From the sequence record NC_111505.1: a stretch of 64,000 bases of DNA. One strand, given 5' to 3'. How positions within the stretch are numbered: position 1 is the stretch's first letter; every line of letters begins with the position of its first letter. The translations under genes were made by a program, and so were the position numbers. Below the pieces are notes generated by a model. It had not been told where the DNA came from and made no database searches. It saw only the letters and a list, made by a program, of their open reading frames with translations. Positions 1-64,000 of the stretch are shown piece by piece. Source of the stretch: a phage.

Positions 1-122
1 GTATAAAGGGCAGCATCCAGCATTCTATCTGTGAGTCCATCCATCGGGTGGAGAAACCACCACCCACGCCGGTCAAAGTAACAGCCTGGTGCATCTTCTC
101 TTACACGGATTCGATAAATCAT
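1..122 (-). CDS. hypothetical protein, partial (continues past window start)
   Basis: ATG near 122 on minus strand preceded by AGGAGG about 9 nt upstream; frame stays open to position 1 (MIYRIRVREDAPG...). Confidence 0.3.
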   Translation of the reverse strand, partial: MIYRIRVREDAPGCYFDRRGWWFLHPMDGLTDRMLDAALY

Positions 123-189
123 GGGCAGTGGCCTCCTGTTAGTTATACATCCCAGTTTTCTTCGTTCATCACGTCCTCCCGTTCTATGA

Positions 190-222
190 AGTTATAATTG
201 CACACCTTTCAACCTGTGTCAA
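190..222 (-). promoter_or_regulatory. candidate sigma70-like promoter (TTGACA -35, weak -10)
   Basis: minus-strand TTGACA followed 17-19 nt later by AATTAT/TTATAA, upstream of the partial ORF at 1..122. Confidence 0.25.
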
Positions 223-635
223 CAGAAAACTTCAACAAATTCTTCCACAGTTTTAATGTCGTGGGAAAAAGGTTTACGGCTATAACGGGCAATAGCACTA
301 TCAATCATCGCCCGGTACTCCAAATCTTCAGAATATTTCATGAAGCATTGTAGCGTCTCTGGACAGATAGCTAAATAGCTCCACCACCCCTCTTCAGATT
401 GGTAGTCGAATCCCATACTCTCCAACCATGAAGCATATACACCTGCACCTTCCAGCCAGTGAGTATTTTCATCAAGAAACTTGTTAACAGTCATGTGAGC
501 TTCTAAGCATTTATCCAGCTCTTTTCCGTTAACCAGCCACGCACTGACAGTGGCGCATCCAAAGTCCACAGATTGAGTTGATAGATTGTATTGGTCATAG
601 TTCTCAGGTTTAACAATGATATCTTCTAATGTCAT
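219..635 (-). CDS. hypothetical protein
   Basis: 138-aa ORF from track; no recognisable motif. Confidence 0.5.
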   Translation of the reverse strand: MTLEDIIVKPENYDQYNLSTQSVDFGCATVSAWLVNGKELDKCLEAHMTVNKFLDENTHWLEGAGVYASWLESMGFDYQSEEGWWSYLAICPETLQCFMKYSEDLEYRAMIDSAIARYSRKPFSHDIKTVEEFVEVFC

Positions 636-652
636 TTTTCAGGCCTCTTTAT

Positions 653-682
653 ACAAAAATGCCCCACCCTTTCGGGTAGGGC
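653..682 (-). terminator. rho-independent terminator
   Basis: minus-strand hairpin GCCCTACCC-GAAA-GGGTGGGGC followed by ATTTTTG, just downstream of the SSB-like gene. Confidence 0.55.
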
Positions 683-697
683 TATGTTAACTAGATG

Positions 698-1924
698 TTA
701 AAAAGGTATGTCATCACAGAACTCGTACTGTGCCGGATTCTGATCCATCGGGTCATCTCCGTCATCATCTACAGGAGGGGCGTCTACAGTGTTTTGCTGT
801 GGAGTGACTTCCTGTTTGGCAGCTTGAGGTTCTTGATGCTCAGTAGTCCCAGCACCATTCTTGATCCAATCATACAACGGTTCAGCAAGATTAGTCAAGA
901 CATCTTTTGCCTCTGCAGTAATTGCTGCTGCAAAATCATCAACTTTCGTTTTCTTGTCAATACGGCGACAAGCGTTCAATACCGCATTACCAACACTGGC
1001 ACCTACTTCATCTTCAGTTCGATTGGTGGCTTGAGCGTACTCTTTCTTAAGCTCGATGGTGACCACGTGCAATGTTTTAGCCACATCTAAAGGGCTGTCA
1101 ACCTTGAATCCGCGATCTAGGATGATCTGCAACGCATTAATGCTGTGCCCCGTCTCTACACCAATAGGGTCGTAAGAGGATTTACGCTTTCCACCAGAAC
1201 CTTGAGTACCGTTCTCTGCTTTAGGCGGGTAGGCCTTGAAGCCGCTGATAATATTCCCGGTGTCTTTGTCAACAATAGCTGCAACACGACCGCCAACCAC
1301 CAGGTCTTTAAGCTGCTCATCAGAGACAACCATAGCACCTTCGCCAATCTTGTGGTCATTGACAGTAACCACGTTACCAACAATCTGAGTCACATCCCCA
1401 TAGATGCGTAAAACGTCCTGATTGGCATTCTGCTGGGGTTTCTGCTTCTGGCCTTGTGATTGTGTGCCTTGTTGCTGTTTTTGTTGCTGTGGAGCTGCTG
1501 GAGCCTCTCCTGCCCCCAGCTTAACCATTTTAGCCAATGAGCCTTTGTAGTAGGTCTTACCGTTATGCTCATTTGCCTTTAAAGGAATATTTACGATCCA
1601 TCCTGGCGTTACTGTTTCCCACTTGTCATCAATTTTAACAGAGACGGAATCTTGATGACCAGGTTTGAGCAATTTATCACCCATGCTGATCCAAACTTCT
1701 TCACCACCTTGAAGTAGGTTATCAGAAGAATCCAGTTCAGAAATCAGTAAGGAGATGGTGTGACTGGACTCGATTTTCTTACCTTGCCACACAGTGGTTT
1801 TAATACCTGTTGTAGGATCAGCACCTTTGATAGGTTTGATGCTGACACGTTTAATCATACCGTGAGCCAGTAAAACAGTTTCACGCGGATTCATCGGGTT
1901 GGCAAATTGTTGAATAACGCTCAT
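698..1924 (-). CDS. putative ssDNA-binding protein with E. coli SSB-like acidic C-terminal tip
   Basis: protein ends ...DDDGDDPMDQNPAQYEFCDDIPF (SSB tip is DDDIPF); Q-rich linker; start set at internal ATG 1924 because it overlaps the upstream stop (TAATG) and has AAGGAG upstream; N-terminal OB fold not verified. Confidence 0.5.
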   Translation of the reverse strand: MSVIQQFANPMNPRETVLLAHGMIKRVSIKPIKGADPTTGIKTTVWQGKKIESSHTISLLISELDSSDNLLQGGEEVWISMGDKLLKPGHQDSVSVKIDDKWETVTPGWIVNIPLKANEHNGKTYYKGSLAKMVKLGAGEAPAAPQQQKQQQGTQSQGQKQKPQQNANQDVLRIYGDVTQIVGNVVTVNDHKIGEGAMVVSDEQLKDLVVGGRVAAIVDKDTGNIISGFKAYPPKAENGTQGSGGKRKSSYDPIGVETGHSINALQIILDRGFKVDSPLDVAKTLHVVTIELKKEYAQATNRTEDEVGASVGNAVLNACRRIDKKTKVDDFAAAITAEAKDVLTNLAEPLYDWIKNGAGTTEHQEPQAAKQEVTPQQNTVDAPPVDDDGDDPMDQNPAQYEFCDDIPF

Positions 1925-2289
1925 TATTTGTCTCCTTGTTCTTCGTTGGTGTTTGCTGTGTGTGCAAACCCTGCTTGAATTAATTTGTCTTGCACTTGAG
2001 CCAACAGGCCCATTGCAAAACTTGTCGTCCCAGAAAGGGCCATTAGCATATCTCGTTGCTGAGCTACCCAACCTAAGGCATAATCCAAACGACGATATTT
2101 TTCTTCTTCGCGCAGAGCCTGAAATAATTGTTCAGCCTCTGGTTGTTGTGTGAGCTCCTGAAGTCTCCCCATGAAAGAAGAAAGCACTAGCAGAAGAGAC
2201 ACTTGATCTTTACTTAACCCTAAGAAAAATTCTTGAGGTTGTTCTTGCTCGTTCATCGCAACCGACGTTTGATCGTTCATTTGTTCCAT
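1924..2289 (-). CDS. hypothetical protein (Q/E-rich)
   Basis: 121-aa ORF; stop overlaps the next start. Confidence 0.45.
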   Translation of the reverse strand: MEQMNDQTSVAMNEQEQPQEFFLGLSKDQVSLLLVLSSFMGRLQELTQQPEAEQLFQALREEEKYRRLDYALGWVAQQRDMLMALSGTTSFAMGLLAQVQDKLIQAGFAHTANTNEEQGDK

Positions 2290-2372
2290 TATGGAATCTC
2301 CGATTTTATTTGAACAACATAGAAGGAGACACTATTTTAGCATCTCCTTCTGCAAATTACAATAGGTATTTG

Positions 2373-2618
2373 TTAGCCAATCACTTCAAAAGTTCCCCAA
2401 TTCCCGTCCAGCAGGCAGGTGATCGGATCACCATCATCGTCAATTATTTCAAAGTTTTCAACATCCAGAGTATGGTCATCGAACACAATACTTTTGTCAC
2501 CACCGCCAGAAACAACAGTGTATTCCTTACCTTGAGTCAAGTTTTGACACCCTTTGCCACCAAAACCCACTTCAACACAACGTACTTTCTGTCCTGCGCG
2601 AGCAACTACTTCAGTCAT
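2373..2618 (-). CDS. small hypothetical protein (acidic DDDGD motif)
   Basis: 81-aa ORF; IIDDDGDPITC motif resembles the small paralog family at 3.3-5.1 kb. Confidence 0.45.
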   Translation of the reverse strand: MTEVVARAGQKVRCVEVGFGGKGCQNLTQGKEYTVVSGGGDKSIVFDDHTLDVENFEIIDDDGDPITCLLDGNWGTFEVIG

Positions 2619-2635
2619 CTTAAGGTCTCCTGATA

Positions 2636-2956
2636 TTAATCGTCAAGTTCAAAATAGATTTTAACAGCTTCGTCGAAGATTGGAATCCCGATGTTGTTGA
2701 TAAGCTGCCAAACTACCATATCTTTTCCTGGATCTGGGAGAATGTCAACCTTTCTCCATGCGCTGTAGATCCAGTTTGGACCACCTTCTGCGCTAACTGG
2801 AAGATTTTCACCAGCTTCCTGCAGATACTTATACAGCAAAAGATATTCTGGGTACTCTAGAACACTATCCTCTGTGGTATACAGTAGTTCACGGTATACT
2901 TTCAGGAACCCTTCTGGTGTAATGTTTTCAGTCTTCATTTGCTGCTTCTCCTGCAT
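2636..2956 (-). CDS. hypothetical protein
   Basis: 106-aa ORF; start may be the internal Met near 2938. Confidence 0.4.
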   Translation of the reverse strand: MQEKQQMKTENITPEGFLKVYRELLYTTEDSVLEYPEYLLLYKYLQEAGENLPVSAEGGPNWIYSAWRKVDILPDPGKDMVVWQLINNIGIPIFDEAVKIYFELDD

Positions 2957-3332
2957 TCATCAGATCTGCCATAGCGTCACCCACGAATAGGACAACCACG
3001 TCGTTGACAGCGTCAGCATCATCTTTATTAATGTTGCTGAATTTGGGGCACACTGCAATGACCATATATACCCCGTTGCCCAACTGAACAGTGCGTGTAG
3101 TGCACATCAGTGTGGTGTTTGTGCCTTCTTTAAAGGCAAATCCTTGCAGACGTTCTTCCAGAGAGTCGCCTGTTGATTTCAACAAGGCAAGATCGCCCAA
3201 TGCGTAGGTAGTGTCCTCATAGGTCAGTCCAGAGGTCAGTGTTGCCTTTCCATCAGAAACTATAATAACCCCATCGGCACCGTCAAGCTCGGAGGCTTCA
3301 AAGATATTGATATCCCAAATGTTTTTCATCAC
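2928..3332 (-). CDS. hypothetical protein
   Basis: 134-aa ORF. Confidence 0.45.
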   Translation of the reverse strand: MMKNIWDINIFEASELDGADGVIIVSDGKATLTSGLTYEDTTYALGDLALLKSTGDSLEERLQGFAFKEGTNTTLMCTTRTVQLGNGVYMVIAVCPKFSNINKDDADAVNDVVVLFVGDAMADLMNAGEAANED

Positions 3333-3661
3333 TCTGCCTCATCATCTAAGTAATCATCAAGAGAGGTGAAGATTTCACCGAAGTATTCTAAGATTTCTAG
3401 CTCGCGTGTGGTGCAGCAAACATAATCTCCCTGGTCGTCCTTGATAGTAGCCTCTTTACCCAGCACATCCACTTCAAATTCGTCGTTCAACAGGACGGCC
3501 CCTGTGTAAACTTTGTCAGCTGTGCAGTCCCGAAAAGCAGAGTCCTTTTCCAGATAGTCTGGCTTAACCTTGGCTTTAATTCGTTGATATTGTTTGGTCA
3601 TTGCTGTGGTCCCCTTTCGTTTTGATAGGGCCATTATATTAGGCCCCATCACTGTTGTCAA
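3329..3661 (-). CDS. small paralog family protein
   Basis: 110 aa; shares FRDCT...KDDQGDYVCCT motif with 3665..3919. Confidence 0.5.
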   Translation of the reverse strand: MTTVMGPNIMALSKRKGTTAMTKQYQRIKAKVKPDYLEKDSAFRDCTADKVYTGAVLLNDEFEVDVLGKEATIKDDQGDYVCCTTRELEILEYFGEIFTSLDDYLDDEAE

Positions 3662-3664
3662 GTA

Positions 3665-3919
3665 TTAATGTTCAGGTTTTACAAAAACTACTTCATTAAC
3701 AGTGCACCAGACAGAGTCTCCTTCATCATCTTTAAAGGTAAGGCACTGGGCTGAGTTTTCCAGCTCATCAATCTCTTCTTGTGATAAAGGGGCCCCTTCT
3801 TCCAGAAGGGCTTTTACCAGAGGGTTCTCACAAAACTCTGCTTCATAAATTGCACCGACTGTGCAATCCCTCAAAGCCCGGTCATTTGCAACACATTCTG
3901 GCTTCAAAGTAATTTTCAT
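3665..3919 (-). CDS. small paralog family protein
   Basis: 84 aa; LRDCT...KDDEGDSVWCT. Confidence 0.5.
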   Translation of the reverse strand: MKITLKPECVANDRALRDCTVGAIYEAEFCENPLVKALLEEGAPLSQEEIDELENSAQCLTFKDDEGDSVWCTVNEVVFVKPEH

Positions 3920-3995
3920 CTTGGCAGTCTCCTTAGTTATTTAAAAATCAACGCTCTGTTTGTGTGAAGCATCTTATACCTAATCTTACTTCTTG

Positions 3996-4394
3996 TCAAT
4001 GACTATTTTCAATCATCCACACAGGGTCTAGGTAAATTTGTTGGCGTTTTGCCCAATGACAAACTTCATTGTACATCTGAATCTCTTTGTCCGTCAGTTC
4101 ACGAATAGGCTCATCTATACCCTCATTTTTGTGGTAATCCCATTCGGCATCGATTTCCCACAACCATGACTTACGATCTTCACGTTTACGCACACAGAAG
4201 TCCCCAGGACGGCCTGCCAGTGCATTTAAGAACTCGTTCTCCGCTCGCTCCTGGAGAATACTAAGGAGCAAAACGTTGGAGCATGACCGCAAAATATGCT
4301 TCAGCTCACAATCATCGATCTCAACTTCAATACGTTGCTTGACTGTGTGGGTACCTTTTACTAACATTCTGCCTCCTCTAGACAAACTCTGCAA
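3996..4394 (-). CDS. hypothetical protein
   Basis: 132-aa ORF; true start possibly internal. Confidence 0.4.
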   Translation of the reverse strand: MQSLSRGGRMLVKGTHTVKQRIEVEIDDCELKHILRSCSNVLLLSILQERAENEFLNALAGRPGDFCVRKREDRKSWLWEIDAEWDYHKNEGIDEPIRELTDKEIQMYNEVCHWAKRQQIYLDPVWMIENSH

Positions 4395-4572
4395 GGGTTG
4401 TGTTGTTCACTGCACCGCAGTAGATGGAATACCCCAACCCATTATGGTGCAGAAACCACGGCACACCTTGGTCATCCTTCACGTATACATCTCCATTTTC
4501 CGTAAAGGGCCAATACTCCTCTCCGAGGGTAAAATACCTACTCATACCTTCAGCCAGATACTTTACTTTCAT
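4378..4572 (-). CDS. small paralog family protein
   Basis: 64 aa; KDDQGVPWFLHHNGLGYSIY motif. Confidence 0.45.
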   Translation of the reverse strand: MKVKYLAEGMSRYFTLGEEYWPFTENGDVYVKDDQGVPWFLHHNGLGYSIYCGAVNNTTLAEFV

Positions 4573-4796
4573 AGATCCTCTTCAACAGCTACAAACTTGG
4601 CAAGTAGGGTGGTTCCATAGATATGATACTCACCATTTGCCAGATGGGAGATAAACCAGGCAACACCTTCCTCGTCTTCGATCATATTGTTCCTGCGATC
4701 CTTATCGTAGTAAACCTTGTAGACCTTACCTTCTTCAAAGAATGACAGGTCTGTCATCTTTTCTTCTACAAACGTCGCTTTAACCAAAGTTGTCAT
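4569..4796 (-). CDS. small paralog family protein
   Basis: 75 aa; EDEEGVAWFISHLANGEYHIY motif. Confidence 0.5.
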   Translation of the reverse strand: MTTLVKATFVEEKMTDLSFFEEGKVYKVYYDKDRRNNMIEDEEGVAWFISHLANGEYHIYGTTLLAKFVAVEEDL

Positions 4797-5077
4797 TGAT
4801 CTGCCTCCTTCTTGTTGAGCCGGAACACTGCAATAATAGCATTTCCAAGATGCAGTGTCAAATCATTTCCCAGATACCATAACATTCCACGGTCATCTTT
4901 AATGAAAGGGTAACAATCCGGTGCCTTCCAGACATTATACACTTTGCCGACCTGAAAGAAATCAGGCCCTGTTGGAATTTTAGTACCTGGCCACACTTGA
5001 GACACCTGAACGCACTCTACCTGCATAATAACAGGAATAGTCATGGAGGTAAATGTTTTTGTCGGTTCTACTACCAT
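4793..5077 (-). CDS. small paralog family protein
   Basis: KDDRGMLWYLGNDLTLHLGN motif; start moved to the internal ATG (track start 5167) because GAGGAG lies 6 nt upstream and the longer ORF would overlap polymerase exon 2. Confidence 0.45.
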   Translation of the reverse strand: MVVEPTKTFTSMTIPVIMQVECVQVSQVWPGTKIPTGPDFFQVGKVYNVWKAPDCYPFIKDDRGMLWYLGNDLTLHLGNAIIAVFRLNKKEADQ

Positions 5078-5126
5078 AAAAGTCTCCTCTCTATCTAACA
5101 ACACTTCCGTGTGTTGATAGTTTACA

Positions 5127-5480
5127 TTAGTGACAATCGCCCCAGTTACGACCACACAAGTATTCACCTGTGATCTGGAACGGAACGCCCATCATTTTAG
5201 AAGCTTGCCAGAAGCAATGCACCACCATTTCACCCACAGGGCTCCAGATAAGTTCAAGCTTTCCGTCATCGTTCAGAATAGGATCGTACACCGTGTTTCC
5301 GTCTCTGTCAACCACTTCGTTTCCGTTCTCATCCTTGCGTGCCTTTTTGTACTTATGACCGTCAAACACATGAAGTTTGGCCTCCTGTTCTGCCTTAAAT
5401 GCTTCCAGTTCTTCAATTGTGTCGAAGGTGTACACAGTCTTATACTTAGGCGTGTCAGGGACTTGAAGTTGGTACTCATC
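5127..5480 (-). CDS. DNA polymerase, family A (T7-like), exon 2: motif C DE and C-terminal tail
   Basis: begins DEYQLQV, completing HDE with exon 1; ends ...GRNWGDCH, which I recall resembling the T7 gene 5 C-terminus (...GPNWAICH); the track ORF 5127..5483 is this exon with an artefactual TTG start. Confidence 0.6.
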   Translation of the reverse strand, partial: DEYQLQVPDTPKYKTVYTFDTIEELEAFKAEQEAKLHVFDGHKYKKARKDENGNEVVDRDGNTVYDPILNDDGKLELIWSPVGEMVVHCFWQASKMMGVPFQITGEYLCGRNWGDCH

Positions 5481-5756
5481 CAATAGTTCAGGTAGGTCGT
5501 TAAGCTACCCCGCACCATTACGTGCATAGCCATACGTTTTCACGTAGGATCGGACCATCTCATATTCCTATGATAAGCAACCACAGGAATCCTCCCATTT
5601 CGACCGCACTTGCTGGTCTACTTCCTTTCGGAATGGCCTCTGAGCGTTCGCTCTTTTGAGCGCTTCGTTGCGGATTACCTTGCCATAAGGTTTAGGCTTC
5701 CCGCAGTTAAAGAGGTTATTCGACATAGATTACTCTATGAAGCCACAATGTTATTT
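5481..5756 (-). ncRNA. candidate group I self-splicing intron (276 nt, no ORF) in the DNA polymerase gene
   Basis: exon 1 ends in U (CAU His); in-frame UAA three codons into the intron; guide-like UGUGG can pair with CCAU|A giving a G.U at the splice site; UGCGGGAA (P-like) can pair with AAUCCGCA (Q-like); hairpins with GUAA and GAAA loops; last intron nt is G; splicing rebuilds YYH|DEYQLQV. Confidence 0.6.
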
Positions 5757-8700
5757 ATGGTAATAAATAATACGACGAACACCTTCATCGTACCACCCAC
5801 GCTTCACCATTTGGTGGTGCATGAGTATCCCAACTAAGTCACACAACGATGCACCACCATTTTGTTGGTATGCATTAAGTAAAGAGTGTTTAGATCGAGT
5901 CCAGATGGCATGACCATCAAAAGAGTAGATAAACTTCTTACCTGTTGCTTCCCAGAATTTCTCCAGATCCTCTTTGCGCCCCTTAAGACCAGGGTTGGCA
6001 TCCCAAAGCGCATCGATTACCTTTTGCCCTAACTCTGGGGAGATATCCAGCATGTCTGCAACTTTATCTTTTTGTGCCCCGTACATAACACCGTACGTGA
6101 CAGGCTTACCATCGTTACGGGAAATCTCCTTGCCTGCTACAGAAGAGTAAGCTTTGGCGTTATTACAGTTACCGCACACTGCCACTTTACCATTCCTTCT
6201 CACAATGATTGCTCCAGAAGGGACGGTAACGCAATAAACCAAAGAACCACTCACCTCGACAGACTCTTTAGATAGTGTCAGCAACCCTGCTCTCTGTTTG
6301 CTACCAATCGTGATTCTGTGCTGTACGGAACGACCTTTTTTGTGAATCGCCACCGTATTATTCCGTAAACCACACTGAGTAGCCAGCGCAGACACAACCT
6401 CTACAGATTTCTTCCTGCACTCGGCCTGAGAGTAGTAGGCAACTTTTCCACCTTCGGAAGATACCCACCCGTCCCAGTTAGATAAAGAAGCTATAAACAG
6501 GTTTTTAGATTCTTTATCAAGGTCCATCAGGTTGTAGGTGAAATCCTTATTGCTGTCCAAAAACTCAAATACCCAGGACGGAACGTGGAATTGGAACCTT
6601 CTCGCCAGTAAGCCCCCTTTTGTGGTTTTCCCGCCCTGCTCTACATAACTAAGGCTTAGAGCAGAAAAAGTATCTAAAAGCGTTGCAACTTTTCTGCCCT
6701 TCCCGACCTGAATCCTGCACACGATGCTGCCGTCCTTATTTGTATGCAAGTGTCCATCATCGTGAATAGCAATAAGCAAATTAATCTGGGCAGGAGATAA
6801 GGTTGTATTCCCATAAAACTCTGCCGCATGGATAAACCTTCTTCCTGAATTAGACCCTTTACCTGCTTTCAGGTCTTTTGCCAAATCTTCAAACAATTTA
6901 TTGCTTCTGTGATCCACGGTCAGCATCCTGTGTTGATCTGTAACCATAAAATCCACACCGCTGTTGTGGAAATGATACATATCCCCACAATAACCACGCT
7001 TAACGTAATTTAATGGTGTAACAAGGTTCATCGACGAGGTGTTGTGATCGTACTGGAACACTTGTGTTCCCGGATCAAGATCTTCAAACCTCACCCACCC
7101 TTTCTCCGTGAGAATTTGTGTATCTCCTGAATAACAGTGTGCATCGCCGTTACTTACAACATCATAATACAAGCCGTTGTCGAACTCAAAGGCACCCCAA
7201 GCCCCGATAAGCTGCTCTAAGTTGGACCCGTCAATACCGATCTCAAAGTATCCTGGAGGAACGCCCCACAGACTACGCATCTCTTTACCCATAACCACTT
7301 TAGGAGATGGTTTAGGCATGTTTGCACAAATACTGTGTTTCTGTCTGGAAGTGTTTGTCAATCCAGAACTTTTAGCAGGAAGCTTGTGGTCAATCTTCAG
7401 ACGTGGATGATTAAGAAGACCAGTATCAACCTTATCCTCCTTGATTGGATCAAGTACCGATCTACGGTTTCGCAAGGATAACCACAAGACGATATCTTTA
7501 GCCATCTCTCCGTTCAACTTTTCAAGATTCGGACATAGGTGTCCAAACGTATCTTTCAGTTGCGGAGAAGTAATAAGCGCTCTGGCTTTTCTACGTATCT
7601 TCCCAAACACTTCCTTTTTAATCCTTTCTGAGTTAGGGAAGCTTCGGAACTTGTGCACGGTTGTCTGAAACTTAGCATCAGTTTTGTTCCAGAAGTTGAT
7701 AATTAGGTCACAATACTCTGACTCTAAAAGCTCGTCCATATATGCATATACTCGTGCATCAACATCAGCATCAGGCAGAGCTTTCTTCTTGCTGTCCTTG
7801 GTTACATCTTTAGTTCTCCACATTGTTGGGAGCCAACCAGCGCTGATCAAATATCGCTTAATATCGTCCTGGTTGCTGATCTTCATAGGTATCTTGCAGT
7901 CAGGCATCCGCTTCTGCTGCAGATCACTTATTGCCTGATCCATTAGTTCTTTAGGTAAAGGATGTGGTGTCGAGGTACCTTTAATATACCCCCTTAAGAA
8001 ATCAGCCATCTTATCGGGGTCTTTGCAGCCCATCTCTTCACACCATTTTATCCCCATTTTGCTGACATCTCCTGTGGAGGTAAAGGCTCGCTTAGGTGGG
8101 GCTTTGAATTCTAAAGCACTCATGTCCACAGGATAGCCAAGCTTGTCTTTTAACCATTTCCAACCGTTATTAGAGATTGTCCCATCTTGGTTAAACGGCT
8201 TTTCAGGGAACTTAGGCCGCTGAGACATTGATAGCTCTTTTAGAGGAAGTTGTGGTTCAACACGATCAGCGATCTCTTTCATCCACGCATCGCAGCGGTC
8301 ACGTAAAGCAATAGCCCCATCTATGTCGAAATACACACCCTGTCGAGCCTGCAGCTCCATCAGGAAATGCTGCAGCATGCCTCGGCGTAATGCATTCTTC
8401 CAGGTGATCTTCTTGAAGCCTTTCGGCTTCTCTTTGGCAGGATCGTACATAAAGTTCTGCATGTCAGATTTGCCGTAGAATACACCTTTTGATTCTGCTA
8501 CCAACTCCTTCCAGAGCAACTCCTGGATGATAACGTCCTCGAACACACGATCCACATACTTCCACAGCGGAAGCTCACGCCAGTCATCGATTTGAACTTT
8601 CTGGTTACCAAGGGCATAGCCCCATGCCATAAGGCCATGAGGCCCAACAGGTTGCATTTTCTTGGTAACTGGATTGAATACTGCGTCCGGACAACCTTTT

Positions 8701-9149
8701 GGCAAAGGGCGGTCAGGCCACAAGATTCGACTCATCGCCAACGTATCAAATAGATTAACTTGGTGGTCGTTGATAGTCCCCATGCATTTAGGATCACGGA
8801 ACATATCAAAATGAACACCGGATAATCTTTCCATCAGCATAAAGTCATAGCTGTAGCAGTTATGACAGTTCAAAGCCGTAGGTGACCAGTCTGAATTGCC
8901 TGTAAGCCAGCCTTCCAACTCTGAAAAATCTGCTATGCGAGCCTCAAAATCTTTATAAAGAGTTTTCTTTGCCAGAATAAAGTTCTTAGCCTTTTCTACA
9001 TCCTCTTCAGAGTAGTGTGTGCGGTCATTTAGAGGAAGGAACAGCATAAAACGGTTCTTATTCAGCTCTTTAAACAAACCGCAGTGATAATAAAGATCTG
9101 GATCTTCCAAAAGCCCGGAGGCCTCCAAGTCGAACGACCACATGCTCAT
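5757..9149 (-). CDS. DNA polymerase, family A (T7-like), exon 1 with embedded intein
   Basis: N-terminal exonuclease motif SFDLEASGL...HCG (T7 gp5-like); motif A IDGSNLEQLIGA; motif B RNDGKPVTYGVMYG; AAGGAG 8 nt upstream of ATG 9149; ORF stops 2 codons after the His of motif C. Confidence 0.85.
6168..7136 (-). mobile_element. intein (323 aa) with LAGLIDADG-type homing endonuclease domain, inside DNA polymerase
   Basis: inserted after GDAH between motifs A and B; block A CYSGDTQIL; block B TDQH; LAGLIDADG-like LLIAIHDDGH and FIASLSNWDGW; ends ...VAVCGN followed by Cys+1 (penultimate Gly, not His); flanking extein aligns with T7 NGDIHT. Confidence 0.75.
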
Positions 9150-9207
9150 ATACAGTTCTCCTTAAAGGGGAGGCGGTTGTACTACCCCTCCCACTCTTGG
9201 TTAAACA

Positions 9208-11286
9208 TTAAAAAGGTGTTTCATCATCCTCAAAACCAGGGACCTGGTCAGAGGATGGATCATCGTACTGGAGGTCTTCCTGCGTGTCAACAGGCTTAAC
9301 AGTAGGAGTTACAACCTTATCAGCCACAACCTTGCCCATAGGTGTTTCTACAACTGCATGCTCCTGATCCTCAAACATAGCCTGAGGTCTCCAAACAACC
9401 TCCCCACCTTCTCCGTCTGTAAACATTTGCATTTCTTTGTCCCAGTACCAATTACTGGCATCATGGAACTTACCTGTGTGCGGGTCCATAACCAAAGTGT
9501 CAGCAATACCTAGAGTTTTTGCTGGACGGTTTTTAAGACCTACCAGACGGACACGTCCACGAGAACGATCCACCATTTCTTCGGCCTCGACACCTATGAC
9601 TACCCAACTCAACTGTTCAAGCCCCGCCGATCCTCGCAAATTCTCTTTTCGCACAGGATACCAGAAAGGTAACGGGTTACCATCCTTGTCCTTAGGAGGC
9701 ACAATCTCTGTACGTTTGAGGTGAGCGATCACCAAGATAAACACGTTAAACTGCTTACAAAACGCAGCCAGCTGAGTCATAGCCATGTCCAGTTCTTTTC
9801 GCTCATCCTTAACATTAAGCCCTGAAATTACCATGGACAGGTGATCCAGCACAATATAACGGCAATGGTACAGGCAAACCATTTGCTTAAGCTTGGTAAT
9901 CAACTCATCCACCGGAATAGACCCGAAATGTTTGAACACTTTGATTTTTCCAGCTTTTGCCCATGATTGGTGAATCTCTGCGTGTTCTTGATCAGTTAAA
10001 AACTGGCTAGGATCTTCAACAAACTCTTTAACATCAAACCCTAACTGGTTTGCATACAAGGAGTTAATTGCTTCCTCTGGGTCCTCCTCAAGATGGATCA
10101 TACATAGACGATCATCCTCTTCATAGTCATCAGCCTTCGGGCATGTCGGGTCCATTAGGTATCTTGCAATACAGTGTTCCAGTTTTTTAGCTACGGTTGT
10201 TTTACCACCACCTGATGGACCTGTAAGCATTACTAGTGTCCCTTTGTGCAAGCCTTTTAGCATTTTTTGCAGTTTTGGGAACTCTGCGCTGATATCTACC
10301 CCGTTGGAAGTCTTTTTCCGCAAAGACTCGATAGAGAAGTCTTCTAAATCCGACACCGCATCAGGCACATATTTAACAGGATGCCGGAACATGTTGACAA
10401 TATCTTCCAGCTTTTTAGCCTTCAGCATGTCTCGGATATCTTTTACACCGTCAGGGTCATTTACTTCACCAGGGTATTCTACGTGGTAAACGTTATCAGC
10501 CATCAAAAATGCTGCGATATTGTGCGTGGCCTCAACACCTTTAATGACGTGTTTTTGCTTCTCTACCTCGTTAGCTGCATCGTTATCCATTGCCAGCACA
10601 ACTGTTCCATAGCTACGGATAAACTTCTCATTGTTTGCAAAAGTATCTACTGCGTTTGCACATCCACAGTTAATTCCAACAAAAGGTAGGCAGGGTTTTC
10701 CTGCCAGATCACCACCGTTTATAACTGCGTCGATCCCGTCCTGGACCTCTTTAGCCCACTGCTTCACCTTTGCCGGGGCTTTAGCGTTGGTGAGAATCCC
10801 TTTTACCTGTATCTGATATGCAGCCTGCCATGCTGCAATAACATCGCCTTCCCCCTCACAAACGTTAATTTGCTTACGGTTGTTGGAAGATGCACACAGC
10901 TTTTGCCCAAACATCTGGGAGTTGGCCTTTACTATGCCAACAACGGAGAAATGGCCCCTTTGCTCTTTAGGAATCGTCCAGTCACGCTTTTTGAAACCGG
11001 ACAGATTTCCGTAGCGGTCGTAATATGGGAAATATGTTGCAGTGACTGTCACACCGTCTTCTTGGGATAATGCTGATCGCACACCAAAATATTGTGCAGC
11101 CATCAGACCGATATTTTGTTGTGGGACAGGGACAATTTTAGTATTTTCTAAAACAGTCTCTACAGTTTCAACTTCTTTTTCATCACGATAGTCTCGTTTC
11201 ACACTTCCCCCACTTTTATACTTAGTTGCTTTCGGGTTTGGCTCACCGAAACGGTTGTATGCAGATGCCATGAATTTACTTCCCAT
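9208..11286 (-). CDS. DNA primase-helicase (TOPRIM primase + DnaB/gp4-like helicase)
   Basis: TOPRIM VCEGEGD and LAMDNDAAN; Walker A GPSGGGKTT; Walker B-like IVLDHLSM; 692 aa. Confidence 0.7.
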   Translation of the reverse strand: MGSKFMASAYNRFGEPNPKATKYKSGGSVKRDYRDEKEVETVETVLENTKIVPVPQQNIGLMAAQYFGVRSALSQEDGVTVTATYFPYYDRYGNLSGFKKRDWTIPKEQRGHFSVVGIVKANSQMFGQKLCASSNNRKQINVCEGEGDVIAAWQAAYQIQVKGILTNAKAPAKVKQWAKEVQDGIDAVINGGDLAGKPCLPFVGINCGCANAVDTFANNEKFIRSYGTVVLAMDNDAANEVEKQKHVIKGVEATHNIAAFLMADNVYHVEYPGEVNDPDGVKDIRDMLKAKKLEDIVNMFRHPVKYVPDAVSDLEDFSIESLRKKTSNGVDISAEFPKLQKMLKGLHKGTLVMLTGPSGGGKTTVAKKLEHCIARYLMDPTCPKADDYEEDDRLCMIHLEEDPEEAINSLYANQLGFDVKEFVEDPSQFLTDQEHAEIHQSWAKAGKIKVFKHFGSIPVDELITKLKQMVCLYHCRYIVLDHLSMVISGLNVKDERKELDMAMTQLAAFCKQFNVFILVIAHLKRTEIVPPKDKDGNPLPFWYPVRKENLRGSAGLEQLSWVVIGVEAEEMVDRSRGRVRLVGLKNRPAKTLGIADTLVMDPHTGKFHDASNWYWDKEMQMFTDGEGGEVVWRPQAMFEDQEHAVVETPMGKVVADKVVTPTVKPVDTQEDLQYDDPSSDQVPGFEDDETPF

Positions 11287-12040
11287 TAATTCTGCTCCTT
11301 ACTACAGGCTCGTTTGCTAAGAATACAGCTTTTGCCCAGCCACGTGGTGTGAGGCTTCGAATCATCTTCGTTCTTGCACTCTTTCCACCCAGCTTGGTGT
11401 GTTGCATGGAATACCCGCTAACCACGTCAACTATTTGCGGGACAGGTTTTGTGGCGGGAATTATAAATCCATTACCTATCCAGCCGCAAGTTATTTTTGG
11501 ATAGGCATCACGTGGGGCTATAAATTCAGGAAACCATGGGTTTACATCATCTTCTGGTAAATAACCGCCATAATCCGAAGGATGAAAACGATAATCAGGT
11601 TTACGCCACAGTGTGGACATAACCCCTACAGGGTTCTCTACATGCCACGGGCAATCATAAATCTCTCCCAACTCTTCTGCAACCCGAGCATCTTTTACAG
11701 CATTAATTTGGATCAGAGGATCCTTAGCCAGCTTTTTCTTAAAATGTGCAGCGCCTGATACCGCTAAATGCGTGCACGGAGGAAATGCAAGAATAAAGTC
11801 TGGAGCGGGGTACATGCAAAAAGTTTCCTGAGGGAACCATGGATCAATCCAATAATCCACATAGTGAATATTGGGATGATCGGTTATCACCTCTGCATAG
11901 CTACCGTGGTCAGCACCTTCTGCATTAAAGCACAGGCACAGATATCCAGCTTTTGCCCAGTCAATGACTGCACCACCAGACCCGTCAAATAGACTCCACA
12001 CAACACCTTTGTGGTGGTGTTCTTTGTAGATAAATTTCAA
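11276..12040 (-). CDS. putative DNA (cytosine-5) methyltransferase-like protein, small
   Basis: motif I LFDGSGG, motif IV FPPCTH, motif VI HVENPVG in the canonical order; no obvious target-recognition domain; start placed at TTG with AGGAG upstream (track start 12070 is a GTG inside the terminator hairpin). Confidence 0.4.
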   Translation of the reverse strand: MKFIYKEHHHKGVVWSLFDGSGGAVIDWAKAGYLCLCFNAEGADHGSYAEVITDHPNIHYVDYWIDPWFPQETFCMYPAPDFILAFPPCTHLAVSGAAHFKKKLAKDPLIQINAVKDARVAEELGEIYDCPWHVENPVGVMSTLWRKPDYRFHPSDYGGYLPEDDVNPWFPEFIAPRDAYPKITCGWIGNGFIIPATKPVPQIVDVVSGYSMQHTKLGGKSARTKMIRSLTPRGWAKAVFLANEPVVRSRINGK

Positions 12041-12057
12041 TTTGCTGTCTCCTGATG

Positions 12058-12085
12058 CAAAAAGCCCCACCCTTTCGGGCAGGGC
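12058..12085 (-). terminator. rho-independent terminator
   Basis: minus-strand GCCCTGCCC-GAAA-GGGTGGGGC + UUUUUG; near-copy of the 661..682 hairpin. Confidence 0.5.
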
Positions 12086-12091
12086 CTAGTG

Positions 12092-12574
12092 TTAAACCCG
12101 GATACCTATTGTATACTCGGTAGATACCAATGTCAAATCTAAATTTAAAATTTCTTGCATCTCATAATATGCGTCCAGGGTGAGATACATTTCTCCATCC
12201 TTTTCTACATACTTGTCAAGGTGTTTGAGGCACTTTGGATAGCTATCAAGAGCAGCCTTTAGGCACTCAAACTCTGTGCTGTTGATAAATCCTTCCATCT
12301 TGGCTACCCGTTCTGGAGTAACGATAGCGCTGTAGTGAGATTTAGCTTCCTGAATGCAATGGGTCCAAGCATCGACTTTCTCTTCGAAAAGTCCGAAGAA
12401 CTTCTTCTTGGTGAGCTTCAGATTCTTTAAGTGCTTAAGCACTCGGTTGCCGATCACAGACACATCACGAAACTTAAGGATCACTTTGTCAATATCCTCG
12501 CGGCCTATTTTCACAAAGCAAGCCTCACACATTTCAGGAGAGGCATAGCCTACCTTCCACATAAAATCTGACAT
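12092..12574 (-). CDS. hypothetical protein
   Basis: 160-aa ORF. Confidence 0.5.
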   Translation of the reverse strand: MSDFMWKVGYASPEMCEACFVKIGREDIDKVILKFRDVSVIGNRVLKHLKNLKLTKKKFFGLFEEKVDAWTHCIQEAKSHYSAIVTPERVAKMEGFINSTEFECLKAALDSYPKCLKHLDKYVEKDGEMYLTLDAYYEMQEILNLDLTLVSTEYTIGIRV

Positions 12575-12586
12575 AACACTCTCCCC

Positions 12587-12982
12587 TTATTCCTGAAAAG
12601 CAACGATATCATATGCACTTGCAGACGATCCTGGTGAAGCGTGACTCCAGTCTAGGTCATCAGAGTAGTCAGCATACTGTGCACCGCTACGTAGCTTGTA
12701 TTTTACCCACTTACCTGGTACAGGGTTTTCACCACCTTCCCATGCTTCCCAACACTCTGGCAGGCCATCCTGAGAGTAGTCGTCCACCTCACTAATAATC
12801 TTAGGGTTTGGCACCAAGATTCCTGCTGGTTCTTCCTTCTTAGCAAGTGTCCACACAATGTATGTGTCTGAACAGGAGCATGTCAATAAAGTATACCCGC
12901 TATTCAGAACTTCTGCAAGCTCTTTTTCAGCATCTTCCAATTTGGTTAAGTGGTATTGGATAATCTTCACATCCGTAATCAT
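12587..12982 (-). CDS. hypothetical protein
   Basis: 131-aa ORF. Confidence 0.5.
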   Translation of the reverse strand: MITDVKIIQYHLTKLEDAEKELAEVLNSGYTLLTCSCSDTYIVWTLAKKEEPAGILVPNPKIISEVDDYSQDGLPECWEAWEGGENPVPGKWVKYKLRSGAQYADYSDDLDWSHASPGSSASAYDIVAFQE

Positions 12983-13284
12983 TAGAATCCTCCTACTTCT
13001 TCAGCAAATGCTGCTGCTGTTGTCGCTGCATCCAGATATGATTCTAGTTCACGGGCTGCACGTTTGTAAATAGAGTGTCGCAGATCGTTCGGGAGTTGGT
13101 GAAAGTCCACCTCTTCTCCGTTGTGATAAACATGTAAATCGGTAATCTGTCTAAATCCATAATAATCAACATCAGAATCGCGGCACTCCGGATCTGGCAA
13201 CTGGACAACTGCCTGAGCTTCTACAGTGAGCATATCGTCAAGTTCGAAATCGATTTCAAAAGTGTATGGTTTGTAACGCTTCAT
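12982..13284 (-). CDS. hypothetical protein
   Basis: 100-aa ORF, 1-nt stop/start overlap with the next gene. Confidence 0.45.
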   Translation of the reverse strand: MKRYKPYTFEIDFELDDMLTVEAQAVVQLPDPECRDSDVDYYGFRQITDLHVYHNGEEVDFHQLPNDLRHSIYKRAARELESYLDAATTAAAFAEEVGGF

Positions 13285-13344
13285 CGTTTGGTGCTCTCCT
13301 CAGTTTTGTGGGGAGGAGTTCCTCCCCTTTATGCTCACATCTTA

Positions 13345-13683
13345 CTACTGAAGGTCTTCAGAGTCAAGCTCAAAAAGAATCAAACTGTGCATGTTTGCAG
13401 AGAGCTCAACACACTCCGCAACGACAAGGGTCTGATAGTAAGGTTCAGCACCCTCGATGTCTTCGTTAAAATCCACAACAAGGTAGTCACCTTTGTTAAA
13501 GGTGTATTTGTCAGATGTAAACGCAAACCCTGCCCAGTCCCCTACAGGGTCTTTATCGATCACCTTTGTTAGCAGGAGGTCTTTTTCACGAGATCTTTTA
13601 GTAAAATCGTGAATCACAACAGCCTTCTCTTCAGGATTTGGATTTCCACACACGTAGTTAACTATATTTCTCCACAAACTCAT
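13345..13683 (-). CDS. hypothetical protein
   Basis: 112-aa ORF overlapping the helicase stop by 4 nt. Confidence 0.45.
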   Translation of the reverse strand: MSLWRNIVNYVCGNPNPEEKAVVIHDFTKRSREKDLLLTKVIDKDPVGDWAGFAFTSDKYTFNKGDYLVVDFNEDIEGAEPYYQTLVVAECVELSANMHSLILFELDSEDLQ

Positions 13684-15050
13684 ACGTCCCCCTTTTCTGC
13701 TCTAGTTTCAAAATCTTTCCTGACTTTCTCGTCTAAGCCAGGGAAAGTTGTATTATAAAACTCTACGACTCGCGGGTCAACAATAATATCCACCTCTCTT
13801 AATGGACGCAACAAGTTTATTCCCTGTATCGTCTTAACCCGACTCAAGGCAACATACGTCATTCCTGGAGAGAAAGCTCCGTTCTTTCCAAGGTCCAGGT
13901 TGTAACAATCTAGCGTAAGTCCTTGACTTTTATGCGATGTTACTGCGTACCCCGATTTCAAAGGGAGTTGCTCATAAGACCCGATCACAACCCTCTCTAT
14001 GAACTTCTCCATCTTCCTTTCGGCAATATTGTACCTCTGGGAAGGTTTGTACTCGTTATTCTCCCACAATCTCGGCTCAATTTCAACCTGTGTCCCGTCT
14101 TCTAGCTCAACTACCACGGATTTAGTCTTGAATTTTACCACTGTGGCACGTGTCCCGTTGACATAATACGGAACTTTGTGAGTAGGGTCAACATCGTTTG
14201 AGGTTATCATAACCTTCATCCCTATCTTCAGCCTCATTTCCTGCTCCACAGGCAGTGTGGAAGGGAACTTACCCTTCATTTTACCAATGTAGGTCTTCTC
14301 TGGGGCCTGGATGGCATCATAGAAACGTCTGTTCACCTCCTCTGCTTGCTTATTGGTGGCGCAGATAGTCAAGGCATCTGTTGGGACACCGCCATGATAG
14401 CAACGAGTGTTAAGCTCTGCTACAACCTCTTTTATGCGACGACCTTCACGAACACAGTTCAACATTGTGGCGAAGCGAACAGATTCCTGACGGAACTGGT
14501 CTACTAAGGCTATATTGTGAAGATTAAGATCCTCCCAAGATTCTGTATAGCAACACAAATCTGTGTGGTAGAAGTTGAAGTAGGCTTCTTTCTCCATGGA
14601 AGAGACAACTGGAGGTGCTTGGTAGAAATCTCCAAACAATAACACCTGAATGCCTCCGAAAGGTTTGTCATTTTTCCGAAGAAAGCGGAGTTTTCTGTCC
14701 ATCTCTATGAACTTGTCAGCACGGATCATAGAGATTTCATCGATAATTAGGATGGTAAATGCCTTGCTTTTCAGAGGCTTTGCTGTTTTTGCCCTTATTG
14801 CTGTCCAGTCTGACTCCATGCTCACACCTGCGGCAAGATCGAAAGTTCGGTGTGCTGTTGCTCCATTAACGTTTAAAGCGGCTACCCCTGTCGGGGCAAC
14901 CGTTATGCAAGAGTCTCCATACATGGACTGGATCATGTTGATAAGATATGTCTTCCCGGTTCCACCAGGTCCACTTACGAAGACATTCTCACCACTCATG
15001 ATTGCAACAAGGGCAGCATCTGTGCCTACATCGTACTGCCCTTTCTCCAT
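13680..15050 (-). CDS. SF1 DNA helicase, Dda/RecD/Pif1-like
   Basis: Walker A VSGPGGTGKTY; ITVAPTGVAA; Walker B IIDEISMI; C-terminal TYVALSRVK motif. Confidence 0.75.
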   Translation of the reverse strand: MEKGQYDVGTDAALVAIMSGENVFVSGPGGTGKTYLINMIQSMYGDSCITVAPTGVAALNVNGATAHRTFDLAAGVSMESDWTAIRAKTAKPLKSKAFTILIIDEISMIRADKFIEMDRKLRFLRKNDKPFGGIQVLLFGDFYQAPPVVSSMEKEAYFNFYHTDLCCYTESWEDLNLHNIALVDQFRQESVRFATMLNCVREGRRIKEVVAELNTRCYHGGVPTDALTICATNKQAEEVNRRFYDAIQAPEKTYIGKMKGKFPSTLPVEQEMRLKIGMKVMITSNDVDPTHKVPYYVNGTRATVVKFKTKSVVVELEDGTQVEIEPRLWENNEYKPSQRYNIAERKMEKFIERVVIGSYEQLPLKSGYAVTSHKSQGLTLDCYNLDLGKNGAFSPGMTYVALSRVKTIQGINLLRPLREVDIIVDPRVVEFYNTTFPGLDEKVRKDFETRAEKGDV

Positions 15051-16255
15051 TACGCCTCCTCGTAGATAATGTCGATAGTGTTGCCGTCGCGGTCAACCAC
15101 GTACTCGATTGGGTCCCCATCTTTGCGCGATTCTGGAGCTACTACGATTTCGTAGCGGCATGCACGGCACTTAGCGCTGTTGTGTTGGTAAGGTACACTG
15201 ACTACATCAGCAGGGTCAACCATAACCGTCATCACAGTGCCGTAGCTCTTTGCATACTCTTTGCTGGCACAGTGCAGGCCATAAGAGCATGCAGCTTCCG
15301 GATCATCCTCTACAAAGTTACGAGGCATGGATACAAAAGCGCCCTGGTATTGTGGGACTTTACCACTGTGCCAATCCACCCACTTGTCGCCGTTAAACTG
15401 AACCCCTTTGTAGCAAATGATTCGACCATCTTCTGCAATCTGAATGTCATTTGCCTGCATAAAGTCGTAGAGCATGTTTACAGATTTTGCAGACGGATTG
15501 CGTAACAGGCGAACTAGGAATTTCACATAGCGGTCATCCAGTGTTCCATCTGCATAATCTTTCTCAATTTTCTTTGCAATAGTAGATCGCATCTCCACAC
15601 CGTAGTAGTAGAGCTTACCATCTTTCATGATCAGGTTGTCTGCCAGTGTAGTGAACTCATTCTTGCGTTCCAGCCAGACAAGGATTTCACCAATTGCCTC
15701 GTCATATTCCTGAACAGAGATATGGTCGAAGACTTTCTGGTAAACTTCCTCACTTTCGCTGCGGCGAATTTCAAAAATACCTTCGTTGCAAGTGATCTGC
15801 AAGAGTTCCCCACAAATAACTACCAGAGGCTCGATGCTTCGAGTCTGTTGCTGAGACACACTGCTCACCACCTCCAGAACCGGATCTTTGACTTCTACCG
15901 AAGGCTCTTCTGACTTGATTGCTACTCCAGTGAACCCCACACCGTGAACAACGCACAGCGGGTATACCACTCCCCAGCGTTTAAAGGACTCCTCCCCTAA
16001 ATCCAAGATCATGGCGTACTTGCCGTTGTCTTCCAGCCCATATCGGAATAAACGGGCCTCTTCGCGGGTTTCAAAATCCTCACGGGTGTAACAAACGCTG
16101 TCACGGTCAGGGTCGAACACCTCTGGGGCACCTACTGCCAGTGTCCAGGTTGTGTTACCTTTCTCAATGGCGCATGTGAAACCCTTCTTCTCAAGTTCTG
16201 CACGGCGGTCTCGTGCTTCTTTACGGGTTTTGAAATGTTCGTAGATGAAAATCAT
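15050..16255 (-). CDS. hypothetical protein (401 aa)
   Basis: no motif recognised; sits between the helicase and the GHKL ATPase. Confidence 0.5.
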   Translation of the reverse strand: MIFIYEHFKTRKEARDRRAELEKKGFTCAIEKGNTTWTLAVGAPEVFDPDRDSVCYTREDFETREEARLFRYGLEDNGKYAMILDLGEESFKRWGVVYPLCVVHGVGFTGVAIKSEEPSVEVKDPVLEVVSSVSQQQTRSIEPLVVICGELLQITCNEGIFEIRRSESEEVYQKVFDHISVQEYDEAIGEILVWLERKNEFTTLADNLIMKDGKLYYYGVEMRSTIAKKIEKDYADGTLDDRYVKFLVRLLRNPSAKSVNMLYDFMQANDIQIAEDGRIICYKGVQFNGDKWVDWHSGKVPQYQGAFVSMPRNFVEDDPEAACSYGLHCASKEYAKSYGTVMTVMVDPADVVSVPYQHNSAKCRACRYEIVVAPESRKDGDPIEYVVDRDGNTIDIIYEEA

Positions 16256-16265
16256 CTTGGTCTCC

Positions 16266-18248
16266 TTATTTGATGTTATTCTTTGTATCGATCAGTTCAC
16301 GGTATTCAATCATAGCAGGGGTGTCCCAATATTTCAAGCCTACATGCTTTAAAAGTGGATATTTCTTTTCCAATCTCGCAATATAGGCCTTCCCGCACTT
16401 AACTCGGTTGGCGATTAAGACTTTGGCACGATGATTCAGCTCACCGTACTTCCACGTGGTGCTACCTTCCCACTTGTGGAAATGTGGCCGATAATTTCCA
16501 AAATCCTGCATGGGTATAATTTTACCTAACTGTCTGTACAGGCTGTCATATGAAGTTTCATTTGCTGCGCGAGTCAGTAAGAATTTCCAAGCATCCTCTT
16601 TCAACAAATGTTCCACATTCTTCTCTGTAACATATTGGCAATCAGGATCAGTCCAAAGCAGACGAGATTCCGACACCAGGTACAGATCTTCCCCTTCAGG
16701 AATCTGGAGTGCCGCACGCACACGGTCATAATCTTGCTGGTAGATGTTACTCATCTGCCCTAGCCAACAACTTCCGCGTTGGATATCCCCCTCATACGGT
16801 ATGCAGTGCTTAATCTTCCTGAACTCTGCCTTAGTAATACGCTCACGCCGGAAGTAACCATCCTTCTCAAGTTTTTTAACCCAATAACCGGGCTCATAAC
16901 GAGTTTTTGTTTCACCTTTCTTCACAGGTCGGCGAGGAAGCTCTGATAACAATTTGACCGTATCTGCAAAGAACGGATGGTGTGCCACTTCTTTAAACTC
17001 TTTTACCAGATCCGTGTTCCGGCAATAGAAAACGTTGCGTCCGGTGATCTCGCTTAAGTAGTTACACTTATTTCGGTTATATTTACCGTCTCCGTCGTTA
17101 AATACTAGATAGACTCCTCGTAAGAATTCTACCTTTCCGTAACAAGCGTATCCTATGCGGCTTTTATTTAAGCCGCCTGCGAAGATCTCACAGTCCCCTA
17201 AATTCCCTAGTCCTGTTTCTTCCCACCGGTCATACATAAAATTCTTACCGAAGATGTGCCCGAACACTCCACTGTTCTTCATCATCTCGCGTGCTTCTGA
17301 GGATGTTTTTGCTGTCTCCAGTTCCGCAACAACTTCTGCTCCACGAAGACGGATACCTTCTTTGACAAAAGCTTCCAAACGCTCTTGGAATCCACCATCA
17401 TCGTGACCTTCTATGGTCCATTCACGTCCTGGGTTAATATTGCAGTCTCCGATAGGGATCTCTACACAAATTGCAGGATAATCTGTTAGTGTTTCCAGGA
17501 ACTTAGAACGGTAAGGTTGGTGACCCATTACCACACGACTCTCGTCAGAGCTGGTATAGCCCTTCAGGATGGTCATCTTCCAACCATCTTTTTCATAATA
17601 ATACTGCGCCTCTACTTTGTCTCCCTCCAGCATCTTGCTCGTCATCGGATCGGTGACAGTGAACGGAAATTTTGCATAGCGTAGACATGATGCAATAGCG
17701 GTGCGATATTTCAGAACATGCTCTTTCTTAACATGAAACTGAACTTTTACTCCATTGTGCTCTTCAGTCTTCCGCTCACGGATCTTGGTGACATTTGGGA
17801 TACCCTGGTCCAAGAACAATAGGTATGTGCTTTCCACACCATTGTGCACACTGATTACATCGAAAGTGTCCACCATGCTGAACGGGGCCTTTGAACCAAC
17901 ACCTTTATTGCCTACCAGATCGTTGCTGTTGCGCTTGGTTGACTCGCCGAGGTTCATGAAAGTGTTGCGGACCATCTCTTCTGACATACCGAGGCCAACG
18001 TCCTGCACAAAGAAGTATGGTTCAAGATCTGTAGGGGAGTGAATGATGATCGGAACATCACCACGTCCAGACTCAACATGAGAGTCCACAGCATTGAAGA
18101 TTGGTTCACGGCAGCTTGCCAGCACCTTATCTTCATAAATCCCTTTAATGATTAACCCAAAAGTTTCTTTGTTCAGAGAAATTGATCCCCTTGTTACCTC
18201 CAAATTCCCAGTTAGCACTGCTTTAGTTTCATTACTGTTTACAATCAT
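16266..18248 (-). CDS. GHKL-superfamily ATPase domain protein (MORC/Hsp90-like N-terminus) with uncharacterised C-terminal region
   Basis: N-box EPIFNAVDS; G1 box VQDVGLGM; G2 box GNKGVGSKAPF, in canonical order; about 450 aa of C-terminal sequence unassigned. Confidence 0.6.
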   Translation of the reverse strand: MIVNSNETKAVLTGNLEVTRGSISLNKETFGLIIKGIYEDKVLASCREPIFNAVDSHVESGRGDVPIIIHSPTDLEPYFFVQDVGLGMSEEMVRNTFMNLGESTKRNSNDLVGNKGVGSKAPFSMVDTFDVISVHNGVESTYLLFLDQGIPNVTKIRERKTEEHNGVKVQFHVKKEHVLKYRTAIASCLRYAKFPFTVTDPMTSKMLEGDKVEAQYYYEKDGWKMTILKGYTSSDESRVVMGHQPYRSKFLETLTDYPAICVEIPIGDCNINPGREWTIEGHDDGGFQERLEAFVKEGIRLRGAEVVAELETAKTSSEAREMMKNSGVFGHIFGKNFMYDRWEETGLGNLGDCEIFAGGLNKSRIGYACYGKVEFLRGVYLVFNDGDGKYNRNKCNYLSEITGRNVFYCRNTDLVKEFKEVAHHPFFADTVKLLSELPRRPVKKGETKTRYEPGYWVKKLEKDGYFRRERITKAEFRKIKHCIPYEGDIQRGSCWLGQMSNIYQQDYDRVRAALQIPEGEDLYLVSESRLLWTDPDCQYVTEKNVEHLLKEDAWKFLLTRAANETSYDSLYRQLGKIIPMQDFGNYRPHFHKWEGSTTWKYGELNHRAKVLIANRVKCGKAYIARLEKKYPLLKHVGLKYWDTPAMIEYRELIDTKNNIK

Positions 18249-18745
18249 TTATTGCGCTCCTTGTAGTAGATATGACTCCCGAATTGAGCTGTCCTCTGCA
18301 TCTTTTTTGCCCATTTCGGTCGTACTTTTGTTGTATGATAGTGTGTTGCTCCACCTGTTATATCCATAGCCATGTATGCAACATGGTTGTTATTATAGAC
18401 CTTTAGAAGCATCTTTGCAAGACTTTTAGCGTGATCCCATGAATCTTTTTCTGTCACCTTAAAAGTTTTGCCGTGGTTTGTCCACGAAAACTGGTTAGGT
18501 TGGTAGACAATCTTTCTTATAGTGTCTGGGTACTTAGGGTGAGATTTCCTGTTTAGTGTGGCAAACCCAGATGCCAACATACCCATCGTGCCATCTCCTC
18601 TGGCTTCCCTGTAGATATTGCATGCCAGAATGTTCTCCTTAGTATCCGATGGCTTGCAGGTGTGATATACTTTTTGTTTTGGTGCTGCAACAACAGGCAG
18701 CGATAAAAATGCGCTCAAAATAATAGCAAAGATTTTAATTTTCAC
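18245..18745 (-). CDS. secreted cell wall hydrolase, SleB/CwlJ-like; candidate endolysin
   Basis: N-terminal signal-like MKIKIFAIILSAFLSLPVVAAP; NIYREARGDG...GFATLNRK...YPDTIRKIVYQPNQFSW matches the Hydrolase_2 signature. Confidence 0.6.
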   Translation of the reverse strand: MKIKIFAIILSAFLSLPVVAAPKQKVYHTCKPSDTKENILACNIYREARGDGTMGMLASGFATLNRKSHPKYPDTIRKIVYQPNQFSWTNHGKTFKVTEKDSWDHAKSLAKMLLKVYNNNHVAYMAMDITGGATHYHTTKVRPKWAKKMQRTAQFGSHIYYKERNK

Positions 18746-18763
18746 AATAACTCCAAATAGAAA

Positions 18764-18782
18764 ATCCCCGCCGAAGCGGGGG
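18764..18782 (-). terminator. rho-independent terminator
   Basis: CCCCGC-CGAA-GCGGGG hairpin, followed on minus strand by AUUUUCUAUUU. Confidence 0.5.
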
Positions 18783-18794
18783 TGGTCTTAGAAA

Positions 18795-19175
18795 TTAGTC
18801 GTAGTGTGCCAAAATCTCTCCATCGTTGCAAGTTCCCTCTACGAAGTTGTGAAGATTCATGCACTCGTCTTGGTAGAAGAATTTACCGCTTTTCAGCCGT
18901 AGACCAAACAACTCCGCATCTCCACGATGGCAAGCCTCTACAAGTTCATAGATTTCATACGGTAACTCTCCATCGTCATGGAAGAACCCCGCTTTATCGT
19001 TGACATAGATGAAGAAATAGTCACTGCTGTCGCAAGCGTCTAATATTTTAAACCAGATTTCATCTACATCTTTTTCTCTGATATCGATCACGCAAGTGGA
19101 GCTGCATTCGTACTCCTTCTCCGGCTCCTCGGTCAATACCACCAGGTAGTTTCCCCGCTTACCTACTTTAGCCAT
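18795..19175 (-). CDS. hypothetical protein
   Basis: 126-aa ORF. Confidence 0.5.
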   Translation of the reverse strand: MAKVGKRGNYLVVLTEEPEKEYECSSTCVIDIREKDVDEIWFKILDACDSSDYFFIYVNDKAGFFHDDGELPYEIYELVEACHRGDAELFGLRLKSGKFFYQDECMNLHNFVEGTCNDGEILAHYD

Positions 19176-19184
19176 ACAACCTCC

Positions 19185-20369
19185 TCAAGCTTTAGCTAAA
19201 ATGGCGCTAAACTCTTCACCAAACTCTTTTACAATCTTCATCAGGTTTGGGTATGCTTTGATCAGCTGAGCAACGATCTTGTCCCGGCCTTTACCAATAA
19301 GTAAGGCATTTCCTAGGGCGTTGGGTTTCATCATCGCCATAAAGACTGAGAATACAAAGTCTCGGTTCTCATCCTTGAAATTTTCCCAAAGGAAATCAAG
19401 GAAGTTTGCCACGCAGCTAACAAGATCTTCGTCTGAGACACTTGCATTTTCCATCATATTCCGAATAGCAATACAACCTTCAGACCCAAGAATCCACAAA
19501 ATATCTGGCTGCTTAGGACCTACATACTCTTTGCAACCCCCTGCCATAATCCGACCGATTTCTGGCAAGTTTCGTTTCTTGGTGTGGTAGGTCCAGATTT
19601 CTACCGCTGCAGTGTGACCAATAGCACCTTGCAGAAGAACACGAGCCATAGCGTCAGAAATAATACCGCTGTCAAAATCGTGCAGGATGTCAGATGCAGC
19701 AACCCAAGATCGCGGTGTAGCAAAAGATGGACAATTAATCTCAGCCATAGCCTCATAATTATCGATAGCTGATGGAACTCTTTTCAGATATCCAATTACA
19801 GAGGAATGCACACCATTAAGGAATGCGTAGTCCTCAATAAATACCTCTGCACTGCTTGTAACTTCTACAATGATAAAGCGGTTAGCCAGAGGGGCTTCGA
19901 GCGCTGAAAGAACAGCACCATCCGTAGCACGGTTACCTGCAGCTACAAAAACAGAGCCCTTAGGAAATGCATAGGTGCCGCACTTGTGGTCGAGCATAAT
20001 TTGCATTGCAACCTTCTGCAGGTAGTTATCTGCATGAGTAAGCTCATCCAGAAAGATAATTCCGCTCCAGTCCGAGTCTGCAGGCCAAAATTCTGGAATT
20101 GCAAACACTGTGCGTGTAGTTCCATCTGCCTCTACAGGGATAGGTAGTCCAGACAAGTCAGCAGGATCTTTATCTGACAGCCGCACGTCAACCAGGTTGT
20201 CATCTCGCTCACCGAACATATTATCAGCAATCTGCTTCATCACCTGGCTCTTCCCCACACCCATCGGTCCTAAAATCAGGACAGATCGGTTATGACGCTG
20301 GGCAAATTGAATAATAGCTGGCAACTCGCGGACAGTGATTTGACCACTTTCGAATACGTTTCTTGACAT
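19185..20369 (-). CDS. MoxR-like AAA+ ATPase (CbbQ/CobS-like)
   Basis: Walker A GPMGVGKSQ; Walker B IIFLDELTHA; 394 aa. Confidence 0.7.
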   Translation of the reverse strand: MSRNVFESGQITVRELPAIIQFAQRHNRSVLILGPMGVGKSQVMKQIADNMFGERDDNLVDVRLSDKDPADLSGLPIPVEADGTTRTVFAIPEFWPADSDWSGIIFLDELTHADNYLQKVAMQIMLDHKCGTYAFPKGSVFVAAGNRATDGAVLSALEAPLANRFIIVEVTSSAEVFIEDYAFLNGVHSSVIGYLKRVPSAIDNYEAMAEINCPSFATPRSWVAASDILHDFDSGIISDAMARVLLQGAIGHTAAVEIWTYHTKKRNLPEIGRIMAGGCKEYVGPKQPDILWILGSEGCIAIRNMMENASVSDEDLVSCVANFLDFLWENFKDENRDFVFSVFMAMMKPNALGNALLIGKGRDKIVAQLIKAYPNLMKIVKEFGEEFSAILAKA

Positions 20370-20638
20370 TAGTAAAAGTCCTCTACTTGTGTGTAAGTGT
20401 TTTCAAAGTTTTCCAAAACAGACATCACATCGGATCTGTCAATATCATACGCAACTCTCCAGCCATATGCAACCCTTTCTGCTGTTGCCTCTTCTGGATC
20501 TAGTCGTCTGCTGGCATGAAAGAGTGTTGGAGTACACTTTCTTGCTTGCCCTCTAACTTTCCCATAATAATATCTGTGAATATCTTTGTCAAAATTTAAT
20601 TCTTTTTCTGCACGAAGTTCGTACTGCTGGTATAACAT
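20369..20638 (-). CDS. hypothetical protein
   Basis: 89-aa ORF. Confidence 0.45.
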   Translation of the reverse strand: MLYQQYELRAEKELNFDKDIHRYYYGKVRGQARKCTPTLFHASRRLDPEEATAERVAYGWRVAYDIDRSDVMSVLENFENTYTQVEDFY

Positions 20639-20682
20639 CTCTACTGCTCCTTAAGCAGCATCCTTGCCGCCATCCCTACCCA

Positions 20683-21063
20683 CTAAAATGCAGTCCGAAT
20701 CCAGACAAGGTTCTTATCTGCCCAATCATAAAGGCAAGTCATTGCACTATTGAATTGCTCACACGGAGGGTAATCTTCTTCCATCCGGCGCATAGCGGAT
20801 CCTTGTGGGTATAACTCCAGTGCTGCAAACCACGCATCGTAGTCATCCACGGTGTCGAAGTAGTATACAACATCCTCCAACTCAGGATCGAACTTTGAAC
20901 TATCAGGATCCAGTTGTTCAGGGAACTTGGAGCGTAACTTGCCAGCCACAATACTTGCCAACTCGCTAACATGCTTGTTGTCCCACTCTACCAGTTTCCC
21001 GTCTTCAGTTATGCGTCCTAACCACTGATCATGAAGGTCAACTGTTGTCTTCCACTGGGCCAT
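20683..21063 (-). CDS. hypothetical protein
   Basis: 126-aa ORF. Confidence 0.45.
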   Translation of the reverse strand: MAQWKTTVDLHDQWLGRITEDGKLVEWDNKHVSELASIVAGKLRSKFPEQLDPDSSKFDPELEDVVYYFDTVDDYDAWFAALELYPQGSAMRRMEEDYPPCEQFNSAMTCLYDWADKNLVWIRTAF

Positions 21064-21065
21064 TA

Positions 21066-21323
21066 TCAGTCTACCTCTTCTTCTCGTTGCAGTTCAAGAT
21101 ACCCATAGGTCTGGATATCTTCAAGGGTGTGGAACTCCCCATCTGCAGCTAAGGCACGGACAACCTGGCATAGAGTTTTATAAGGTACTTTCTCCAAACC
21201 CAGATTCAGCGCAGGAAAAACCTTATCTAAGTCAACAAAATATACAAACTGTAGCTCACCAGTTTCAAAAGGCGTATCTTCGATAAACATCTTCTCGGCA
21301 TTAGTCAAGATCTGCACTTTCAT
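21066..21323 (-). CDS. hypothetical protein
   Basis: 85-aa ORF. Confidence 0.45.
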   Translation of the reverse strand: MKVQILTNAEKMFIEDTPFETGELQFVYFVDLDKVFPALNLGLEKVPYKTLCQVVRALAADGEFHTLEDIQTYGYLELQREEEVD

Positions 21324-21553
21324 TCTTCTACCCCCTCTTCTTTTTCTTCAGCATTAGTTTCAGTGCTACCCCACTCTGGAGTTTCCACCTCGACAGTAAA
21401 CTCACGCACTACACGGTAATTGCCCATGAAGCGCTCCACTTCTTCAAGGCTTATGGAGAGGCCATTGGCAACCAAGTCTGCAGCACCCTTCTCTACCAGG
21501 TAGTCCAGATTGGCTTCCAAGGCTTCAGGCTCAAACCCTGTCAATGCAATCAT
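21320..21553 (-). CDS. hypothetical acidic protein
   Basis: start set at internal ATG (MIALTG...) overlapping the stop of the upstream small ORF; track start is TTG. Confidence 0.4.
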   Translation of the reverse strand: MIALTGFEPEALEANLDYLVEKGAADLVANGLSISLEEVERFMGNYRVVREFTVEVETPEWGSTETNAEEKEEGVEE

Positions 21554-21678
21554 ATAACCCTCCCCTTCATCAAGGAGGGCAATACAGCCCAACTGATTTT
21601 CTTTAAAAAGCAGTGACCATCACTATTGATTGGTTGCTCATTGCAGTAAATAGCTGCACGATAAGTAACTTTAGACAT
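21550..21678 (-). CDS. candidate small protein (42 aa), not in ORF track
   Basis: ATG preceded by AAGGAGG with 7-nt spacer; stop overlaps the next start (ATGA); MSKVTYRAAIYCNEQPINSDGHC... Confidence 0.35.
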   Translation of the reverse strand: MSKVTYRAAIYCNEQPINSDGHCFLKKISWAVLPSLMKGRVI

Positions 21679-21690
21679 TGGTAGGCCTCC

Positions 21691-21969
21691 TTAGGCAACT
21701 GTCATTTTACATTCTTGAAATTTTAACACAAGACGGTGATTGTGTCTAGTGTCTAAAAAGATTTTTTCAACCATCAGGCACACGGTATAACCGTCCGTCT
21801 TGTTGACAACAAAATCCCCAGGGTGAGGGAGAATGTCTCTGGGGTTGGGGAAACATAACCCGCTCAAGAAGGCATCATCGGTGGTGGACTTGATGGATTT
21901 CCACACACTATCTGCCTGAACATTCTCACCAACATAATATACACTACCACATACCTTCATCATAGTCAA
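21691..21969 (-). CDS. hypothetical protein
   Basis: 92-aa ORF. Confidence 0.45.
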   Translation of the reverse strand: MTMMKVCGSVYYVGENVQADSVWKSIKSTTDDAFLSGLCFPNPRDILPHPGDFVVNKTDGYTVCLMVEKIFLDTRHNHRLVLKFQECKMTVA

Positions 21970-22865
21970 ATCTCCGCGTAAATTAAACTGGAATCAGTAT
22001 ACTTCTTTAACGGGTAAATATCCTGTCCATAGATGCCGTCATTAAACACCTCATCTACCCAAAGGCTACACTTATATCCCATCATCTCTAAAACACCCAT
22101 CTCTTCTTCGGTAAACTTATCACCGCTCTTGCAAGATGTCAACACCTCATTCTGTACTCTTGCTACCTCGAAGCGGTTATTGGCAATATCACTATTGGCA
22201 ATCAAATACTCACCTAAAGGGTGTGCAGCATTAAAGATGCACAGTGGACGGTTGACGTAATAGTCCCCCGGTGTATAAAAATTGTTGAGATCCTTCACCA
22301 GAACATTCTTATCAGTCACTTCATTTATAACATCATGCATATCACACATCTTTATATGTTTGAGGATTCCATCCCCCATCACAAAATAAAAACTTGCTGA
22401 GACACTCTCGGCATAGATCTTACTAGATCCATTGTAGTTGTATTTTACGCGAATGCTTACAGGGGTTTTGCCTGTCGCGTTAGCCATCATCCAAAGGAAC
22501 GGAAGTTCAAACTTCTCCTCTGAGGAAACAAAAGGTGAAGTTGCCAGAGATCGGAAACCACCAGAGAAGTTGAAAGTTACAGAGCCGCTCCGGCGATATG
22601 ATACCGCATATTCTACTTTTATATCGACATAGCCGTTGGAGTAAGTGTGGCCTCCATTATCCAGATATGTCCACTTATCAGATCCGGATACCAACCTACG
22701 CTCAATCACCTTCATTACTACAGGAATTAGCGGGTTGGTACAAACCGATTTTGAAGTAGCTTTATCATCCAAAGCCTCGTAAATTGCAGAAAGGATATCG
22801 CCTGCTGAGAGATTGGTTGTGATATCTTGTTTCCACCGAGTGCTAAAGCTGTTAAGATTTGCCAT
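21966..22865 (-). CDS. hypothetical protein
   Basis: start at internal ATG (MANLNSF) with AGGAG upstream; first gene of the minus-strand early block. Confidence 0.5.
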   Translation of the reverse strand: MANLNSFSTRWKQDITTNLSAGDILSAIYEALDDKATSKSVCTNPLIPVVMKVIERRLVSGSDKWTYLDNGGHTYSNGYVDIKVEYAVSYRRSGSVTFNFSGGFRSLATSPFVSSEEKFELPFLWMMANATGKTPVSIRVKYNYNGSSKIYAESVSASFYFVMGDGILKHIKMCDMHDVINEVTDKNVLVKDLNNFYTPGDYYVNRPLCIFNAAHPLGEYLIANSDIANNRFEVARVQNEVLTSCKSGDKFTEEEMGVLEMMGYKCSLWVDEVFNDGIYGQDIYPLKKYTDSSLIYAEI

Positions 22866-22905
22866 GATTAAGTGCTCCTGTGTTCGTTTTCTTTCGAATG
22901 GGTGC

Positions 22906-22934
22906 ACTATATCGTGGATTTAGAGTAAAGTCAA
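22906..22934 (-). promoter_or_regulatory. sigma70-like promoter (TTGACT-17-TATAGT)
   Basis: minus-strand -35 and -10 with 17-nt spacer, about 35 nt upstream of ATG 22865, in the divergent intergenic region. Confidence 0.5.
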
Positions 22935-22947
22935 CACGTTTTTGAGG

Positions 22948-22976
22948 TTGACATCTGTTGAGGCACTTGATAAGAT
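22948..22976 (+). promoter_or_regulatory. sigma70-like promoter (TTGACA-17-TAAGAT)
   Basis: perfect -35 hexamer, 17-nt spacer, 4/6 -10; drives the plus-strand island. Confidence 0.5.
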
Positions 22977-23007
22977 TTCTTCACCTACAGAGCACAAGAG
23001 ACAACTC

Positions 23008-23997
23008 ATGAATCTTGAAAAATATTATACACCAGAAGAGTTAGAGCGCCTGCTCAAAAAATACAGACGCAAACAAAATAATGCACGGAAACGAGATATA
23101 GAGTTCAACCTGTCATGGGAAGAATACCTCCTATTTGGTAAAAAACTTTTAGGAGAGGGGGTGTGCGACTATACCCTTATACCTTTCGACATGCACACAG
23201 ATGAAAACGGACTGGGAAATCCTTTCTACCCCTCCCTAGAGCGGATAGATGATGAAGGTCCTTATGCTGTTGATAATTGTTGTGTGGTGGGATTGAGATG
23301 CAACTCTCTAAAGGACTGTCTGGTAGATAAAAAGACCGCAGTCTTGATTAAAGACAAAACTGATCGAAAAATTGTCCAGCAGATGATGCTCCACCTGAGC
23401 GAAGAGCGTATGGAGAAATTGAAAGGTGATTACACTTTTGAAGATTTCATCTTGCAATATGGAACGGAAGAGGATAAACTGGCACTCTTTGACGAAGAAT
23501 GGGAGGAAGATATGTCACCAATGCAGGATTTTAAAAACTTCATGGCTAATCGTGGAGCCAACAAGCACATTTCTGACATCGTAAATGAGCCTGTAACAGA
23601 AGAGATTGAAGAAATGATGCAACAGGATCACGAAGAGGAAAAAGAGCCTCAAAAGGTCGAAGAAGAGCTTACAGAAGAGGTTCCTGCACTGCCTGACGAT
23701 GTTGAGATTGCTAAAGCCTATACTTTCTATTGCCAGACGTTCTACGATGCAGGCATGAAAGTCGATCTGTCATTCAGCCAATTTAAGAGCACGTACATTC
23801 GAAAATGCTGTGCTTTAACTGGCGAGCGTTTCGGGGCCGGACTTAAACCGTTATTAGTGACCGACTGGAATAAAGGTTTCACCAAAGGTAACTTTATGGT
23901 AGTATCTCCGATCATGGAGAAGGCTATGACAGACCTTATGAAGACCACTCGCATGACAATGACCGAGTTGGCTGGTATTTTCAAGCACGTTAAATAA
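23008..23997 (+). CDS. hypothetical protein with internal repeat module and long acidic tract
   Basis: start at ATG 23008 (track start is TTG); two related modules (RKRDIEFNLSWEEY...C.YT and VDLSFSQFKSTYIRKCCALTGERF) flank a D/E-rich stretch; first gene after the promoter. Confidence 0.5.
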   Translation: MNLEKYYTPEELERLLKKYRRKQNNARKRDIEFNLSWEEYLLFGKKLLGEGVCDYTLIPFDMHTDENGLGNPFYPSLERIDDEGPYAVDNCCVVGLRCNSLKDCLVDKKTAVLIKDKTDRKIVQQMMLHLSEERMEKLKGDYTFEDFILQYGTEEDKLALFDEEWEEDMSPMQDFKNFMANRGANKHISDIVNEPVTEEIEEMMQQDHEEEKEPQKVEEELTEEVPALPDDVEIAKAYTFYCQTFYDAGMKVDLSFSQFKSTYIRKCCALTGERFGAGLKPLLVTDWNKGFTKGNFMVVSPIMEKAMTDLMKTTRMTMTELAGIFKHVK

Positions 23998-24001
23998 TGA
24001 C

Positions 24002-24018
24002 AGGGGCCAATGGCCCCT
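24002..24018 (+). promoter_or_regulatory. intergenic hairpin (AGGGGCC-AAT-GGCCCCT)
   Basis: perfect 7-bp inverted repeat right after the stop at 23997; the same stem is reused in the 29.75-kb terminator. Confidence 0.35.
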
Positions 24019-24030
24019 TCTGGAGTTTTA

Positions 24031-25491
24031 ATGGATAGCAGAAGTTCAGAAATCATTGCCGCACAAAAAGATGACGCCTTGCGAATGCTGCAGGCAGCAC
24101 GTATGTATCTTCTTGAAAAACTGCCGTTTTATGGCACACTGTTGTCAGGGTTGCAGTTCGTAGAAAACCACACATGGTGCTCCACCATGGCAACAGATCA
24201 TAAACGCATTTATTACAGTCCTGAGTTCGTTATGGGATTGGCTGATGAGCGCAAAACCATTCTTGAGGCATCTTTAACTGACAAGCAGTTTGAGATGGCT
24301 GAGGTTTTCTATTCCCCCAAATCTGTGAAAGAGGTGGCATTTCTTCTATCACATGAGGTGGGGCATATTATCTGTGATCATCTGGTCCGTGGCAAAAGCT
24401 TTGAGCCGGAACTGTTCAATATTGCCTGTGATCATGTTATCAACACAGGTCTTGTGGTTGACTTTAGCAAGCCCCCTTGTGTTTTCTTCCCGAAGGGGAA
24501 AAGCACTACGTTTGTAAAAGGTAAGCCTTTTGGCTTTTTAGCTAGTTGCTACTGTGACATGAGGTTCCATGGATGGATTGCTGAGAACGTCTATGCTGTT
24601 CTTGATAAGCAAAGAGATCAGAATAGCGGTAAAAGTAAGAACGGTAAAGGCGAGAACTCTCAAGGAGATAAACGACAAACCGATGATCACATGAGTGGTA
24701 ACGGTGGCACTAGTGATGATCTTGGAAAGGCTATGGGGTATGATCAGCCACAGCCAGTGATCAGTCAATCTGATAAAGATCAAGCCATGCAGGACTCTGG
24801 TGACATGTTGGAAGCAGCAATGCAGGCTTCCGGAGGTAGTTGCCCTGAGGCTGTGCGCGAGTTTGTCAAAAACAGAGGTAAGCCTGTAATCAATTATATA
24901 GACATCATTAAGCAACGTATGTTGTCCAAACGAAAGGCTGAACTAACCTACAGAAAACCAGGTCGCCGATCTGGGTCTTTGACCAGCACAATGCGAAAAG
25001 TTGGAGCTATAAACAAGAATCAGCACGTTGTTGTTCCTGGCCGTAATCCGGAAAACACTATAGATATTGTGGTGGCTTTAGACGTTTCTGGGTCGATCTC
25101 GCAAAGAACTTTAAAGAAAATGTTCAATGAGATCACTGGGTTGTGCAATCTGTATAAAGAGTTCAAGGTTACGATGTTCTGTTGGTCAACTGAGGTTGGA
25201 GAGGTTAAAGTATACACTCGCGGGAACATCGACGAGATGATCAACTATGAGGTCCACTCAACATGGGGAACAACAGCCGCTTGCGTGTTCGAGTATCTGG
25301 ACGCTAACATACCAAATGCAAAAGATGTCATCGTCCTGACCGACCTATACTTTGAGCATAACTTTGAACAAAAGGCTGTTGACAACAAGTGGAAAAAGTA
25401 CGATACTTTATGGGTTCTCACCGAAGGGTATAATAAAAATTATATCCCTAGCTTTGGGAAAACTGTAGAATTGATCGAGTACGCTAAATAA
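24031..25491 (+). CDS. VWA-domain protein with N-terminal HExxH metallopeptidase-like domain
   Basis: HEVGHIICDH zinc-binding-like motif; MIDAS-like VVALDVSGSIS; start set at ATG 24031 (GGAG upstream) after the hairpin. Confidence 0.65.
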   Translation: MDSRSSEIIAAQKDDALRMLQAARMYLLEKLPFYGTLLSGLQFVENHTWCSTMATDHKRIYYSPEFVMGLADERKTILEASLTDKQFEMAEVFYSPKSVKEVAFLLSHEVGHIICDHLVRGKSFEPELFNIACDHVINTGLVVDFSKPPCVFFPKGKSTTFVKGKPFGFLASCYCDMRFHGWIAENVYAVLDKQRDQNSGKSKNGKGENSQGDKRQTDDHMSGNGGTSDDLGKAMGYDQPQPVISQSDKDQAMQDSGDMLEAAMQASGGSCPEAVREFVKNRGKPVINYIDIIKQRMLSKRKAELTYRKPGRRSGSLTSTMRKVGAINKNQHVVVPGRNPENTIDIVVALDVSGSISQRTLKKMFNEITGLCNLYKEFKVTMFCWSTEVGEVKVYTRGNIDEMINYEVHSTWGTTAACVFEYLDANIPNAKDVIVLTDLYFEHNFEQKAVDNKWKKYDTLWVLTEGYNKNYIPSFGKTVELIEYAK

Positions 25492-25497
25492 GAGAGG

Positions 25498-25767
25498 ATG
25501 TTATTTATGGCAACAGAAGTAGTAATTAAAGCTGAACGCCCAGTTAAAAAAGCTATCAACACGTTTCCTGTAGGAACTATTGTGAGCATGATTACAGAGT
25601 CAGGTCGTGTATCTACACTGCTAATCGTGAAATCTGCATGCTCATCTTGTGTGTGGGCATATGATCTTGACGAGAAAGAACTGAAAGATTTTGTTGGAGA
25701 GCTGAAAGCAACAGAACTTGACGCTCGTATCGAAGTATTTGGTGAAACTATGGAGGAAGAGCAATGA
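25498..25767 (+). CDS. hypothetical protein
   Basis: 89-aa ORF. Confidence 0.45.
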   Translation: MLFMATEVVIKAERPVKKAINTFPVGTIVSMITESGRVSTLLIVKSACSSCVWAYDLDEKELKDFVGELKATELDARIEVFGETMEEEQ

Positions 25768-26027
25768 CCACAAAAATCACCATTGCAGAACCGAAAGCTA
25801 ACACGCAGCCTATCGAAAAGTTTAAATGCGGTGAGGTGGTAACATTCACACCTGACAATGAAGATGCCAAGATTTTCGCCATGGTTACAGCCGAGTGGAT
25901 GTGTGACAACACCACACAGGTTCTGCGTTTTGACACCTATCTTACAGATGAAATCAGGAACGACAAGATCGTGACTGGTGTAGATACTGAGATTGTTTTC
26001 TACAAGAGCTTCGTGGAGGGTTTCTAA
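25764..26027 (+). CDS. hypothetical protein
   Basis: 87-aa ORF, ATGA overlap with upstream gene. Confidence 0.45.
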   Translation: MTTKITIAEPKANTQPIEKFKCGEVVTFTPDNEDAKIFAMVTAEWMCDNTTQVLRFDTYLTDEIRNDKIVTGVDTEIVFYKSFVEGF

Positions 26028-26028
26028 T

Positions 26029-26265
26029 ATGGCAAGAATTCGTAAATTGTTCAACAATCAAACTGTGAAAGATTTTGAACCCGGAGAGATTCTGTATGTT
26101 CATGATGCAGATGACGAAGGAGAAGATCTTGTTATGCTACTAGGGCATGCTGCTGAGGACGGATGCATCCAGGCTGTTTTTCTTGAAACAGCTATGGTGC
26201 ACTGGATAGAGCTGGACCTGAAAGCACGAAAACCTAAAGCAGAGATCCTGATTTACGAAGATTAA
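26029..26265 (+). CDS. hypothetical protein
   Basis: start at internal ATG (MARIRKLF) with GGAGGG upstream. Confidence 0.45.
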   Translation: MARIRKLFNNQTVKDFEPGEILYVHDADDEGEDLVMLLGHAAEDGCIQAVFLETAMVHWIELDLKARKPKAEILIYED

Positions 26266-26281
26266 CAAAAAGGAGAGAGCA

Positions 26282-26731
26282 GTGTTGAGCAAACGTGAAT
26301 GCGACAGCATTAGCCTAAATTCTTATAAGAAACAATGGTTTGGGGTAGAAGTTTGCCGACTACGGCTCGGCTCCTACCTGAACTTCGTTTATTACGAGAG
26401 TGACAGTCGTATCGTTTCTTATGAAGTGTTTTACACTAAGAACACCTTCGAGCTGCGACGTAAGGTGGATGGCGGGAGAGCTACCACTCAGAATAACTGG
26501 GAAACTATTCTGCCTCCAGATGTTATAGGAAGCCCCCTGAATGTATCTGAAGATGAAAATCTTATGGTTCATGCTATGATGGGACTTGACAGCTTAGAGC
26601 TGGCGATCTATGATATGTCCATCGAAGCGGTTAAGCTGGACTACATCGAAAACACCTTAGAGGAAGGTATCAAGAAGTTTCTCGGTGAGAAATTGAAAGC
26701 CCACTTTCATAAGGAGCTATACCTGTTATGA
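26282..26731 (+). CDS. hypothetical protein
   Basis: 149-aa ORF. Confidence 0.45.
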   Translation: MLSKRECDSISLNSYKKQWFGVEVCRLRLGSYLNFVYYESDSRIVSYEVFYTKNTFELRRKVDGGRATTQNNWETILPPDVIGSPLNVSEDENLMVHAMMGLDSLELAIYDMSIEAVKLDYIENTLEEGIKKFLGEKLKAHFHKELYLL

Positions 26732-26973
26732 AGACCCGTAAAGAACGTAACAAGATTTTACCTTGTGCTCTCGAACACATGATGAAGTGCAGATCTATCT
26801 GGCACTCTGCCAAGGAGGGGCAGCATGTGGTTGTAGTTAGTGATAATGCCAACCCATTCGGTGATTATGTCACCATGATGACTCCATATATCCGCGACGG
26901 TGTTGTGGAAGTGGTTCCTTATAGCGGTCTGCATGAGAGGCATTTTGAAAGCACTTTGTTAGTGGAGCTATAA
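26728..26973 (+). CDS. hypothetical protein
   Basis: 81-aa ORF overlapping the upstream stop. Confidence 0.45.
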   Translation: MKTRKERNKILPCALEHMMKCRSIWHSAKEGQHVVVVSDNANPFGDYVTMMTPYIRDGVVEVVPYSGLHERHFESTLLVEL

Positions 26974-26975
26974 TC

Positions 26976-27542
26976 ATGGCGGTCAATGTGGCTTACAACA
27001 CAGGAAAGCTTGACAGAGATATTGGGTGTCTTGTCCTTTCAGATACAGAAGAGTATTGGGGTTATGGGCTGCTGTCAGACCCACACCCTAGCAACCTTGT
27101 ATCAACAGTGCTATATCGCTACGACCCTGTACCAACGGTGCACGACAAAGATATTCACGACCTTAGGGTAAAGTGTCTGGAAGATCTTCTGAACAATGGC
27201 TGCAACGATCTGCAGGTAGCCAAGGAGAAGCTTACAAACATCCACAAGGAGGAAGTGATGAGCACCCTCAGTAAGAGGTCAGTGCACAAAAAGATGATGC
27301 TGAACTTTGCAATGGGTATCTACATGGACGGATATAAAGGTGGGGATCCGATCCTCAAACTTCGCTGCCCAACACTGTGGGAAAGAGTGGTTGACAGTAA
27401 GGACGGTACTGCTCTTCTTGAGCTCCACACTTCGGGTTGGATATGGAGGTATGTGGACGGATACCCTCTGTGGGCATGTGGGGCTGGGGAGTTTGTTGAC
27501 AGACCTAGCGCGGTGGTGGACTTGCTATTGCAATTTGAATAA
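26976..27542 (+). CDS. hypothetical protein
   Basis: 188-aa ORF. Confidence 0.5.
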   Translation: MAVNVAYNTGKLDRDIGCLVLSDTEEYWGYGLLSDPHPSNLVSTVLYRYDPVPTVHDKDIHDLRVKCLEDLLNNGCNDLQVAKEKLTNIHKEEVMSTLSKRSVHKKMMLNFAMGIYMDGYKGGDPILKLRCPTLWERVVDSKDGTALLELHTSGWIWRYVDGYPLWACGAGEFVDRPSAVVDLLLQFE

Positions 27543-27597
27543 AGAGTTAGTTATAAGGTATTCATGCACCTATCAACAATAAACAGGAGAGACTGAG

Positions 27598-27873
27598 ATG
27601 ACGAAAGAAGAGGCCGACGTATTAGACTTTGCATCAGAAGCCACACAGGAGGCTTTGGTGTTAGCGTGGAAAATGAACCAGCGTGCTGCAGAATGCAACC
27701 GCCGCATCAATGAGATTCTTGGCATGCCTATGTATGATTTCACCATGCATGCCGGAGAGATTCCTGAGCTTACTGCTGAAATGGCGGATCTTGACAACAA
27801 GATCGATATTATCCTGAAGACAGCGGAAACAACTCACCAAACCGCCCGTAAATTTATCAACGAGAAGGTGTGA
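27598..27873 (+). CDS. hypothetical protein
   Basis: 91-aa ORF. Confidence 0.45.
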   Translation: MTKEEADVLDFASEATQEALVLAWKMNQRAAECNRRINEILGMPMYDFTMHAGEIPELTAEMADLDNKIDIILKTAETTHQTARKFINEKV

Positions 27874-28349
27874 ATATGGACTACAGCTACTGCGGGGAAG
27901 AAGTACCTTTTAACTACAGCAATCTTACCACGAGCAATCCATATGAGACTCGCCACGGCACACACATCATTGCTATTGACTTTGATGGAACGTTTAATGC
28001 AAGCCCTTTCATCTTCTCCCGCCTTATCAAGGACCTGAAGAAGGAGGGGTGGACAGTCTATCTTGTGACTTTTCGGTTCATCACTCAAGACAACGTGGAC
28101 ATCGAATACTGGCGCAAGGAGTTAGATGTTGGAGTGTTTTATACTGGAGGTGTTCAGAAGGCCGCTTATCTGGCGCAGTTTGATATCTACCCAGACATCT
28201 GGGTTGATGATTCTCCAGCTTGCATTCCAGCCAAGAATCAGTTAGAGTTTGCAATGAAGGAAATTGAGTATAAGTCTGACGCTAAGCGTAACGGATGGCC
28301 CTTTATTATTGAAGATTACCCAGATCCTGAACCGGAGAAAGAGCCATGA
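27870..28349 (+). CDS. HAD-superfamily phosphatase-like protein
   Basis: motif I IIAIDFDGTF and distal IWVDDSP. Confidence 0.5.
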   Translation: MNMDYSYCGEEVPFNYSNLTTSNPYETRHGTHIIAIDFDGTFNASPFIFSRLIKDLKKEGWTVYLVTFRFITQDNVDIEYWRKELDVGVFYTGGVQKAAYLAQFDIYPDIWVDDSPACIPAKNQLEFAMKEIEYKSDAKRNGWPFIIEDYPDPEPEKEP

Positions 28350-28516
28350 AACGAAGATACCATTACTTGATGTGGAAGTTATACCATGGTGCTGCTAAAG
28401 CTTATCGCGCCGTGTTTGGTAATGACAATCACTACATTATGTTACACCTTACCGCCATTAAGCATCACAATGAGTGGATTCGTGCAATCGTAATAGGTGA
28501 CAAAGACTTTAAGTAA
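28346..28516 (+). CDS. candidate small protein (about 56 aa), not in ORF track
   Basis: ATG overlaps the upstream stop (ATGA); MKRRYHYLMWKLYHG...; coordinates approximate. Confidence 0.35.
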   Translation: MKRRYHYLMWKLYHGAAKAYRAVFGNDNHYIMLHLTAIKHHNEWIRAIVIGDKDFK

Positions 28517-28567
28517 GGTATGCCTCAAAAACGTAATAGTGTGGATTTCTAAATGGAGACTGATTAA

Positions 28568-28948
28568 ATGTGCAAGTGTAAATCCTATAATTGGAAAGTT
28601 AAAGGTGCCAAGCATCCAAATGTTATCGTTGATGTGCCTAAAAAGCTCCGTGACTGCAAAAAACGTGTGTGCCTTGATAAGTGCATGGCTAAGCCTATCA
28701 TGAGTCTATGGGCGGCAGGATTGAAAACTATAAACTGCTGCTGTGGTCATAACAAAGATGCTCCAAGCATCATTATCCCAGAGGATGCAGACCCTAAAGC
28801 TTATGCCAAAATACTGACCCGCTACCCCAGCACCTTTCTGATCGGAAAATGGTGTCACGATGAACTTCAATGGTGGATAGCATACGGCAGCATAGGTACT
28901 GCTGTTGGCTTTCCAGCTTTGTCAGAGCGCTACGTCAAAGTGTCATAA
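28568..28948 (+). CDS. hypothetical Cys-rich protein
   Basis: 126 aa; several Cys clusters (CKCK, INCCCGH) suggest metal binding. Confidence 0.45.
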   Translation: MCKCKSYNWKVKGAKHPNVIVDVPKKLRDCKKRVCLDKCMAKPIMSLWAAGLKTINCCCGHNKDAPSIIIPEDADPKAYAKILTRYPSTFLIGKWCHDELQWWIAYGSIGTAVGFPALSERYVKVS

Positions 28949-29052
28949 TCGATTTTAAGGCCTCAAACGAGGCCTGTGCCTTCATAAACTTCCTACCTAT
29001 GTGCGATTACCCTTCTGAATAAAATACCCTCTCAAATTGCTTAAAATTAAGC

Positions 29053-29081
29053 TTGACACTAACACCAGATTTATATATGAT
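29053..29081 (+). promoter_or_regulatory. sigma70-like promoter (TTGACA-17-TATGAT)
   Basis: consensus -35, 17-nt spacer, 5/6 -10, about 30 nt upstream of GAGGAG and ATG 29112. Confidence 0.5.
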
Positions 29082-29111
29082 TATCTCACCAACCCAACAG
29101 AGGAGATTGTC

Positions 29112-29519
29112 ATGGATAATCTTGCAAGTGTAAACGTAGAAATTGTTAAACTAAAGTTCTTGGGCTTTCGAGACCCTAATTCTCTAACAGCTATACTGAT
29201 GGATACCCACTTCACACCGGGGAAAGAGTACACTGCCTTCCGTTATACTCACGGAGATCACGAATCGGCCTATAGTGTGAATACAAACCTCGGTGAGGGA
29301 TATTTCATCAGAGATATCACAGATCACTTGTGGGGTATGTGGGAATTGGTGGGAGAAGAGAATAAATCCCTTCCCAAAGAGATTTGGGTGCACACCTTCC
29401 ACACAGGGAAGTTTGGTGGAACGGAGCATAAATCTATCCACTATGATGAAGGAAGTGCCATCAAGCAACAAGCTGTGCTTGGCGGATCTGTAGAAAAATT
29501 TGTTAAATGCGAGGACTGA
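29112..29519 (+). CDS. hypothetical protein
   Basis: start at internal ATG (MDNLASV) downstream of the promoter; track ORF begins upstream of it. Confidence 0.45.
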   Translation: MDNLASVNVEIVKLKFLGFRDPNSLTAILMDTHFTPGKEYTAFRYTHGDHESAYSVNTNLGEGYFIRDITDHLWGMWELVGEENKSLPKEIWVHTFHTGKFGGTEHKSIHYDEGSAIKQQAVLGGSVEKFVKCED

Positions 29520-29522
29520 GAA

Positions 29523-29723
29523 ATGGCTGATTTTTGTAAAGATTGCTCTGAAGAGTTGTTTGGCTTTGACTGCAAAGATTTGGAAGGTCTGATCACTGAG
29601 GATCAGTGGAAGGAAGGCTATGCAGCACCTGTTATTTGTGAAGGTTGTGGCTATACCTATGTTGACCATAAAGGTAAGCGCGTCAAGCCGTCTGAAGATG
29701 GGGCATGTTGGGAGTATTACTAA
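29523..29723 (+). CDS. small zinc-ribbon-like protein
   Basis: 66 aa; CKDC...CEGCGY Cys pairs. Confidence 0.45.
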   Translation: MADFCKDCSEELFGFDCKDLEGLITEDQWKEGYAAPVICEGCGYTYVDHKGKRVKPSEDGACWEYY

Positions 29724-29732
29724 CTATAAAAA

Positions 29733-29760
29733 GAAAGGGGCCGTTTGGCCCCTTTTTTAT
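29733..29760. terminator. bidirectional rho-independent terminator between convergent blocks
   Basis: AGGGGCC-GTTT-GGCCCCT flanked by A-run upstream and T-run downstream. Confidence 0.65.
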
Positions 29761-29771
29761 TTACCCCCTTG

Positions 29772-32700
29772 TTAACGAGAAAAGGTTGCGTAGGCTTCTA
29801 GACGATACTGCTGGTCACCAGGGAACATAACACCTATAGAGGCTGTCCCTAGAATCCTGCCTTCCTTTCCAGACTCCATTCTGAACCCTACCCATCCTGA
29901 ACTCCTTGCAGCATCGATGTTGTCTCTATACCCGAAAGTGGCAAGATCGTCAACACCAGCCCCAAACAGCAACTGAAGCTGACTTCTCGGAAGCCCTATA
30001 ATTTCAGGAATATACGCACCAAAGTACACCATCTGCCCTACCTTAGGACCGCTGCCGTACTCCATCGGCTTGCTTGTAGAGAAAGTCTTCATACCAGAAG
30101 TCCCTGCCGGATTAGGATATGCCCCGTTTGTTGCTGTACCTATCCACATTCTCCACTGTGGTGCCATCTGTTTGACAGTAAAAGATGTTGAAGACGTTTT
30201 GCGCCCTGCATCATCTGTAACTACAAACTTTATAGTGACATTCCCAGTAGCTTTAAATGTTACCAGCCCTGTGGTAGCATCCACTGTTGCAATGTTGGTA
30301 TTACTACTTTCCCAAGTCTTTCTGATTCCTGGCACATTGGAAGGGGTAATAGAAGGTTCCTGCATCTGCAGTTTACCACCTACAATCCCTATCCCGTTTC
30401 CTGGATTATACAACGCACCAACCTCGTCTACAATGTTACCTGCCTTGAGGCTGTACTTTTTAGAGAAGTTGTAAGTGCCGTTATATGTGTGTGTCCCTGA
30501 GAAGGTTACATCTGCTTTTCCGTAAGAGATGCAAACCAAAGCATACTTCCTGTCAGGCAACGGTGCCCCAGTTTCTGGGTGAGTTTTACCCACCTGAAAC
30601 ACACTCGGGTCAGTGGAGTCTTGGCTATCACTAACTGAGTTTGGGCCACCCATCAGTTGTGACAAGCAATTCCTTACCCATGTCCAGTTATTATCGCTGG
30701 AGAAGTCCACAGTTAAATCAAACACAACCCACTCATTTGGCTTCCACACAGGTGTTGCAATGGACTTGCCTACACCGCCTCCTTGGAGTGTTGCCGACTG
30801 TTCAGTGATCAGGGCCGCGTAGGCCAGAGTTCCTAAACTCAGAGTTTGGCTTGCTGTCCTCACTACCTTAGAATCAGCATCTGTGAAGTTGTTGATGATC
30901 TGGAATGTGCCATAAGTGTTTTTACAGGTAATTCTGGCGTTCAGCGTGTCAATCTTCCTCACATCTGCCATAGCAGTGTTAGACACAGAGAAGTCAGAAG
31001 CTTTAGCTGAGTTTGCCGCAACAGCAGGATCAACGTTAAGAGTTGCGTTGAACTGACAAGCTGGGGTAACCAGCAGCTTGTTATCACCTATTTGCTTCCA
31101 TGAAACACTTTGAACAGGGAGATTCCATTTAATACCTGAGAAAACTTTAGCAACCCTTGGCCCCAGAGCTCCAGTCCTGGTGTCTTTACAGCACATGGAC
31201 ATGGTGATCGTTGACGGAGTGGCCTGACCAAACAATTGCTGTGCTTTTGCAGAGGACATGGTGTAGAAATTGTCCTTAACAAACTCATCAGCCGCCAATG
31301 ATCCGTCAGATCTCCACCATTGCACCTGGTACCCTGTCTTATCCCAGCCACCGACCTGCTTCAGGTCCTCCCAGGAGATTTCCAGATCCCCAGTGGTAGG
31401 GTTGATTGCAGCAGTTCCTGGTGTTCCAGAGGACCATAATGGGATATCGAACCATGCTGGTTTAACAGATTGTACTGCGTTCGGTCCTATTGCAGCAGCA
31501 AGTTGCTGACCCATCAACACACGAGAATCTTTTACCAAGCCCCATTCAATCATGGACCCAGAGTAGCCTTCTTTCTTATAGGCCGAAGATCCGTTCAAAT
31601 GGATAAGCCTGCTGCAGTCGAAACCATACGCCCCGCCACCGTTAGGATCTGCAAAGTTAGTTATGATTCTATCCCTTATATTTTTCCATGCCCTGCCTCC
31701 AATCTCGTAGTCATGGTCATAACATCTCTGCAGCGTTGTCCAGCAAATGATTGCCATTCTTCTGCCACCAGTAAACCCGAAAGCGCCGTCATTCAACTCT
31801 TTCCACAGATAGCAGTTAGTTGCCCACATAGCTCTGTGGATATTGAACCAGTTTATAGACTTAGCAGAATTGTCCCACTGAGTTCCCGGTAATTCAGGCC
31901 ACACTGCATTAACCAACATGTCTTCTGTTCCTGCATCAACTAAGAACCCTCTCACCTTTTTACCCATACCTGCCCTGTCTTTAGCAATCCAATTGCCAAA
32001 CAGTCTCAGTTTTGGACCATAAACGACATCCTCTGGGTGCTCAAAAGAAACATACTTTAAGTAGATTGTTGGGTCACCGTAGGTGCCATCACAAACACTT
32101 TTGTGCATGTTTTCGCCAAGATCTAGACGAAGCCCTGTCACCACTTTAGACGTGTCGGTGAATTTGTCTGTTAAATCAAATTCATACCACCACCATCCAC
32201 CACCAAGCATAAATTTCTTGCATCGAGCATTGTCTGTATCAGATATTCTCTTATCCCCTGCAAAAGGTGAATCAGCAAACTGATAATGCAGAGCAGTCTC
32301 GAATAAATGTGTTGAGGTTCCGTTTTCTGCAAGAACTTGCTTACCTATTAAGTCGCACTTAATGATCATCACAACACGTTTGTACCCGTTTGTTACTGGA
32401 ACTTGCATAGACATGGATGTCCCATCCATGTTTGATCTCAGCACGGTCATGACGATATAAGGGTCAACGGCATTGCCCAGAGTTTCAGGACCAGGGATTA
32501 TCTTGTACTTCTTAACCTGCCCCATAAACCTGTCACTGGCGTAAGTTGCAGCCTCGAAGCAAGATCCTCCATTAGGTAGTTCGCCAGGACCCCAGAAAAA
32601 TGCGCCATAACAGTTATAAAACCACTTGTTAGGATCGTATTTGTTCTTGAAGGTCTGAACCTCGTTAGCCTGTTTTGTCAAGAAAACCTGAGTATCTGTG

Positions 32701-34442
32701 AAGATTGCAGGATTCACTCTTGCCTGTCGATCAGCATATCCAGGTTGGTTAAACCACTGATTGCAAGAATAGTCCCGCATATAGTCATAATCAGAGTATT
32801 TATTGTTTGCATCCTCGTTCCAACACATATTAAGGTTGGTGCCGCCCATGCACACAATATATTCTTCAACGTATTTATCACTTCGGGTGGGAATACCTAC
32901 GAACCATCTATTAACAGGTTCGTTCCAAGCAGTACGCTCATCCTTAACGCAGATTGCAATCCAGTCATGTGTCCCTGTTTTCTTGCACACATCGCGCTTC
33001 ATACCGTAGTAGAATTCTTTAGTATTTGGCTCAGGTGCACTTATCAGGTAACTCCACGCCTGGTCTGCATATGTTCCGTTGGTGCGAGGGTCATGATCAA
33101 AGGCATACATGATGATTCTTTCTCCACCAAGATGTTCACCAAGGGTGACTTTGATGTTCACATCCCCGTAACCGTTGCGAACAACATCCATATTATCAAT
33201 AGAAATGCCTCTAGGAGTGTAGGCAATTTTCAGTGAGTTATCCTCACTAGTGCCACCAAGGGTGATCCCAATATTGTTTGTCGTCCCGTCAGCATATCTT
33301 ACTGTAGCTTCCCAGCGTATTCCGAAATATCCTACGTCATGGCTGACAATTTTTAATGTACGAGCACCAGAGTTAGGTTTTCCAGGATCAGGCCAAGGGT
33401 TTGGGTGTTCGTGAACCGTCAACGATGTCCCGTTTTGTTCGTTGACCTGCAACATTTTACCACCCCTTCCGTTTGGGTTGAACTCCCATAGGGCCTGTGT
33501 CTGCACCAAGTTATCATAGGTATTCCGTCGCTGACTATAAATCTCTTGGGTAACATCATAAGTTACTGATCCAGCATCCATTCTATGGAGTCTGACCATA
33601 TACGATGTATCCCCTTCTACTGCAGGCTGGGCCGCATTTAGTCCAAAGTATACAGTGTCATTAACATGGAACTGTTTGTTTCTACCGGCAGTATGCCATT
33701 TACCATCAGACGGATACGCCGGAACAATAGTGTTCCAGTTCAAAGTCCTTGTTGTGTGGGTCCTGCCTGTGCCATGTTTGTCATGATAGGTTATTTTTAC
33801 AGAGTACAGACCACGTCTGTTAACATTCCTGTTATACTGGGTAACAATAACTTCGTTGGCCCCACCGTGGTTCCAGTTAGTAGAGAATTGGTAATTCGCA
33901 TCTGTAACAACCGTGCCTGCAGCATTTACCAGTTCAATCTTGTCAATAATGAACGTAGCACCCTCTGGCTGAGGCTTTAATTTCATCTTGACCGTATCAC
34001 CAATGTAAATATTGCTAACGCTGCTAACACCGTTAACGTCGAAAATATCATCAACACCCCAACTGTCTACTGGGACATTTTTATACCAATTCTCAGGGAC
34101 CTCCGTGAACCCTTGGCTATTAAGTCTGCCGCCAAACAGGTTATTAGATCCTGCAAAACTTCCCCTCGGGATGCCTGACCACCAAAGTTTGCCATTAACA
34201 ACAGTAAAGGTTCCTAAAAAAACCTTCTCTGTGAATGCCTTGGAAATAAACACTTTCTGTCCAGCTAACTGGGAGGCGTTGCTCAACGTATTTGGCTGTG
34301 GCAAGAGCTTGATAGTGGATAAAATTGGCCCTAGGGCTATTGTTTGCAGATTGTGCGCCAATATCATTGCAAAGGTTGCGAGAGAATCCACGGTACTGCT
34401 TAGTACCATTGTTGAAGAAAATGCCACTTGTGCCGTACCCAC
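29772..34442 (-). CDS. giant tail-associated protein (1556 aa) with Ig-like (Big_2-type) domain; true 5' end uncertain
   Basis: longest ORF from track; C-terminal NIATVDATTGLVTFKATGNVTIKFVVTDDAG resembles bacterial Ig-like domain; first about 75 codons overlap the upstream ORF in another frame and look low-complexity. Confidence 0.55.
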   Translation of the reverse strand: MGTAQVAFSSTMVLSSTVDSLATFAMILAHNLQTIALGPILSTIKLLPQPNTLSNASQLAGQKVFISKAFTEKVFLGTFTVVNGKLWWSGIPRGSFAGSNNLFGGRLNSQGFTEVPENWYKNVPVDSWGVDDIFDVNGVSSVSNIYIGDTVKMKLKPQPEGATFIIDKIELVNAAGTVVTDANYQFSTNWNHGGANEVIVTQYNRNVNRRGLYSVKITYHDKHGTGRTHTTRTLNWNTIVPAYPSDGKWHTAGRNKQFHVNDTVYFGLNAAQPAVEGDTSYMVRLHRMDAGSVTYDVTQEIYSQRRNTYDNLVQTQALWEFNPNGRGGKMLQVNEQNGTSLTVHEHPNPWPDPGKPNSGARTLKIVSHDVGYFGIRWEATVRYADGTTNNIGITLGGTSEDNSLKIAYTPRGISIDNMDVVRNGYGDVNIKVTLGEHLGGERIIMYAFDHDPRTNGTYADQAWSYLISAPEPNTKEFYYGMKRDVCKKTGTHDWIAICVKDERTAWNEPVNRWFVGIPTRSDKYVEEYIVCMGGTNLNMCWNEDANNKYSDYDYMRDYSCNQWFNQPGYADRQARVNPAIFTDTQVFLTKQANEVQTFKNKYDPNKWFYNCYGAFFWGPGELPNGGSCFEAATYASDRFMGQVKKYKIIPGPETLGNAVDPYIVMTVLRSNMDGTSMSMQVPVTNGYKRVVMIIKCDLIGKQVLAENGTSTHLFETALHYQFADSPFAGDKRISDTDNARCKKFMLGGGWWWYEFDLTDKFTDTSKVVTGLRLDLGENMHKSVCDGTYGDPTIYLKYVSFEHPEDVVYGPKLRLFGNWIAKDRAGMGKKVRGFLVDAGTEDMLVNAVWPELPGTQWDNSAKSINWFNIHRAMWATNCYLWKELNDGAFGFTGGRRMAIICWTTLQRCYDHDYEIGGRAWKNIRDRIITNFADPNGGGAYGFDCSRLIHLNGSSAYKKEGYSGSMIEWGLVKDSRVLMGQQLAAAIGPNAVQSVKPAWFDIPLWSSGTPGTAAINPTTGDLEISWEDLKQVGGWDKTGYQVQWWRSDGSLAADEFVKDNFYTMSSAKAQQLFGQATPSTITMSMCCKDTRTGALGPRVAKVFSGIKWNLPVQSVSWKQIGDNKLLVTPACQFNATLNVDPAVAANSAKASDFSVSNTAMADVRKIDTLNARITCKNTYGTFQIINNFTDADSKVVRTASQTLSLGTLAYAALITEQSATLQGGGVGKSIATPVWKPNEWVVFDLTVDFSSDNNWTWVRNCLSQLMGGPNSVSDSQDSTDPSVFQVGKTHPETGAPLPDRKYALVCISYGKADVTFSGTHTYNGTYNFSKKYSLKAGNIVDEVGALYNPGNGIGIVGGKLQMQEPSITPSNVPGIRKTWESSNTNIATVDATTGLVTFKATGNVTIKFVVTDDAGRKTSSTSFTVKQMAPQWRMWIGTATNGAYPNPAGTSGMKTFSTSKPMEYGSGPKVGQMVYFGAYIPEIIGLPRSQLQLLFGAGVDDLATFGYRDNIDAARSSGWVGFRMESGKEGRILGTASIGVMFPGDQQYRLEAYATFSR

Positions 34443-35409
34443 GAGCCATTATTACCTCATGGGTGTAGGTGATATTCAAGGCACGCCATGTATCATCTCC
34501 CCAAACATCTTGCCCGTAGAATACGTTAACAAGTTGCTGGTCATCAGGTCTGTGCATTCTTTGTGTTACAACCACTGCCCCGTTCGGACCGCACATGAAC
34601 CCTTTCCACTCCTCATCTGTAGGAATGCCCCTCAAATCGTCACGGGTAATCTGAGCGGGGGGCCAAACGAGAGTGTTTCTACTATTGTTTCTCAGAAAGT
34701 CATATCCAGCAATCCAGAAACCTCTAGGACCACCGAAAATAACAGAGTTATCATGCACCTCACAGTTAATGCTTGGGTTTTTCCAAGGACCTGTTTCAGG
34801 ATTTTCCGATGTTTCACCAATCTTTACAGGGGTTGCATGCTGGTTTTTATCCACATGCAAAGACCCGTAGGTGTTGTTACCAGATCCGTACAAGTGTAAA
34901 ATGCCAGTGCCTTCTGCCTCTGCCATAACCCAGACGGTGTTGTTAATACCACCCATCACCTCAACAAGGCGCTCTGGGTGGGTGTCAAGGTGCAATCCTT
35001 TAACGATTTGTTCAGGAAGAGGTGTCCACTCCCTTACACAAACATCATTACCGCCTGCAGCATCAGACCCAATAAGCCCTGCAGTACAGCCGATGTAGAA
35101 AAACTGATTATCAAAAGTTCGGATCACAAACGCACGGTCTGCTCTCCACACATGATCAACGTTCCAGGCAGCCTCATTAGGGTAGTTTATCGTGTCAAGA
35201 TCCCCAGTCCTACACTCCCCGAACCTGTTGTACCCTGTGATATTAAGCTGACCATTGTCAAAAAGTATAGCTAAGCTATTTACATAGGCTACTGTAGTGC
35301 TTGTACCGTCACTGTTGTCTATTGGGTATGACAGAACAGCAAGTTCCTTAACTCCACCCCTCTTATCGAGGAAATGACGACCAAGTTTTAGCAAAGGGAT
35401 TGGAAGCAT
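34195..35409 (-). CDS. beta-propeller-like protein (RCC1-like repeats); possibly the N-terminal part of the downstream giant protein
   Basis: repeated aromatic/Gly motifs (YGSGNNTYGSLHVD, FYIGCTAGLIGSD); C-terminus overlaps the giant ORF by 248 nt. Confidence 0.5.
   Translation of the reverse strand: MLPIPLLKLGRHFLDKRGGVKELAVLSYPIDNSDGTSTTVAYVNSLAILFDNGQLNITGYNRFGECRTGDLDTINYPNEAAWNVDHVWRADRAFVIRTFDNQFFYIGCTAGLIGSDAAGGNDVCVREWTPLPEQIVKGLHLDTHPERLVEVMGGINNTVWVMAEAEGTGILHLYGSGNNTYGSLHVDKNQHATPVKIGETSENPETGPWKNPSINCEVHDNSVIFGGPRGFWIAGYDFLRNNSRNTLVWPPAQITRDDLRGIPTDEEWKGFMCGPNGAVVVTQRMHRPDDQQLVNVFYGQDVWGDDTWRALNITYTHEVIMARGYGTSGIFFNNGTKQYRGFSRNLCNDIGAQSANNSPRANFIHYQALATAKYVEQRLPVSWTESVYFQGIHREGFFRNLYCC
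34216..34222 (-). other. T7 homopolymer at the frame junction between ORF 34195..35409 and ORF 29772..34442
   Basis: minus strand GAAGG-TTTTTTT-AGGAAC about 20 nt before the upstream stop; removing one T joins ...IHREGF to LGTFTVVNGKLWWSG... as one ORF of about 1880 aa. Confidence 0.5.
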
Positions 35410-35430
35410 TGTGTTCTCCAGATAAGAAAA

Positions 35431-35449
35431 CCGCCCCGTCAGGAGCGGT
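35431..35449 (-). terminator. hairpin with U-run (attenuator or terminator)
   Basis: minus strand CCGCUCC-UGAC-GGGGCGG + UUUUCUUAUCU after the fibre gene. Confidence 0.35.
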
Positions 35450-35457
35450 CAGATATA

Positions 35458-37203
35458 TTAACGTTGTGCAATAACCACATCCACAATATCACCAACACCA
35501 CAATATGTCAATTGTAGCAAGGTAACGCTGTTGGCTTTGTTGTTAATGACAGGGGTAGCCGACAGTATGGCATATTTATCGTGCAAAGTCACGTTGTGGC
35601 CTACAGCATCTTGAATGACATAGATGATTGCAGTAAACGGGTAAGGTTTATCTTCAGCCGATGTTCCAGGCCATTGGCCTATTGTAAAATCCCCTTTCGC
35701 GTGGACAACATACATACTGGCCTGCCCGTTAGGTGTCCATGTCCCACTCGATGCTTCAACCTCCTCTAAGTCAAAGTCTACTTTTCCTGCGTGGAAAGTA
35801 GGGGCAGTGATGGTTTTACCAGCCTCAATTCCTTGAGAGGTGGTTATCTTACCGCTGGAGTTAATACCATTACAAACAAAGTTGACATTAGAGAAGTCTG
35901 GTAGCCACCCAGTCACTGTGCCGGATATTTCAAGGTTATGAAGGCGTGTTGTTCCTGTGCCGTTGTCATTTAAGCTAACATCGCCATTTACCTGCAAGTT
36001 CCTGGTAACGTTGCAGTTTTCAGAGTTTGCAGTCGTTGCAGTTAAAGTAGTGGTTGTCAGCTCGGTAATTACACCTTTGTTGGCTGTAAGTCCCTCTCCT
36101 TCAAAAGTTGCACGCTCATTGACTCTTAGGGTATTCAGAGATATGTTTTGGATAGATGCTGTACCTCGAATAACTACAGATCCGCCAACCTCTAAATCGC
36201 CATTGATCAGTGCATCCCCCGTGCTTTCAATATAGCTAGGGTAGATCATGGTGCCATCTACAGAGTAGGTTATCCCTGTAACGGTACCTGTCACCTCAAG
36301 GTTCTTAACCCTGGTGGTCCCAGCAACCTGTAATGTTGGTTCGGTTGCTGCCTTCATGGCATTACCACGGATGTACACGTAGTCAAAAAAGTTATTACCC
36401 AGACCATCAAAATGTACATCGTTATTATTAGCCACCGGTTTCCCAGAAGTTATAGTGTCAGCTATAACCCTGTGGGTGGACACTTCATGGGGTTGCAGCT
36501 CTGTACTTCTCCAGTCTGCATGCTTAGGATCGCTCCACGCAAAAGTAAGTGTAGAAGTATTTGCCGTGAGGATTAGATTCCTAAAGCGTGCAGTAGAATC
36601 TGCTCCATTAACAGGCCCATGTAAGGTGAGTGTGCCCCCAACTATGGTGTTAGCAAGTTCTGTAAGACCTTTTACCACCAAAGACCCTACAGTAACCTTC
36701 ATCCCCTCCATAGCTTTAAATATGCTATCCACATAGTCCACAACAAACTCTGTGTTTGCTATAGACTCGGACTTATCGTCCATTGGAGGTGTAGGTACTC
36801 GCGGGTCACCTTCGAATCTTGGGCTGTTAAGTTTTGCGTAGTATTTTGCCATTACTGCAGAATCGGTATATAATCTCCAGTTCGGAGATTGTGAAGGATC
36901 TGCTGGCATCCTAACCGGGTTAGATTTTGATGCTGCTGGGGCGTACCACCACTGAGGGCCTGTATCCCCTTTAAACTCATACAACTGGTTAAAAACTGTT
37001 GTGGATGCACCATACGCCCAAGGGATTGGTGGCGTTTTAAAATAAAGGGTGTCAAGCATGGCTTTTCGTACCGTAGGGATGGTGGTCCCATCCTCTACGA
37101 CAACTTCATCCACAGCGTTACCGTTGACAATCAGGTGCAAACGTTCAGAATCAACAATTACTTGATCTACCGCCTGCTCAAAGCTTGTCATGTCTTGCGC
37201 CAT
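35458..37203 (-). CDS. tail fibre protein
   Basis: 581 aa; G/T/N/V-rich beta-helix-like repeats (NLEVTGTVTGITYSVDG, NLEISGTVTG). Confidence 0.5.
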   Translation of the reverse strand: MAQDMTSFEQAVDQVIVDSERLHLIVNGNAVDEVVVEDGTTIPTVRKAMLDTLYFKTPPIPWAYGASTTVFNQLYEFKGDTGPQWWYAPAASKSNPVRMPADPSQSPNWRLYTDSAVMAKYYAKLNSPRFEGDPRVPTPPMDDKSESIANTEFVVDYVDSIFKAMEGMKVTVGSLVVKGLTELANTIVGGTLTLHGPVNGADSTARFRNLILTANTSTLTFAWSDPKHADWRSTELQPHEVSTHRVIADTITSGKPVANNNDVHFDGLGNNFFDYVYIRGNAMKAATEPTLQVAGTTRVKNLEVTGTVTGITYSVDGTMIYPSYIESTGDALINGDLEVGGSVVIRGTASIQNISLNTLRVNERATFEGEGLTANKGVITELTTTTLTATTANSENCNVTRNLQVNGDVSLNDNGTGTTRLHNLEISGTVTGWLPDFSNVNFVCNGINSSGKITTSQGIEAGKTITAPTFHAGKVDFDLEEVEASSGTWTPNGQASMYVVHAKGDFTIGQWPGTSAEDKPYPFTAIIYVIQDAVGHNVTLHDKYAILSATPVINNKANSVTLLQLTYCGVGDIVDVVIAQR

Positions 37204-37212
37204 GATTTCTCC

Positions 37213-37479
37213 TTAAGCTTTTTGCTCTTCGTTTTTAACGTGGTCAGGGTGCTGGCAACCCCACCGGAGCGAGATGAATTTGCTAATAAGCTGGGGGCAA
37301 GCTACTGAAGGTGCGTATATCCACGCATACCATTCAGGAAGCGTATCATTGTACCCCATATGAATAAACACCCCAGTCATCACTGCCATGCCTATGTTTG
37401 ACCATAGCTTAGATTGGGACACTTTTGTAGGGTCATCAGATGCTGCAACCAGTCCCCATAAAAACTGAGTTAATTTCAT
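37213..37479 (-). CDS. small membrane protein
   Basis: 88 aa with hydrophobic segment WSNIGMAVMTGVFIHMG. Confidence 0.4.
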   Translation of the reverse strand: MKLTQFLWGLVAASDDPTKVSQSKLWSNIGMAVMTGVFIHMGYNDTLPEWYAWIYAPSVACPQLISKFISLRWGCQHPDHVKNEEQKA

Positions 37480-37488
37480 TTACCCTCT

Positions 37489-38535
37489 TTAAGCATAAGA
37501 TATGGTGATCCATTGACCGTTTACAAATTTTTGAATAGCTCCAGTCCAATAGTCTCCCTGATACGGGTGTTTATATGCGTAATTGCCGGAGCACATTACA
37601 TGCCCGGGGTATACTCTTGACTCTCTGTAGGTGGTTCTGAAACGGTTTGCTATCCTTACATCTTCAACACCCCTACTAGGCATAGGGATAGTAAGGTTAC
37701 CACTACTGTCTGCGCTACTACCATTTACCCTGCGGACCACGTTTCTTCCACCAACTGTTGCATATTGACCTCTGGCGGTTTTATCGTTACAATCTACTCT
37801 TCCACCTATTTGAGCGCTGCCGCAGGATTGTTGCCCATTAACAGTGGATCTGGGTATCGTTACCGCATTAGCATTTGCAGAGGAGCTTTTTGCATCATTG
37901 CATTCAAGATTTCCTTGGATAGCCAGTCTTGCACGGTTGGCAGTTATAGCATTGAGCTTCATAGCCGAAAACACAGGCTGCCCACCAGAAGGTTGAAATC
38001 TCCAACGGAAACCGTCTATTTGGTGAGAGGGATCATCAAGGTCTGTGCCGTCAGCACCACCGATGTTGTCCATAATCCAGAAATCCATCATCGTCTTGTC
38101 TGGAGTTATGGTGGTGTATATCGCCGCACTATCTGTTGACGCGGATGCAAACTCGATTCTTTGAAGACCTAAAGTTTGAGTCTGGATCATTGTGTCTCCA
38201 GCCTTGTCAACATAAAGGTCATCCATTTCTTCAGGCGAGTATACATTAAGAACTTGACGTGCAGCAGCTTTGTCTGGAACGTCTGCCAGATTATTAGTGA
38301 CCCTTAAGAATCTATTATCCCATCCTGGGACAACATCTTCTGTTAAATGCTTTAACCACGCAGAGAGCATATTAAGTTCAAAGTTAACAACTTCACATGC
38401 CACTCTTTGTGTCATATCCCAACCTTTCAATCTCTCTTCTTTTTTTGGTTGGGACTTATTCAATTCTCCCGTATTTTCAAGCACAACATCCTGATTGGCC
38501 CAAATATCAAGAGGGATAACTGGTTTAGTCATCAC
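37489..38535 (-). CDS. tail fibre protein, paralog B
   Basis: 348 aa; shares N-terminal P-L-x-I-W-A and C-terminal K-x-VNGQWIT-x-x-YA with 39548..40588. Confidence 0.6.
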   Translation of the reverse strand: MMTKPVIPLDIWANQDVVLENTGELNKSQPKKEERLKGWDMTQRVACEVVNFELNMLSAWLKHLTEDVVPGWDNRFLRVTNNLADVPDKAAARQVLNVYSPEEMDDLYVDKAGDTMIQTQTLGLQRIEFASASTDSAAIYTTITPDKTMMDFWIMDNIGGADGTDLDDPSHQIDGFRWRFQPSGGQPVFSAMKLNAITANRARLAIQGNLECNDAKSSSANANAVTIPRSTVNGQQSCGSAQIGGRVDCNDKTARGQYATVGGRNVVRRVNGSSADSSGNLTIPMPSRGVEDVRIANRFRTTYRESRVYPGHVMCSGNYAYKHPYQGDYWTGAIQKFVNGQWITISYA

Positions 38536-38622
38536 GTTCTCCTGAGAAAATTCCTTAAGGACTATTTTAACACTTTAGAGAACAAAATGCAAGAACGGCA
38601 TCCTTGCCGTTCTGACCTTTGT

Positions 38623-38937
38623 TTACCTTTTACTATGCTCTACAAGCATGTGTAAAATCTTTTGCACATCGGCTCTGATACCGGAGACATCTGTCCTGAC
38701 ATCTTGCTTAAGGTCGTTAATATCGGCCTCTAGCTTACTTAACCGGGTCTCAATAATGGAATCAAGTCTATCTTTTGTAACCATGCTATTTTTCACTAAA
38801 ATGAGGTCTTTCTCCAGCTCATCCAGCCTCTTGGAAATGCCTTTCCATTTGGTGTGCCACTGGTTGAAAGCCCATACACAGATCGGGACAACGGTACCCA
38901 TGCAGATACCGTACAGTGCCGCCAAATCCAACTCCAC
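38623..38937 (-). CDS. membrane-anchored coiled-coil protein
   Basis: 104 aa; N-terminal hydrophobic segment then heptad-like region (LDELEKDLILVKN...LEADINDLKQDV). Confidence 0.4.
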   Translation of the reverse strand: MELDLAALYGICMGTVVPICVWAFNQWHTKWKGISKRLDELEKDLILVKNSMVTKDRLDSIIETRLSKLEADINDLKQDVRTDVSGIRADVQKILHMLVEHSKR

Positions 38938-38948
38938 AACACCTCCTC

Positions 38949-39533
38949 TTAGAGGGTAGGTCGTTCCGGGAAGAAAATGTCAGGGGCTTTAGATGTATCT
39001 ATGTCAAGAAGTTTTACCCTGTACATTTTCAAATCTCTGATGTTGCGTTTTTGGTCATCAGTGAGATCGTATTCAAGGTCAATCATGTCTTGATAGGCAC
39101 CAATTCTAGCAGTAGCCCAAGCAAGTTCTGTCTCTATGACACCCTCTGCCTGTTGAACAAAGAATTCATTGTCTGTGACAAATTCATCACCAACTAAACG
39201 CAAAGCGTCGTGGTGGAGCATAATGTTTTCTGGTACCTCTTCTTTTTTGGCGATAACCACACGAAGACCTGGAGCAGGCCACAAGGCATCGGGTTCTTCT
39301 GTAGATGTCTTAAGAATACCCTTCTCGTCAACAAGTAGGAAGATACAACCCGGATTTTCTTGTCGTAATGTTCGTGATTGCACATACCAATCGCCATCAT
39401 CATTACGTAAAAAATATCCAGTGTATGCCGTATAATCCTCAACCTCCTGAGGAGTCAGCTCCTTGGTACCTTTGTTGGTGTGGTATTCGCCAGATCCCGG
39501 TTGGTAAAGCTTAAACTCTTGAAGTATTTTCAT
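38949..39533 (-). CDS. tfa: tail fibre assembly protein (lambda Tfa-like)
   Basis: 194 aa; C-terminal YRVKLLDIDTSKAPDIFFPERP resembles my recollection of the lambda Tfa C-terminus ([22 protein letters not shown]); follows a fibre gene. Confidence 0.6.
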   Translation of the reverse strand: MKILQEFKLYQPGSGEYHTNKGTKELTPQEVEDYTAYTGYFLRNDDGDWYVQSRTLRQENPGCIFLLVDEKGILKTSTEEPDALWPAPGLRVVIAKKEEVPENIMLHHDALRLVGDEFVTDNEFFVQQAEGVIETELAWATARIGAYQDMIDLEYDLTDDQKRNIRDLKMYRVKLLDIDTSKAPDIFFPERPTL

Positions 39534-39547
39534 GCTAGTCCTCCGAT

Positions 39548-40588
39548 CTACGCATAATTAACAGTGATCCATTGACCATTTACAAGTTTCTGTAAAGGCC
39601 CTGCCCAGTAGGTTGAACCACGCATCTCTTTTTTATCACCAAAATGCCAACCTGTGACAACGTAGCCGTTGCGAACTGGAGATTCAGAAACACCATCAAC
39701 AAGTCTTGCGCCGATTCTGATATCCTGTACACCTGTCTGCGGGATGGTGATCGTTACATCTCCGTTGCCGTTAGCCGTCACTCCATTCACAGAGCGCACC
39801 ACATTTCTGTTACCGACAACACAATGCTGGCTTCTTACAACCATACTGTCACAACTTGCACCTCCATTGACATATACTGACCCAGCCGTCAACTGACTAG
39901 CTACATTGCAGTTGGTGAATGTTGCTGCGCTGCTAATGGTGAGGCTATTACATCGCATGTTATCAACAACTTCAACATTGCCCACCACTTTCAACAACGC
40001 ACGATTAGCCGTGATCGCGTTCAGGTACATCAGGGTGAACTCTGGGTTAATGTCCGGCTGAGTTGGCTGGAATCTCCAACGGAACGCATCTACTGTGGAG
40101 GTGCCGCCATCATCAAACGCCCCAACATTATCACTTAACCCAAAGTCGAGAGTTGTCTTATCTGGGCCAATAGTTGTCTCTATCCAAGCCTTATCTGTAT
40201 CGGCAGCTTTAAAGTTGATACGTTGCAAACCCAATGGGCCTGTCATTGTATCACCTGTAACTTTCACATACCTGGCGTCTGCCTCTTCCTTAGTAATAAT
40301 ACCAAGGTTTCTACGGGCAACAGGGATGTTCAAAAGATCACTCAAGTTATTATCACGTACCAGATAACGGCCTTCTTGAGCGGGGATCTGCTCGTCAGCA
40401 ATGTATTTTGCCCAAGTCCCGAGCATATTGAAAATATAGTTAAGTTCTTCACAAGATGGCTTTTGACCAAGATCCCAACCTTTTCTCCACAAATCATCAA
40501 TCGGGCGTAGCCTGTTCTGTCTGTGGGTGTTAGGCAGAACCTGATCCTCCTCTGCCCAAATCTCTAATGGAAAACTAGGTTTTGACAT
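39548..40588 (-). CDS. tail fibre protein, paralog A
   Basis: 346 aa; paralog of 37489..38535; followed by the Tfa-like chaperone. Confidence 0.6.
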   Translation of the reverse strand: MSKPSFPLEIWAEEDQVLPNTHRQNRLRPIDDLWRKGWDLGQKPSCEELNYIFNMLGTWAKYIADEQIPAQEGRYLVRDNNLSDLLNIPVARRNLGIITKEEADARYVKVTGDTMTGPLGLQRINFKAADTDKAWIETTIGPDKTTLDFGLSDNVGAFDDGGTSTVDAFRWRFQPTQPDINPEFTLMYLNAITANRALLKVVGNVEVVDNMRCNSLTISSAATFTNCNVASQLTAGSVYVNGGASCDSMVVRSQHCVVGNRNVVRSVNGVTANGNGDVTITIPQTGVQDIRIGARLVDGVSESPVRNGYVVTGWHFGDKKEMRGSTYWAGPLQKLVNGQWITVNYA

Positions 40589-40600
40589 TTTATCTCCTGA

Positions 40601-42673
40601 TTATGAGAAGTCTGGCGGGACAACATCTTCTACATACCCTTTCAGAGCAACCTGCCCCATATGAAGCACGGTAGAATCTCTGGCGGTAACAGTGATGCTG
40701 TCAGACATTACTTGCGGGTATGCCCACACATACTGTTTTACCTCAGGGTATCTATACTCTATGGTTGCCATGTTTCCGCAAATACATCTCCATAAAAATT
40801 CTTGGTAATTCCTGGTTGGGTCGTAGCCATATACCGGAGCAAGCTCTTTGCTAGGAACGAACCCTGCAAGGTATTGTATTTCAGACGGTTGCCAACCTAA
40901 CTTAACGATAGGTATGTTTACAGACTCTTTTGCCTTTTCAATACCACCCTGCATCACCCAATCGTAGCACTCAGTGCAGAAGAAATCAAGAGCACCTGCT
41001 TCCTTTTTATATTGGTCAGCAAGGTTCAGCTTTTGCGTAAGCTCGGTTTCCATAATGGTCGGGAAAAACAGCAAAGCTGTCATCTGAGCCGATGCAGCGT
41101 GTGCTTTTATTGCCTTTGAAATAGCTGCAATACGAGCGCCAAGCTTACCACGACAAAATGCTACATACTTGTCATAAACACCGCCAGTTTTAGGATCGTC
41201 AATAGTCCCAATGTCTAGGGCATATTCACCAGTCTCATCATAAAACGCCTGTTTTGTAGGGTAGTCATAAATACAAGGTCTACGAGTATCGGTATTGTAC
41301 CACCACCACGGTTCACCAACCTGCATAATCACTGGCAGGTTGTTTCTCATAGCGGCTGATGCAAAATTCTTAAATACTGCAGTAAGGAAATTCATACCCT
41401 CTTCAATGGTTGGAGACAGGAGGTAACTACAAGGTGTATATCCTGTTTTAGCGTAGTTATCGTTCCAGTCTCTTTGGGTCCATTCCAACGGACAGGCATC
41501 GCTGAAAAGCTCAAAGCTTACAGACTGCATAACGTCGAAGTCATGTCGTTTGGCATTGTACATAAAGTCATCATGCCATTTATAAGCTGCAGCGTTTAGA
41601 GCCCCTGTTCTGTTTATAGACCATTGAGTTCCGGACCATGTGTAATCATAATAATGGCTCATACCAACATAATGGTTTATGGTTCCGGTATAGCCTAGAC
41701 GCTTGATATTGCTCAACACCCTTAAAGGAGATACGTTCCACATATCGTCATATGCTGTGCAGATCCCAACGTCGTGCTCTTTCACCTGGATATTGTTAAG
41801 TTGCATCATCTTCCAGCCTGTGTCCGGCTGAAGCAGATCTAGACGCAACTCGCACTCTACATTTTCCGTTCTTGGGTCTGTGCTATTACTTACCCAATCT
41901 TTAGGCATAAGTGGTATTAAAATCCTTCTCACCTGCCGAGGATCAACACCCATCATGTTGTTGTTCTGGTCCATCCCGACGCAGTCCTCGAAATCAATAT
42001 GAATTTCTGCAACATTCTTATCCTCTGAGATGCTGACAGCATATTGAGCTAAAGGAACATAGATGATTGTGCCGTCAACAAGGTCTACAGTCATAATCAT
42101 CTTTTCAGGGGTGGAGAAGTTGCTGGCATTAGTTATTGACATTCTGAACCAAAGCTTGGTGTTTCTCATCTCATAGTGATCATCAAATCCAATGCCGAAA
42201 TGGTCATACTTGTCAACTGTTTCCCAAATGCACCCAGCCATGCCGCCATATGTTCTTGACACTAAACGGTTAATACAGCAGTTATTATCCGCAACAATAC
42301 AGGTGCTTTCAGTTTGCTGTGTGGTTGTAACCCAATATCTTGGGTGAAACATTCTCTCCTCAACGGTATCCCAAGATATTCTGTCAAGATTCTCATCTGA
42401 AACTATTGTACATTTCGCTCTTTGTGTTCCAATCATAACCCCTTGGGAGTTTGATGAAAACTCCATAAAGAAGCTTCTTGGCAACCTGTTTGGCAATTTG
42501 TCAACAATTTCTACAGGGATCTCAATACTGGTTGCCCCAACCGGGATAGTTACATCTCCCTCAACATGATCATAATCTCTACCTGGAACTGCAGTATCCT
42601 GAACTGTGCGGTAATGAAACCGTGCAGCCATCGTAGAGTAATCACGGTAAGGTTTAAAAACAGCTGTTGCCAT
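40601..42673 (-). CDS. tail or baseplate-associated protein with Calx-beta-like N-terminal motif
   Basis: 690 aa; DTAVPGRDYDHVEGDVTIPVGATSIEIPVEIVDK resembles Calx-beta; W/Y-rich C-terminal region. Confidence 0.4.
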   Translation of the reverse strand: MATAVFKPYRDYSTMAARFHYRTVQDTAVPGRDYDHVEGDVTIPVGATSIEIPVEIVDKLPNRLPRSFFMEFSSNSQGVMIGTQRAKCTIVSDENLDRISWDTVEERMFHPRYWVTTTQQTESTCIVADNNCCINRLVSRTYGGMAGCIWETVDKYDHFGIGFDDHYEMRNTKLWFRMSITNASNFSTPEKMIMTVDLVDGTIIYVPLAQYAVSISEDKNVAEIHIDFEDCVGMDQNNNMMGVDPRQVRRILIPLMPKDWVSNSTDPRTENVECELRLDLLQPDTGWKMMQLNNIQVKEHDVGICTAYDDMWNVSPLRVLSNIKRLGYTGTINHYVGMSHYYDYTWSGTQWSINRTGALNAAAYKWHDDFMYNAKRHDFDVMQSVSFELFSDACPLEWTQRDWNDNYAKTGYTPCSYLLSPTIEEGMNFLTAVFKNFASAAMRNNLPVIMQVGEPWWWYNTDTRRPCIYDYPTKQAFYDETGEYALDIGTIDDPKTGGVYDKYVAFCRGKLGARIAAISKAIKAHAASAQMTALLFFPTIMETELTQKLNLADQYKKEAGALDFFCTECYDWVMQGGIEKAKESVNIPIVKLGWQPSEIQYLAGFVPSKELAPVYGYDPTRNYQEFLWRCICGNMATIEYRYPEVKQYVWAYPQVMSDSITVTARDSTVLHMGQVALKGYVEDVVPPDFS

Positions 42674-43359
42674 TAACCCTCCTGTCTAGTTGCGTTTACT
42701 GTAATACTTTCACAATAAATGGTTGTGGTGTCCCAATCAGGTCTTACGTCAGGAACATACAACAAAGTAGCCAGCCCACCAACTCCGAATTGGTTTTCTT
42801 CCCACACCGATCCGAAGCCAAGAGCTGTAGAGTCCCCTTCAAAACCAAAAGCTTGCCCTTGAGATTCTGTAAGACGCAAATGACAAGGCAATGGTAGCAT
42901 GTCTAAGATCTGATCAATAGACTGCAATATGTCAAAGCAAGTTTTTCTAATATTTATGTCAAACCTGAAGTTGTCCCCTTTCCACGTATCGAAATTGTCT
43001 CTTCCGAACAATTGTCGCAAGGTTGAGATGACATCTTCACGAGTCCCGCCTCTCGATGCTGCTGCCTGCTGAATAATCAGGGTGGCACGAAAATCAGCAT
43101 CTGAAAGCCCATTCCGAAGAATACCGAGTTGATTACCAACTTCGTCAAGGTATCTTCCGCTGGCATTGTTAAGCAATCTTCCTTCAGCCAAACCTACCAG
43201 CATCTTATCAACATTCTCCAACCTTTTAAGGTACACGGTTAAGAATGTGACTAAATTAACCTTCTCAGCCAGAAAATCTCCAGGCAGGTAGTCAAGACCC
43301 CCCTGAACAAAATCTGGCAGAGTGTGGATGTGGTTAACATCCGACTTAATCCCTGCCAT
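42673..43359 (-). CDS. putative baseplate protein
   Basis: 228 aa; position next to the J-family-like gene. Confidence 0.35.
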   Translation of the reverse strand: MAGIKSDVNHIHTLPDFVQGGLDYLPGDFLAEKVNLVTFLTVYLKRLENVDKMLVGLAEGRLLNNASGRYLDEVGNQLGILRNGLSDADFRATLIIQQAAASRGGTREDVISTLRQLFGRDNFDTWKGDNFRFDINIRKTCFDILQSIDQILDMLPLPCHLRLTESQGQAFGFEGDSTALGFGSVWEENQFGVGGLATLLYVPDVRPDWDTTTIYCESITVNATRQEG

Positions 43360-43370
43360 ATTCCGCCGCC

Positions 43371-44861
43371 TTAAATAGTTTGTTGGAAAGTTATATTACT
43401 TTCATCGAGGTCAAACACCTCGGTCATGTTTGCAACAATATCGTTTGTGGTGTAAGCTTCGTCAGAGGCTCCCACAGGTTTAACTTGAATTACCAATCTG
43501 TTAAATCTGCCTATCGACACAGCAGCTGATGCAGCACCTACCAATTGGATATTGTACAACGTATCGGCGACATCCAAGCCGTTAACAACCTGCAAAAGAG
43601 CCTCTGTAATGGCATCTTTTTCGGTAGTAGAAAGAGCAGCACCTGAGTAGGTAATTATCATATCCAGGCGGTAAGTGTTTGCCTTAGAATAATAAATCCT
43701 TTCAGTCTGACCGTCTGATGTGGTAATATCGTAGAAGATATTCCCATAAGTTCTGTTTGTGCAAGCTATGGTTTGATACAGCGCCTGACAGATATCCTCT
43801 GTTGCACCACCAAACACCACCACTTGAAACTTATAAGGTGGTATACCTTTCGCATCCGTTTTATCGGTGTTGTTAGAGAACACTCTTACTTTCTCAACAC
43901 CTTTCACTTCGCTTACAGCGCTAAGGATTGCAGGGCGGGTAGCTTTAGATGTCAACTGTTTAGTGCTGGAAGCTCTTAGGCGATACTCTGAGTCCTTCTC
44001 AACATCCCTACCCTCATTGAATCTTTCTCGGTTGGTAAGCTTGATAAATCCGCTGGGAGTAGGCGACATTGTTGTTACAGTTTCTGCCTCTCTTGACAGC
44101 TCACCTGCCTCGTTAGCGATAACATCTAGGGTGATAGTTCTTTCACCTACAATCGGGGATACTCTGAAATCTACTCTGCTATTAAGCCCAACTTGATCAA
44201 GATTCGAATTGTATCCTATCCACAACGTTCCTGTCAACATATCTATCTGAATTAAATCGTCGTTCAACAGGGTTGTGTTATCTACAATAAATTGCTTAAT
44301 CTCGCCGTAAAAGCTTGGTAAATCAGAAGAGTCCAGAGACTTATCGGTTAAAACCAGACTTTTTGTTTTGATACTTCCATCTGTCTGGTTGGTAATTTGA
44401 AAGTTGTATTTACCGATTCTTAGATCTGGAGCGTTTATCCTGTGAGCAATAAGATTCCCCGCCACCTGCACGTCACTGCTAAGAACAAAGTTGCCACTAT
44501 CCAGCGTGTAGGTTTTGGAATCATAAATCATATTGTACGGCACAGTTGTGTTAATTGTCAACTGGCAAGTGCCTGATGATTTAGAACGACCTCTCCGGTA
44601 AATACCTTGCCTTCCAAGAAGTTCATCAAGGTAAATACCTTCTGCCCCATACAGCGTCTGGGATGCGTATACAGATGCTGCCATAAGAATAAGTTGATAC
44701 TCTCGCTCGTTGAAGATAGTGGTCAGCTTATCTGCAACGGAGTTACTTTGTACGTTGAAGTTTTCGCCAAAAGCACGGATCAGGCTTTGCTTAGTTTCAA
44801 CGATTAGGTCATTTAGGGTTGGTATAACGAAACCAGCCTCGGTCAATCCATACTTAGCCAC
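43371..44861 (-). CDS. putative baseplate J-family-like protein
   Basis: 496 aa; assignment by N-terminal resemblance and gene context only. Confidence 0.35.
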   Translation of the reverse strand: MAKYGLTEAGFVIPTLNDLIVETKQSLIRAFGENFNVQSNSVADKLTTIFNEREYQLILMAASVYASQTLYGAEGIYLDELLGRQGIYRRGRSKSSGTCQLTINTTVPYNMIYDSKTYTLDSGNFVLSSDVQVAGNLIAHRINAPDLRIGKYNFQITNQTDGSIKTKSLVLTDKSLDSSDLPSFYGEIKQFIVDNTTLLNDDLIQIDMLTGTLWIGYNSNLDQVGLNSRVDFRVSPIVGERTITLDVIANEAGELSREAETVTTMSPTPSGFIKLTNRERFNEGRDVEKDSEYRLRASSTKQLTSKATRPAILSAVSEVKGVEKVRVFSNNTDKTDAKGIPPYKFQVVVFGGATEDICQALYQTIACTNRTYGNIFYDITTSDGQTERIYYSKANTYRLDMIITYSGAALSTTEKDAITEALLQVVNGLDVADTLYNIQLVGAASAAVSIGRFNRLVIQVKPVGASDEAYTTNDIVANMTEVFDLDESNITFQQTI

Positions 44862-44930
44862 GTCACTCCTCCGGTATGAAAATCTCTACAAGGTATTTTA
44901 CCAAATTTTGTAACAATAGTCAATCTGAGC

Positions 44931-44958
44931 ATAAAAATAAACCCCGCCGAAGCGGGGC
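44931..44958 (-). terminator. rho-independent terminator
   Basis: CCCCGC-CGAA-GCGGGG hairpin + minus-strand UUUAUUUUUAU right after the 1279-aa gene. Confidence 0.5.
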
Positions 44959-44966
44959 TTTAAAGG

Positions 44967-47900
44967 TTAGTCGTGAGACTCGTTCCAAGGTCCCTGGAAG
45001 CTAGAGTTTGAACGACTTACTACAACGGTAGGACAGGATATTGTGATGCCTGTCACGTTCCCTGTTGACCACGGCGTGTAAATTTCAACGATAATGTCTA
45101 TGGTTTGTTCTCCAAGGCCTGTTATCCCGATAGCGCACATACCGTCATTGTCGTTTCCGTACTTCTTGCCAGCAAGGAGCTGATGACCAGCTATCCACGC
45201 ATTCAGTTGAGAGTTGGCACGCGTACCGTTCAGTTTAAAGAAGAATGTTACGTTCTTACCTTGGCCTTGTACGTTGTCCACATATCTCCATCTCCAACGG
45301 CAAACCCTTTGCTGGGAGTTATATACTGGAGCACAATCCCCGTAAGTCCTGTGTGCAACAATTGCACCTTCGAACTGGTTAGCGCGGATAACAGAAGCTT
45401 CTACACGACCACGGAAGGTACCTCCGGTTGCATCTATGGTGCCTCTAAAGCTACCATTATTGGCATAAACATCCCCACGGAAGGTACCACTAGTGGCGTT
45501 AACTGCCCCTGTGAAGTTACCAGAACTGGCGTTGATGTTGCCTTTCACCCACACATCCATAAATTGGGCGTGCCCGTTCTTGTTAATATACCAACCGTAT
45601 TTATGGTACCCGTTGCCATCGTAGTTGTTTGACGAAATTTCTTGTGCAATCTTGGCAGAAGAGATCGTCCCGTTCTCTATAAAAGCATCTTTCAAGAACG
45701 CTTGGTTGTTCTTGATTGCGAAAGCAAGGGTTGCTGTTCCATTTCCAGGGTTGTATACCGCAAAGTTGTTTGCACTAACCATGAAGTATGATTGTACTTG
45801 GCCTCCAGAACCTTCCATGCCCAATTGGATACCTGCCACATACTTATTCCCTGCGGAGTCTACCTGTATTTTTGTGCCCCATTGAGCATTTACTTTGCCC
45901 TCTAAGTCGGTCACAGCCTTAGATGTTGTAGCCACTGCAGCTCTTAGCTCTGATACATCCCCAACATCATCAATGATCTCCTGCTTAGCAACAGCAAGTT
46001 CTTGACGAATAGCTGACGCTGTGCCATTAATAAGATCCACGGTTGCTTTGTTGGTATCGGAGATTGTAGCATCTAGAGCTGTTTTTGTGGAGGTCAGTTT
46101 ACCATCCAAATCCGCAATCGCCTGTTTGTTGGTAGAAATCTCCCCACGTGCAGAAGTTATCTGCTCCGACAGTGCGGAGGTTTTCTGATTCAACAAATCT
46201 GTGGTGGCCTTGTTGGTATTGGCAATCAGGGTATTGAGATCAGTTTTTGCGGTAGTTATCTTACCATCAAGGGTGGTATAGTTCTTAGATACTGTCGCGT
46301 TTGTCTGACTGATCTTTTGATCCAGAGTTTCAGAGGTCCTGTTGAGAAGATCCACTGTCGCCTGGTTGGTGCTTAAGATGCTTGCATCAAGTTCCGTTCT
46401 CTGGGTATTGATCTTGCCATCTAGAGTTTTATCTCCAGCAAGGTATCCGCTCTCCACACCACTTATTTGTTCTACCAACTCCCCTTTGGCTGCAACCAAT
46501 TTCTCGTCCAAAGCCTCTGTCTTTTTGTTCAGAAGATCAGTGGTTGCTTTATTGGTTGTCTCAATCAGGGATGCCAATCTTCCACTTTCAGTGTTCAAAT
46601 CGTTGGTGAACTTGTTCTGTGCAGCAACAAGTTTCCTATCCAGCGCTGTGATATTGCCATTGACATCCTCAAACTTCTGAGTTGTCTCTGTAACTACCGC
46701 ACCTATTCTGTCTCCAAGTTGCTGGAATGCCTCATCTACCCTACCATCCATGTACCTGTTAAGTTCTGTGACACGATTTTCAACCTCTTCAATAGAGGAA
46801 TCCAAAGTGCTCATCAACTCTTTATAAGTTTCTGTCTTTTTGAATTCAGCATCTATCTGAGGCATCAAATCCTCAATAGAGGTGTAGCAGCGTGCAGCGC
46901 ATTCTACAAACTGAGAACTGCCAAAAGCGTTTGTGGTCCGAATATACCAATAATAAACCTTATCGTTCTGCAGACCTTCAGATGTCCAAGTTGAACCAAC
47001 ACCCATACGGGTGGCGTTTGAAGTAACGGTTGCATCACTGGTGTCGGGCAACCTTGTCATACCGGATGTCCAAAAGTCATACTGGGTGCTTACACTTGCC
47101 AAATCCCTGCTGTGTGGAATCAAGGTGATAGCAAAGTATCCCTGCTTAACCTCTACAGAAACCGGAGCCTCAGGTGCCTGAATGTTAAACTCGCAGTACG
47201 CTTCTGGAGATACACCACCTTTATAAGATGTTGCAACCACGGTTGCTGTGTATGACCCTTTGGTCAAACCTTCTACTCTGACAAACTGCTCAACTGTCTG
47301 TGCTGTCCAAACAATCTCTCCGTTCTTTCTTACCTGCACAATATTTTGAGCGTAAGTCCCAACGTTGTCCCAAGCTAAAACACCGTGAGTTACTTCTCCA
47401 GCTTGGAGAACGGAATATCTGAAGTTTTGCGGTTGAGCTACACCAGATGGGGATATCGGAATATCTACATCGCCAGAATCCGGAAGTTGCCCTGTGGCAT
47501 CATTCCACTCTTTAGCATCTTGACGAAGTTTTACCTTGACACCGCCCTTTTTGGTGAACTCCCATTCAAGAACCCTCATTTCTTGGCCCACTATACCAAT
47601 ACTTGGGAGGTCCATTGTAACATAACGGCCAGGCTTAAATTTAAAACCTCGCATATTGCAGGTGACTTCAATAATCCTGCCAGCTCTAGCACGTCTTAAG
47701 AAGATTGCAGAAACACGTTGAGCTTGATAAGGACTGGTAACAAAGCGATAGTCTATATCGATTATCTTTCTTTCTCCATCCTTCTCTATCCACTCTGGTA
47801 CAAACACTGATGGGAAATCTGTTTCAGAATACCCTTTGGTCGGACTAGTGAATCTGCCAGTTATTGTGTTAGATCTTTTGTCAAATGAGGCTTCCGGATA

Positions 47901-48806
47901 GATCTTAACCTCACCACAGACACAGTCCTCCCTCAATGTCATTGTTGCCGGACCATAGTATGCACCAACCAGCAAACCATACTTACCAGCAACATAACTA
48001 AGGTCTGCACCGCAAGCTTTCAGCATTTCTGCCATAATACTTGCTGGGGCCTCATCCATGTCAAACTCACCGTTAATGGTGTAACGTCGCTCACTGGTGC
48101 CGTCAGCGTTTTTTACCGCCTCGTCGCATATGTTGGCAGCCTCCCTGAAGGACTCCCAGTTGATGGTTTCGTCAGGACATTTAAGGTATGTTCTTAAATA
48201 GTCCAGAATCACCAAGGCAGCGTTATTGGTATACACCTCTTTACTGGTGCGAGGATCATAGCATTTTTTACCAACCTTAACGAGTGTTACGTTTGGCAAC
48301 CCAAAAGGAAACTTGTTAGGGTCAAACCTAAAGCTGACCCGTAGCCAACTGATCCCTCTGCCTATCATGTCCGGTGACCACGATGGGCAGTGTGTTCCCA
48401 TAAAAGGATCAGAGGTTTTTCTGTCGTTATGTAGCTCCCACGATACCAAATCCCCATACGAAGAAATAGGATTACCGTCGATAAGTATATCTTCTATACC
48501 TTCTAGAGGGTGATTGGCAAGAACAATGGCACAATGGAGGGTTCTGTCTCTATCCTGCTCCAAAAATGCAAGCAATCCAGATGTACGTGTCTTCCCATAT
48601 ACTACAGAACAAGGTGCAGCAGAAGATCTAAGAAGCTTTTGCCTATCTTGCTGACTTCTGTAAGATTTGTTACCCTCGAAAATCTTATCCAGAGTTCTGG
48701 TGGTAACAGTGTTCAGGCTGTCAGCCAGAGCTGCCTTGGATGCGTTCCAGTCATAGCTTGAAGATCTTGCAGAAGCAACGATGTTATCAATCATTGCAAT
48801 TGGCAT
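44967..48806 (-). CDS. central tail fibre / host specificity protein (J-like) with coiled-coil repeats and fibre tip
   Basis: 1279 aa; N-terminal 450 aa resemble the lambda J / GTA g15 tail-protein family; tandem repeats in the middle; C-terminal GxFRG repeats. Confidence 0.5.
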   Translation of the reverse strand: MPIAMIDNIVASARSSSYDWNASKAALADSLNTVTTRTLDKIFEGNKSYRSQQDRQKLLRSSAAPCSVVYGKTRTSGLLAFLEQDRDRTLHCAIVLANHPLEGIEDILIDGNPISSYGDLVSWELHNDRKTSDPFMGTHCPSWSPDMIGRGISWLRVSFRFDPNKFPFGLPNVTLVKVGKKCYDPRTSKEVYTNNAALVILDYLRTYLKCPDETINWESFREAANICDEAVKNADGTSERRYTINGEFDMDEAPASIMAEMLKACGADLSYVAGKYGLLVGAYYGPATMTLREDCVCGEVKIYPEASFDKRSNTITGRFTSPTKGYSETDFPSVFVPEWIEKDGERKIIDIDYRFVTSPYQAQRVSAIFLRRARAGRIIEVTCNMRGFKFKPGRYVTMDLPSIGIVGQEMRVLEWEFTKKGGVKVKLRQDAKEWNDATGQLPDSGDVDIPISPSGVAQPQNFRYSVLQAGEVTHGVLAWDNVGTYAQNIVQVRKNGEIVWTAQTVEQFVRVEGLTKGSYTATVVATSYKGGVSPEAYCEFNIQAPEAPVSVEVKQGYFAITLIPHSRDLASVSTQYDFWTSGMTRLPDTSDATVTSNATRMGVGSTWTSEGLQNDKVYYWYIRTTNAFGSSQFVECAARCYTSIEDLMPQIDAEFKKTETYKELMSTLDSSIEEVENRVTELNRYMDGRVDEAFQQLGDRIGAVVTETTQKFEDVNGNITALDRKLVAAQNKFTNDLNTESGRLASLIETTNKATTDLLNKKTEALDEKLVAAKGELVEQISGVESGYLAGDKTLDGKINTQRTELDASILSTNQATVDLLNRTSETLDQKISQTNATVSKNYTTLDGKITTAKTDLNTLIANTNKATTDLLNQKTSALSEQITSARGEISTNKQAIADLDGKLTSTKTALDATISDTNKATVDLINGTASAIRQELAVAKQEIIDDVGDVSELRAAVATTSKAVTDLEGKVNAQWGTKIQVDSAGNKYVAGIQLGMEGSGGQVQSYFMVSANNFAVYNPGNGTATLAFAIKNNQAFLKDAFIENGTISSAKIAQEISSNNYDGNGYHKYGWYINKNGHAQFMDVWVKGNINASSGNFTGAVNATSGTFRGDVYANNGSFRGTIDATGGTFRGRVEASVIRANQFEGAIVAHRTYGDCAPVYNSQQRVCRWRWRYVDNVQGQGKNVTFFFKLNGTRANSQLNAWIAGHQLLAGKKYGNDNDGMCAIGITGLGEQTIDIIVEIYTPWSTGNVTGITISCPTVVVSRSNSSFQGPWNESHD
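45950..46750 (-). repeat. imperfect tandem repeats encoding coiled-coil modules within the J-like gene
   Basis: four to five units of about 50 aa (TNKATTDLLNKKT, TNQATVDLLNRTS, TNKATTDLLNQKT, TNKATVDLINGTA); DNA units recur at about 160-190 nt; coordinates approximate. Confidence 0.5.
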
Positions 48807-49243
48807 TAATACCTCCAGACATCAACAACGATAGAATCTTTCATATCGAACGTAAAGATCCCTTTATCACCTTTCGCCCAAATCTGGTTGTTCCAGAACA
48901 CACCAGCGGTGAGGCCGTTCAGACCTTCGAAAATAACAATATCACCACGCTGAACCTGTTTAGGAGTATCCAGTCGAGTCAAAAAGAGATCAAAAATAGT
49001 AGGCAGGTGTGTGGTTTTGAAACGGAGCATGCACCATCTCTTGCTTTCCAACTCTGTTTTATACGTTCCTTCAAAGTTAGAAAGAAAATCTGTTCCGTAT
49101 TGGGCATCAACACATTTAGCCGCAAAAGTGCAACAATCGTGGAATCCCCATTCAAACGGGGCGGTGGCTTCTTCGTCAAATACTTTCCACAATTTTTCTT
49201 GCCAGTCTACTAAACGAGGGTGTGTGCTCATTAAACCTCCCAA
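48806..49243 (-). CDS. putative tail tip protein, possible NlpC/P60-like peptidase
   Basis: 145 aa; GFHDCCTF Cys motif; directly upstream of the J-like gene. Confidence 0.3.
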   Translation of the reverse strand: MGGLMSTHPRLVDWQEKLWKVFDEEATAPFEWGFHDCCTFAAKCVDAQYGTDFLSNFEGTYKTELESKRWCMLRFKTTHLPTIFDLFLTRLDTPKQVQRGDIVIFEGLNGLTAGVFWNNQIWAKGDKGIFTFDMKDSIVVDVWRY

Positions 49244-49797
49244 ATGATCGGGCGGCTCGCCACCTGATCCACATATTTAAAAAATCTGTCATTATCGTTT
49301 CTTGAGCTATGGCTTTCCTCTGTGTATCGGTAAGGAAAACCTCTTAACCAGCTGTTGAAGATGGAAGAGATGGATATGGACAAAGCACTATTCTCCCCTG
49401 TCTGAATAGCCATGTCTGTTATAAGGCCGTCAAACAAGCCATTAGTTGTGACAGGTAAACCATTCTCCATAGCGGTGATATATAACGTGGCACGGCAACC
49501 AGAGTACTCCGTCTTCAGCAGATCGCCAACATATTTAGGATCAAACCCGTTCAATGTTGCTACCACAGATCCGAAGTTGGTGGCATCTTTCTCAGACACA
49601 GCAGTCAATGTTGCTGATCCACCTATCCCTATAAAATGTTGCCCCTCAATCACCACAACACCAGTTCCTGAGCACACCCTGACAGTCCCTGTTGGTAGCT
49701 CTAACTTTGCAGCAATTAAGATTTCAACACCATCAAGCTCTAACTTTTCAAGAAATAAATTATCTAATGGCGCTCTTATCATCTTAGAAATCCTCAA
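49231..49797 (-). CDS. putative tail tip/hub protein
   Basis: 188 aa; context upstream of the J-like gene. Confidence 0.3.
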   Translation of the reverse strand: MRISKMIRAPLDNLFLEKLELDGVEILIAAKLELPTGTVRVCSGTGVVVIEGQHFIGIGGSATLTAVSEKDATNFGSVVATLNGFDPKYVGDLLKTEYSGCRATLYITAMENGLPVTTNGLFDGLITDMAIQTGENSALSISISSIFNSWLRGFPYRYTEESHSSRNDNDRFFKYVDQVASRPIIWEV

Positions 49798-50374
49798 AGA
49801 AGTTGATAACTATATTGTCACCTTTCTGCATAGCATCAACCTTTTGCTTAATTTTATAAAGATCCCTGATATGAAATCTACCCTTCGGAGATTGAGTTAT
49901 TATCTTCATGGTATCCCCTGCGGCAATAGGTTTCCTAAGTCTTGGGGATATGTTTATAACAGCGGCCCCAACACCATCACTTCGTACTGATGCTGTCACC
50001 ACTTTCAACTCATCATTGACAGATATTTTATCCCCAGCCCTGGCTATATCCCTGTTGGGCTCCCAACCAACCGTCTTCAAAAAATCGTCGTTACCAGTCG
50101 GTCCGAGAGCGATTGGCTCGTTGGAGGTCACTGAATGCCCATAAGCCTTGATGAGAAAAATGTTTCCATCTTTGTAAACCTGATCAACAAAACTTTTAAG
50201 CTCCAACAACTGAGATTCACTGATATTGGAAACCGTCAAAGTACCTTTCCAGTTAGGTGTGGCATAGGTTACTTTTTGCGTCTTACCTGTAAACGGGCTT
50301 TTAAATGTAACGATGTCTGCCAGTAACTCCAATCTAATATCTGGGAGGTATCTAGGCCTTTCCCATAAAAACAT
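49784..50374 (-). CDS. putative distal tail protein
   Basis: 196 aa; context only. Confidence 0.3.
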   Translation of the reverse strand: MFLWERPRYLPDIRLELLADIVTFKSPFTGKTQKVTYATPNWKGTLTVSNISESQLLELKSFVDQVYKDGNIFLIKAYGHSVTSNEPIALGPTGNDDFLKTVGWEPNRDIARAGDKISVNDELKVVTASVRSDGVGAAVINISPRLRKPIAAGDTMKIITQSPKGRFHIRDLYKIKQKVDAMQKGDNIVINFFEDF

Positions 50375-50439
50375 TGTGCCTCCAGGTTAAACAAATATGA
50401 TAGTTATTTTACCAGATTTTAAGTTAATACGCAATACAA

Positions 50440-50466
50440 ACAAAAAGCCCCCGCCGAAGCGAGGGC
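50440..50466 (-). terminator. rho-independent terminator
   Basis: minus strand GCCCUCGC-UUCG-GCGGGGGC + UUUUUGUUUG after the long fibre gene. Confidence 0.5.
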
Positions 50467-50473
50467 AAAACAG

Positions 50474-53400
50474 TTACTTCAGTTTCTCTTGCAACTCAGT
50501 AACAACCTCCGTCAATTTTTTAACCTGCTCCTCAAGGGCGGTTATTTTATCATCCTGTTCCCTGCAAACCTGGACAAGCAAACCTGTTACAGCTGCGTAG
50601 TCAACGTTATAGAACCTTTCCTCGGTCATCAAAGGAATGCCGTCTTGAGTAGGACCTTCTATTTCCTTCCTTTTCACGAAAGACCCTACTGCCTCTGGCA
50701 ATGCTTCCATAACCTCTTGAGCAATCACGCCTGCATAAGGCATACCATTCTCTTTCAAGGTGTAGGTATAGCCATTCATCTTCCTGATAGCTTCCAGCGC
50801 GTCAGGTATGACCTCTATATTATCCTTCAGATCCCTATCAGAACTTTGACTAACAGTGGTACATACTACCGCACCGTTGACAGCAAAATATCTTGACTTG
50901 GCCTCATCTGCCTTGGCCCCACAGTGGAATACCCAGCTGCCGGTTGTTGAGTTATCACCTATCTGAAACTCCAGCACGTTCTTCCTATCTGCGCCATTGC
51001 CCCAATAGTACAACCTGCCTGTATTAGAAGGCATGTTGGAAGTGTTGGTAACATCCGCTCCACCACCTGTGTGTATTGTAAACTCTGGTTCAAGATTGGA
51101 GCCTTGAGTTTTTAAAGTGATACCCTTACCACCTAGCTGCTGCCAATGGCCCCATGTGAAAACACCACCTATCGTTGTTCCATAACGTAGGAATTTTTCT
51201 CCAAGGTACGATATATATTCCTGTACGCAACTTTCTGGAACGTTGGCGTAGTTCCTGTATACGATAAGCGTACCTGCCTGGGAACATGGGTAGTTTCTAT
51301 CAGGTGTGGCTTGAGCATTGGCCTCCTGATGATAAAAACCCTCCCTATCTCCTTTGTAGTCGTTAAGGTCATTAGTTCCCAACCCTTGACCACGGTGCTG
51401 AATAACTTTGTTCCACGCTCTGTGGTTACCCTGCTCTATGGAACGGGTGTACAGCTGATCTAAACGACCTGCCATCTGGAAAGCATAGTTTCCAGAAAAC
51501 GCCACAGACAACCCGCCAACAACCATTGAACCTTCAGGCCCGTTGACGTTGCCAGCCAGTATTTTGGACGGATTATTATTTCCGAACTGGTTGTTCCAGT
51601 CTGCACCTGTGTGGCATACAAAACCACCAGGGGCCGAGAAAGTACCGTCTTTGTTGAAATTGTAGAATCTGTGAGCGGAACCTACAACATCACGAACAAT
51701 AACTTGACCAGCTTCTGGAGTAGACCTGAACTCTGCTTGACCTTGGAGGCCAGCACCATTACCACATTTAGAGGTAAACGTACCGTTAGTAAGATCATCT
51801 GTCCCATCTGATGCACACTGGAATCCTGCATTAGAGAATAACGCCTTTCTAGGACTGCCGTAGCACAAATAGTCAATACCGTCAGCCCATAGTTCGACTT
51901 TAGGCATGTTCATTTTGCTCATCACCGCATAGCGTTCAGCAGTGCCTATATAGTGCCACTGTGTGCCGCCGCCAGTGTAGAACCCAGAGGTACCTTTGAA
52001 GTCAACAATAGGTCTGGTGTTGGTATTGTTATCTCCAAGAACAGCCAGATTTAAATCTGCTGACTGGAGAGGTGCAACGAACTTAACACCGTCCTGATTG
52101 TTTGTTACAGAGCCGACTTGATAATCTTGCTCTCTGGTAAACACTTCGACAACATTTCTACTTGCGTATATGCTGACAGGGAAAGCACGAGCCTCCGCAT
52201 AGAAAGCAACATACTCTTGTTTACCCCTTGTTGGAGCAACCATCCCAAGAAGTGCTTTTTCATTTTGATAGAAATTCACTACCCCGTAGAAAGAGTCTCC
52301 TCTATCTGTCCAACCACCAGTCCTATAGTGGCACTGTAAGGTGGCGCAGTTCATAGGGTCACCACCGGATGACGATCTGGTGACTAGGGTAATATCAGTG
52401 CCAGTTGCTGGAGCATAGTACGGATCTGTTCTAACGATGATTGGGTAATATTTCCCATCTTCCATACCTGCAGTTCTTGGCAGTGTTAAGAAATCTTTGA
52501 CACCCGCAGCTATAGGAACTTTGAACAGATTCTGAGCATCTGCCAGGGTTGTAGCCCCAGTACCACCCGCTGCCTGAGGTAAAGGTTCCCACTTGGCCTT
52601 CCGGTTGTTATAAACACCCCATTCCAGAGTACCATTACCGGATTCATCCATACCGCCATCCCAGACGACCATCTTAGCGGCTTTCTTGGAACCCCAGAAC
52701 CCTCTTTCTGCCCCTGAACTACGAATCCATTCCCCAAGTCCCCAGTTTGTCAGCTGACCAGTGAGATCCCCGACCTGCATGTACTTAGGACAATCTAATA
52801 CACCATCTTCACGGAATCCTAAATACCGATGAGTTTCAGATCCTTTTGCGCCTTTGTGCAGGTGGACTGTTAACCAAGTCTTATTGTCGTTTCTTACCTC
52901 GGAGTAGATCCTATAACCATGCTCAAGAACACCATCAGCGTCATATTTATCTCCATGGAGAATACCTGAAGCATTTTTAACATCTCCTGAGTATTGAGCT
53001 AAGTAAAGGTGCCCGAAAGCAGGGGAGTTGTTTTTACCAAGGCCGATATGAGATCTGAAGGTGTCATCATTACGAGGTCTGACCATCGGCTGCCATGCAG
53101 TCCACTGGTTTGTGTTGGCCTGATAGGTTCTCAAATACCAAACATCCACGTTAGAGAATGGATAGTATTCCTGACGACAACCTGTACCACCGTTAGCATT
53201 GTTCTGCCAAACAATCAAGTGACCAGCACCAGAACCTGCAGGATAACCATTTGCCTCAGTTGCATTAGCAGTCATCGGCTGATAGTATATGCCGTCCTGA
53301 TTACCAGTCAAGTTATTGATATTGAAATTTGCCTCAAGGGCTGCACGTTGCTTATAGAAAGCACCGATATTGATACGGACTCCAGCGGCATCTCTGGCAC

Positions 53401-54274
53401 CTGTACCACCTTGCTCTATAGCAAGAGGTTGCCACGAGGCTGTTTGCTGGTTCCACATACCCCAACGGCCTGCTGCATCAAGCTGCAAGTACCCTGCCGT
53501 GTTTAAATCATCTCCAGCACGGATAACTGTTCTTGTTGGGTTGTTTGCCTCCAGGCGTTTAAATTCATCACGAAGTGCTATTCTTTTTGTTGTTGCTACA
53601 CCGTTGGTTACTGCAATGGTATACATGGCTCCTGAGGTAGCGCCACGGAAAATACCATCAACAGTTGTAGTATCACGACGAGATACCACACCGTTCAGAA
53701 ATTTTTCACCAGCTGCTTCAGAAGGGTAGTTAGTGGTTCTTCCCTCTTCAATAACTGCAGGGCCAACAAAGTTGACAAGGTGAATGACATCGCCTACAGT
53801 ATGCACAGTACCAAAATCTACCCGCTGTGCAAGCGCTTTAGCATCGTTGGCTGTCTGAACCGTAACATCCATTACATCCTGGACAGACTGCCCTTCAGCT
53901 GTCATGATCATAGATGCGCCAATGGTAGACTCCAGCTCCTCCCTTAAGGACGGGTCTGTATATACCATCCATGCAGCATCGGTAATCCCACCATCAGCGT
54001 ACGGTGAAGACAGTGCAGGAACAGTGTGCGGAAATTCGCCTTTCCAACGCAGGTAGAGGTCTTCCTCTTCGAAGTAGGCAAAATCCATTGGGCCGTTTAA
54101 CTTACCACCTTCCTTAAAGGAGATTACATGAGAAACAGTCCCATCCACATGGACAACATCGCCAATTTTTACACGACGGGTCAGGTCTGGTTGTTGAACA
54201 ACCAGGTAATCATCCTCTGTCACTGCGGTAGTGGCAGGAAGAGATTCAATTCTGACAACTTTAATATCAGCCAT
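50474..54274 (-). CDS. long tail fibre with C-terminal intramolecular chaperone (peptidase S74-like) domain
   Basis: 1266 aa; C-terminal SDRDLKDNIEVIPDALEAIRKMNGYTYTL... matches the endosialidase/T5 pb1-type autoproteolytic chaperone; N-terminus shares an anchor module with 56909..57577. Confidence 0.75.
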   Translation of the reverse strand: MADIKVVRIESLPATTAVTEDDYLVVQQPDLTRRVKIGDVVHVDGTVSHVISFKEGGKLNGPMDFAYFEEEDLYLRWKGEFPHTVPALSSPYADGGITDAAWMVYTDPSLREELESTIGASMIMTAEGQSVQDVMDVTVQTANDAKALAQRVDFGTVHTVGDVIHLVNFVGPAVIEEGRTTNYPSEAAGEKFLNGVVSRRDTTTVDGIFRGATSGAMYTIAVTNGVATTKRIALRDEFKRLEANNPTRTVIRAGDDLNTAGYLQLDAAGRWGMWNQQTASWQPLAIEQGGTGARDAAGVRINIGAFYKQRAALEANFNINNLTGNQDGIYYQPMTANATEANGYPAGSGAGHLIVWQNNANGGTGCRQEYYPFSNVDVWYLRTYQANTNQWTAWQPMVRPRNDDTFRSHIGLGKNNSPAFGHLYLAQYSGDVKNASGILHGDKYDADGVLEHGYRIYSEVRNDNKTWLTVHLHKGAKGSETHRYLGFREDGVLDCPKYMQVGDLTGQLTNWGLGEWIRSSGAERGFWGSKKAAKMVVWDGGMDESGNGTLEWGVYNNRKAKWEPLPQAAGGTGATTLADAQNLFKVPIAAGVKDFLTLPRTAGMEDGKYYPIIVRTDPYYAPATGTDITLVTRSSSGGDPMNCATLQCHYRTGGWTDRGDSFYGVVNFYQNEKALLGMVAPTRGKQEYVAFYAEARAFPVSIYASRNVVEVFTREQDYQVGSVTNNQDGVKFVAPLQSADLNLAVLGDNNTNTRPIVDFKGTSGFYTGGGTQWHYIGTAERYAVMSKMNMPKVELWADGIDYLCYGSPRKALFSNAGFQCASDGTDDLTNGTFTSKCGNGAGLQGQAEFRSTPEAGQVIVRDVVGSAHRFYNFNKDGTFSAPGGFVCHTGADWNNQFGNNNPSKILAGNVNGPEGSMVVGGLSVAFSGNYAFQMAGRLDQLYTRSIEQGNHRAWNKVIQHRGQGLGTNDLNDYKGDREGFYHQEANAQATPDRNYPCSQAGTLIVYRNYANVPESCVQEYISYLGEKFLRYGTTIGGVFTWGHWQQLGGKGITLKTQGSNLEPEFTIHTGGGADVTNTSNMPSNTGRLYYWGNGADRKNVLEFQIGDNSTTGSWVFHCGAKADEAKSRYFAVNGAVVCTTVSQSSDRDLKDNIEVIPDALEAIRKMNGYTYTLKENGMPYAGVIAQEVMEALPEAVGSFVKRKEIEGPTQDGIPLMTEERFYNVDYAAVTGLLVQVCREQDDKITALEEQVKKLTEVVTELQEKLK

Positions 54275-54287
54275 TCTTTCTCCTGAA

Positions 54288-54307
54288 AGGGGGCAAACAG
54301 CCCCCTA
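54288..54307 (-). promoter_or_regulatory. hairpin immediately upstream of the fibre gene RBS
   Basis: AGGGGGC-AAACA-GCCCCCU, then UUUCAGGAGA and ATG 54274. Confidence 0.3.
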
Positions 54308-54309
54308 TG

Positions 54310-56907
54310 TTAAAGGTACAATCCACGGTATTGAGCATAAAGTCCCAGACCGCGAAGGATTTCGCCAGAGTGATAGCCTACCGGATCAGAAACTGCCCAG
54401 CAGCCGTTTAAAACATTATCCCCGTTAATGAAGTGGTGCTTTTGTAGTAACTTCACACAGGCTTCTACAACAATATCTATTTGAGGTATTGTCTCTGAAT
54501 ACCCGCAAAGACCTAGCCAGCAGCAACCTGCAAGCCATTCACCTACCACCCACATCCTGTCCCCTCTGTCTTGATAAGAATATCCACCAGAGGTGTTAAA
54601 GTCTGTAGGGAGATTTCCGGAATGAGATGACTGGAATCTGTTGAGGAACCATGCCCATTTCTGGCAGAACAGGAACAGTCTCTCATCAACAGGTTCTTTA
54701 TGTTTCTTAAGCTCATACAGTGTGCGGCACGCAGCAACAAAGGCTCTTGATTGGAGTTTAGAGTTATCTACCATCTCCCACCAACCAGTCAACCCCTCAT
54801 TACCCCTCTGCCATACGTAGCGGGATGCAACTGGTCCTTCTGTTCTAAATGTGTTATTATACCAAACTTGGGAGTCGTACATAAATCCAATTGTATTTGC
54901 CAATCTTTGACGATCTATGTTTTCCGCACCCATACAGTAGACTACCGGATATTGCATGCCGGGATAGGGCCAATTTGGCCTTTCCTCTAGAAGATAATTC
55001 TCCTTATCTATCACCTTTCCGGCAGGGAACACACCCGGAGTGTGTCTGTATGCGCCTTGCTTGTAGTTTCTGACATAGCAATCACCAACCTTGGCTGTTG
55101 ATTCTGTCTTGCTTGCCATCCATACACTAAACCAGATCATATAAGCATCTCTGTCTGCAACATAAAATTGCGGCAGCGTGTTGACGCAATACAGATCGAA
55201 CAAGCCATTGCCTATCTGCCTGTCGCTCAGGCTGAAATCTACAGAGGTAATTCCTTTAGGGTTAGCAAAGAAAGGTTTAATCTCATCTTCTGTGTGATGA
55301 GGTTGTGTCGGGTCTAGTTTAAAATCCCCTAGGGTAAGAGTTTCTGTTATCCATTGTCCGTTAGTGGCATATAGATCAGCATACCATAACCAACGGTCTT
55401 TGTCAAGAAATTTGACCCTTACCATCTCATCATCTGATCGATAAGTTACTGAGTTTAAAGAGATCTCTCTTCCAAAATTGAAAGTTACCTTGCCTCTTGC
55501 TATGTTGCAACGGGTGAAGTTGTCGGAGTGGTTATAAATGTCGGTATCATACTGCATACTAACACTAGCGCCACCGCTTACGACAATGTTTTCCTCTTTT
55601 GGTAAGAGATACGGGTTACCATCTTTACCAACCACCTCTACGAAATCGGTAACCTTGGCAACTGTCTCTGTTACCTCTGCCCCTCCAAAAGGGACACCTA
55701 TCCTATACTGTTTTTTGTTATTGTTGCCATCATTAAGAATGAAGTGTGGCTGGAACAGAACCCCTTCTCCTCCGAAATTCATAACAATTTCAGCATCTCT
55801 GCCTATCTTGTATGTAGTCCCTTTTTGGATTATTTCGCAAGGTTGGCGTGCGTTCATTCTAAAATTGATATACCCGTCACTGTCCCTGCTCATGACAGGA
55901 ACTGTTCCTGCAACAAGACAAGTACCATCTGTAAACGGTGCCTTAATCAACGTGGTCTTTCTAAACAGTTTGTCGTAGGCATTTATATCACTGAAATTAA
56001 GCAGCTTGTTGTAAGACTGCTTAAACGCAGTGTAATACTTTTCCTCACCTGTCAAGGTGTAGAGTTGATAACAAGCGTCACACCACATTTCTTCCCCGTC
56101 CAACTCTGGGGCTTGATTGTCTGCAACCACATTTATAGGATTTACAATTACAGGGGATCCAGCAGGTATCACCGATCCACCCTGCTCTTGTGGCAATCTC
56201 ACACAGTAGGTTACCTTGTGACTTCCTGTAACACCCTTATCTTGTAATTGGATTGTGCCGAACTCTACAGACGTATGACCACTGTCGGCTATACTACCGT
56301 TAGCCCAATAGCGGTTACCATCCCATGCTATATACCACTCAACCCACCAACTTAATCCGGATGTTGTCCAATCTGGGTTAGCATCTGTGCCACCGTAAAC
56401 ATCGGAGTCTACAGTGTTTCTTCCTAACACACCGTTATACGCTTGGAATGCCTTGTCCAGGTATTCACCCCATGTTGGAGATCCTGCTGGAATTTTTCCT
56501 CTACCATTGGTAAAAGACACCACCACATCTTTAAACCCACCGTGTGATGGAACCCCATCTGTGGATAGAGGGTAGTGGGACAATCTTTGCATTTTACTTT
56601 CTACTGCATATGCACCCAGAAGATGACTATTGTAAGCTTCCCAAGCATCTTTTGCCCTATCCAGATAGAAATCGCTTTTCGATGCCCTATATGCTTCAAT
56701 GTATCCCAGAATCAACACAGCTTGGGACTCATGCATTGCCCAATCATTATTTATCTTATTACCTGCCCACCCTGCAGCTATAAGACCATCAGGGTTTACT
56801 AGCTTATTTTGTGTAGGGGTGTTGGTAATACCTGTGTTGTTATCGAGGCACTTCCTGTGCCCCTCAATCATCTGAAATACGTTATCAATGTTGTGTTGAA
56901 TACGCAT
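54310..56907 (-). CDS. tailspike-like protein, probable enzymatic (depolymerase-type) domain, lacking its own anchor
   Basis: 865 aa, W/Y/G-rich; start overlaps the stop of the 222-aa anchor-module gene. Confidence 0.45.
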   Translation of the reverse strand: MRIQHNIDNVFQMIEGHRKCLDNNTGITNTPTQNKLVNPDGLIAAGWAGNKINNDWAMHESQAVLILGYIEAYRASKSDFYLDRAKDAWEAYNSHLLGAYAVESKMQRLSHYPLSTDGVPSHGGFKDVVVSFTNGRGKIPAGSPTWGEYLDKAFQAYNGVLGRNTVDSDVYGGTDANPDWTTSGLSWWVEWYIAWDGNRYWANGSIADSGHTSVEFGTIQLQDKGVTGSHKVTYCVRLPQEQGGSVIPAGSPVIVNPINVVADNQAPELDGEEMWCDACYQLYTLTGEEKYYTAFKQSYNKLLNFSDINAYDKLFRKTTLIKAPFTDGTCLVAGTVPVMSRDSDGYINFRMNARQPCEIIQKGTTYKIGRDAEIVMNFGGEGVLFQPHFILNDGNNNKKQYRIGVPFGGAEVTETVAKVTDFVEVVGKDGNPYLLPKEENIVVSGGASVSMQYDTDIYNHSDNFTRCNIARGKVTFNFGREISLNSVTYRSDDEMVRVKFLDKDRWLWYADLYATNGQWITETLTLGDFKLDPTQPHHTEDEIKPFFANPKGITSVDFSLSDRQIGNGLFDLYCVNTLPQFYVADRDAYMIWFSVWMASKTESTAKVGDCYVRNYKQGAYRHTPGVFPAGKVIDKENYLLEERPNWPYPGMQYPVVYCMGAENIDRQRLANTIGFMYDSQVWYNNTFRTEGPVASRYVWQRGNEGLTGWWEMVDNSKLQSRAFVAACRTLYELKKHKEPVDERLFLFCQKWAWFLNRFQSSHSGNLPTDFNTSGGYSYQDRGDRMWVVGEWLAGCCWLGLCGYSETIPQIDIVVEACVKLLQKHHFINGDNVLNGCWAVSDPVGYHSGEILRGLGLYAQYRGLYL

Positions 56908-56908
56908 C

Positions 56909-57577
56909 TTAGATAGCTCCTGCGATAATCAGTGCCCCGTACCAAGTTAGCCCGTTGTCGTAGGTTTCCAACTTGAAAATGTCTGTTGCACCAGCTGTAA
57001 ATGTTAGGATAGGATCTCTTCCGTAGGACCATTTAACATTACCAGGCCAATAGACTTTGTTGCCGCCAGAGGTCTGAGTAATGCATACGGTTATGGTTCT
57101 CGCCACCCCTTCAAGACCTTCTGTTTGATTTTCAAAAGAGATTGTGGTATTTGAAGTTAGTCGAACCTTAAAGGTATCCGCAACTTCAAGATCCATATCA
57201 AGCTGACCACCGATAGATCCGTAATCAACTATTCTGCCAGAAGAAGTTGCAGCAAGCTCACCAAAAACAGACCAGGCATTTGCAGACACACCCCCAGCAC
57301 CCTCTACAGTGGAGTCTGGGAGGATTATTTTAGGATAATCCCCGTTCCACGTGTAGTAGCGCTTAGTTTCTGGATCATAAGCAAAGTCCTTCTTGCTCTT
57401 AAGATAACCACCCTCTGTGAAATAGACTATCTTAGTAATGCTAAGATCGTTGACAACATCGTCAATCTTAGCCTTTCTTGTCCCATCAGTCTGGTTGACA
57501 ACCAAGAAGTCATCACTCAGGACTGTTTCTGCATCTTCAAGATCTGGAATTGGTATTGTAGGATAAGCTACAGCCAT
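56909..57577 (-). CDS. tail fibre/tailspike N-terminal anchor-module protein
   Basis: 222 aa; DDFLVVNQTDGTRKAKIDDVV...FTEGGYLKSKKDFAYD parallels the N-terminus of the 1266-aa fibre. Confidence 0.5.
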   Translation of the reverse strand: MAVAYPTIPIPDLEDAETVLSDDFLVVNQTDGTRKAKIDDVVNDLSITKIVYFTEGGYLKSKKDFAYDPETKRYYTWNGDYPKIILPDSTVEGAGGVSANAWSVFGELAATSSGRIVDYGSIGGQLDMDLEVADTFKVRLTSNTTISFENQTEGLEGVARTITVCITQTSGGNKVYWPGNVKWSYGRDPILTFTAGATDIFKLETYDNGLTWYGALIIAGAI

Positions 57578-57586
57578 GATTTCTCC

Positions 57587-58303
57587 TTAGTTAACATCAA
57601 TAGCACGACCAGACTGGTTGGCAATAGCCTCATCATTGGAGGTAGCAATAACACCAGAGTATTCGCGCTCATCTGGAGCAAGCGTCCAGGTATTGCGGTT
57701 AATGGTTTGTTCTGCCTCAGTCATCAGCAGATCTTTATCCTGAGTCAACAGAGAGCCTACAGGGATCGGGTTTTCCATCTCAGGACCAGCATACTGGTTC
57801 CACCATGTGGCATCTCCGGTTCTAGGCAATCTGAAGTTGATCAGATAGTACAGTTTATTAGCCCACTTAATCCAACCCTCATCATCACAAAGAGAGGTTG
57901 TCCCAGAATCAGGCTGTGGGTAGGTGAGCTGATCAAGACCTACGAAGGCCAGCCTTACAATCTCGTTCTCTTTGGTAACAACCTCAAAGAACGCTTGGTA
58001 TGTTCTCGATCTTCGATCCATGGTAGACTGGAAGTTTATGATGTTTAGCACATCCGGCTCTTGTCTTGCCACTTCCATAATCTTGTTATCAAGAACAGTC
58101 TTCATGACCTTCTTACTGAGAAAGTCCATATAAGGGAAGCCAAACAGCTCGTCAAAGTACCAGCTCCCCTTCCACGTATTAAACCTCATCCACAAGCGCT
58201 GGCGCAGACTTACCTGGTTTGAATCTATCAACTCAAGACCTTTGTCTATCGCCAAATCTCCTGTTTGTGGGTCCATCAATATATCACTATAAAGCGTAGC
58301 CAT
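57587..58303 (-). CDS. putative baseplate protein
   Basis: 238 aa; context. Confidence 0.35.
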   Translation of the reverse strand: MATLYSDILMDPQTGDLAIDKGLELIDSNQVSLRQRLWMRFNTWKGSWYFDELFGFPYMDFLSKKVMKTVLDNKIMEVARQEPDVLNIINFQSTMDRRSRTYQAFFEVVTKENEIVRLAFVGLDQLTYPQPDSGTTSLCDDEGWIKWANKLYYLINFRLPRTGDATWWNQYAGPEMENPIPVGSLLTQDKDLLMTEAEQTINRNTWTLAPDEREYSGVIATSNDEAIANQSGRAIDVN

Positions 58304-58315
58304 GAAAGCCCTCTA

Positions 58316-58993
58316 TTAGTGCGGTCCACTTGTCTCGCCATCAGGGCAAGAGTGGGTATGACCTTTATATTCTGCATAGAATGAATCCAAATCCACACCA
58401 GCAGCAGTTATAATTCTACCAGATGGGTCTATTGTGGCACCATTCATTCTGATATTTCCATCCACAGCAGCTCGCAAATTGGCAGCCCCGTTAGTGAAAG
58501 AAAACTCCCCACTGCTGTCGCACCGTAATGTCCCACCCGGTGTTTGAAGCTCAAAATCGCCAGAAGGTGTCAGTTTAAAATAAACCCTATCATTCCATAA
58601 CTCTACGTTATCAGGATCAATTTGTAAAGCGTTCGAGTCTGAATGAACAGAGGTGATTGCCCACCCTGGAAACAGGCCGTGAGTTTGTTGATCGTCGTTA
58701 TTGTTTTCATTCCTCTCTGAAAACTGCAATCCTACAACATCTCCGGCCTTAATAGGGAGTGTTAACCTTGCCTTTCCGCTGTTTGCAGACATCACCTGAA
58801 TCGGAACGTCATAGATAAGAGGGTATCTCTCCACATCTCCGTCATCAAACGTGGTTTCAGCTATTGGCTGCACGGCTGCAGAAGGTATACTGTAGTCAAC
58901 ACTGACAACTCTGGCCCTGATACTGGTGTGGTAGTCCCTCATTATTTTTTCTATAAAGGATCTTACAGCAGCATCTTTCCTATTTATTGCCAT
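58316..58993 (-). CDS. putative baseplate central spike (gpV/gp5-like)
   Basis: 225 aa; C-terminal HTHSCPDGETSGPH apex-like His motif. Confidence 0.4.
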   Translation of the reverse strand: MAINRKDAAVRSFIEKIMRDYHTSIRARVVSVDYSIPSAAVQPIAETTFDDGDVERYPLIYDVPIQVMSANSGKARLTLPIKAGDVVGLQFSERNENNNDDQQTHGLFPGWAITSVHSDSNALQIDPDNVELWNDRVYFKLTPSGDFELQTPGGTLRCDSSGEFSFTNGAANLRAAVDGNIRMNGATIDPSGRIITAAGVDLDSFYAEYKGHTHSCPDGETSGPH

Positions 58994-59997
58994 TATACCT
59001 CCTCAGTTTTGTCAACAACTCCACCTACTGTTTCCCCAAGACCAAGCTCTGTAGTGTAATCACCACCTTCTATGGTGCCCTTATGATGCACCGTGATCAC
59101 CTTATAGAAGCCTGTATATTGATTGCTTTTAAGATAAATAGTGGACTCTGGGAGGATAGCTCCGTTAAGGCATGTGGTTACAGTAAGGCCAACATCCTCT
59201 CTCGGGTTTTTCTTTTTCTTTTTAGATGTCGAACCACCTTTGGCAGCAGCTTTAGCTTTTCGTTTTTTAGCAGGTTCTGGGTTTTTAGGGGTAGGTGATC
59301 CGTGCATCCCAGACTCTGCACTTATTTCAAACACAGAGTCCTTGAACCTTTTTCCAACCTTGGTCCAATATAAAGCACCGTCCTGAACGCTGAATGTTGA
59401 GTTTGTCAGCCTTGCAAACCTGCGGAGGTTTTCTGCGGTGTTTCCGGAGAAAGCCATAGAGTATTGCAAAGTCTGGTTTCCAAAACCAACAACCCTACCT
59501 TTTGGCAAGTTCATATCCTTCAGCAGGTCATTAAGCACAGAGTTCAGAGGTGTGCCTTTCTGATAAGATCTTGTGCTCTGGCACTTAATGATGTTCTCAG
59601 TGCCATCCCCAAAGATGAACTTAGTTTTTCTGGTCGGACCTTCCCACCTGTCTTCAACAAACTCCACAGTTCCGGAGAATATCAACTGGTTCTCATTATC
59701 ATAGCCAGCTTCAAACATAACTGCAAGGGCATCAGCCTGATGCATATCCAGATAGTTAACTGTATCGTCAGACAGGTTGTAAACTGTCACATAGCCTTTG
59801 TTTGGCTCTTTGGTATTATCCTTTTGTATGTCAAACTCTATATTGGCAGCACCAGTGTCCGAGCTAATCTCATAAACTCCGGAATCACTCTCCCCTTTCT
59901 TTTCAACAGATTTTGGGATATTGGTTTTTGATTTGCCGCCATGTTCTACAGGACGACCAAATAGCAATCGCCATGTTCTACGTCTGTACTCTGCCAT
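58993..59997 (-). CDS. putative baseplate hub protein
   Basis: 334 aa; Lys-rich insert AKKRKAKAAAKGGSTSKKKKK; context. Confidence 0.35.
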   Translation of the reverse strand: MAEYRRRTWRLLFGRPVEHGGKSKTNIPKSVEKKGESDSGVYEISSDTGAANIEFDIQKDNTKEPNKGYVTVYNLSDDTVNYLDMHQADALAVMFEAGYDNENQLIFSGTVEFVEDRWEGPTRKTKFIFGDGTENIIKCQSTRSYQKGTPLNSVLNDLLKDMNLPKGRVVGFGNQTLQYSMAFSGNTAENLRRFARLTNSTFSVQDGALYWTKVGKRFKDSVFEISAESGMHGSPTPKNPEPAKKRKAKAAAKGGSTSKKKKKNPREDVGLTVTTCLNGAILPESTIYLKSNQYTGFYKVITVHHKGTIEGGDYTTELGLGETVGGVVDKTEEV

Positions 59998-60377
59998 TAT
60001 TCTAACCCTTGCTGTTCCTTGTAAAGATCAACTGGGGTACCGTATACAAGTTGCAGCTCAGATCTTGCTCCAAGGTTGTATCTTCCAACCCTTCCCCAAT
60101 ATTGATCGTCTTTAAACGACAGCACCATCAATCTACCTTTCGGTAAATCGTCTCTGTAATGCAGTCCGTCTAGAATATCTTGACAAGCTGTTACTTTTCT
60201 GGTTACTAAAGGACTGTCACCTACCGGACCAAGAGATAACCACCAGGACTCATCCCTCTCATTCCATTGCATACGCATTTCATACGTCTCATTGTCTAAA
60301 ACAACACGCATGGTTTGATCAGGAAAGCCGTCAATGTCCCACACAAAGGTGATTATGCACCAATCTTTAAGCTCCAT
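59997..60377 (-). CDS. hypothetical tail protein
   Basis: 126 aa. Confidence 0.4.
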   Translation of the reverse strand: MELKDWCIITFVWDIDGFPDQTMRVVLDNETYEMRMQWNERDESWWLSLGPVGDSPLVTRKVTACQDILDGLHYRDDLPKGRLMVLSFKDDQYWGRVGRYNLGARSELQLVYGTPVDLYKEQQGLE

Positions 60378-60389
60378 TACACGCTCCCC

Positions 60390-61301
60390 TTATTTTCCGT
60401 TAACTTTGTTGTAGTTCCCCTGCTCAGATGGGACTATGGTAGAAGGTCTTCCATATTCCTGATAATACCAATCCGCAGCAGATTGGGTAACACCGTTTTC
60501 ATCCGTCCACATCATAGATTTGTATGGCTGCCACTCTTCTGCAGCATTTGTGGATGCAGTGTCTGCAAATGCCCCTGTGTCCCTCTTGTTACCTACGTTA
60601 CTGCCATTCTTACAGTCGTTGACAGCACCTTTTTGCTGGGTCTTGCCCACTTTCTTAGGGTTGCTGTATACAGTTGCATTAACAACCTTGTTCAAGTAGA
60701 ATGTGCGGAACTCTGTAAGTTCTACATCAAACACCATCGCAGCACCTTCACCAACAGACTTGTTGGCAGAAAGGCTGGTTATGATGTAGTTCTCAAGGAG
60801 TCTCTCCTCGGTAACCAAAGAAACCAACTGGCGCTTATTAATGATCTCAGTCAAAGCCTCCAGTGCAGCGCCCGGTCGCATAGATGCTGCAGGGTTTTTA
60901 GAGTCAGTATTCCTGTCAATGTAGTTTTGCTCATAGATTATATGTGGTGATGTATTTACCCTACCAGTAAAAGAAAATACACCATCTTTAATTACAGCGT
61001 GGTCTGACAGGGTAGATTTATCTTCCACCGCAAAATCAGTCTTATCAACCGTATGTTTGAAAGAGTAGTTCTCAATCTGATCGAAGATGATGGCAAGATC
61101 GTTAGTAAAGTTTTTACCCTTCATCTCCGTATTGCGACCACCATAGTTAAGACCGCTGACAAACATAGTGTATTTTACATCGCTTTCAGTTTGCTGCTCT
61201 GCCTTTTCAGCCTTTGGAGATTTAACCTCTTGAGGCTTGTACAGGTCTTTTTCATCAACTATATTGCTTGGCATAACCTCTCCAGGACACTCCGATACCA
61301 T
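60390..61301 (-). CDS. hypothetical tail protein downstream of the tape measure gene
   Basis: 303 aa. Confidence 0.4.
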   Translation of the reverse strand: MVSECPGEVMPSNIVDEKDLYKPQEVKSPKAEKAEQQTESDVKYTMFVSGLNYGGRNTEMKGKNFTNDLAIIFDQIENYSFKHTVDKTDFAVEDKSTLSDHAVIKDGVFSFTGRVNTSPHIIYEQNYIDRNTDSKNPAASMRPGAALEALTEIINKRQLVSLVTEERLLENYIITSLSANKSVGEGAAMVFDVELTEFRTFYLNKVVNATVYSNPKKVGKTQQKGAVNDCKNGSNVGNKRDTGAFADTASTNAAEEWQPYKSMMWTDENGVTQSAADWYYQEYGRPSTIVPSEQGNYNKVNGK

Positions 61302-61340
61302 CTAAATATTGTATCATAAAATAGCCGTTTTTACAACACC

Positions 61341-61368
61341 GATAAAATAAAGGGGGCCGGAGCCCCCT
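61341..61368 (-). terminator. rho-independent terminator / attenuator
   Basis: AGGGGGC-CGGA-GCCCCCU + minus-strand UUUAUUUUAU after the tape measure gene. Confidence 0.45.
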
Positions 61369-61380
61369 GTGTGCTGTTTA

Positions 61381-63720
61381 TTACCAAAGATCTGTTGACA
61401 TAAAGTTAATATCTTTGTTATTCTCCCACTCAAGTTTTGCATCAAGTATTTTGCTAAACTCACCCTCATCTATTGAAATCGTGATTTTCCCATCGCTGAT
61501 CTCTAAAGGTAGCATTTCCATAGTTCTTAATTGAGAAGCAAAACCAGGACCACCCGGCAACGGAAGAGTTCCTCCCGGCAAGGTGTCCAAAGGATCAACA
61601 AATCCGTTACCTCCCGATATGATATCTTTGCGAATCATATCACTGATAGTATCCAGTTGCTGATTTCTCTCACTTAGCGGGTTGAAACGGTCATTAAATA
61701 ACTCCCCGGCACTTAATATTGTACCGATAATACCAAGCTTCCCAAGCAGGCCAACTCTACCACCAGGTGTCTTGAGGCCACCTCCCCCTTTTCCTGCCGC
61801 ACCACCACCAGATCCTTCTGTGGTAGCTGCACCTGCACCTGCTGCTCCAGCTGCGCCTCTTATAGAACTAAGGAATTTGAAGGTTTTTACAAGCATAGAT
61901 GCCATGACAAAACCTTTTGTCAGGGCGTTCACTACCAGCATGATGGCAGCAGCAAACCCTGCCCATTTAGCATAGCTAAAGGTGTCATTAAGCTCTTCAG
62001 AATATTCCTTCGTCTTAGCTGTTATGAATCCCCATTTAATCCCCCATTCAAGGAAAAACATGCGGATCTTGACTATGGTATTGTTTAGTTCGCCAACTAC
62101 CCAGTTGAGACCTCTCACAAAACCGCTAACAAAATCACCAGAGGCATCCCACACAAATTGCAAAGTCTCACCTGTGCGAATCAGTGTATAATAGAACTCT
62201 GTTAATTCATCAGCCCAACGGGTGAACAGCTTCTGACGAGATAGTTCGATGAAGGTTTTCAGTCTGTTTTCTGCCAGTACGTTAGACTTCTGCATTCTTT
62301 CATAACCAGCTGCAGATGCCTCGTTCATGTACTTAGCTACATACTTCATGATCTTGGCTGTCTTAACCTCACCTTTCTTCATCATGTCCATGAACTGATC
62401 CATGGATAGTTCAGAAAGACCAAAAGCCTCTTTGGTGGCTTTGATAAAAGGTTCGTATGCACCGGGCAATGCTTCAGCAAGTTGTTGCTTCAGTTCTTCG
62501 GACATTACCTGTCCTTTACCAAGCATTTGCTGGATTGCCATAATACCGCGCTGGTATTTTACCTCATCCGCACCATAAGCAGCAGCATACTGTGAGTATG
62601 CAGAGAATAGCTCATGCACTTCCTGATTTGTCATCTGGTTTTTGGCGTTTACCGCCATCTGGGCGTAACCTTGAAGACCAGATTTGAGATCAAAACCAAG
62701 ACGCATAGCCTCTTGCTGGACAAACGCAACCTCACTGTTGGCTTTGTTTGGATCTCCAGTAACAGCAGTAAGAGCAGCACTTGCCCCCTCCATCATGTGA
62801 CCAGATCTGTTCACAGCAGTAAATCCAGAGAAAGCCGTATACGCAGCTGTTGCATTAATAACAGATCTACGTAAGTCTCTCATGGCATCGCCTAGTGTAA
62901 GCGTTTGGCTGGTGGCGCTTTTAAATCCAGACTGCAGAGCTGACAGGTGGGCGTTAAAGGTTGACTTTTTCATCTCTCCGCGAGCAAACCTGGACTCTAA
63001 CTCTGAGTATCCTGGCAAGCTTCCACGGAATCCGGCTCCATACTTGGCAGAAAGTCTTATCGCAGAGTTGTAGAGGTGGGTTCTCCTTGCCTCACGATCA
63101 GACATAAGCTTATTATCCATACCAGCTTTACTGTCTCTTCTTAGCTGTCTATGATAACGATTCATAGCGGCTGTCTGAGCTTTCACAAGGTTAGGGTCGG
63201 AAGCCACACCACCCATATTAGGGTTACCTGGGATATACTTGAAAGATTTGGCATTAGCCAAAACTCTTGCCTTTGGTGCCTTATAACCGCCGTAAGACAC
63301 TGGTGTAGATTTGGCAGCCTTTTTGGCCTCTTTAGCTTGCTGCTGGTAGAACTTACGCATCCTGGCCATTTCTGGATTTTTAGCGGTAAGATTACCTACA
63401 GCCTGTTTACGTCTTGCGTTTTCCCTACGTTCTATTGCAGCCCTTACTGCAGCCTCTTTCTTGGCTTGTGCTACGCTCTCCCTGTGAAGTTTAGCATTTG
63501 CCTGAGATTGCTGTCTGGCAACCCGCTGCATTGTTTGCTGGGTTTTAACAGCCACTGCCTGCCATCTACTCATTGGGTTGGCTGAGTTAAAATCCTCGCC
63601 CAGTTTCCTGAACTCCCTCCCAATACTGCGAATTTTCTCTACAGCTTTTTTGTAGGAGGAGTTCTCTATCTCAAAGCCAATCTTGTTGACTGTTGTGGCA
63701 ACTATTTTGTTTGTAGCCAT
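61381..63720 (-). CDS. tail tape measure protein
   Basis: 779 aa, helical and K/A/Q-rich N-terminus; hydrophobic segments (WAGFAAAIMLVVNALTKGFVMASMLV); Gly-rich tract GAAGAAGAGAATTEGSGGGAAGKGGGG. Confidence 0.65.
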   Translation of the reverse strand: MATNKIVATTVNKIGFEIENSSYKKAVEKIRSIGREFRKLGEDFNSANPMSRWQAVAVKTQQTMQRVARQQSQANAKLHRESVAQAKKEAAVRAAIERRENARRKQAVGNLTAKNPEMARMRKFYQQQAKEAKKAAKSTPVSYGGYKAPKARVLANAKSFKYIPGNPNMGGVASDPNLVKAQTAAMNRYHRQLRRDSKAGMDNKLMSDREARRTHLYNSAIRLSAKYGAGFRGSLPGYSELESRFARGEMKKSTFNAHLSALQSGFKSATSQTLTLGDAMRDLRRSVINATAAYTAFSGFTAVNRSGHMMEGASAALTAVTGDPNKANSEVAFVQQEAMRLGFDLKSGLQGYAQMAVNAKNQMTNQEVHELFSAYSQYAAAYGADEVKYQRGIMAIQQMLGKGQVMSEELKQQLAEALPGAYEPFIKATKEAFGLSELSMDQFMDMMKKGEVKTAKIMKYVAKYMNEASAAGYERMQKSNVLAENRLKTFIELSRQKLFTRWADELTEFYYTLIRTGETLQFVWDASGDFVSGFVRGLNWVVGELNNTIVKIRMFFLEWGIKWGFITAKTKEYSEELNDTFSYAKWAGFAAAIMLVVNALTKGFVMASMLVKTFKFLSSIRGAAGAAGAGAATTEGSGGGAAGKGGGGLKTPGGRVGLLGKLGIIGTILSAGELFNDRFNPLSERNQQLDTISDMIRKDIISGGNGFVDPLDTLPGGTLPLPGGPGFASQLRTMEMLPLEISDGKITISIDEGEFSKILDAKLEWENNKDINFMSTDLW

Positions 63721-63739
63721 GCTTTCCTCATAATAAAAA

Positions 63740-63770
63740 GGGCCAGATCCCAGAAAAGGAATCCGGCCCT
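63740..63770 (-). promoter_or_regulatory. hairpin with U-run between chaperone-like gene and tape measure gene
   Basis: minus strand GGGCCGGAU...AUCUGGCCC with 12-nt loop, then UUUUU; possible attenuator. Confidence 0.3.
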
Positions 63771-63774
63771 TAGA

Positions 63775-64000
63775 TTATCCTCTCCTGCGTTTAGCTTTCG
63801 CAGCAGCTGCGGCAGCCTTCTGCTCCCGCTCCATTTCCCTGTTTTGGACGGTATCTAGGAATTCTTCGATATCAAGATACTCACAGAGCTTCAGGAAATA
63901 CGCCATATCTGCAAGATTTAGCGATTCAAAATTTTCCCCTTTGAAATTCTTGAGCACCCTGCACCAAAGAAAGTCGAACCAGTTGAGTGAACTGTTCTTG
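63775..64000 (-). CDS. putative tail assembly chaperone, 5' truncated by window end
   Basis: frame open from the window edge to stop at 63775; C-terminus ...EQKAAAAAAKAKRRRG; position directly upstream of the tape measure gene; track start 63957 is GTG and probably not the true start. Confidence 0.4.
   Translation of the reverse strand, partial: KNSSLNWFDFLWCRVLKNFKGENFESLNLADMAYFLKLCEYLDIEEFLDTVQNREMEREQKAAAAAAKAKRRRG

Follow-up and report, generated by a model that had tools for sequence, protein, structure and literature searches.

The window, by which we mean the whole 64,000-nucleotide stretch of phage DNA analysed here (NC_111505.1), contains a plus-strand block of 14 closely packed genes (g1 to g14, 23008-29723) with minus-strand genes around it. 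Positive GC skew is confined to 23-30 kb, the rest of the window having negative values; together with the strand switch this bears out the earlier note on this DNA, which had described a plus-strand block among minus-strand genes. That note had counted 13 genes, whereas the conserved ORFs number 14, and it had called the genome otherwise minus-strand; this is true within the window but not for the genome, given that rV5 has a second plus-strand unit (genes 82-163, PMC3606486). A GGAG-like sequence stands ahead of each gene, and there are only two long gaps in the block.

The best database match of the window is 97.4% identical (SYGMH1) and the related records number 121. By its sequence, the window belongs to an rV5-like E. 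coli phage of the genus Vequintavirus, an isolate other than rV5 itself. The rV5 genome paper (Kropinski et al. 2013, PMC3606486) gives genes 11-26 as one transcription unit and records promoters P010, P011 and P025 and terminators t026/t027 (Table S4). Gene content and order are identical between the block and rV5 genes 11-26, the GC-skew switch is common to both, and the 3' part of the block is ~93% identical to rV5, although the rV5 annotation has two additional overlapping ORFs. The bidirectional promoters P010/P011, promoter P025 and the bidirectional terminator t026/t027 all have counterparts at homologous positions in the window. The rightward operon is real, ordinary and previously known, and what we add to the rV5 description is minor: a conserved candidate promoter in the last part of g2 and a hairpin, also conserved, in the g1-g2 gap, both unlisted in that paper.

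Beyond g1 and g2, which are treated below, g3 (25498-25767), g4 (25764-26027) and g5 (26029-26265) are small plus-strand ORFans that overlap their neighbours or sit 1 nt from them; they belong to PHROGs of unknown function (10698, 12861 and 12046, respectively) and gave no Pfam match. The start of g6 (26282-26731) is uncertain; its homologs occur in L006/L009, SSE121 and Av-05, and the small ORF g7 (26728-26973) comes after it. The PHROG name 'tail protein' in g6/g7 is unsupported, mass spectrometry of the rV5 virion having left all of gp11-26 undetected. In L006/L009, g8 (26976-27542, 188 aa) is present as two tandem paralogs; g8 and g9 (27598-27873, 91 aa) match PHROGs 12232 and 12604. One of only four genes of the block common to several genera, g10 (27870-28349) had no sequence match in Pfam, NCBIfam or PDB, and the motifs DFDGT and VDD, picked out by eye, suggest that it may be HAD-phosphatase-like. 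The next ORF, g11 (28346-28516), overlaps the g10 end, and the two match PHROGs 4919 and 12006. A variable 3' cassette opens with g12 (28568-28948, 126 aa, Cys-rich, PHROG 12958), which is missing in L006/L009 and the remaining genera. After a 163-nt gap come g13 (29112-29519, 135 aa), a mosaic of two PHROG segments, and g14 (29523-29723, 66 aa), which is zinc-ribbon-like with Cys pairs; PHROGs 15992, 30425, 3955 and 2210 are matched by this pair.

A GC hairpin lies on the plus strand between g1 and g2 (24002-24018, AGGGGCC-AAT-GGCCCCT), followed by UUCU-GGAG-UUUUA-ATG. It was present in all Vequintavirus loci read, and its form in L006/L009, GGGGGC-TTTG-GCCCCC, amounts to a compensatory stem swap. 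We regard it as a candidate attenuator or mRNA-end hairpin. Another plus-strand hairpin just 3' of the g12 stop (28958-28975, AGGCCUC-AAAC-GAGGCCU; fold -13.4 kcal/mol, z -3.0) is invariant in four Vequintavirus sequences, and FV3 keeps the stem with another loop; because it has no U-tract it is not a canonical terminator. The equivalent of rV5 t026/t027 is a predicted bidirectional intrinsic terminator at 29731-29760 (stem GAAAGGGGCC/GGCCCCUUUUUU, loop GUUU), folding at -19.7 kcal/mol on the plus strand (z -3.8) and -18.0 kcal/mol on the minus strand (z -2.6), which would end both the plus-strand unit and the convergent minus-strand tail-fibre gene (29772-34442).

Promoter-like sites in and around the block

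Both promoter locations of the earlier note, a back-to-back pair at 22.9 kb and a TTGACA-17-TATGAT site at 29.05 kb, could be found. The leftward sigma70-like site of the pair (22906-22934, minus strand, TTGACT-17-TATAGT, 10/12) is equivalent to rV5 P010, with the same hexamers in Table S4, and would drive the minus-strand unit starting at ATG 22865. The ~65% relatives L006-L009 have it as TTGACT-17-TATTCT; in other genera it is either weaker or was not detected. Its rightward partner (22948-22976, plus strand, TTGACA-17-TAAGAT), whose -35 hexamer is 13 bp away, is equivalent to P011, and a transcript from its predicted start at ~22983 would have a 25-nt g1 leader. The -10 matches at only 4/6 positions and depends on its TG extension, and a site of equal quality arose in 448 of 20000 mononucleotide shuffles of that gap (0.022). 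A perfect TTGACA also precedes the g1 homolog in Seunavirus, Avunavirus, Mydovirus, Henunavirus and IMG/VR relatives, the hexamer keeping the same place across five Vequintavirinae genera even though their g1 proteins share only 35-40% identity.

The gap before g13 holds the third of these sites (29053-29081, plus strand, 11/12), 31 nt upstream of g13 and equivalent to P025, of which the -10 is TATGAT in the window versus TAGGAT in rV5. Its hexamers are invariant and its spacer variable in four Vequintavirus sequences, L004 having a 12/12 version, and a site as good was obtained in 49 of 20000 mononucleotide shuffles of the gap (0.0025). A candidate internal promoter (25379-25407, plus strand, TTGACA-17-GATACT) occupies part of the 3' end of g2 and precedes g3 by 91 nt. 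At the homologous place L006/L009 have a 12/12 site (TTGACA-17-TATAAT), the 17-nt spacing being retained across a one-codon indel and the -10 being made of different codons. The promoter-like site within g6 (26586-26614, plus strand, TTGACA-17-TATGAT, 11/12) is conserved only in Vequintavirus. The internal sites overlap coding sequence, where amino-acid constraint also keeps bases.

Sites scoring at least 10/12 were enriched on the sense strand of the block, with 6 observed against 0.89±1.02 in dinucleotide shuffles, none of 100 shuffles attaining 6; antisense strands showed no such enrichment. We find it scarcely credible that these hexamer matches are functionless products of chance, given the strand-specific enrichment, the placing of the strongest sites in the only two long gaps and their conservation across genera. 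In favour of chance, a scan of the region at the 9/12 threshold gave no enrichment (25 versus 20±4.7), and a site at 26945 ends 2 nt ahead of the g8 ATG and therefore cannot serve g8. Such promoters do not single out the block, since the left minus-strand unit is equally rich in strong sense-strand sites (18 at or above 10/12, 2.7 expected). The sense strand of the late structural unit was not significantly enriched (8 versus 5.0 expected). The minus strand is enriched in a T4-late-like motif, of which all exact matches fall in the late unit and which the block almost lacks; this distribution suggests two or more promoter classes.

Products of the first two genes

Gene g1 (23008-23997, plus strand) encodes an Srd-like protein of 329 aa, with predicted HNH-fold modules at aa 1-164 and 227-329 and a linker at about aa 165-226. 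Its matches to Srd PHROGs range from 1e-11 to 1e-14 (PHROG 1400 at 1.8e-11), BLASTP against T4 Srd (NP_049634) gave 1e-7 to the Srd N-terminal module, with 24% identity over one module, and rV5 gp11 was named an Srd homolog in PMC3606486. On these similarities we take g1 to be an Srd homolog. T4 Srd is reported to be an RNase E activator and was originally annotated as a sigma70/sigmaS decoy. Both genes are non-structural, T4 srd being among the early host-takeover genes and adjoining modA and modB, and the most likely target of g1 is host gene expression. If it behaves like its T4 homolog, it would bind RNase E and stimulate it; an older proposal is that of a sigma factor decoy. The case for transferring the RNase E function is weak because identity is 24% over one module and the overall architecture differs, T4 Srd having 248 aa and one module and g1 two modules with an acidic disordered linker. 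The g1 family alignment shows neither an invariant histidine nor a Cys4 zinc cluster, and a conserved S-x-E-R-I-D occupies the usual position of the His motif of HNH proteins. Unlike the HNH (beta-beta-alpha-Me) nucleases PacI and T4 endonuclease VII, g1 has no Pfam HNH match, and its HNH-fold modules lack the usual catalytic histidine and may have lost catalysis.

The earlier note had remarked on a long acidic tract in this protein, and the product is indeed net acidic (64 D/E against 44 K/R), and 30-residue stretches in the region of about aa 141-232 contain as many as 13 D/E. It had also placed g1 in the position of the T7 DNA-mimic anti-restriction gene. The T7 protein in question, Ocr (gene 0.3), inhibits type I restriction enzymes by mimicking DNA; it is small, acidic, dimeric and folded throughout, and its gene lies at the end of T7 DNA that always enters first. 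Both it and g1 come first after host-polymerase promoters and have an overall acidic product, and in Av-05 the second gene of this operon is a genuine restriction-alleviation gene of the Lar family, so anti-restriction genes can occupy this locus. That g1 is an Ocr-like acidic mimic acting against restriction enzymes, placed first so as to precede DNA cutting, is however highly improbable. The protein had zero Pfam matches, hence neither Ocr nor HNH, and no anti-restriction PHROG match. Its folded parts are HNH-fold and Srd-like, and the acidity resides in a linker between them that is predicted to be disordered (pLDDT 30-50) and is less conserved than any other part of the protein; homologs P0022-P0026 have only a very short version of it, aligned mostly to gaps. 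The DNA of rV5 is circularly permuted and thus has no fixed end to lead its entry. A Lar homolog is absent from the window, and BASEL reports the Vequintavirinae to be 'exceptionally susceptible' to RM systems. The Srd-like reading of g1, with the tract as a linker of variable length, is the one we retain.

Gene g2 (24031-25491, plus strand, 486 aa) has a zincin-type metallopeptidase domain (HEVGH) and a VWA-like domain (DVSGS), as judged from motifs in the translation, and matches Pfam DUF2201_N (1e-27) and DUF2201 (2.8e-11). We revised its start to ATG 24031 because FV3 has no upstream ATG and a GGAG lies ahead of 24031. Outside the block, a MoxR-type AAA+ ATPase is encoded on the minus strand at 19185-20369 (PHROG 1297 at 4e-110, weak AAA/bpMoxR Pfam matches), rV5 gp4 being called 'MoxR ATPase' by name. 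All genera examined have this gene 2.5-3.7 kb to the left of the divergent gap and keep its pairing with g2, and the two are presumably partners.

Conservation of the block and timing of its transcription

The word accessory, which the earlier note had used for the block, suits only its end. At least 80% of the block is contained in 113 of the 121 related records, its GC content (0.42-0.47) is like that of the flanks, and in five genera promoter, g1 and g2 face the MoxR unit in the same arrangement. A horizontally acquired, moron-like island with its own promoters is therefore very unlikely as a description of the whole, although it does fit the 3' cassette: g12-g14 are absent from the ~65% relatives, about 31 of 116 relatives within the genus have replacements or insertions there, FV3 has a different two-gene cassette similar to ORFs of T4-like phages with its own TTGACA site, and the cassette comes with a promoter and a terminator of its own. 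By these comparisons, the block is core to the genus and g12-g14 are its only variable part.

We consider it probable that this rV5-like Vequintavirus transcribes the region rightward as one unit before replication (early). The host's sigma70 RNA polymerase, unmodified, would bind the 142-bp divergent region and start at ~22983 rightward and ~22899 leftward. The rightward transcript would span 14 translationally coupled genes, probably reinforced by in-gene promoters at 25379 and possibly 26586, a separate promoter at 29053 would serve the variable terminal cassette, and transcription would stop at the bidirectional terminator. The g2 peptidase would then presumably work with the MoxR-type ATPase from the leftward unit.

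The earlier note had also proposed early transcription by host polymerase. Transcription of the block by the host sigma70 enzyme is supported in silico by promoters that are conserved and enriched on the sense strand, whereas its early timing is something we infer. No TSS maps or transcriptomes of Vequintavirinae were found in the literature searched. The authors of PMC3606486 noted sigma70-like promoters throughout the rV5 genome, including the vicinity of late genes, so such a promoter alone leaves timing unfixed. Perhaps the promoters are real and the unit is not specifically early, being transcribed throughout infection or belonging to a middle class, since promoter choice by RNA polymerase may go unaltered in rV5-like phages. 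This was those authors' own inference, homologs of T4 late-transcription factors are unreported in their paper, and the late unit of the window also has some 10/12 to 11/12 sites. We nevertheless think it the less likely reading, though a serious one, considering the lack of significant sense-strand enrichment in that unit and the distribution of the T4-late-like motif.

An early unit finds a parallel in the same subfamily, where sigma70-like promoters were predicted in silico in a 'likely early' region of Certrevirus (PMC7344957). The Certrevirus consensus includes an upstream A-tract and a TG, which are found at some window sites (22934, 25379) but are not general among them. In phages CB7, CR3, CR8 and CR9, as in the window, TTGAC-type -35 and TATAAT-type -10 elements stand amid short hypothetical genes.

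A rightward unit shared by rV5-like phages

Between 23 and 30 kb, and nowhere else in the window, the GC skew is positive; all other 1-kb bins are negative. This agrees with an earlier note, made from the sequence alone, that described a plus-strand block amid minus-strand genes. That note had counted 13 genes; a block of small plus-strand genes is indeed present, but 14 open reading frames are backed by the annotation of relatives. All lie on the plus strand: g1 (23008-23997), g2 (24031-25491), g3 (25498-25767), g4 (25764-26027), g5 (26029-26265), g6 (26282-26731), g7 (26728-26973), g8 (26976-27542), g9 (27598-27873), g10 (27870-28349), g11 (28346-28516), g12 (28568-28948), g13 (29112-29519) and g14 (29523-29723). 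Most of them are spaced by -4 to +6 nt, with GGAG-like sequences ahead of them. The block is flanked on the left by a unit with rIIA, endolysin and MoxR ATPase genes and on the right by a large Ig-like tail-fibre gene, and according to annotated relatives it corresponds to rV5 genes 11-26.

For rV5, four transcription units were proposed, 'genes 11-26' among them, the GC skew was found to switch at 6425 and about 13700, and gp11 was named a Srd homolog (Kropinski et al. 2013, PMC3606486). Table S4 of that paper lists P010, P011, P025 and t026/t027, the sequences of which match elements of the window, and a paper on Certrevirus takes the same in silico view for its genus (PMC7344957). The transcription unit, its promoters, its terminator and the Srd assignment have been known for rV5 since 2013, and because the window comes from a close relative our analysis carries little weight beyond annotation quality. 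What is added here is statistical and cross-genus support for the predicted promoters, a clear rejection of an analogy between g1 and the T7 anti-restriction protein Ocr, a candidate g2-internal promoter with compensated spacing, a hairpin between g1 and g2 with a compensatory change, the organisation of g1 in two HNH-fold modules, and revised starts for g1 and g2.

The block had also been called an accessory island. Using megablast, the region 22500-30000 matched 121 phage records, the best being vB_EcoM_SYGMH1 at 97.4% identity, and at least 80% of the region was covered in 113 of the 121, all rV5-like Vequintavirus phages. The GC content of the block equals that of its flanks. The label therefore does not hold for the whole block: the patchy distribution or atypical composition of accessory or moron genes was found for g12-g14 only. 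The block as a whole is core, and its 3' end is not.

Only g1, g2, g6 and g10 are common to different genera, and 12 of the 14 proteins had no match in searches of Pfam, NCBIfam and PDB sequences. HAD-phosphatase-like motifs can be seen by eye in g10, for which these searches gave no profile match. The RefSeq/PHROG name 'tail protein' for g6 is unsupported, as none of gp11-26 was detected in rV5 virions. Two tandem g8 paralogs, compared with one in the window, are found in two relatives of about 65% identity (L006, 11469-12651; L009, 11467-12643).

Sigma70-like sites and the terminator

Back-to-back promoters at 22.9 kb and another at 29.05 kb had been noted previously, and all three positions are exact. 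Upstream of g1 there is a TG-extended rightward site, TTGACA-17-TAAGAT (22948-22976, plus strand), with 10 of 12 bases matching the TTGACA and TATAAT hexamers; its -35 box is 13 bp from that of a leftward site, TTGACT-17-TATAGT (22934-22906, minus strand; 10/12). The third, TTGACA-17-TATGAT (29053-29081, plus strand; 11/12), precedes g13. In all three the two hexamers lie within the 16-18 nt spacing of sigma70 promoters.

A scan of the region at 9/12 showed no enrichment (25 sites versus 20 ± 4.7 expected), and since this threshold did not discriminate it was replaced by counts on each strand of sites with at least 10/12. The sense strand of the island then had 6 sites versus 0.89 ± 1.02 expected, a number reached by none of 100 dinucleotide shuffles, and the left minus-strand unit had 18 versus 2.7 ± 1.7, again reached by none of 100. 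The late structural unit had 8 versus 5.0 ± 2.3, which is not significant, and no enrichment was seen on the antisense strand of any unit counted. Based on curated gene coordinates, only two gaps in the island exceed 100 nt, and each contains a strong, correctly oriented site, the quality of which was matched in 448 and 49 of 20000 shuffles of the two gaps. Taken with the enrichment per strand, this makes strong sigma70-like sites a real property of the block; they do not single it out, since the left unit is equally rich in them. A site at 26945 (11/12) was rejected as a g8 promoter, its -10 ending 2 nt before the ATG, and a site at 28674 falls within g12. The upstream A-tract/TG motif of Certrevirus is no general feature of the sites in the window and was consequently left out as a criterion.

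The divergent arrangement was conserved in each Vequintavirinae genus fetched, with a gap of 128-145 bp between a leftward unit and a rightward unit that opens with a g1 homolog. In these genera the leftward unit has a MoxR-type ATPase gene a few kb away, and a DUF2201 gene follows the g1 homolog after 0-2 small genes. A perfect TTGACA is found at the corresponding place upstream of the g1 homologs of five genera, in gaps that are otherwise unalignable, and is followed by a -10 element of GATAAT, GATACT with TG, CATAAT with TG or TAGTGT with TG. At the 29053 site four Vequintavirus sequences agree in every base of the two hexamers and differ at five or six spacer positions, and one relative has the full 12/12 consensus at this place.

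A candidate internal promoter, TTGACA-17-GATACT, is located in the last 110 nt of g2 (25379-25407, plus strand). The homologous place in L006 and L009 holds a perfect TTGACA-17-TATAAT. These two relatives have one extra spacer codon compared to the window, and the 17-nt spacing is intact because the -10 is made from different codons (Y-N in the relatives, D-T in the window), a pattern that suggests selection on a promoter rather than on the protein. Within the g1 homologs of SSE121 and KB57 (loci L010, 8302-8329, and L012, 8311-8338) there is a perfect 12/12 sigma70 consensus, formed from the codons of L-V-D-K and T-I-I, which may be a genus-specific internal promoter. Phage Av-05 has a 10/12 site nearby (L011, 8338-8365) at a different position in the homologous protein, and the window g1 has the same L-V-D-K in other codons, the site being absent.

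In silico evidence gives good support to reading of the block by the host sigma70 polymerase. Early timing of its transcription is plausible; we infer it here, as the literature does, since our literature search found no experimental map of transcription start sites, transcriptome or time course for Vequintavirinae, and no experiments on this operon. A T4-late-like motif, TGGTAAAATA, was proposed by the rV5 authors (PMC3606486). Allowing up to one mismatch it occurs 22 times in the whole window versus 5.4 expected, 19 of the 22 on the minus strand. The match is exact at 44894-44903 and 50405-50414 (minus strand). In the island a single, imperfect copy lies within g1, and the left unit has several copies. 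The enrichment speaks for a distinct class of late promoters in this phage.

The unit ends in a bidirectional intrinsic terminator (29731-29760, both strands), GAAAGGGGCC-GUUU-GGCCCCUUUUUU, between g14 and the convergent tail-fibre gene. It forms a GC-rich hairpin with a U-run on each strand, the folds having energies of -19.7 kcal/mol (z -3.8) and -18.0 kcal/mol (z -2.6), and its counterpart is t026/t027 of rV5. A second GC hairpin lies between g1 and g2 (24002-24018, plus strand). It is conserved and has the stem sequence of the island terminator, without a clean U-run; in L006 and L009 there is a compensatory swap of C:G to G:C, and the position is always directly ahead of the GGAG and the start of g2. 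Possible roles of this hairpin are the attenuation of read-through or the marking of an mRNA end. Apart from two hairpins, a repeat search found only short pairs at chance level.

The products of g1 and g2

Many database models of g1 (P0001 and others) are 346 aa long and start within the predicted promoter (22942-23007). The resulting N-terminal extension is absent from distant homologs, and the probable start has been corrected to 23008. Full-length homologs, at 23-40% identity, occur in Seunavirus, Avunavirus, Mydovirus, Henunavirus and some Aeromonas and Pseudoalteromonas phages.

The earlier note had pointed to a long acidic tract in g1 and compared the position of the gene with that of the DNA-mimic anti-restriction gene of T7, which encodes Ocr. 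The acidity is real, with up to 13 D/E per 30 residues in the middle third (about aa 141-232). However, g1 had no Pfam match at E<=0.01, and hence none to Ocr or another anti-restriction profile, and a search of its profile against PDB sequences returned only noise. In Ocr-like proteins the acidity would lie on a folded, conserved structure. The AlphaFold2 model of g1 (mean pLDDT 78.9) has two confident modules, and pLDDT falls to 30-50 at residues 165-172 and 182-226, so that the tract is predicted to be disordered. In an alignment of 12 sequences both modules are conserved; conservation is lowest between them, where the protein is very short and mostly gapped in distant members. Furthermore, the BASEL study described Vequintavirinae as 'exceptionally susceptible' to restriction-modification systems, a published phenotype of the group rather than of this phage; resistance to restriction is thus not what the literature reports. 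The analogy of position with T7 does not help either, as circular permutation is described for the rV5 genome and no fixed end would enter first. We therefore reject the Ocr comparison. One point in favour of counter-defence genes in early operons comes from Av-05, in which the second gene of the operon (L011, 8798-9001) encodes a genuine Lar-family restriction alleviation protein (PF14354, 36 bits versus a cutoff of 28.6); no Lar homolog was found in the window.

The matches that g1 does have are to PHROG 4592, 'decoy of host sigma70' (9.5e-14), PHROG 1400, 'Srd anti-sigma factor' (1.8e-11), and a PHROG named 'endonuclease VII' (1.7e-10), and all its PHROG matches carry Srd, endonuclease or HNH names. 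Using BLASTP against T4 Srd, aa 8-143 aligned at E 1e-7 and aa 253-299 at 2e-4, both to the same N-terminal stretch. The similarity to the Srd family is therefore in sequence and does not extend to domain architecture: g1 has a duplicated module plus linker, and the C-terminal half of T4 Srd has no significant match in it. Profile-profile comparison of the N- and C-terminal modules (E 4e-4, same motif register) makes a tandem duplication probable.

Both modules have the beta-beta-alpha-Me (HNH) fold. A conserved catalytic His, conserved metal ligands and a Pfam HNH match are missing; in the 12-sequence alignment no His occupies an invariant or near-invariant column, and a conserved S-x-E-R-I-D is found at the usual place of the catalytic residue, and so g1 has probably lost nuclease activity. 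The database name 'type II restriction endonuclease', used by one source, is unsupported for this protein, and 'HNH endonuclease' (RefSeq/PHROG) looks unreliable for it. Further names given to the proteins of 23008-25491 and 26282-26731 include 'anti-termination', and this naming looks unreliable.

Considering the disordered, variable tract, the Srd-like modules and the restriction sensitivity of the group, the tract is best read as a flexible linker. The protein g1 itself is best read as a Srd-like host-takeover protein. According to Qi et al. 2015 (cited in PMC13232886 and PMC7430671), T4 Srd binds RNase E in its N-terminal half and makes host mRNA decay faster; within the Srd family this function is known for T4 Srd alone.

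Pfam places g2 in DUF2201_N (1e-27) and the VWA-like DUF2201 (2.8e-11), and two motifs can be read in its translation, HEVGH (zincin) and DVSGS (MIDAS-like). The RefSeq/PHROG name 'HNH endonuclease' is rejected for g2, the Pfam families being peptidase/VWA instead. Its likely start is 24031, because the ATG at 24010 sits in the loop of the g1-g2 hairpin and is destroyed in phage FV3. As in MoxR/VWA partner pairs, a MoxR-type ATPase is encoded along with g2, at 19185-20369 (minus strand; a PHROG 1297 match, with a weak Pfam bpMoxR score of 15.7 bits, below cutoff). In every genus examined the divergent gap separates the two genes, and the ATPase is the presumed partner of g2.

A more far-reaching reading joins these parts, and as a whole we regard it as rather improbable. 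Here g1 could be a 'double Srd' protein of a class of its own, with two catalytically dead HNH-fold modules on an acidic, disordered, nucleic-acid-like tether, and may grip the catalytic half of RNase E (or RNA polymerase/sigma) and so change the course of host RNA decay in the opening minutes of infection. The hairpin after g1 may set g1 output apart from the operon, or shield phage mRNA from the nuclease activated by g1. The MoxR ATPase and VWA-metallopeptidase, split over the divergent early units, might together act early as a machine for remodelling or proteolysis, directed at host proteins.

The variable 3' end of the unit

In the relatives of about 65% identity the unit stops after g11, g12-g14 being missing, and among the 116 matching genus members at least 80% of the 3' part is kept in only 85, about 31 of the 116 differing there. 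In FV3 (L002, 12720-13426) a conserved post-g12 hairpin is followed by another cassette, of two genes and with a TTGACA site of its own; annotation likens these two extra genes to ORFs of the phages Phi1 and RB49. Being variable among relatives, and having its own promoter with a shared terminator, the terminal cassette is the moron-like part of the unit. As rV5-like phages are common therapy and biocontrol candidates, a verified early promoter and a clear map of a dispensable g12-g14 cassette would offer practical sites for payload engineering. The gap behind the post-g12 hairpin (28949-29111 in the window) is an insertion hot spot.

Sixteen 'Campylobacter phage' records (host Campylobacter jejuni, MG0656xx) share 93% identity with this region of an E. 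coli phage, which looks like a host-label or contamination problem. Rfam and tRNA scans gave no match within the island; outside it, at 5531-5766 (minus strand) in the left unit, Rfam RF00028 matched over its full length at 64.7 bits, identifying a group I catalytic intron.

Follow-up and report, generated by a model that had tools for sequence, protein, structure and literature searches.

Srd of phage T4 (gene srd, NP_049634; PHROGs 1400 and 4592) is encoded among the host-takeover genes modA, modB, srh and mrh, and is labelled a 'postulated decoy' in the T4 record. According to three sources that report this work (Qi et al. 2015 via PMC4980113, PMC7430671 and PMC13232886), Srd attaches to RNase E at its N-terminal, catalytic half and stimulates the decay of host mRNA. 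It has thus been presented as an activator that binds RNase E and not as a nuclease. Stimulation of RNase E is known for T4 Srd alone.

The restriction endonuclease PacI (PDB 3ldy and 3m7k), placed in His-Me finger group 20 by PMC5714182, forms a homodimer of single-domain, 142-aa subunits, each with two Cys4 zinc sites. It is the known exception among HNH enzymes, in that it has no catalytic His (PMC5714182, PMC4081073, PMC3384342). Instead, a Tyr in the omega loop between the two strands takes over the role of the His as base, with Asp and Asn as the metal ligands. Among His-Me finger domains there are also catalytically dead ones, the SMAD MH1 domain and the nuclease-like domain of ENPP, which persist as binding modules (PMC5714182).

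The window analysed here, the whole 64,000-nucleotide stretch of phage DNA taken from record NC_111505.1, comes from an rV5/FV3-like Vequintavirus. A sequence-only reading had singled out positions 23008-23997 as an internal duplication, with two related modules on either side of an acidic tract, and these positions coincide exactly with one CDS. The 4-kb region around this gene shares 97% identity with Escherichia phages FV3 and EPFV3-03/2025 and 90-95% with about 110 further rV5-like phages (Vequintavirus), and it lies in synteny in 116 of the 118 close (matching) records. The encoded protein matches phrog_3118 over its full length (E 1.2e-112) and, on the homology described below, is a Vequintavirus member of the T4 Srd family. 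The gene and the parts of its product are as follows.

23008-23997, plus strand: CDS of the Vequintavirus Srd-family protein, 329 aa, ATG to TAA; the EPFV3 annotation uses the same ATG
23041-23337, plus strand: N-terminal module (N-module), aa 12-110; T4 Srd by BLASTP at E 1e-7, PHROG Srd and endonuclease families at 1e-7 to 3e-13, pLDDT 86-97
23227-23313, plus strand: catalytic-type core of the N-module, aa 74-102, with E78-R79-x-D81, Y86, N90 and N99-x-x-K102; aligns without gaps to PacI
23338-23499, plus strand: helical extension past the N-module, aa 111-164; AlphaFold2 (AF2) helices at 117-129, 132-138, 144-151 and 154-167
23500-23688, plus strand: mostly disordered, strongly acidic linker, aa 165-227, from pLDDT and charge count; the full D/E-rich tract is aa 143-227
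23698-23952, plus strand: C-terminal module (C-module), aa 231-315, a degenerate second PacI-type copy
23842-23928, plus strand: core of the C-module, aa 279-307; hhalign pairs it with aa 74-102 without gaps

The relationship to Srd lies in the N-module, to which the N-terminal domain of T4 Srd is homologous. BLASTP aligns the two proteins over Srd residues 4-133 (E 1e-7), and the N-module alone matches the two PHROGs of Srd, phrog_1400 at 4.8e-7 and phrog_4592 at 3.8e-9. Structural matches in BFVD are to proteins named 'Srd' and 'anti-sigma factor'. T4 Srd carries the motif E-R-F-D...G-Y...N...N-T-F-R with the same spacing as the N-module, and both genes come from large lytic myoviruses of enterobacteria. 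The overall architecture differs, however. T4 Srd is about 24% identical to the window protein and has one module only; its C-terminal half is an unrelated region, basic and helical, and the acidic linker is absent. No second module was found in T4 Srd with either the N or the C profile, shallow or deep.

Self-alignment of the window protein, the check proposed for the duplication, gives a split result. Taken literally, as a pairwise comparison, it would have failed the duplication: direct Smith-Waterman alignment of the N-terminal 150 residues with residues 231-329 scores 22 (z = -1), a value reached in 1699 of 2000 shuffles (mean 25.4, sd 4.2). The copies in this protein have diverged past pairwise detection. 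Comparison of profiles, by contrast, recovers the repeat. When a 128-sequence N profile is set against a 128-sequence C profile, hhalign returns a probability of 97.7% and E = 2e-12 over 85 columns, placing residues 12-110 onto residues 231-315, whereas a profile-profile comparison built from only 12 homologues is merely suggestive (P = 0.0016).

Several independent routes through relatives lead to the same pairing. T4 Srd residues 30-80 align by BLASTP with both modules, with the N-module at E = 1e-7 and with residues 253-299 at E = 2e-4. In the Srd PHROG profiles, the two modules, when scanned separately, fall on the same positions; on phrog_4592 the N-module match given above covers positions 58-140 and the C-module covers 56-126 (0.018). 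A C-module profile run against 1.84 billion representative proteins yielded 232 relatives, mostly of 230-350 aa and containing both modules. In local searches of these relatives each profile also picks up the other module: that of the C-module finds N-modules, in register (E down to 3.9e-7, set of 173), and that of the N-module finds C-modules (E down to 3.4e-5). The halves are even directly similar in some two-module relatives, with z > 3 in 27 of 128 and z > 5 in 10 of 128, and two proteins, P0070 and P0098, show a direct repeat at z of about 11. Because of this evidence from relatives (Srd BLASTP, PHROG matches, cross-profile searches, direct z scores and hhalign), we conclude from sequence comparison that the internal duplication is real and old, and the proposal of a duplicated domain flanking the acidic tract is thus borne out. 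The conserved Cys and aromatic positions that had also been claimed for the two modules hold up unevenly. The Cys residues do pair (C53 with C268, each 98% conserved in 128 relatives), and the aromatic positions match only in part, at F60/F275 and Y86/F291.

In a separate observation, the C-module profile matches one protein of 3475 aa (P0161) weakly at about 12 regular places, one every 160 residues or so; each match is individually insignificant, and the pattern suggests an extended series of repeats that are related or only look alike.

The fold of the modules is not evident from domain libraries. Pfam and NCBIfam match neither the full-length protein nor its separate modules at permissive cut-offs of E 10 (Pfam) and 1 (NCBIfam), and PDB sequence searches gave no real match, whether they started from the protein sequence itself or from small profiles of the modules. 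With a 33-sequence N-module profile, PacI is the top PDB sequence match, at an E of 0.05 that is marginal taken alone. The cores of the two proteins align without a gap, V-D92-R93-S-D95...G-Y100...N104...N113-R-I-K116 in PacI corresponding to L-E78-R79-I-D81...P-Y86...N90...N99-S-L-K102 in the window protein.

In structure prediction, which had also been suggested as a check, AF2 models both modules confidently and with the same order of secondary structure: a long helix and a short strand, then a helix and a hairpin, and finally two strands and a helix. The full-length model has a pLDDT of 79 overall, with blocks at 81-97 over residues 1-160 and 85-92 over residues 231-320, and the C-module modelled alone reaches 90.4, the models having been built on shallow alignments (12 and 8 sequences). 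The pTM of the full-length model is 0.50, and the mutual placement of the two modules is not fixed by it. The helical extension is modelled at a pLDDT of 81-90 up to about residue 160 and of 51 for residues 161-170, and is partly conserved, at D119, M126, L138 and Y142.

The predicted models show a PacI-like beta-beta-alpha-metal fold. Because the E = 0.05 match agrees with the structural ranking and with the exact spacing of the motif, we regard the assignment of the domain, from sequence and models, to the PacI-type His-Me finger (beta-beta-alpha-metal) nuclease fold as solid. The window protein nevertheless departs from PacI in several respects. It lacks both Cys4 zinc sites and has one conserved Cys per module (C53, C268); it reads C-x-Y-T-G where PacI has C-G-Y-C-G, and there is no C-x-x-C before the Asn. 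It also fuses two copies in one chain, one of them apparently inactivated. The N-module further matches the single-module families phrog_3322 and phrog_1035 (E 1e-10 to 3e-13, about 95 residues), whose names, 'endonuclease' and 'endonuclease VII', are annotation labels and not tested functions. Only the N-module is matched by these families, and the profile of phrog_1035 is longer, at 271 positions, of which the matching domain makes up only a part.

The two copies are unequal, one having the active-site motif and the other lacking it, a difference that the sequence-only reading missed. In the N-module R79 occupies the position of the His, Y86 aligns with the Y100 of PacI, and E78 and N99 align with its metal ligands D92 and N113, such that the sequence contains the PacI-type Tyr-for-His substitution and the pair of an acidic residue and an Asn, as well as the structural Asn and Lys. 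These positions are close to invariant in the N-modules of 128 relatives: an acidic residue at 78 in 100%, R79 in 99%, Y86 in 100%, N90 in 100%, N99 in 97% and K102 in 97%, with His at position 99 in the remaining N-modules. In the C-module, by contrast, the catalytic positions are replaced, by L283, V284, F291, E304 and M307; the Tyr is thus a Phe, and the metal-ligand positions hold L283 and E304. Only D286 and N295 survive at motif-core positions.

This loss extends across the family. Among 128 C-modules, [D/E]-R occurs in none, Tyr at position 291 in seven and Asn or His at position 304 in one, and the positions that do survive, C268, T271, D286 and N295, are structural. Because the catalytic motif is absent from all these C-modules, the C-module is, as read from sequence and models, a fold-preserving, catalytically dead paralogue, and the N-module is active-looking, with a full PacI-style active-site set. 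In keeping the beta-beta-alpha fold without the His, the substitute Tyr or the metal ligands, the C-module resembles the SMAD MH1 and ENPP domains. Unlike these, to which it has no sequence relationship, it shares its chain with an active-looking paralogue.

The acidic stretch reported between the modules is real. Residues 143-227 (85 aa) contain 28 D/E against 6 K/R, for a net charge of -22, and half of residues 201-220 are D/E. Most of the tract is predicted by AF2 to be disordered, with pLDDT below 50 at 165-173 and 182-227. The linker is also the fastest-evolving part of the protein and has many insertions and deletions: its identity to relatives is 83%, 35% and 15%, compared with 97-98%, 75-79% and 68-76% for the modules. 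In 118 two-module relatives it is 9-99 aa long (median 42) and has a median net charge of -2 (range -24 to +6), with 31% of linkers neutral or basic. Because the linkers of relatives have this charge distribution, the strong acidity is, from the sequences compared, a trait of the Vequintavirus lineage and not of the family. The economical reading of the linker is a flexible tether, which may have an extra role specific to this lineage.

The gene opens a plus-strand cluster, the rest of the genome being read on the minus strand, and the sign of the GC skew flips at 23 kb, that is, at this gene. Inside the 100-nt gap upstream of it are two divergent sigma-70-like sites, which are consensus matches only and occur in numbers near the shuffle expectation.

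22948-22976, plus strand: sigma-70-like promoter, TTGACA, 17-nt spacer and TG-n-TAAGAT, 10 of 12 matches with an extended -10 TG in a consensus scan; about 30 nt 5' of the ATG
22934-22906, minus strand: divergent sigma-70-like partner, TTGACT-17-TATAGT, a consensus match

The position of the plus-strand site argues against a longer, TTG-initiated ORF from 22942. In two distant relatives whose proteins are 21% (P0026) and 38% (P0023) identical, the gene is again the first past a divergent junction and has consensus matches of the TTGACA type upstream (in L003 and L004). A tblastn search finds the protein in 242 phage records, of which 209 cover at least 80% of the query, and the two-module architecture is kept in 209 of the 242. 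The carriers are nearly all myoviruses of about 130-150 kb, with hosts in Escherichia, Klebsiella, Salmonella, Cronobacter, Erwinia, Aeromonas and Vibrio. That the gene is so nearly universal and so constant in position in these sequences fits an early core function. GenBank labels for the gene conflict, and include hypothetical protein, anti-sigma factor, HNH endonuclease, anti-termination protein and postulated decoy.

The explanation that we consider, on balance, probable is that the gene encodes an early host-takeover protein of the Srd family, built from a tandem duplication of a PacI-type domain in which one copy looks active and the other dead; its function we infer from these features. 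The gene would be expressed early from a host-type (sigma-70-like) promoter, and its product would act on host nucleic acid turnover early in infection, as T4 Srd does. Transfer of function from T4 Srd is an extrapolation, because Srd has a single module and is only about 24% identical. The N-module would supply a conserved functional site, either for metal-dependent cleavage or for the binding of nucleic acid or a partner. The inactive C-module would be a built-in non-catalytic partner or binding domain; PacI works as a homodimer, and here one chain may take the place of a dimer and have just one active site. The linker would serve mainly as a flexible tether between the copies. As to whether the N-module cleaves or binds, the pattern of conservation somewhat favours real catalysis, and the published description of Srd favours an adaptor.

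The adaptor alternative deserves the most weight among the rivals, and we regard it as possible though not the likelier account. It holds that the N-module residues bind the RNase E catalytic domain or RNA and that both modules are pseudo-nucleases. The only experimental data on the family concern the binding and stimulation of RNase E by T4 Srd (PMC4980113, PMC7430671); the canonical His base and the zinc sites of PacI are missing, and the non-catalytic C-module indicates that the fold can persist without an active site. Yet a full PacI catalytic set is 97-100% conserved at exact spacing in 128 diverse N-modules while the corresponding positions of the C-module have drifted freely. This pattern matches catalytic constraint, and a binding site could also give it. 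A bolder version of our preferred reading goes in the opposite direction: Srd proteins, that of T4 included, would be Tyr-dependent PacI-type endonucleases whose cuts in host RNA or DNA, leaving 5'-phosphate ends, drive RNase E-dependent decay of host mRNA. In the two-module proteins the dead copy would replace the second subunit of a PacI-like dimer, to give a single-chain nickase or single-strand cutter with one active site. We offer this as a speculation that is unlikely to hold.

Three further readings were rejected as the main explanation, on linker disorder and charge variability, on the nuclease folds and on synteny, respectively. The sequence-only reading had suggested that the acidic linker is a DNA mimic, which might block a host DNA-binding protein or imitate region 1.1 of sigma-70. 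The charge of the tract (net -22 over 143-227 and 50% D/E over 201-220) and the historical label of the family, 'decoy of sigma70', would suit such a role. A conserved, structured acidic display is not what we see, though: the tract is mostly predicted to be disordered, conservation is lowest here and insertions and deletions are frequent, the median net charge in the 118 relatives is -2, with 31% neutral or basic, and T4 Srd has no such tract, so that this suggestion is not supported and seems very improbable. Still harder to credit is the label that many GenBank records give, of an anti-sigma factor, a sigma-70 decoy or an anti-termination protein. Such names recur in the annotations of relatives, and PHROGs has 'Srd anti-sigma factor' and 'decoy of host sigma70', but the T4 record itself says 'postulated', annotation of the gene is inconsistent among records, no sigma-factor or anti-sigma domain is matched in Pfam (E up to 10) or NCBIfam (up to 1), and the folded parts are nuclease-type domains. 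The HNH-type fold and the label 'HNH endonuclease' might instead point to a free-standing HNH homing endonuclease, a selfish mobile gene. Homing endonucleases are typically sporadic in their occurrence. This gene, however, sits in the same place in 116 of 118 close relatives, is the first past the divergent junction in distant phages too and keeps its two-module architecture in 209 of 242 phage records, and neither Pfam nor PHROGs reports a typical homing-endonuclease DNA-binding module. We therefore give homing hardly any credence.

The gene family and the fold superfamily are already known, and internal duplications are common and an ordinary evolutionary event. What appears new with respect to databases and searchable literature is the PacI-type identity of Srd, the tandem of an active-looking and a dead copy, and the doubt that these cast on existing annotations; in the searchable literature we found no paper linking Srd to PacI. 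About 240 sequenced large myoviruses of enterobacteria, Vibrio and Aeromonas, among them many phage-therapy candidates, share it as a core and probably early gene, and a description as one active-looking and one dead PacI-type domain would allow consistent annotation in place of five contradictory labels. As T4 Srd shares the intact PacI-type motif, the assignment also provides a testable lead on the mechanism of Srd.

The surroundings of the gene yielded some additional observations. The divergent neighbour (21966-22865, minus strand) is annotated as a 'putative alpha 1-3 fucosyltransferase' in relatives; this name seems unfounded, as Pfam gives it no support (the best match, at E 0.15, is to an unrelated adhesive domain) and phrog_12338 is a family of unknown function. 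Sixteen records labelled 'Campylobacter phage' (MG065644, MG065690 and others; host Campylobacter jejuni) are about 95% identical to positions 22000-26000, and their Srd-like proteins are up to 98.5% identical to that of the window. The Campylobacter jejuni host label of these unannotated records looks doubtful.

Downstream, the next gene (24010-25491, plus strand) has a product in which DUF2201_N, a putative metallopeptidase of the HExxH type ('HEVGH'), is joined to a VWA-like DUF2201 domain, with Pfam matches at 1e-27 and 2.8e-11 (DUF2201_N and DUF2201). The label 'HNH endonuclease' that phrog_1314 gives to the DUF2201 family looks like a mislabel. A MoxR-type ATPase, the usual partner of DUF2201, is annotated in the 97%-identical EPFV3 about 4 kb away on the other strand (19184-20368, minus strand, in the window). 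The distant relative L004 also has the DUF2201 gene, two genes downstream of its Srd-like gene. In the window, the Srd-like stop codon is closely followed by AGGGGCC-AAT-GGCCCCT (24002-24018), a perfect GC-rich hairpin into which the ATG at 24010, the first in the next ORF, falls. EPFV3 uses the ATG at 24031 instead, and a GGAG five bases before it suggests that 24031 is the real start of the next gene. The hairpin may be an attenuator or an RNA-stability element between the two genes.

Follow-up and report, generated by a model that had tools for sequence, protein, structure and literature searches.

A single extra T at a homopolymer splits a gp27-type lateral tail fibre gene in an FV3-like phage sequence

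We have analyzed two overlapping open reading frames (ORFs) in a stretch of 64,000 nucleotides of phage DNA (the window) and they are, by homology and gene order, one gene that is already known, the large lateral tail fibre of the rV5 gp27 type (35409..29772 on the minus strand, 1878 aa). A surplus T in a run of seven (T7) breaks its frame, and the case is an ordinary homopolymer frameshift in a gene described before. The window itself is part of an FV3-like Vequintavirus, an rV5-like myovirus of E. coli. We consider it close to certain that the indel is not programmed, be it an artefact or a recent mutation. The extra T is probably a miscount of the homopolymer length in the assembly or consensus, with a base-calling cause that we infer. 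The case is of importance mainly for annotation, where the two ORFs are best recorded as one lateral tail fibre gene with a flagged frameshift, and neither as two genes nor as a recoding site.

The upstream ORF (ORF A, 35409..34195, minus strand) starts with an ATG and codes for 404 aa, and the downstream one (ORF B, 34442..29772, minus strand) appears in the mechanical ORF list with 1556 aa. A previous inspection of the DNA, the sequence-only reading, had described two same-strand ORFs that overlap by 248 nt at a +1 junction, and this is what we found: the shared stretch is 34195-34442, and the frame of ORF B (frame b) is +1 with respect to that of ORF A (frame a). The same reading was also right that frame b lacks any ATG, GTG or TTG from the stop of ORF A up to codon 153. 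The last such codon before this gap is a GTG at 34253 (codon 64), which still lies upstream of the ORF A stop, and the next is codon 153 itself, the ATG at 33986. The frame changes at the T7 run (34222..34216 of the minus strand, A7 at 34216-34222 on the plus strand), which has one T more than the relatives. The run had been placed about 20 nt before the upstream stop; the actual spacing from the run to the TAA (34197..34195) is 18 nt. On the coding strand the junction reads CAC AGA GAA GGT TTT TTT AGG AAC CTT TAC TGT TGT TAA. Only one other homopolymer of at least 7 bases was found in the 64 kb, at 38440-38446.

When one T is removed an ORF of 5637 nt and 1878 aa is obtained, with no internal stop, very near to the roughly 1880 aa that had been anticipated for the fused product. 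Across the junction the repaired protein reads ...HREGFLGTFTVVNGKLWW... and the junction peptide of the restored product includes EGFLGTFTVVNGK; the truncated product ends in EGFFR followed by NLYCC. Specifically, ORF A (34195..35409, minus strand) consists of 397 native codons, then seven codons out of frame (F R N L Y C C) before the TAA. The same gene is continued in frame b at 29772..34217 (minus strand), from the codon TTA at 34217..34215, and this part supplies residues 398-1878 of the repaired protein. Upstream of the run, the stretch of frame b at 34223..34442 (minus strand) is open by chance and is non-coding in that frame, as the relatives read only frame a there. Thus, the apparent overlap of the two ORFs is found because frame b happens to be open along this stretch. 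The whole unit (29772..35409, minus strand; 5637 nt and 1878 aa after dropping one T) is bordered by two terminator-like hairpins on the same strand, one at 35429..35450, between the upstream 581-aa tail fibre gene and the gene start, and the other at 29734..29755, immediately after the gene stop. The genes beyond this second hairpin are on the opposite strand, and with the terminator in between the early stop would have no polar effect on downstream genes.

The identity of the gene could be established by several lines of comparison. The region was 99.4% identical to Escherichia phage FV3 over 1.2 kb; for the other Vequintavirus (rV5-like) genomes, more than 110 of them, the identity was between 82 and 97%. 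In the window the genes are ordered as in FV3, Bas59, SYGMH1 and a Logan contig (L030), and the gene is the last large one of the tail fibre locus, placed between the 581-aa fibre gene and small genes in the opposite orientation. This is the position described for rV5 gp27, the last large lateral tail fibre gene of its locus in the BASEL paper (PMC8594841). In the relatives the syntenic slot is occupied by a single CDS of 5628-5637 nt (FV3, Bas59, rV5, naam, SYGMH1 and L030). In FV3 it is FV3_00027 (YP_007006198), with 1877 aa and annotated as "Ig-like domain-containing protein", and bas59_0040 is annotated as "lateral tail fiber protein with intimin domain". Actually, rV5 ORF27, naam_53, the WM CDS and SYGMH1_10 all measure 5637 nt, which is exactly the length of the repaired ORF. 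Look-ups of identical proteins gave nothing for ORF A, for the 581-aa neighbour or for the 346-aa neighbour, and the 194-aa chaperone pointed to two Logan contigs, of which L030 is the one that extends to the tail fibre gene. This Logan contig belongs to a different phage (92% identity in the tail fibre gene), has the gene intact with 1878 aa and carries TTTCTT at the site.

The protein comparison gave the same picture. ORF A corresponds to positions 1-399 of phrog_15684 (profile length 1878, E 4.5e-278) and the part after its stop to positions 405-1878; the junction-spanning protein P0001 (557 aa) matched positions 1-557. This collinearity bears out the proposal that a single gene has been split by a one-base change in the length of the T run. 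Membership in the phrog_15684 family is indicated by end-to-end collinearity, by synteny and by the Ig-like domain at the C-terminus, where a Pfam Big_2 domain was detected above the cut-off (E 1.2e-7). An uninterrupted ORF of some 1875-1878 codons, characteristic of the gp27 family, is lacking in the sequence as written and appears once one T is dropped; the broken ORF is the anomaly under study and no argument against homology to this family. The gene hence shares with the gp27-type fibres FV3_00027, SYGMH1_10 and bas59_0040 the position in the locus, the size of 1878 aa after removal of the T and the C-terminal domain, and differs from them in that its frame is broken by the extra T at 34216-34222. 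A search of PDB sequences gave weak matches to intimin chains for residues 1696-1735 and nothing else. The upstream ORF had been called a beta-propeller, and this label is weakly supported: residues about 40-200 gave two matches, one to an RCC1-like Pfam domain that falls short of the curated cut-off (E 1.8e-4) and the other to phrog_4219, "regulator of chromosome condensation" (E 9.5e-9). The AlphaFold2 model of P0001 across the junction, obtained from the single sequence, had a pLDDT of 38.7 and was unusable.

We compared the site with its counterparts in related phages, a check that had been proposed together with the original description. Aligned with FV3 and EduardKellenberger, the gene has a single T in excess at the run. 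Comparing the whole window with FV3 and with SYGMH1 gave the same 1-nt insertion, which also appeared against WM, rV5, naam and an IMG/VR contig. With a query of 121 nt that spans the run, 118 phage records were retrieved, and in 59 of the 60 matches listed the span of the record was one base shorter than that of the query. The remaining listed match, to typing phage 14, was ungapped and ended inside the run. Every annotated match had a single CDS at the site. A 41-mer centred on the T7, for which megablast seeding requires the exact T7 and its flanks, had no exact match among 50,697 phage records. With T6 in place of T7, the 41-mer was present in 9 phage records, all of them annotated as one protein, and two versions with TTTCTT were present in 10 and 27 records, so that at least 37 records have no homopolymer at this point. 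In the multiple alignment, FV3, WM and the IMG/VR contig read GGT TTT TTA GGA (T6), and EduardKellenberger, rV5, naam and typing phage 14 read GGT TTC TTA GGx; SYGMH1 also has TTTCTT. Both the T6 and the TTTCTT alleles encode the same peptide G-F-L-G in frame, and most lineages are without the homopolymer. A pattern scan of IMG/VR that allowed T6 to T8 found one contig, with T6, and no copy with T7. The same pattern matched 16 loci in JGI metagenomes, all without similarity to the gene and attributable to chance. A search of protein databases with ORF A recovered three fragments only, all of them in frame across the junction. Among the sequences examined, the split and the T7 are unique to the window.

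The allele of the window is a mosaic that combines an FV3-like N-terminal part with a SYGMH1-like middle part, and its codons were compared with one or the other. Codons 1-396 of ORF A had no amino acid changes with respect to FV3; codons 397-830 differed from FV3 by 7 synonymous and 2 amino acid-changing replacements, and codons 831-1600 differed from SYGMH1 by 4 synonymous and 1 amino acid-changing replacements. There were no further stops in the 1481 codons that follow the run in the repaired frame, and the codon comparison gave no sign of relaxed constraint downstream of the run. With the downstream frame undamaged and the differences mostly synonymous, the lesion is either not real or very recent.

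The reading that we favor is the following. A T6 run (GGT TTT TTA GGA, coding for G-F-L-G) is written here as T7, which shifts the frame and brings in the TAA 18 nt further on; an ORF finder then lists a 404-aa ORF and an overlapping one of 1556 aa. The extra T would be a homopolymer miscount in the assembly or consensus, and the phage would make a normal full-length fibre, with no particular event at this point of the gene. In order to see how singular the lesion is, we carried out a census of indels in the whole window against FV3 and SYGMH1, followed by a comparison at the level of ORFs. Three uncompensated 1-nt indels were unique to the window, and in the ORF-level comparison only two real genes were broken. 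The second broken gene is the homologue of FV3_00008 and SYGMH1_28, where an A6 has become A5 at 21605-21609, so that the reading from the ATG at 21678 runs into an early stop. At this other site the span of the record was one base longer in all the 40 matches listed (of 116 records). The changes in the two broken genes are both window-unique, of one nucleotide, located at A/T runs of six and of opposite sign. Singleton changes of opposite sign in A/T runs that break conserved genes are the usual signature of homopolymer miscounting. An artefact is favored here because two independent singleton changes at A/T6 runs each break a gene that more than 100 relatives have intact. Against it, window-unique length differences stand out in only 2 of the 28 runs of at least 6 bases present in the window, which indicates that the assembly is not grossly error-prone, and real-looking loss-of-function alleles of the same tail fibre gene exist elsewhere.

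A less likely but serious alternative is that the T7 is real and derives from a recent replication slippage (T6 to T7) that became fixed in the phage stock; the sequence expected in this case is the same as that from a miscount. The change from T6 to T7 is of the commonest kind among spontaneous frameshift mutations. The product would be a stub of 404 aa (397 native residues plus FRNLYCC), and the distal 1481 residues of one lateral tail fibre would be lost; the remaining fibre sets, and likewise the short tail fibres, would be intact. One host-recognition specificity would be lost or narrowed, something tolerated or even favored on the propagation host. By analogy with other tail fibres, the stub would keep the proximal or attachment part and lack the distal one that binds the receptor. 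Several observations go in this direction. The gene is one of several lateral tail fibre genes, and redundancy is to be expected because the Vequintavirinae encode three co-expressed sets of lateral tail fibres (PMC8594841). The mutable T6 allele is carried by the FV3 clade, and the intact downstream frame suits a very recent event. Besides, the Logan contig SRR22133733_6753 (L012) has a nonsense change, TGG to TGA, at residue 558, and the O157 typing phage 14 (KP869112) has a CDS of 415 aa whose homology ends about 10 nt after the site, in a record that is a partial genome and where the junction could be an assembly join. Since the gene carries other loss-of-function alleles, a genuine truncation would plausibly be tolerated. 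Singleton homopolymer splits also occur in other deposited relatives, e.g. SYGMH1_13/_14. What weighs against a real T7 is that the allele is a singleton among the relatives examined (118 records), that the constraint downstream does not look relaxed, and that a homopolymer change also disrupts another conserved gene of the window, unrelated to this one; base-calling is a simpler account of the two lesions than two independent fixed frameshifts. If the T7 were real, the isolate would be a natural mutant without the distal part of one tail fibre and could serve to study the part that the gp27-type fibre plays in the broad host range of rV5-like phages. This would be a routine question of genetics, with no new mechanism involved.

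There is a slim chance that a real T7 acts as a leaky knock-down, in which most translation would stop after 404 aa and a few per cent of the product would be full-length fibre. The latter would be produced by an RNA polymerase that drops one U on the U7, or by a +1 shift at UUU-AGG. In experiments with E. coli RNA polymerase reporters, slippage was about 5% at T7, as insertion, and about 10% at T8, as deletion (PMC6260861). In addition, replication slippage between T6 and T7 would work as a heritable on/off toggle for one lateral tail fibre set in the FV3 clade, and we would be seeing a recoding or contingency site at its very beginning, not yet under selection.

The least credible possibility is that the T7 is a functional recoding site, at which a ribosomal +1 frameshift or the slippage of the RNA polymerase by one U would yield products of 404 and 1878 aa in a set ratio. 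An evolved recoding or slippage site is excluded because neither the T7 nor the two-ORF layout is conserved in the relatives compared (118 records), as a programmed site should be; most of them read TTTCTT and the fibre is encoded throughout as one ORF. Of the three alternatives offered by the sequence-only reading, a sequencing error and a recent pseudogenising indel hence survive, and slippage as a biological feature giving two products does not. It is true that a +1 shift, or the deletion of one U from the mRNA, restores exactly the conserved G-F-L-G-T, that the zero-frame stop follows 18 nt after the run, and that the proposed shift site UUU UUU AGG places AGG, a rare Arg codon, in the A site and has a Shine-Dalgarno-like AAGG just upstream. 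The length of the run is also the minimum from which E. coli RNA polymerase slips detectably, 7 T (PMC6260861). However, the AGG codon and the nearby TAA arise solely from the extra T, and no stimulatory RNA structure was found (the local fold had a non-significant z of -1.0).

Programmed transcriptional slippage typically takes place at runs of at least 9 A or T, usually longer than 7. The run here is shorter than that, and the long conserved A/T run (9 or more) that could be expected at the frame junction is absent, with 7 bases in the window and 6 or an interrupted run in the relatives. Neither could we find a hypermutable tract conserved across isolates, as phase variation would require: the sole sequence of a different length is that of this window, and no other length polymorphism was seen among the 118 relatives found. 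Independent expression of ORF B is not indicated either, as 89 codons pass without an in-frame start, promoters show no excess over shuffled sequences and no internal start signal was found. No tRNA genes were found within the 64-kb window. As it is not conserved in the relatives, the site appears to belong to no class of recoding or contingency locus.

The comparison with well known systems illustrates the same point. Programmed +1 sites are found in E. coli prfB (CUU UGA C, with an upstream Shine-Dalgarno-like element) and in yeast Ty1 (CUU AGG C, with the rare AGG). The junction in the window resembles them in having a slippery codon followed by a slow zero-frame AGG, an AAGG a few bases upstream and a long ORF in the +1 frame. 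It differs in that the motif was made by the insertion itself and has no conservation in relatives, and in that the re-pairing of tRNA-Phe on UUA would be imperfect. Among slippage and contingency loci are the A/T9 runs of Thermus dnaX, of IS elements and of Shigella mxiE, as well as the poly-G tracts in receptor-binding genes of Campylobacter phages. As in these loci, a homopolymer in a receptor-binding gene sets the frame by its length, although here the run has only 7 bases, most relatives have TTTCTT and no other length polymorphism is found. The closest likeness is to the singleton homopolymer splits of deposited phages, which may be errors of base-calling or mutations of the stock. In SYGMH1 the homologue of FV3_00022 is split at an A7 into SYGMH1_13 and SYGMH1_14, and the window keeps the corresponding ORF intact (126 aa, 28568-28948). 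As in the tail fibre gene, the change is of one base, in an A/T run of 6-7 and in one record, and it splits a gene that all the relatives have uninterrupted; nothing essential differs between the two cases, save that the gene affected in the window is large and conspicuous.

A second homopolymer frameshift unique to the window, besides that of the T-run (the T7 stretch in the rV5 gp27-type lateral tail fibre gene), was found at 21605-21609, a run of five A on the plus strand. It falls within a gene coded on the minus strand (21678..21320), the homologue of FV3_00008 and SYGMH1_28 (118 aa). Sequence comparison indicated that the run is one A longer in the related phages FV3 and SYGMH1, and the same was true of all 40 matches listed, of 116 related records. 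As it stands in the window, the reading frame that starts at the ATG at 21678 runs into an early stop, and a 90-aa ORF (21592..21320) is left as the remnant of the gene.

Singleton differences of one base were also detected in the reference genomes themselves. SYGMH1 has its own unique A7 at the position equivalent to the A6 run of the window at 28657-28662, and two short genes (SYGMH1_13 and SYGMH1_14; 16523-16904 of the SYGMH1 record) are annotated there, where both the window (28568..28948, plus strand) and FV3 have one 126-aa ORF. This split at a unique A7 shows that singleton homopolymer splits are common among the deposited genomes of the rV5-like group. The window ORF at 26282..26731 (plus strand) has 149 aa and is thereby as long as SYGMH1_20 ("holin", 450 nt), but FV3_00016 is annotated at 131 aa. 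The FV3 gene is shorter because a single T, which would correspond to position 26392 of the window, is missing in FV3 alone; it is probably the FV3 record, rather than the window, that contains an error or a mutation.

Disrupted copies of the tail-fibre gene are also on record for other phages. In the Logan contig SRR22133733_6753 (7660-7680) a TGA is found in place of the TGG coding for Trp558 in the window (33735-33737), and the gene is called in two pieces of 557 and 1272 aa. The contig, from another phage, provides an independent loss-of-function allele of the gene. O157 typing phage 14 (KP869112.1) has a homologue at 129963-131210, annotated with only 415 aa. Its homology to the tail-fibre gene ends about 10 nt beyond the site of the T-run, and the FV3_00021 homologue comes next. 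Some 6 kb are missing here, comprising the distal fibre and about five small genes. The gap could be a real deletion or, since the record is a partial genome, an assembly join.

The window allele itself (29772-35409) is a mosaic, with a breakpoint near 32800-32900. It is nearly the same as FV3 over codons 1-830, with 12 nucleotide differences, and nearly the same as SYGMH1 over codons 831-1600, where 5 nucleotides differ from SYGMH1 and 321 from FV3. A 3-nt insertion relative to FV3 is located at 32802-32804. The pattern is consistent with recombination inside the gene. Among the relatives, 15 or 16 records carry the name "Campylobacter phage" (MG0656xx), with C. jejuni as host, and are approximately 92% identical to the tail-fibre region of the window, which is that of an E. 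coli rV5-like phage; for Vequintavirus genomes this host label looks doubtful.

Finally, the DNA polymerase ORF (5751..9149, minus strand) codes for 1132 aa, compared with 809 aa in FV3 and SYGMH1, owing to an insert of about 970 nt (approximately 6140-7137) that keeps the reading frame and is absent from both. The insert has the N-terminal sequence CYSGDTQILTEKGW, with a weak match to Pfam Hint_2 (E 0.0013), and its last residues are ...VAVCGN, with C as the next residue. The insert is probably an intein whose middle part resembles an endonuclease.

Follow-up and report, generated by a model that had tools for sequence, protein, structure and literature searches.

Two small membrane proteins encoded among the tail fibre genes of an rV5-like phage: a candidate lysis pair with relatives in Mu-like lysis cassettes

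Two small genes embedded in the tail fibre cluster of an rV5-like phage may encode a holin-type lysis protein of 88 residues and a membrane-tethered helper of 104 residues. We put the chances at about even that both are late inner-membrane, non-virion proteins with these functions and not fibre parts. Among the functions considered, a role in lysis is the most likely one because Mu-like phages carry the relatives of these proteins within their gene cluster for cell lysis. The support for this reading comes from comparative genomic context.

The window analysed here is a 64,000-nucleotide stretch of sequence record NC_111505.1. It derives from a Vequintavirus, an rV5-like E. coli phage with ~97% identity to phage FV3. 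As an earlier note on this DNA had described, open reading frames (ORFs) for small membrane proteins lie amid fibre genes; they occupy both ends of the range 37213–38937 on the minus strand, and their neighbours encode fibres or a fibre-assembly protein. The features of the locus, together with the hydrolase discussed below, are as follows:

35429–35450, minus strand: terminator-like hairpin (rV5 t028; Table S4 of PMC3606486), predicted to end the transcription unit of the 88-aa gene
35458–37203: fibre gene (rV5 gp28), flanking the small genes
37213–37479, minus strand: gene of the 88-aa protein (rV5 gp29), ATG start, Shine–Dalgarno (SD) sequence AAAGAGGG
37489–38535, minus strand: gene of a 348-aa short tail fibre (rV5 gp30; phrog_4465, E = 2e-163), between the two small genes
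38548–38585, minus strand: putative late promoter (rV5 P030) in an 87-nt gap; ttgttctctaaagtgttaaaatagtcc matches P030 in Table S4 of PMC3606486
38592–38613, minus strand: terminator-like hairpin directly 3' of the 104-aa gene's stop codon, its 9-bp stem containing 5 GC pairs and its tail T-rich
38623–38937, minus strand: gene of the 104-aa protein (rV5 gp31), GTG start after AAGAGGAGG, AGGAGG SD
38949–39533, minus strand: gene of a 194-aa tail fibre assembly chaperone (rV5 gp32; Pfam Caudo_TAP, E = 1.5e-11), immediately upstream of the 104-aa gene
39548–40588: fibre gene, flanking the cluster
18245–18745, minus strand: SleB-like cell-wall hydrolase with a Sec-type N-terminal signal (MKIKIFAIILSAFLSLPVVAAPKQ), named "endolysin" in the FV3 annotation

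Both ORFs are real, conserved genes and not chance ORFs, because the proteins are conserved and have many homologues. The 88-aa protein is 95–100% identical across 114 phage records, even though the 5.3 kb of DNA around the gene is just 90–95% identical in most of them, and an exhaustive HMMER search gathered 72 homologous clusters. The 104-aa protein has 118 homologues, almost all of 104–114 aa, and aligns with PVP-SE1 gp44 at 33% identity over its full length, including the N-terminus. Orthologues of the first are rV5 gp29, phi92 gp144, PVP-SE1 gp42 and CB7_35 (the gp29 family); those of the second are rV5 gp31, phi92 gp149, PVP-SE1 gp44 and CB7_33 (the gp31 family). Both genes occupy syntenic sites across rV5-, PVP-SE1-, phiTE/CB7- and phi92-like phages and were found in every genome examined, covering at least five genera of two subfamilies, as well as Aeromonas, Pseudomonas and metagenomic relatives. 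In related genera, the slot of gp30 is held by a protein with four transmembrane (TM) segments (PF26221, the phiTE_239 family), as judged by synteny with PVP-SE1 and CB7. This neighbour was considered as the true holin of the cluster and set aside for this phage because it is apparently absent from rV5-like and phi92-like genomes; the 110 records that match its family belong to other genera, and the matches listed include no rV5-like phage.

The two small genes appear to belong to separate late transcription units. The hairpin at 38592–38613 probably ends a unit comprising wedge, fibre, chaperone and gp31 genes, and transcription from the putative P030 promoter would cover the genes of the short fibre gp30, the 88-aa protein and the fibre gp28. 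The 88-aa gene thus lies between a predicted rV5 late promoter, P030, and a predicted terminator, t028.

The 88-aa protein belongs to phrog_1322 and matches it over the full length (E = 2.7e-32; residues 1–87 on profile positions 1–86 of 87); all 41 of its aligned relatives match this family too. PHROGs annotates the family as 'membrane protein' in the category 'moron, auxiliary metabolic gene and host takeover'. In three phi92-like records (Paula, PD06 and REC), the gp144 homologue carries the name 'structural protein'. Where the earlier note had described a single hydrophobic segment, we found two: the family profile has uncharged helical segments at residues 25–43 and 51–66, and the AlphaFold2 (AF2) model places helices at 22–43 and 49–73 (pLDDT 77.6). 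Within the family, K19 and K24 precede helix 1, E49 lies in an acidic loop, and K67 and R72 follow helix 2, leading into a polar charged tail. The protein is thus predicted to be a two-helix membrane hairpin with both termini in the cytoplasm (N-in/C-in) and a charged C-terminal tail. Kyte–Doolittle (KD) hydropathy of the helices is weak, about 1.0–1.5, and gp29 was not among the proteins with a TM domain (TMD) in the TMHMM/Phobius scan by the authors of the rV5 study. Pfam DUF2644 (PF10841) did not match the window protein at E ≤ 0.1, although 3 of the 41 relatives matched it weakly (E ≤ 0.01), as did precomputed entries marked 'weak'. Both phrog_1322 and DUF2644 are uncharacterised labels, the 88-aa protein being a full-length member of the former only, and no mention of DUF2644 was found in the literature. 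Apart from family members, a Foldseek search of BFVD with the model yielded only holin or antiholin matches below significance (E > 1).

For the 104-aa protein (phrog_5345, E = 1e-48), the N-terminal anchor proposed earlier holds, provided that the GTG start is used: only then is the clear hydrophobic helix at residues 5–25 (KD 1.9) complete, and the 92-aa form in the RefSeq annotation of FV3 cuts into it. The AF2 model consists of helices 3–51 and 55–103, with ~75 aa following the TM helix. Because the N-terminus is acidic (net charge −2; family mean −1.2) and basic residues follow the helix (K30, K32, K36 and R37), the positive-inside rule predicts an N-out/C-in topology, in which the cytoplasmic domain would carry a net charge of +2. 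We rejected the 'lipoprotein' label attached to phi92 gp149 and phrog_462/15210, as the gp31-family sequences of the window, PVP-SE1, CB7, muut, PsgM04F and 2L372X contain no lipobox cysteine. Searches of Pfam, NCBIfam and PADLOC with both proteins gave no meaningful family, returning coiled-coil noise (XhlA, EzrA, JetC); in PADLOC, the 88-aa protein had no match and the 104-aa protein only a coiled-coil-type one (JetC, E = 0.006). Neither protein matched PF02413 (Caudo_TAP) or related PHROGs.

The evidence that carries the lysis reading comes from Mu-like phages. Using a profile built from a tight sub-alignment of Vequintavirus-clade sequences only, we scanned 32 Mu-like prophage loci. The profile matched exactly one ORF per locus (E 2e-11 to 7e-5) and nothing else among the 3,312 ORFs of these loci; the three matched ORFs that we checked all belong to phrog_1322 (E 1e-21 to 1e-26). 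In at least 20 of the 32 loci this ORF lies 0–254 nt downstream of the endolysin gene, and in 27 it lies upstream of an ORF with an Rz1-type lipobox. The preceding endolysins fall into four Pfam classes (GH108+PG_binding_3, Amidase_2, CHAP and Phage_lysozyme), and several endolysins of these cassettes lack any signal sequence. The isolated phages RS138 (of Ralstonia; its phrog_1322 gene is ORF27) and Bise (of Pseudomonas) show the order late activator, endolysin, phrog_1322 ORF, Rz, the Bise endolysin adding a fifth class, Peptidase_M15_4. A weak tblastn match in Stenotrophomonas phage Moby was disregarded, as the ORF that contains it is unannotated and its strand is opposite to that of the annotated genes.

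A place between endolysin and spanin genes is typical of holins, and we infer a holin role for phrog_1322 in Mu-like cassettes from this position. In RS138, Bise and a Neisseria sicca locus (L061), the phrog_1322 ORF encodes the sole small membrane protein of the cassette; in the two phages it is thus the one holin candidate next to an endolysin that has no signal sequence. Some prophage cassettes (L048, L063) have an extra small membrane ORF between the endolysin gene and the phrog_1322 ORF, so the latter could also be an antiholin or another regulator. The earlier note had offered lysis as one of several functions; the context of the homologues strengthens that option, but not its i-spanin-like variant, to which we return below.

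The relatives of the 104-aa protein point to the same region. A profile of its family ranked the ORF in the slot of Mu gp25, in ~26 loci, at the top of the same 3,312 ORFs and left the i-spanins unmatched. Profile–profile alignment with hhalign gave 89–92% probability (E about 1e-6) for the gp25-slot proteins, a match that rests on small alignments (3–14 sequences) of TM-plus-helix proteins, and 0.2–1.9% for a control set of five i-spanins from the same prophages. The real score was 37.0, against 19.9 ± 2.1 for column shuffles that kept the TM block.

Two families that are unrelated to each other, gp29 and gp31, co-occur both in Mu-like cassettes and in large virulent phages (rV5, PVP-SE1, CB7, phi92-like, Pseudomonas and Aeromonas phages, and the loci L035, L037 and L040). 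We tentatively propose, as a possibility well short of even odds, that they form a conserved two-component module for lysis timing, a holin-type hairpin with a membrane-tethered, cytoplasmic, releasin-like partner, which is common to Mu-like temperate and rV5/phi92-type virulent phages and was absorbed into the baseplate and fibre operons of the latter.

A lysis role would proceed as follows. The 88-aa protein would insert as an N-in/C-in helical hairpin, build up during late expression and act in the manner of a holin, permeabilising or depolarising the cytoplasmic membrane. A cytoplasmic muramidase could thereby reach the wall, the Sec-exported SleB-like hydrolase could be activated, or both, and the separately encoded Rz/Rz1 spanins would then complete lysis. 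The 104-aa protein, tethered by its N-terminal helix with its helical domain in the cytoplasm, may modulate the lysis step by aiding endolysin release or regulating the holin, by analogy with the Mu gp25-slot proteins.

As an enzyme for the proposed lysis proteins to work with, the SleB-like hydrolase is one likely candidate; a signal peptide and toxicity have been reported for its CB7 homologue (PMC7344957). It lies ~19 kb from the 88-aa gene, which sits inside the baseplate and fibre module, so the linkage to endolysin and spanin genes is not seen here. Linkage of holin and endolysin genes is common and not obligatory (T4 t). The earlier remark that no holin is obvious beside the hydrolase is borne out, its neighbours being rIIA and an acidic, soluble 126-aa protein. 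No accepted holin is known for the Vequintavirinae (PMC9862379), and the sole proposal for rV5, gp129, came from TM prediction alone.

Orthologue data from the literature place neither protein in virions. Mass spectrometry (MS) of the CB7 virion (26 proteins) detected every flanking structural protein and none of CB7_32–35 (PMC7344957), and peptides of gp29 and gp31 are missing from the rV5 MS table. The nine phiTE baseplate proteins and the phi92 cryo-EM model include neither, the corresponding structure papers (phi92, 2026; phiTE, 2025) do not mention gp29 or gp31 products, and PDB sequence searches with both proteins returned no phage protein.

Absence from virions would also be expected of membrane-anchored factors that assist in assembling baseplate and fibres. 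In that case the 104-aa protein would aid the adjacent trimeric fibres in folding or docking, either as T4 gp57A does for gp12, gp34 and gp37 or together with the Caudo_TAP chaperone, and the 88-aa protein would aid wedge or baseplate assembly at the membrane; the chaperone CB7_32 is likewise missing from the particle. Genome position lends this some weight. The gp31 family always directly follows a fibre gene, with or without Tfa; the gp29 family directly precedes a wedge gene in phi92-like phages, in Pseudomonas phage PsgM04F and in L035 and L037; and the fibres that adjoin both genes are gp12-like short fibres by HHpred (PMC3606486). The stable synteny of the two genes could equally reflect an assembly role. 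However, in Mu-like phages the homologues of both families are found far from the tail genes, in the endolysin–spanin–terminase region, and neither protein resembles a chaperone family of Pfam, NCBIfam or PHROGs. The 88-aa gene also precedes the wedge gene in some lineages and follows fibre genes in others, a variation that speaks against a tie to one structural partner. We consider an assembly role unlikely.

Less probable still is that both proteins serve superinfection exclusion or membrane immunity, blocking DNA entry by related phages in the manner of Cor, Llp or T4 Imm and Sp. Small inner-membrane proteins encoded beside fibre genes have precedents: T5 llp adjoins oad, cor follows the tail genes of lambdoid phages, and P2 Z/fun follows G. 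The PHROGs category of phrog_1322 (moron and host takeover) would also fit. Against exclusion, the genes are not patchy like morons, being conserved throughout the genera and both subfamilies examined, and they lie in predicted late units. The homologues in Mu-like temperate phages are part of the late lysis operon, from which lysogens make no product, and PADLOC matched nothing beyond coiled-coil noise. Fibre assembly and exclusion are both less consistent with the contexts of the homologues than lysis is.

It is very improbable that one or both are minor virion components that have escaped detection, such as small proteins of the baseplate or of fibre joints. The 'structural protein' label in Paula, PD06 and REC would suit such a role, and the phi92 particle still has unassigned parts, namely fibre II and some of the fibre network; the MS data, the atomic models and the PDB searches above, the membrane-hairpin features and the lysis-cassette homologues all speak against it.

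Finally, the 104-aa protein shares the gross architecture of an i-spanin, an N-terminal TM helix followed by a helical or coiled-coil region, and a relative of the slot family from one prophage weakly matches an Rz-like spanin in PHROGs (E about 1e-3), but the suggestion that it is Rz-like, with the pair forming part of an envelope-disruption system, is scarcely credible: rV5-type phages already have Rz/Rz1 beside the terminase (PMC7344957; gp66/gp67 in rV5), no lipobox ORF is embedded in or adjacent to 38623–38937 that could encode a lipoprotein partner, the protein matches no Rz family in PHROGs or Pfam and aligns with the gp25-slot proteins and not with i-spanins (see above), its prophage relatives co-exist with a separate Rz/Rz1 pair, and its charge distribution predicts a cytoplasmic C-terminal domain.

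A lysis role for the pair would matter beyond this window. Phages of the rV5-, PVP-SE1- and phi92-like groups are widespread in therapy and biocontrol collections, and their lysis system has known endolysins and spanins and no accepted holin. The analysis provides a candidate lysis pair and the rule that phrog_1322 lies between endolysin and Rz genes in Mu-like cassettes, which would improve the annotation of hundreds of genomes where such genes are at present just a 'membrane protein' or 'hypothetical'; the pair itself would permit the engineering of lysis timing. If the two-component module is real, it would supply the missing holin of the Vequintavirinae and Stephanstirmvirinae and extend releasin-type regulation past transposable phages and signal-anchor-release (SAR) endolysins. 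The candidate pair would also bear on a question that arose from the work on the Mu releasin: what the diverse TM-plus-helix proteins in the gp25 slot do where the endolysin is not a SAR enzyme.

Among known systems, T4 gp57A, which serves the folding of the gp12, gp34 and gp37 fibres, and the Caudo_TAP chaperones resemble the two proteins in being small, helical, non-virion products encoded with fibre genes. They differ in being soluble and share no sequence similarity, whereas gp29 and gp31 have membrane helices and relatives in lysis cassettes.

The 88-aa protein has the predicted architecture of a class II holin. Like phage 21 S68 and T7 gp17.5 (class II holins and pinholins), it is a small protein, predicted to be expressed late, with two predicted N-in/C-in helices and a charged, hydrophilic C-terminal tail, and its relatives lie beside endolysin and spanin genes. 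It is less hydrophobic than most holins and matches no holin family of Pfam, NCBIfam or PHROGs. In genomic setting it resembles the T4 holin gene t, which directly follows the tail-fibre genes 37–38, away from the endolysin gene; T4 T differs in having one TMD and a large periplasmic domain.

The 104-aa protein shares with lambda Rz-type i-spanins an N-terminal TM helix and a helical domain, and differs from them in being shorter, in having no o-spanin partner, in its noise-level profile similarity and in its opposite predicted topology. The comparison with the Mu releasin gp25 (DUF2730, PF10805; PMC9239132) is more mixed. DUF2730 has been reported in transposable phages only (PMC9239132), and PF10805, against which Mu gp25 scores 2.5e-13, did not match the window protein or five orthologues at E ≤ 0.1. 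Aligned by hhalign with a profile of seven diverse DUF2730 proteins collected by tblastn, the family scored 15.8% (-M first) or 69.7% (-M 50). No endolysin gene lies within five genes of the 104-aa gene, the cytoplasmic domain is not net anionic, and the N-terminus of the SleB-like hydrolase looks like a cleavable signal and unlike a Gly/Ala-rich SAR domain. [quoted passage not shown] In Mu-like prophages, the gp25 slot itself, after Rz/Rz1 and before a gp26-like gene and the small terminase gene, is held by the nearest detectable relatives of the 104-aa family.

The region 35400–40700 matches rV5-like E. coli phages (genus Vequintavirus), over 100 of them at 94–97% identity, and FV3 (96.8%) is among the best matches. 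Both small ORFs claimed by the earlier note are present as described, within a fibre cluster whose genes all lie on the minus strand. They are listed here in transcription order, together with two hairpins:

40601–42673, minus strand: 690-aa protein (rV5 gp34) with Calx-beta and non-contractile-tail-sheath TIM-barrel domains
39548–40588, minus strand: 346-aa short fibre (rV5 gp33)
38949–39533, minus strand: Caudo_TAP fibre chaperone (rV5 gp32)
38623–38937, minus strand: 104-aa protein (rV5 gp31)
38592–38613, minus strand: terminator-like hairpin, in the 87-nt gap between rV5 gp31 and gp30
37489–38535, minus strand: second short fibre (rV5 gp30)
37213–37479, minus strand: 88-aa protein (rV5 gp29)
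35458–37203, minus strand: 581-aa fibre (rV5 gp28)
35429–35450, minus strand: terminator-like hairpin, rV5 t028 (PMC3606486), ending the unit gp30–gp29–gp28
last, minus strand: giant Ig-like fibre (rV5 gp27)

Besides Calx-beta, the 690-aa protein carries both the N-terminal domain and the TIM barrel known from 'non-contractile tail sheath protein' families (E = 3.5e-80); the FV3 annotation is hypothetical only, and the BASEL annotation is a lateral fibre with glycosidase/deacetylase domains. At 34216–34222 (minus strand), a run of seven T, where FV3 has six, shifts the frame and splits rV5 gp27 (1878 aa) into ORFs of 404 aa and 1556 aa (34195–35409 and 29772–34442). This version is absent from all comparison loci retrieved, EmilHeitz included. 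It may reflect a sequencing error in the homopolymer, mark a slippage site, or be a genuine frameshift that inactivates the gene or is phase-variable. Sixteen GenBank 'Campylobacter phage' records (host C. jejuni; for example, MG065655, MG065644 and MG065690) also match the Vequintavirus region, and six such records among the matches listed show ~94.5% identity to it, which suggests mis-assigned hosts or coliphage contamination in the data set.

In the 87-nt gap, the hairpin is followed by a match to P030, a late promoter of rV5 (PMC3606486). Owing to this match and the flanking hairpins (38592–38613 and t028), both small genes are placed in predicted late units. The 88-aa ORF starts with ATG, preceded by AAAGAGGG. 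Both small genes are under selection: the 88-aa product is at least 95% identical across 114 records, against 90–95% in most records for the 5.3 kb of DNA around it.

An exhaustive HMMER search related 72 clusters to the 88-aa protein. Its Kyte–Doolittle hydropathy is modest, with peaks near 1.0 at residues 25–43 and 53–71, and the rV5 authors' TMHMM/Phobius screen lists no TMD for gp29. A family profile of 41 sequences shows conserved basic K19 and K24, uncharged stretches at 25–43 and 51–66, a short loop with acidic E49 (66% of sequences), and near-invariant K67 and R72 followed by a polar, charged tail. AlphaFold2, run on the same alignment, places helices at 22–43 and 49–73, with a kink at P62 and core pLDDT of 84–90. 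The single hydrophobic segment reported earlier is thus replaced by two, and the protein is predicted to fold as a helical hairpin whose two ends face the basic (cytoplasmic) side, as in class II holins.

Scanning one genome per bacterial species with a conserved sub-alignment of the family identified 32 loci, each a Mu-like prophage region, from Neisseriaceae, Burkholderiales and Nitrosomonadales. An HMM built from the Vequintavirus clade only matched exactly one ORF per locus and nothing else (E 2e-11 to 7e-5 among 3312 ORFs), and all three matched ORFs tested belong to phrog_1322, as does the 88-aa protein. This ORF lies 0–254 nt downstream of the endolysin in at least 20 of the 32 loci, behind endolysins of four Pfam classes (GH108+PG_binding_3, Amidase_2, CHAP and Phage_lysozyme), and an Rz1-type lipoprotein ORF lies downstream of it in 27. 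A DksA-like zinc-finger gene (some loci), a TM-plus-helix protein, a gp26-like gene, small and large terminase, and portal come next, as in the gene 22–28 layout of Mu. RS138 and Bise, both isolated Mu-like phages, have the order late activator, endolysin, 88-aa-family member and Rz, with a fifth endolysin class (Peptidase_M15_4) in Bise. Several cassette endolysins carry no export signal. No small membrane protein other than the family member occurs in the cassettes of RS138, Bise and locus L061 (Neisseria sicca), as would be expected if it is the holin. Two cassettes (L048 and L063) contain a further small membrane ORF, and there the family member may act as a regulator (antiholin). Separately, Stenotrophomonas phage Moby has a weak phrog_1322-like tblastn match (L076 5001–5195, E = 6e-4) in an unannotated ORF, opposite in strand to annotated genes inside the DNA-replication cluster of Menderavirus phages; this could be either a small gene overlooked in annotation or a chance match.

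The 104-aa ORF starts with GTG, preceded by AAGAGGAGG with a strong AGGAGG Shine–Dalgarno sequence. RefSeq FV3 (L001 7800–8078, FV3_00031) instead annotates 92 aa from an internal ATG, which cuts the TM helix in half; 104 aa are annotated in rV5 and in BASEL phage EmilHeitz. The long form is the real one, because the first 12 residues, encoded by the disputed part (38902–38937), make up half of the hydrophobic helix and are conserved in PVP-SE1 gp44 (33% identity across the full 104 residues). Nearly all of the 118 relatives found by profile search measure 104–114 aa. The hydrophobic helix (~residues 5–25, KD 1.9) is preceded by E2 and D4 and followed by K30/K32/K36/R37, a charge pattern that predicts an N-out/C-in topology with a cytoplasmic helical domain. 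AlphaFold2 gives long helices at 3–51 and 55–103, broken at a conserved V-T-K motif, with low confidence (pLDDT 64).

In ~26 loci, the 104-aa family HMM ranks the TM-plus-helix ORF in the slot of Mu gp25 above all other ORFs (E 0.0015–0.5). Profile comparison by hhalign between the gp31 family and these proteins, all of phrog_462 and taken as two subtypes and as the union of both, gave probabilities of 89–92% (E ~1e-6), on small alignments of compositionally simple proteins; alignments to the subtypes are near full length (76–90 columns) and that to the union spans 52 columns. The real alignment scored 37.0; shuffling columns with the TM block kept gave 19.9 ± 2.1 and at most 24.8. The gp31 family is therefore probably a remote homologue of the gp25-slot proteins, as judged from profiles. 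Seven true DUF2730 proteins, including Mu gp25, gave 16% or 70% depending on the match-state setting; since the Pfam DUF2730 model does not match the 104-aa family, we do not claim membership. Mu gp25 is a tethered cytoplasmic protein, N-out/C-in, required for SAR endolysin release, and its slot holds clearly distinct families, often with non-SAR endolysins (PMC9239132). The slot appears open to several unrelated membrane-tethered helical proteins. Some Mu-like cassettes carry there an XhlA-like protein whose layout is reversed, the coiled coil being N-terminal and the TM segment, rich in Gly/Ala, C-terminal:

L042 7799–8161
L044 2746–3189
L074 4520–4741 (RS138 ORF30)

Taken jointly, the favoured reading, at about even chances, is that the 88-aa protein is a holin-type protein and the 104-aa protein its membrane-tethered accessory. 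Both candidate lysis proteins would be expressed late, from fibre operons. The low hydrophobicity of the 88-aa helices weakens this lysis reading, as does the nature of the ~90% profile match.

Both genes are retained beyond rV5-like phages. The PVP-SE1 order is fibre gp46, Tfa gp45, gp44 (gp31 homologue), gp43 (4-TM), gp42 (gp29 homologue) and fibre gp41; CB7 (CB7_31 to CB7_36) and phiTE share it, the metagenomic locus L040 follows the CB7-type order, with a similar arrangement in Aeromonas 2L372X. In the phi92-like phages muut, Paula and REC, in Pseudomonas PsgM04F and in two metagenomic relatives, the gp29 homologue (phi92 gp144) directly precedes the wedge gene. The gp31 homologue (phi92 gp149, whose 'lipoprotein' label is a mislabel) follows a fibre–chaperone pair or a fibre alone in phi92-like phages, PsgM04F and both metagenomic relatives. 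Between the small genes of Seunavirus, Certrevirus, Mydovirus and relatives lies a 4-TM protein of 152–157 aa (precomputed Pfam PF26221 'Phage_phiTE_239', phrog_7451; 110 records), with four annotated TM segments:

L004 5500–5973 (PVP-SE1 gp43)
L008 7592–8050 (CB7_34)
L040 6330–6788

It is possibly part of the same functional set. No rV5-like phage stands among the matches listed for it, the duplicated short fibre gp30 occupying its slot, and it is missing at the corresponding position in phi92-like phages. The stable position of the 88-aa and 104-aa genes beside wedge and fibre genes would also suit membrane-anchored assembly factors, an explanation we consider unlikely; that the pair are exclusion proteins is more doubtful still.

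The 88-aa and 104-aa proteins are most probably not virion parts. Mass spectrometry of CB7 virions (26 proteins) detected CB7_29, 30, 31, 36 and 37, and CB7_32–35 were all missing (PMC7344957). The rV5 table, a shallow data set, contains no gp29 or gp31 peptides, component lists of the phiTE baseplate model (nine proteins) and the phi92 model include no product of either family, and PDB sequence searches with the small proteins returned no phage protein; a minor virion protein is thus very improbable. The lysis option raised earlier survives, at even chances, as a holin-type role for the 88-aa protein, from the cassette context of its homologues. An i-spanin role for the 104-aa protein is scarcely credible: control comparisons of its family with five i-spanins gave 0.2–1.9%, and the family HMM did not match the i-spanins of the same prophage loci, which share its gross architecture.

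Two unrelated small membrane-protein families co-travel in two very different phage lineages, and in the one with clustered lysis genes both lie inside the lysis cassette. The remaining lysis parts are scattered in this phage: the lysozyme (rV5 gp89) and the terminase-adjoining Rz/Rz1 both lie outside the window, and one hydrolase lies within it:

18245–18745, minus strand: SleB-like hydrolase, Sec-type N-terminus (MKIKIFAIILSAFLSLPVVAAPKQ), adjoining rIIA (16266–18248, minus strand)

This N-terminus makes the hydrolase a putative exported endolysin, and, because its stop overlaps the rIIA start by 4 nt, its translation would be coupled to that of a lysis-inhibition-type gene. No holin has gained acceptance: none was identified by the KPP-1 authors (PMC9862379), and gp129, the proposal of the rV5 authors, was based on predicted TM segments only. 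Both small families are currently labelled 'membrane protein', 'lipoprotein', 'hypothetical' or even 'structural protein', and their assignment here appears new relative to the libraries and literature searched. The long-noted gap of a holin in rV5-, PVP-SE1- and phi92-like phages is now directly testable. Holins, accessory lysis proteins and dispersed lysis genes are known kinds. The T4 holin gene t is located just after fibre genes 37–38, a placement resembling that of the 88-aa and 104-aa genes.
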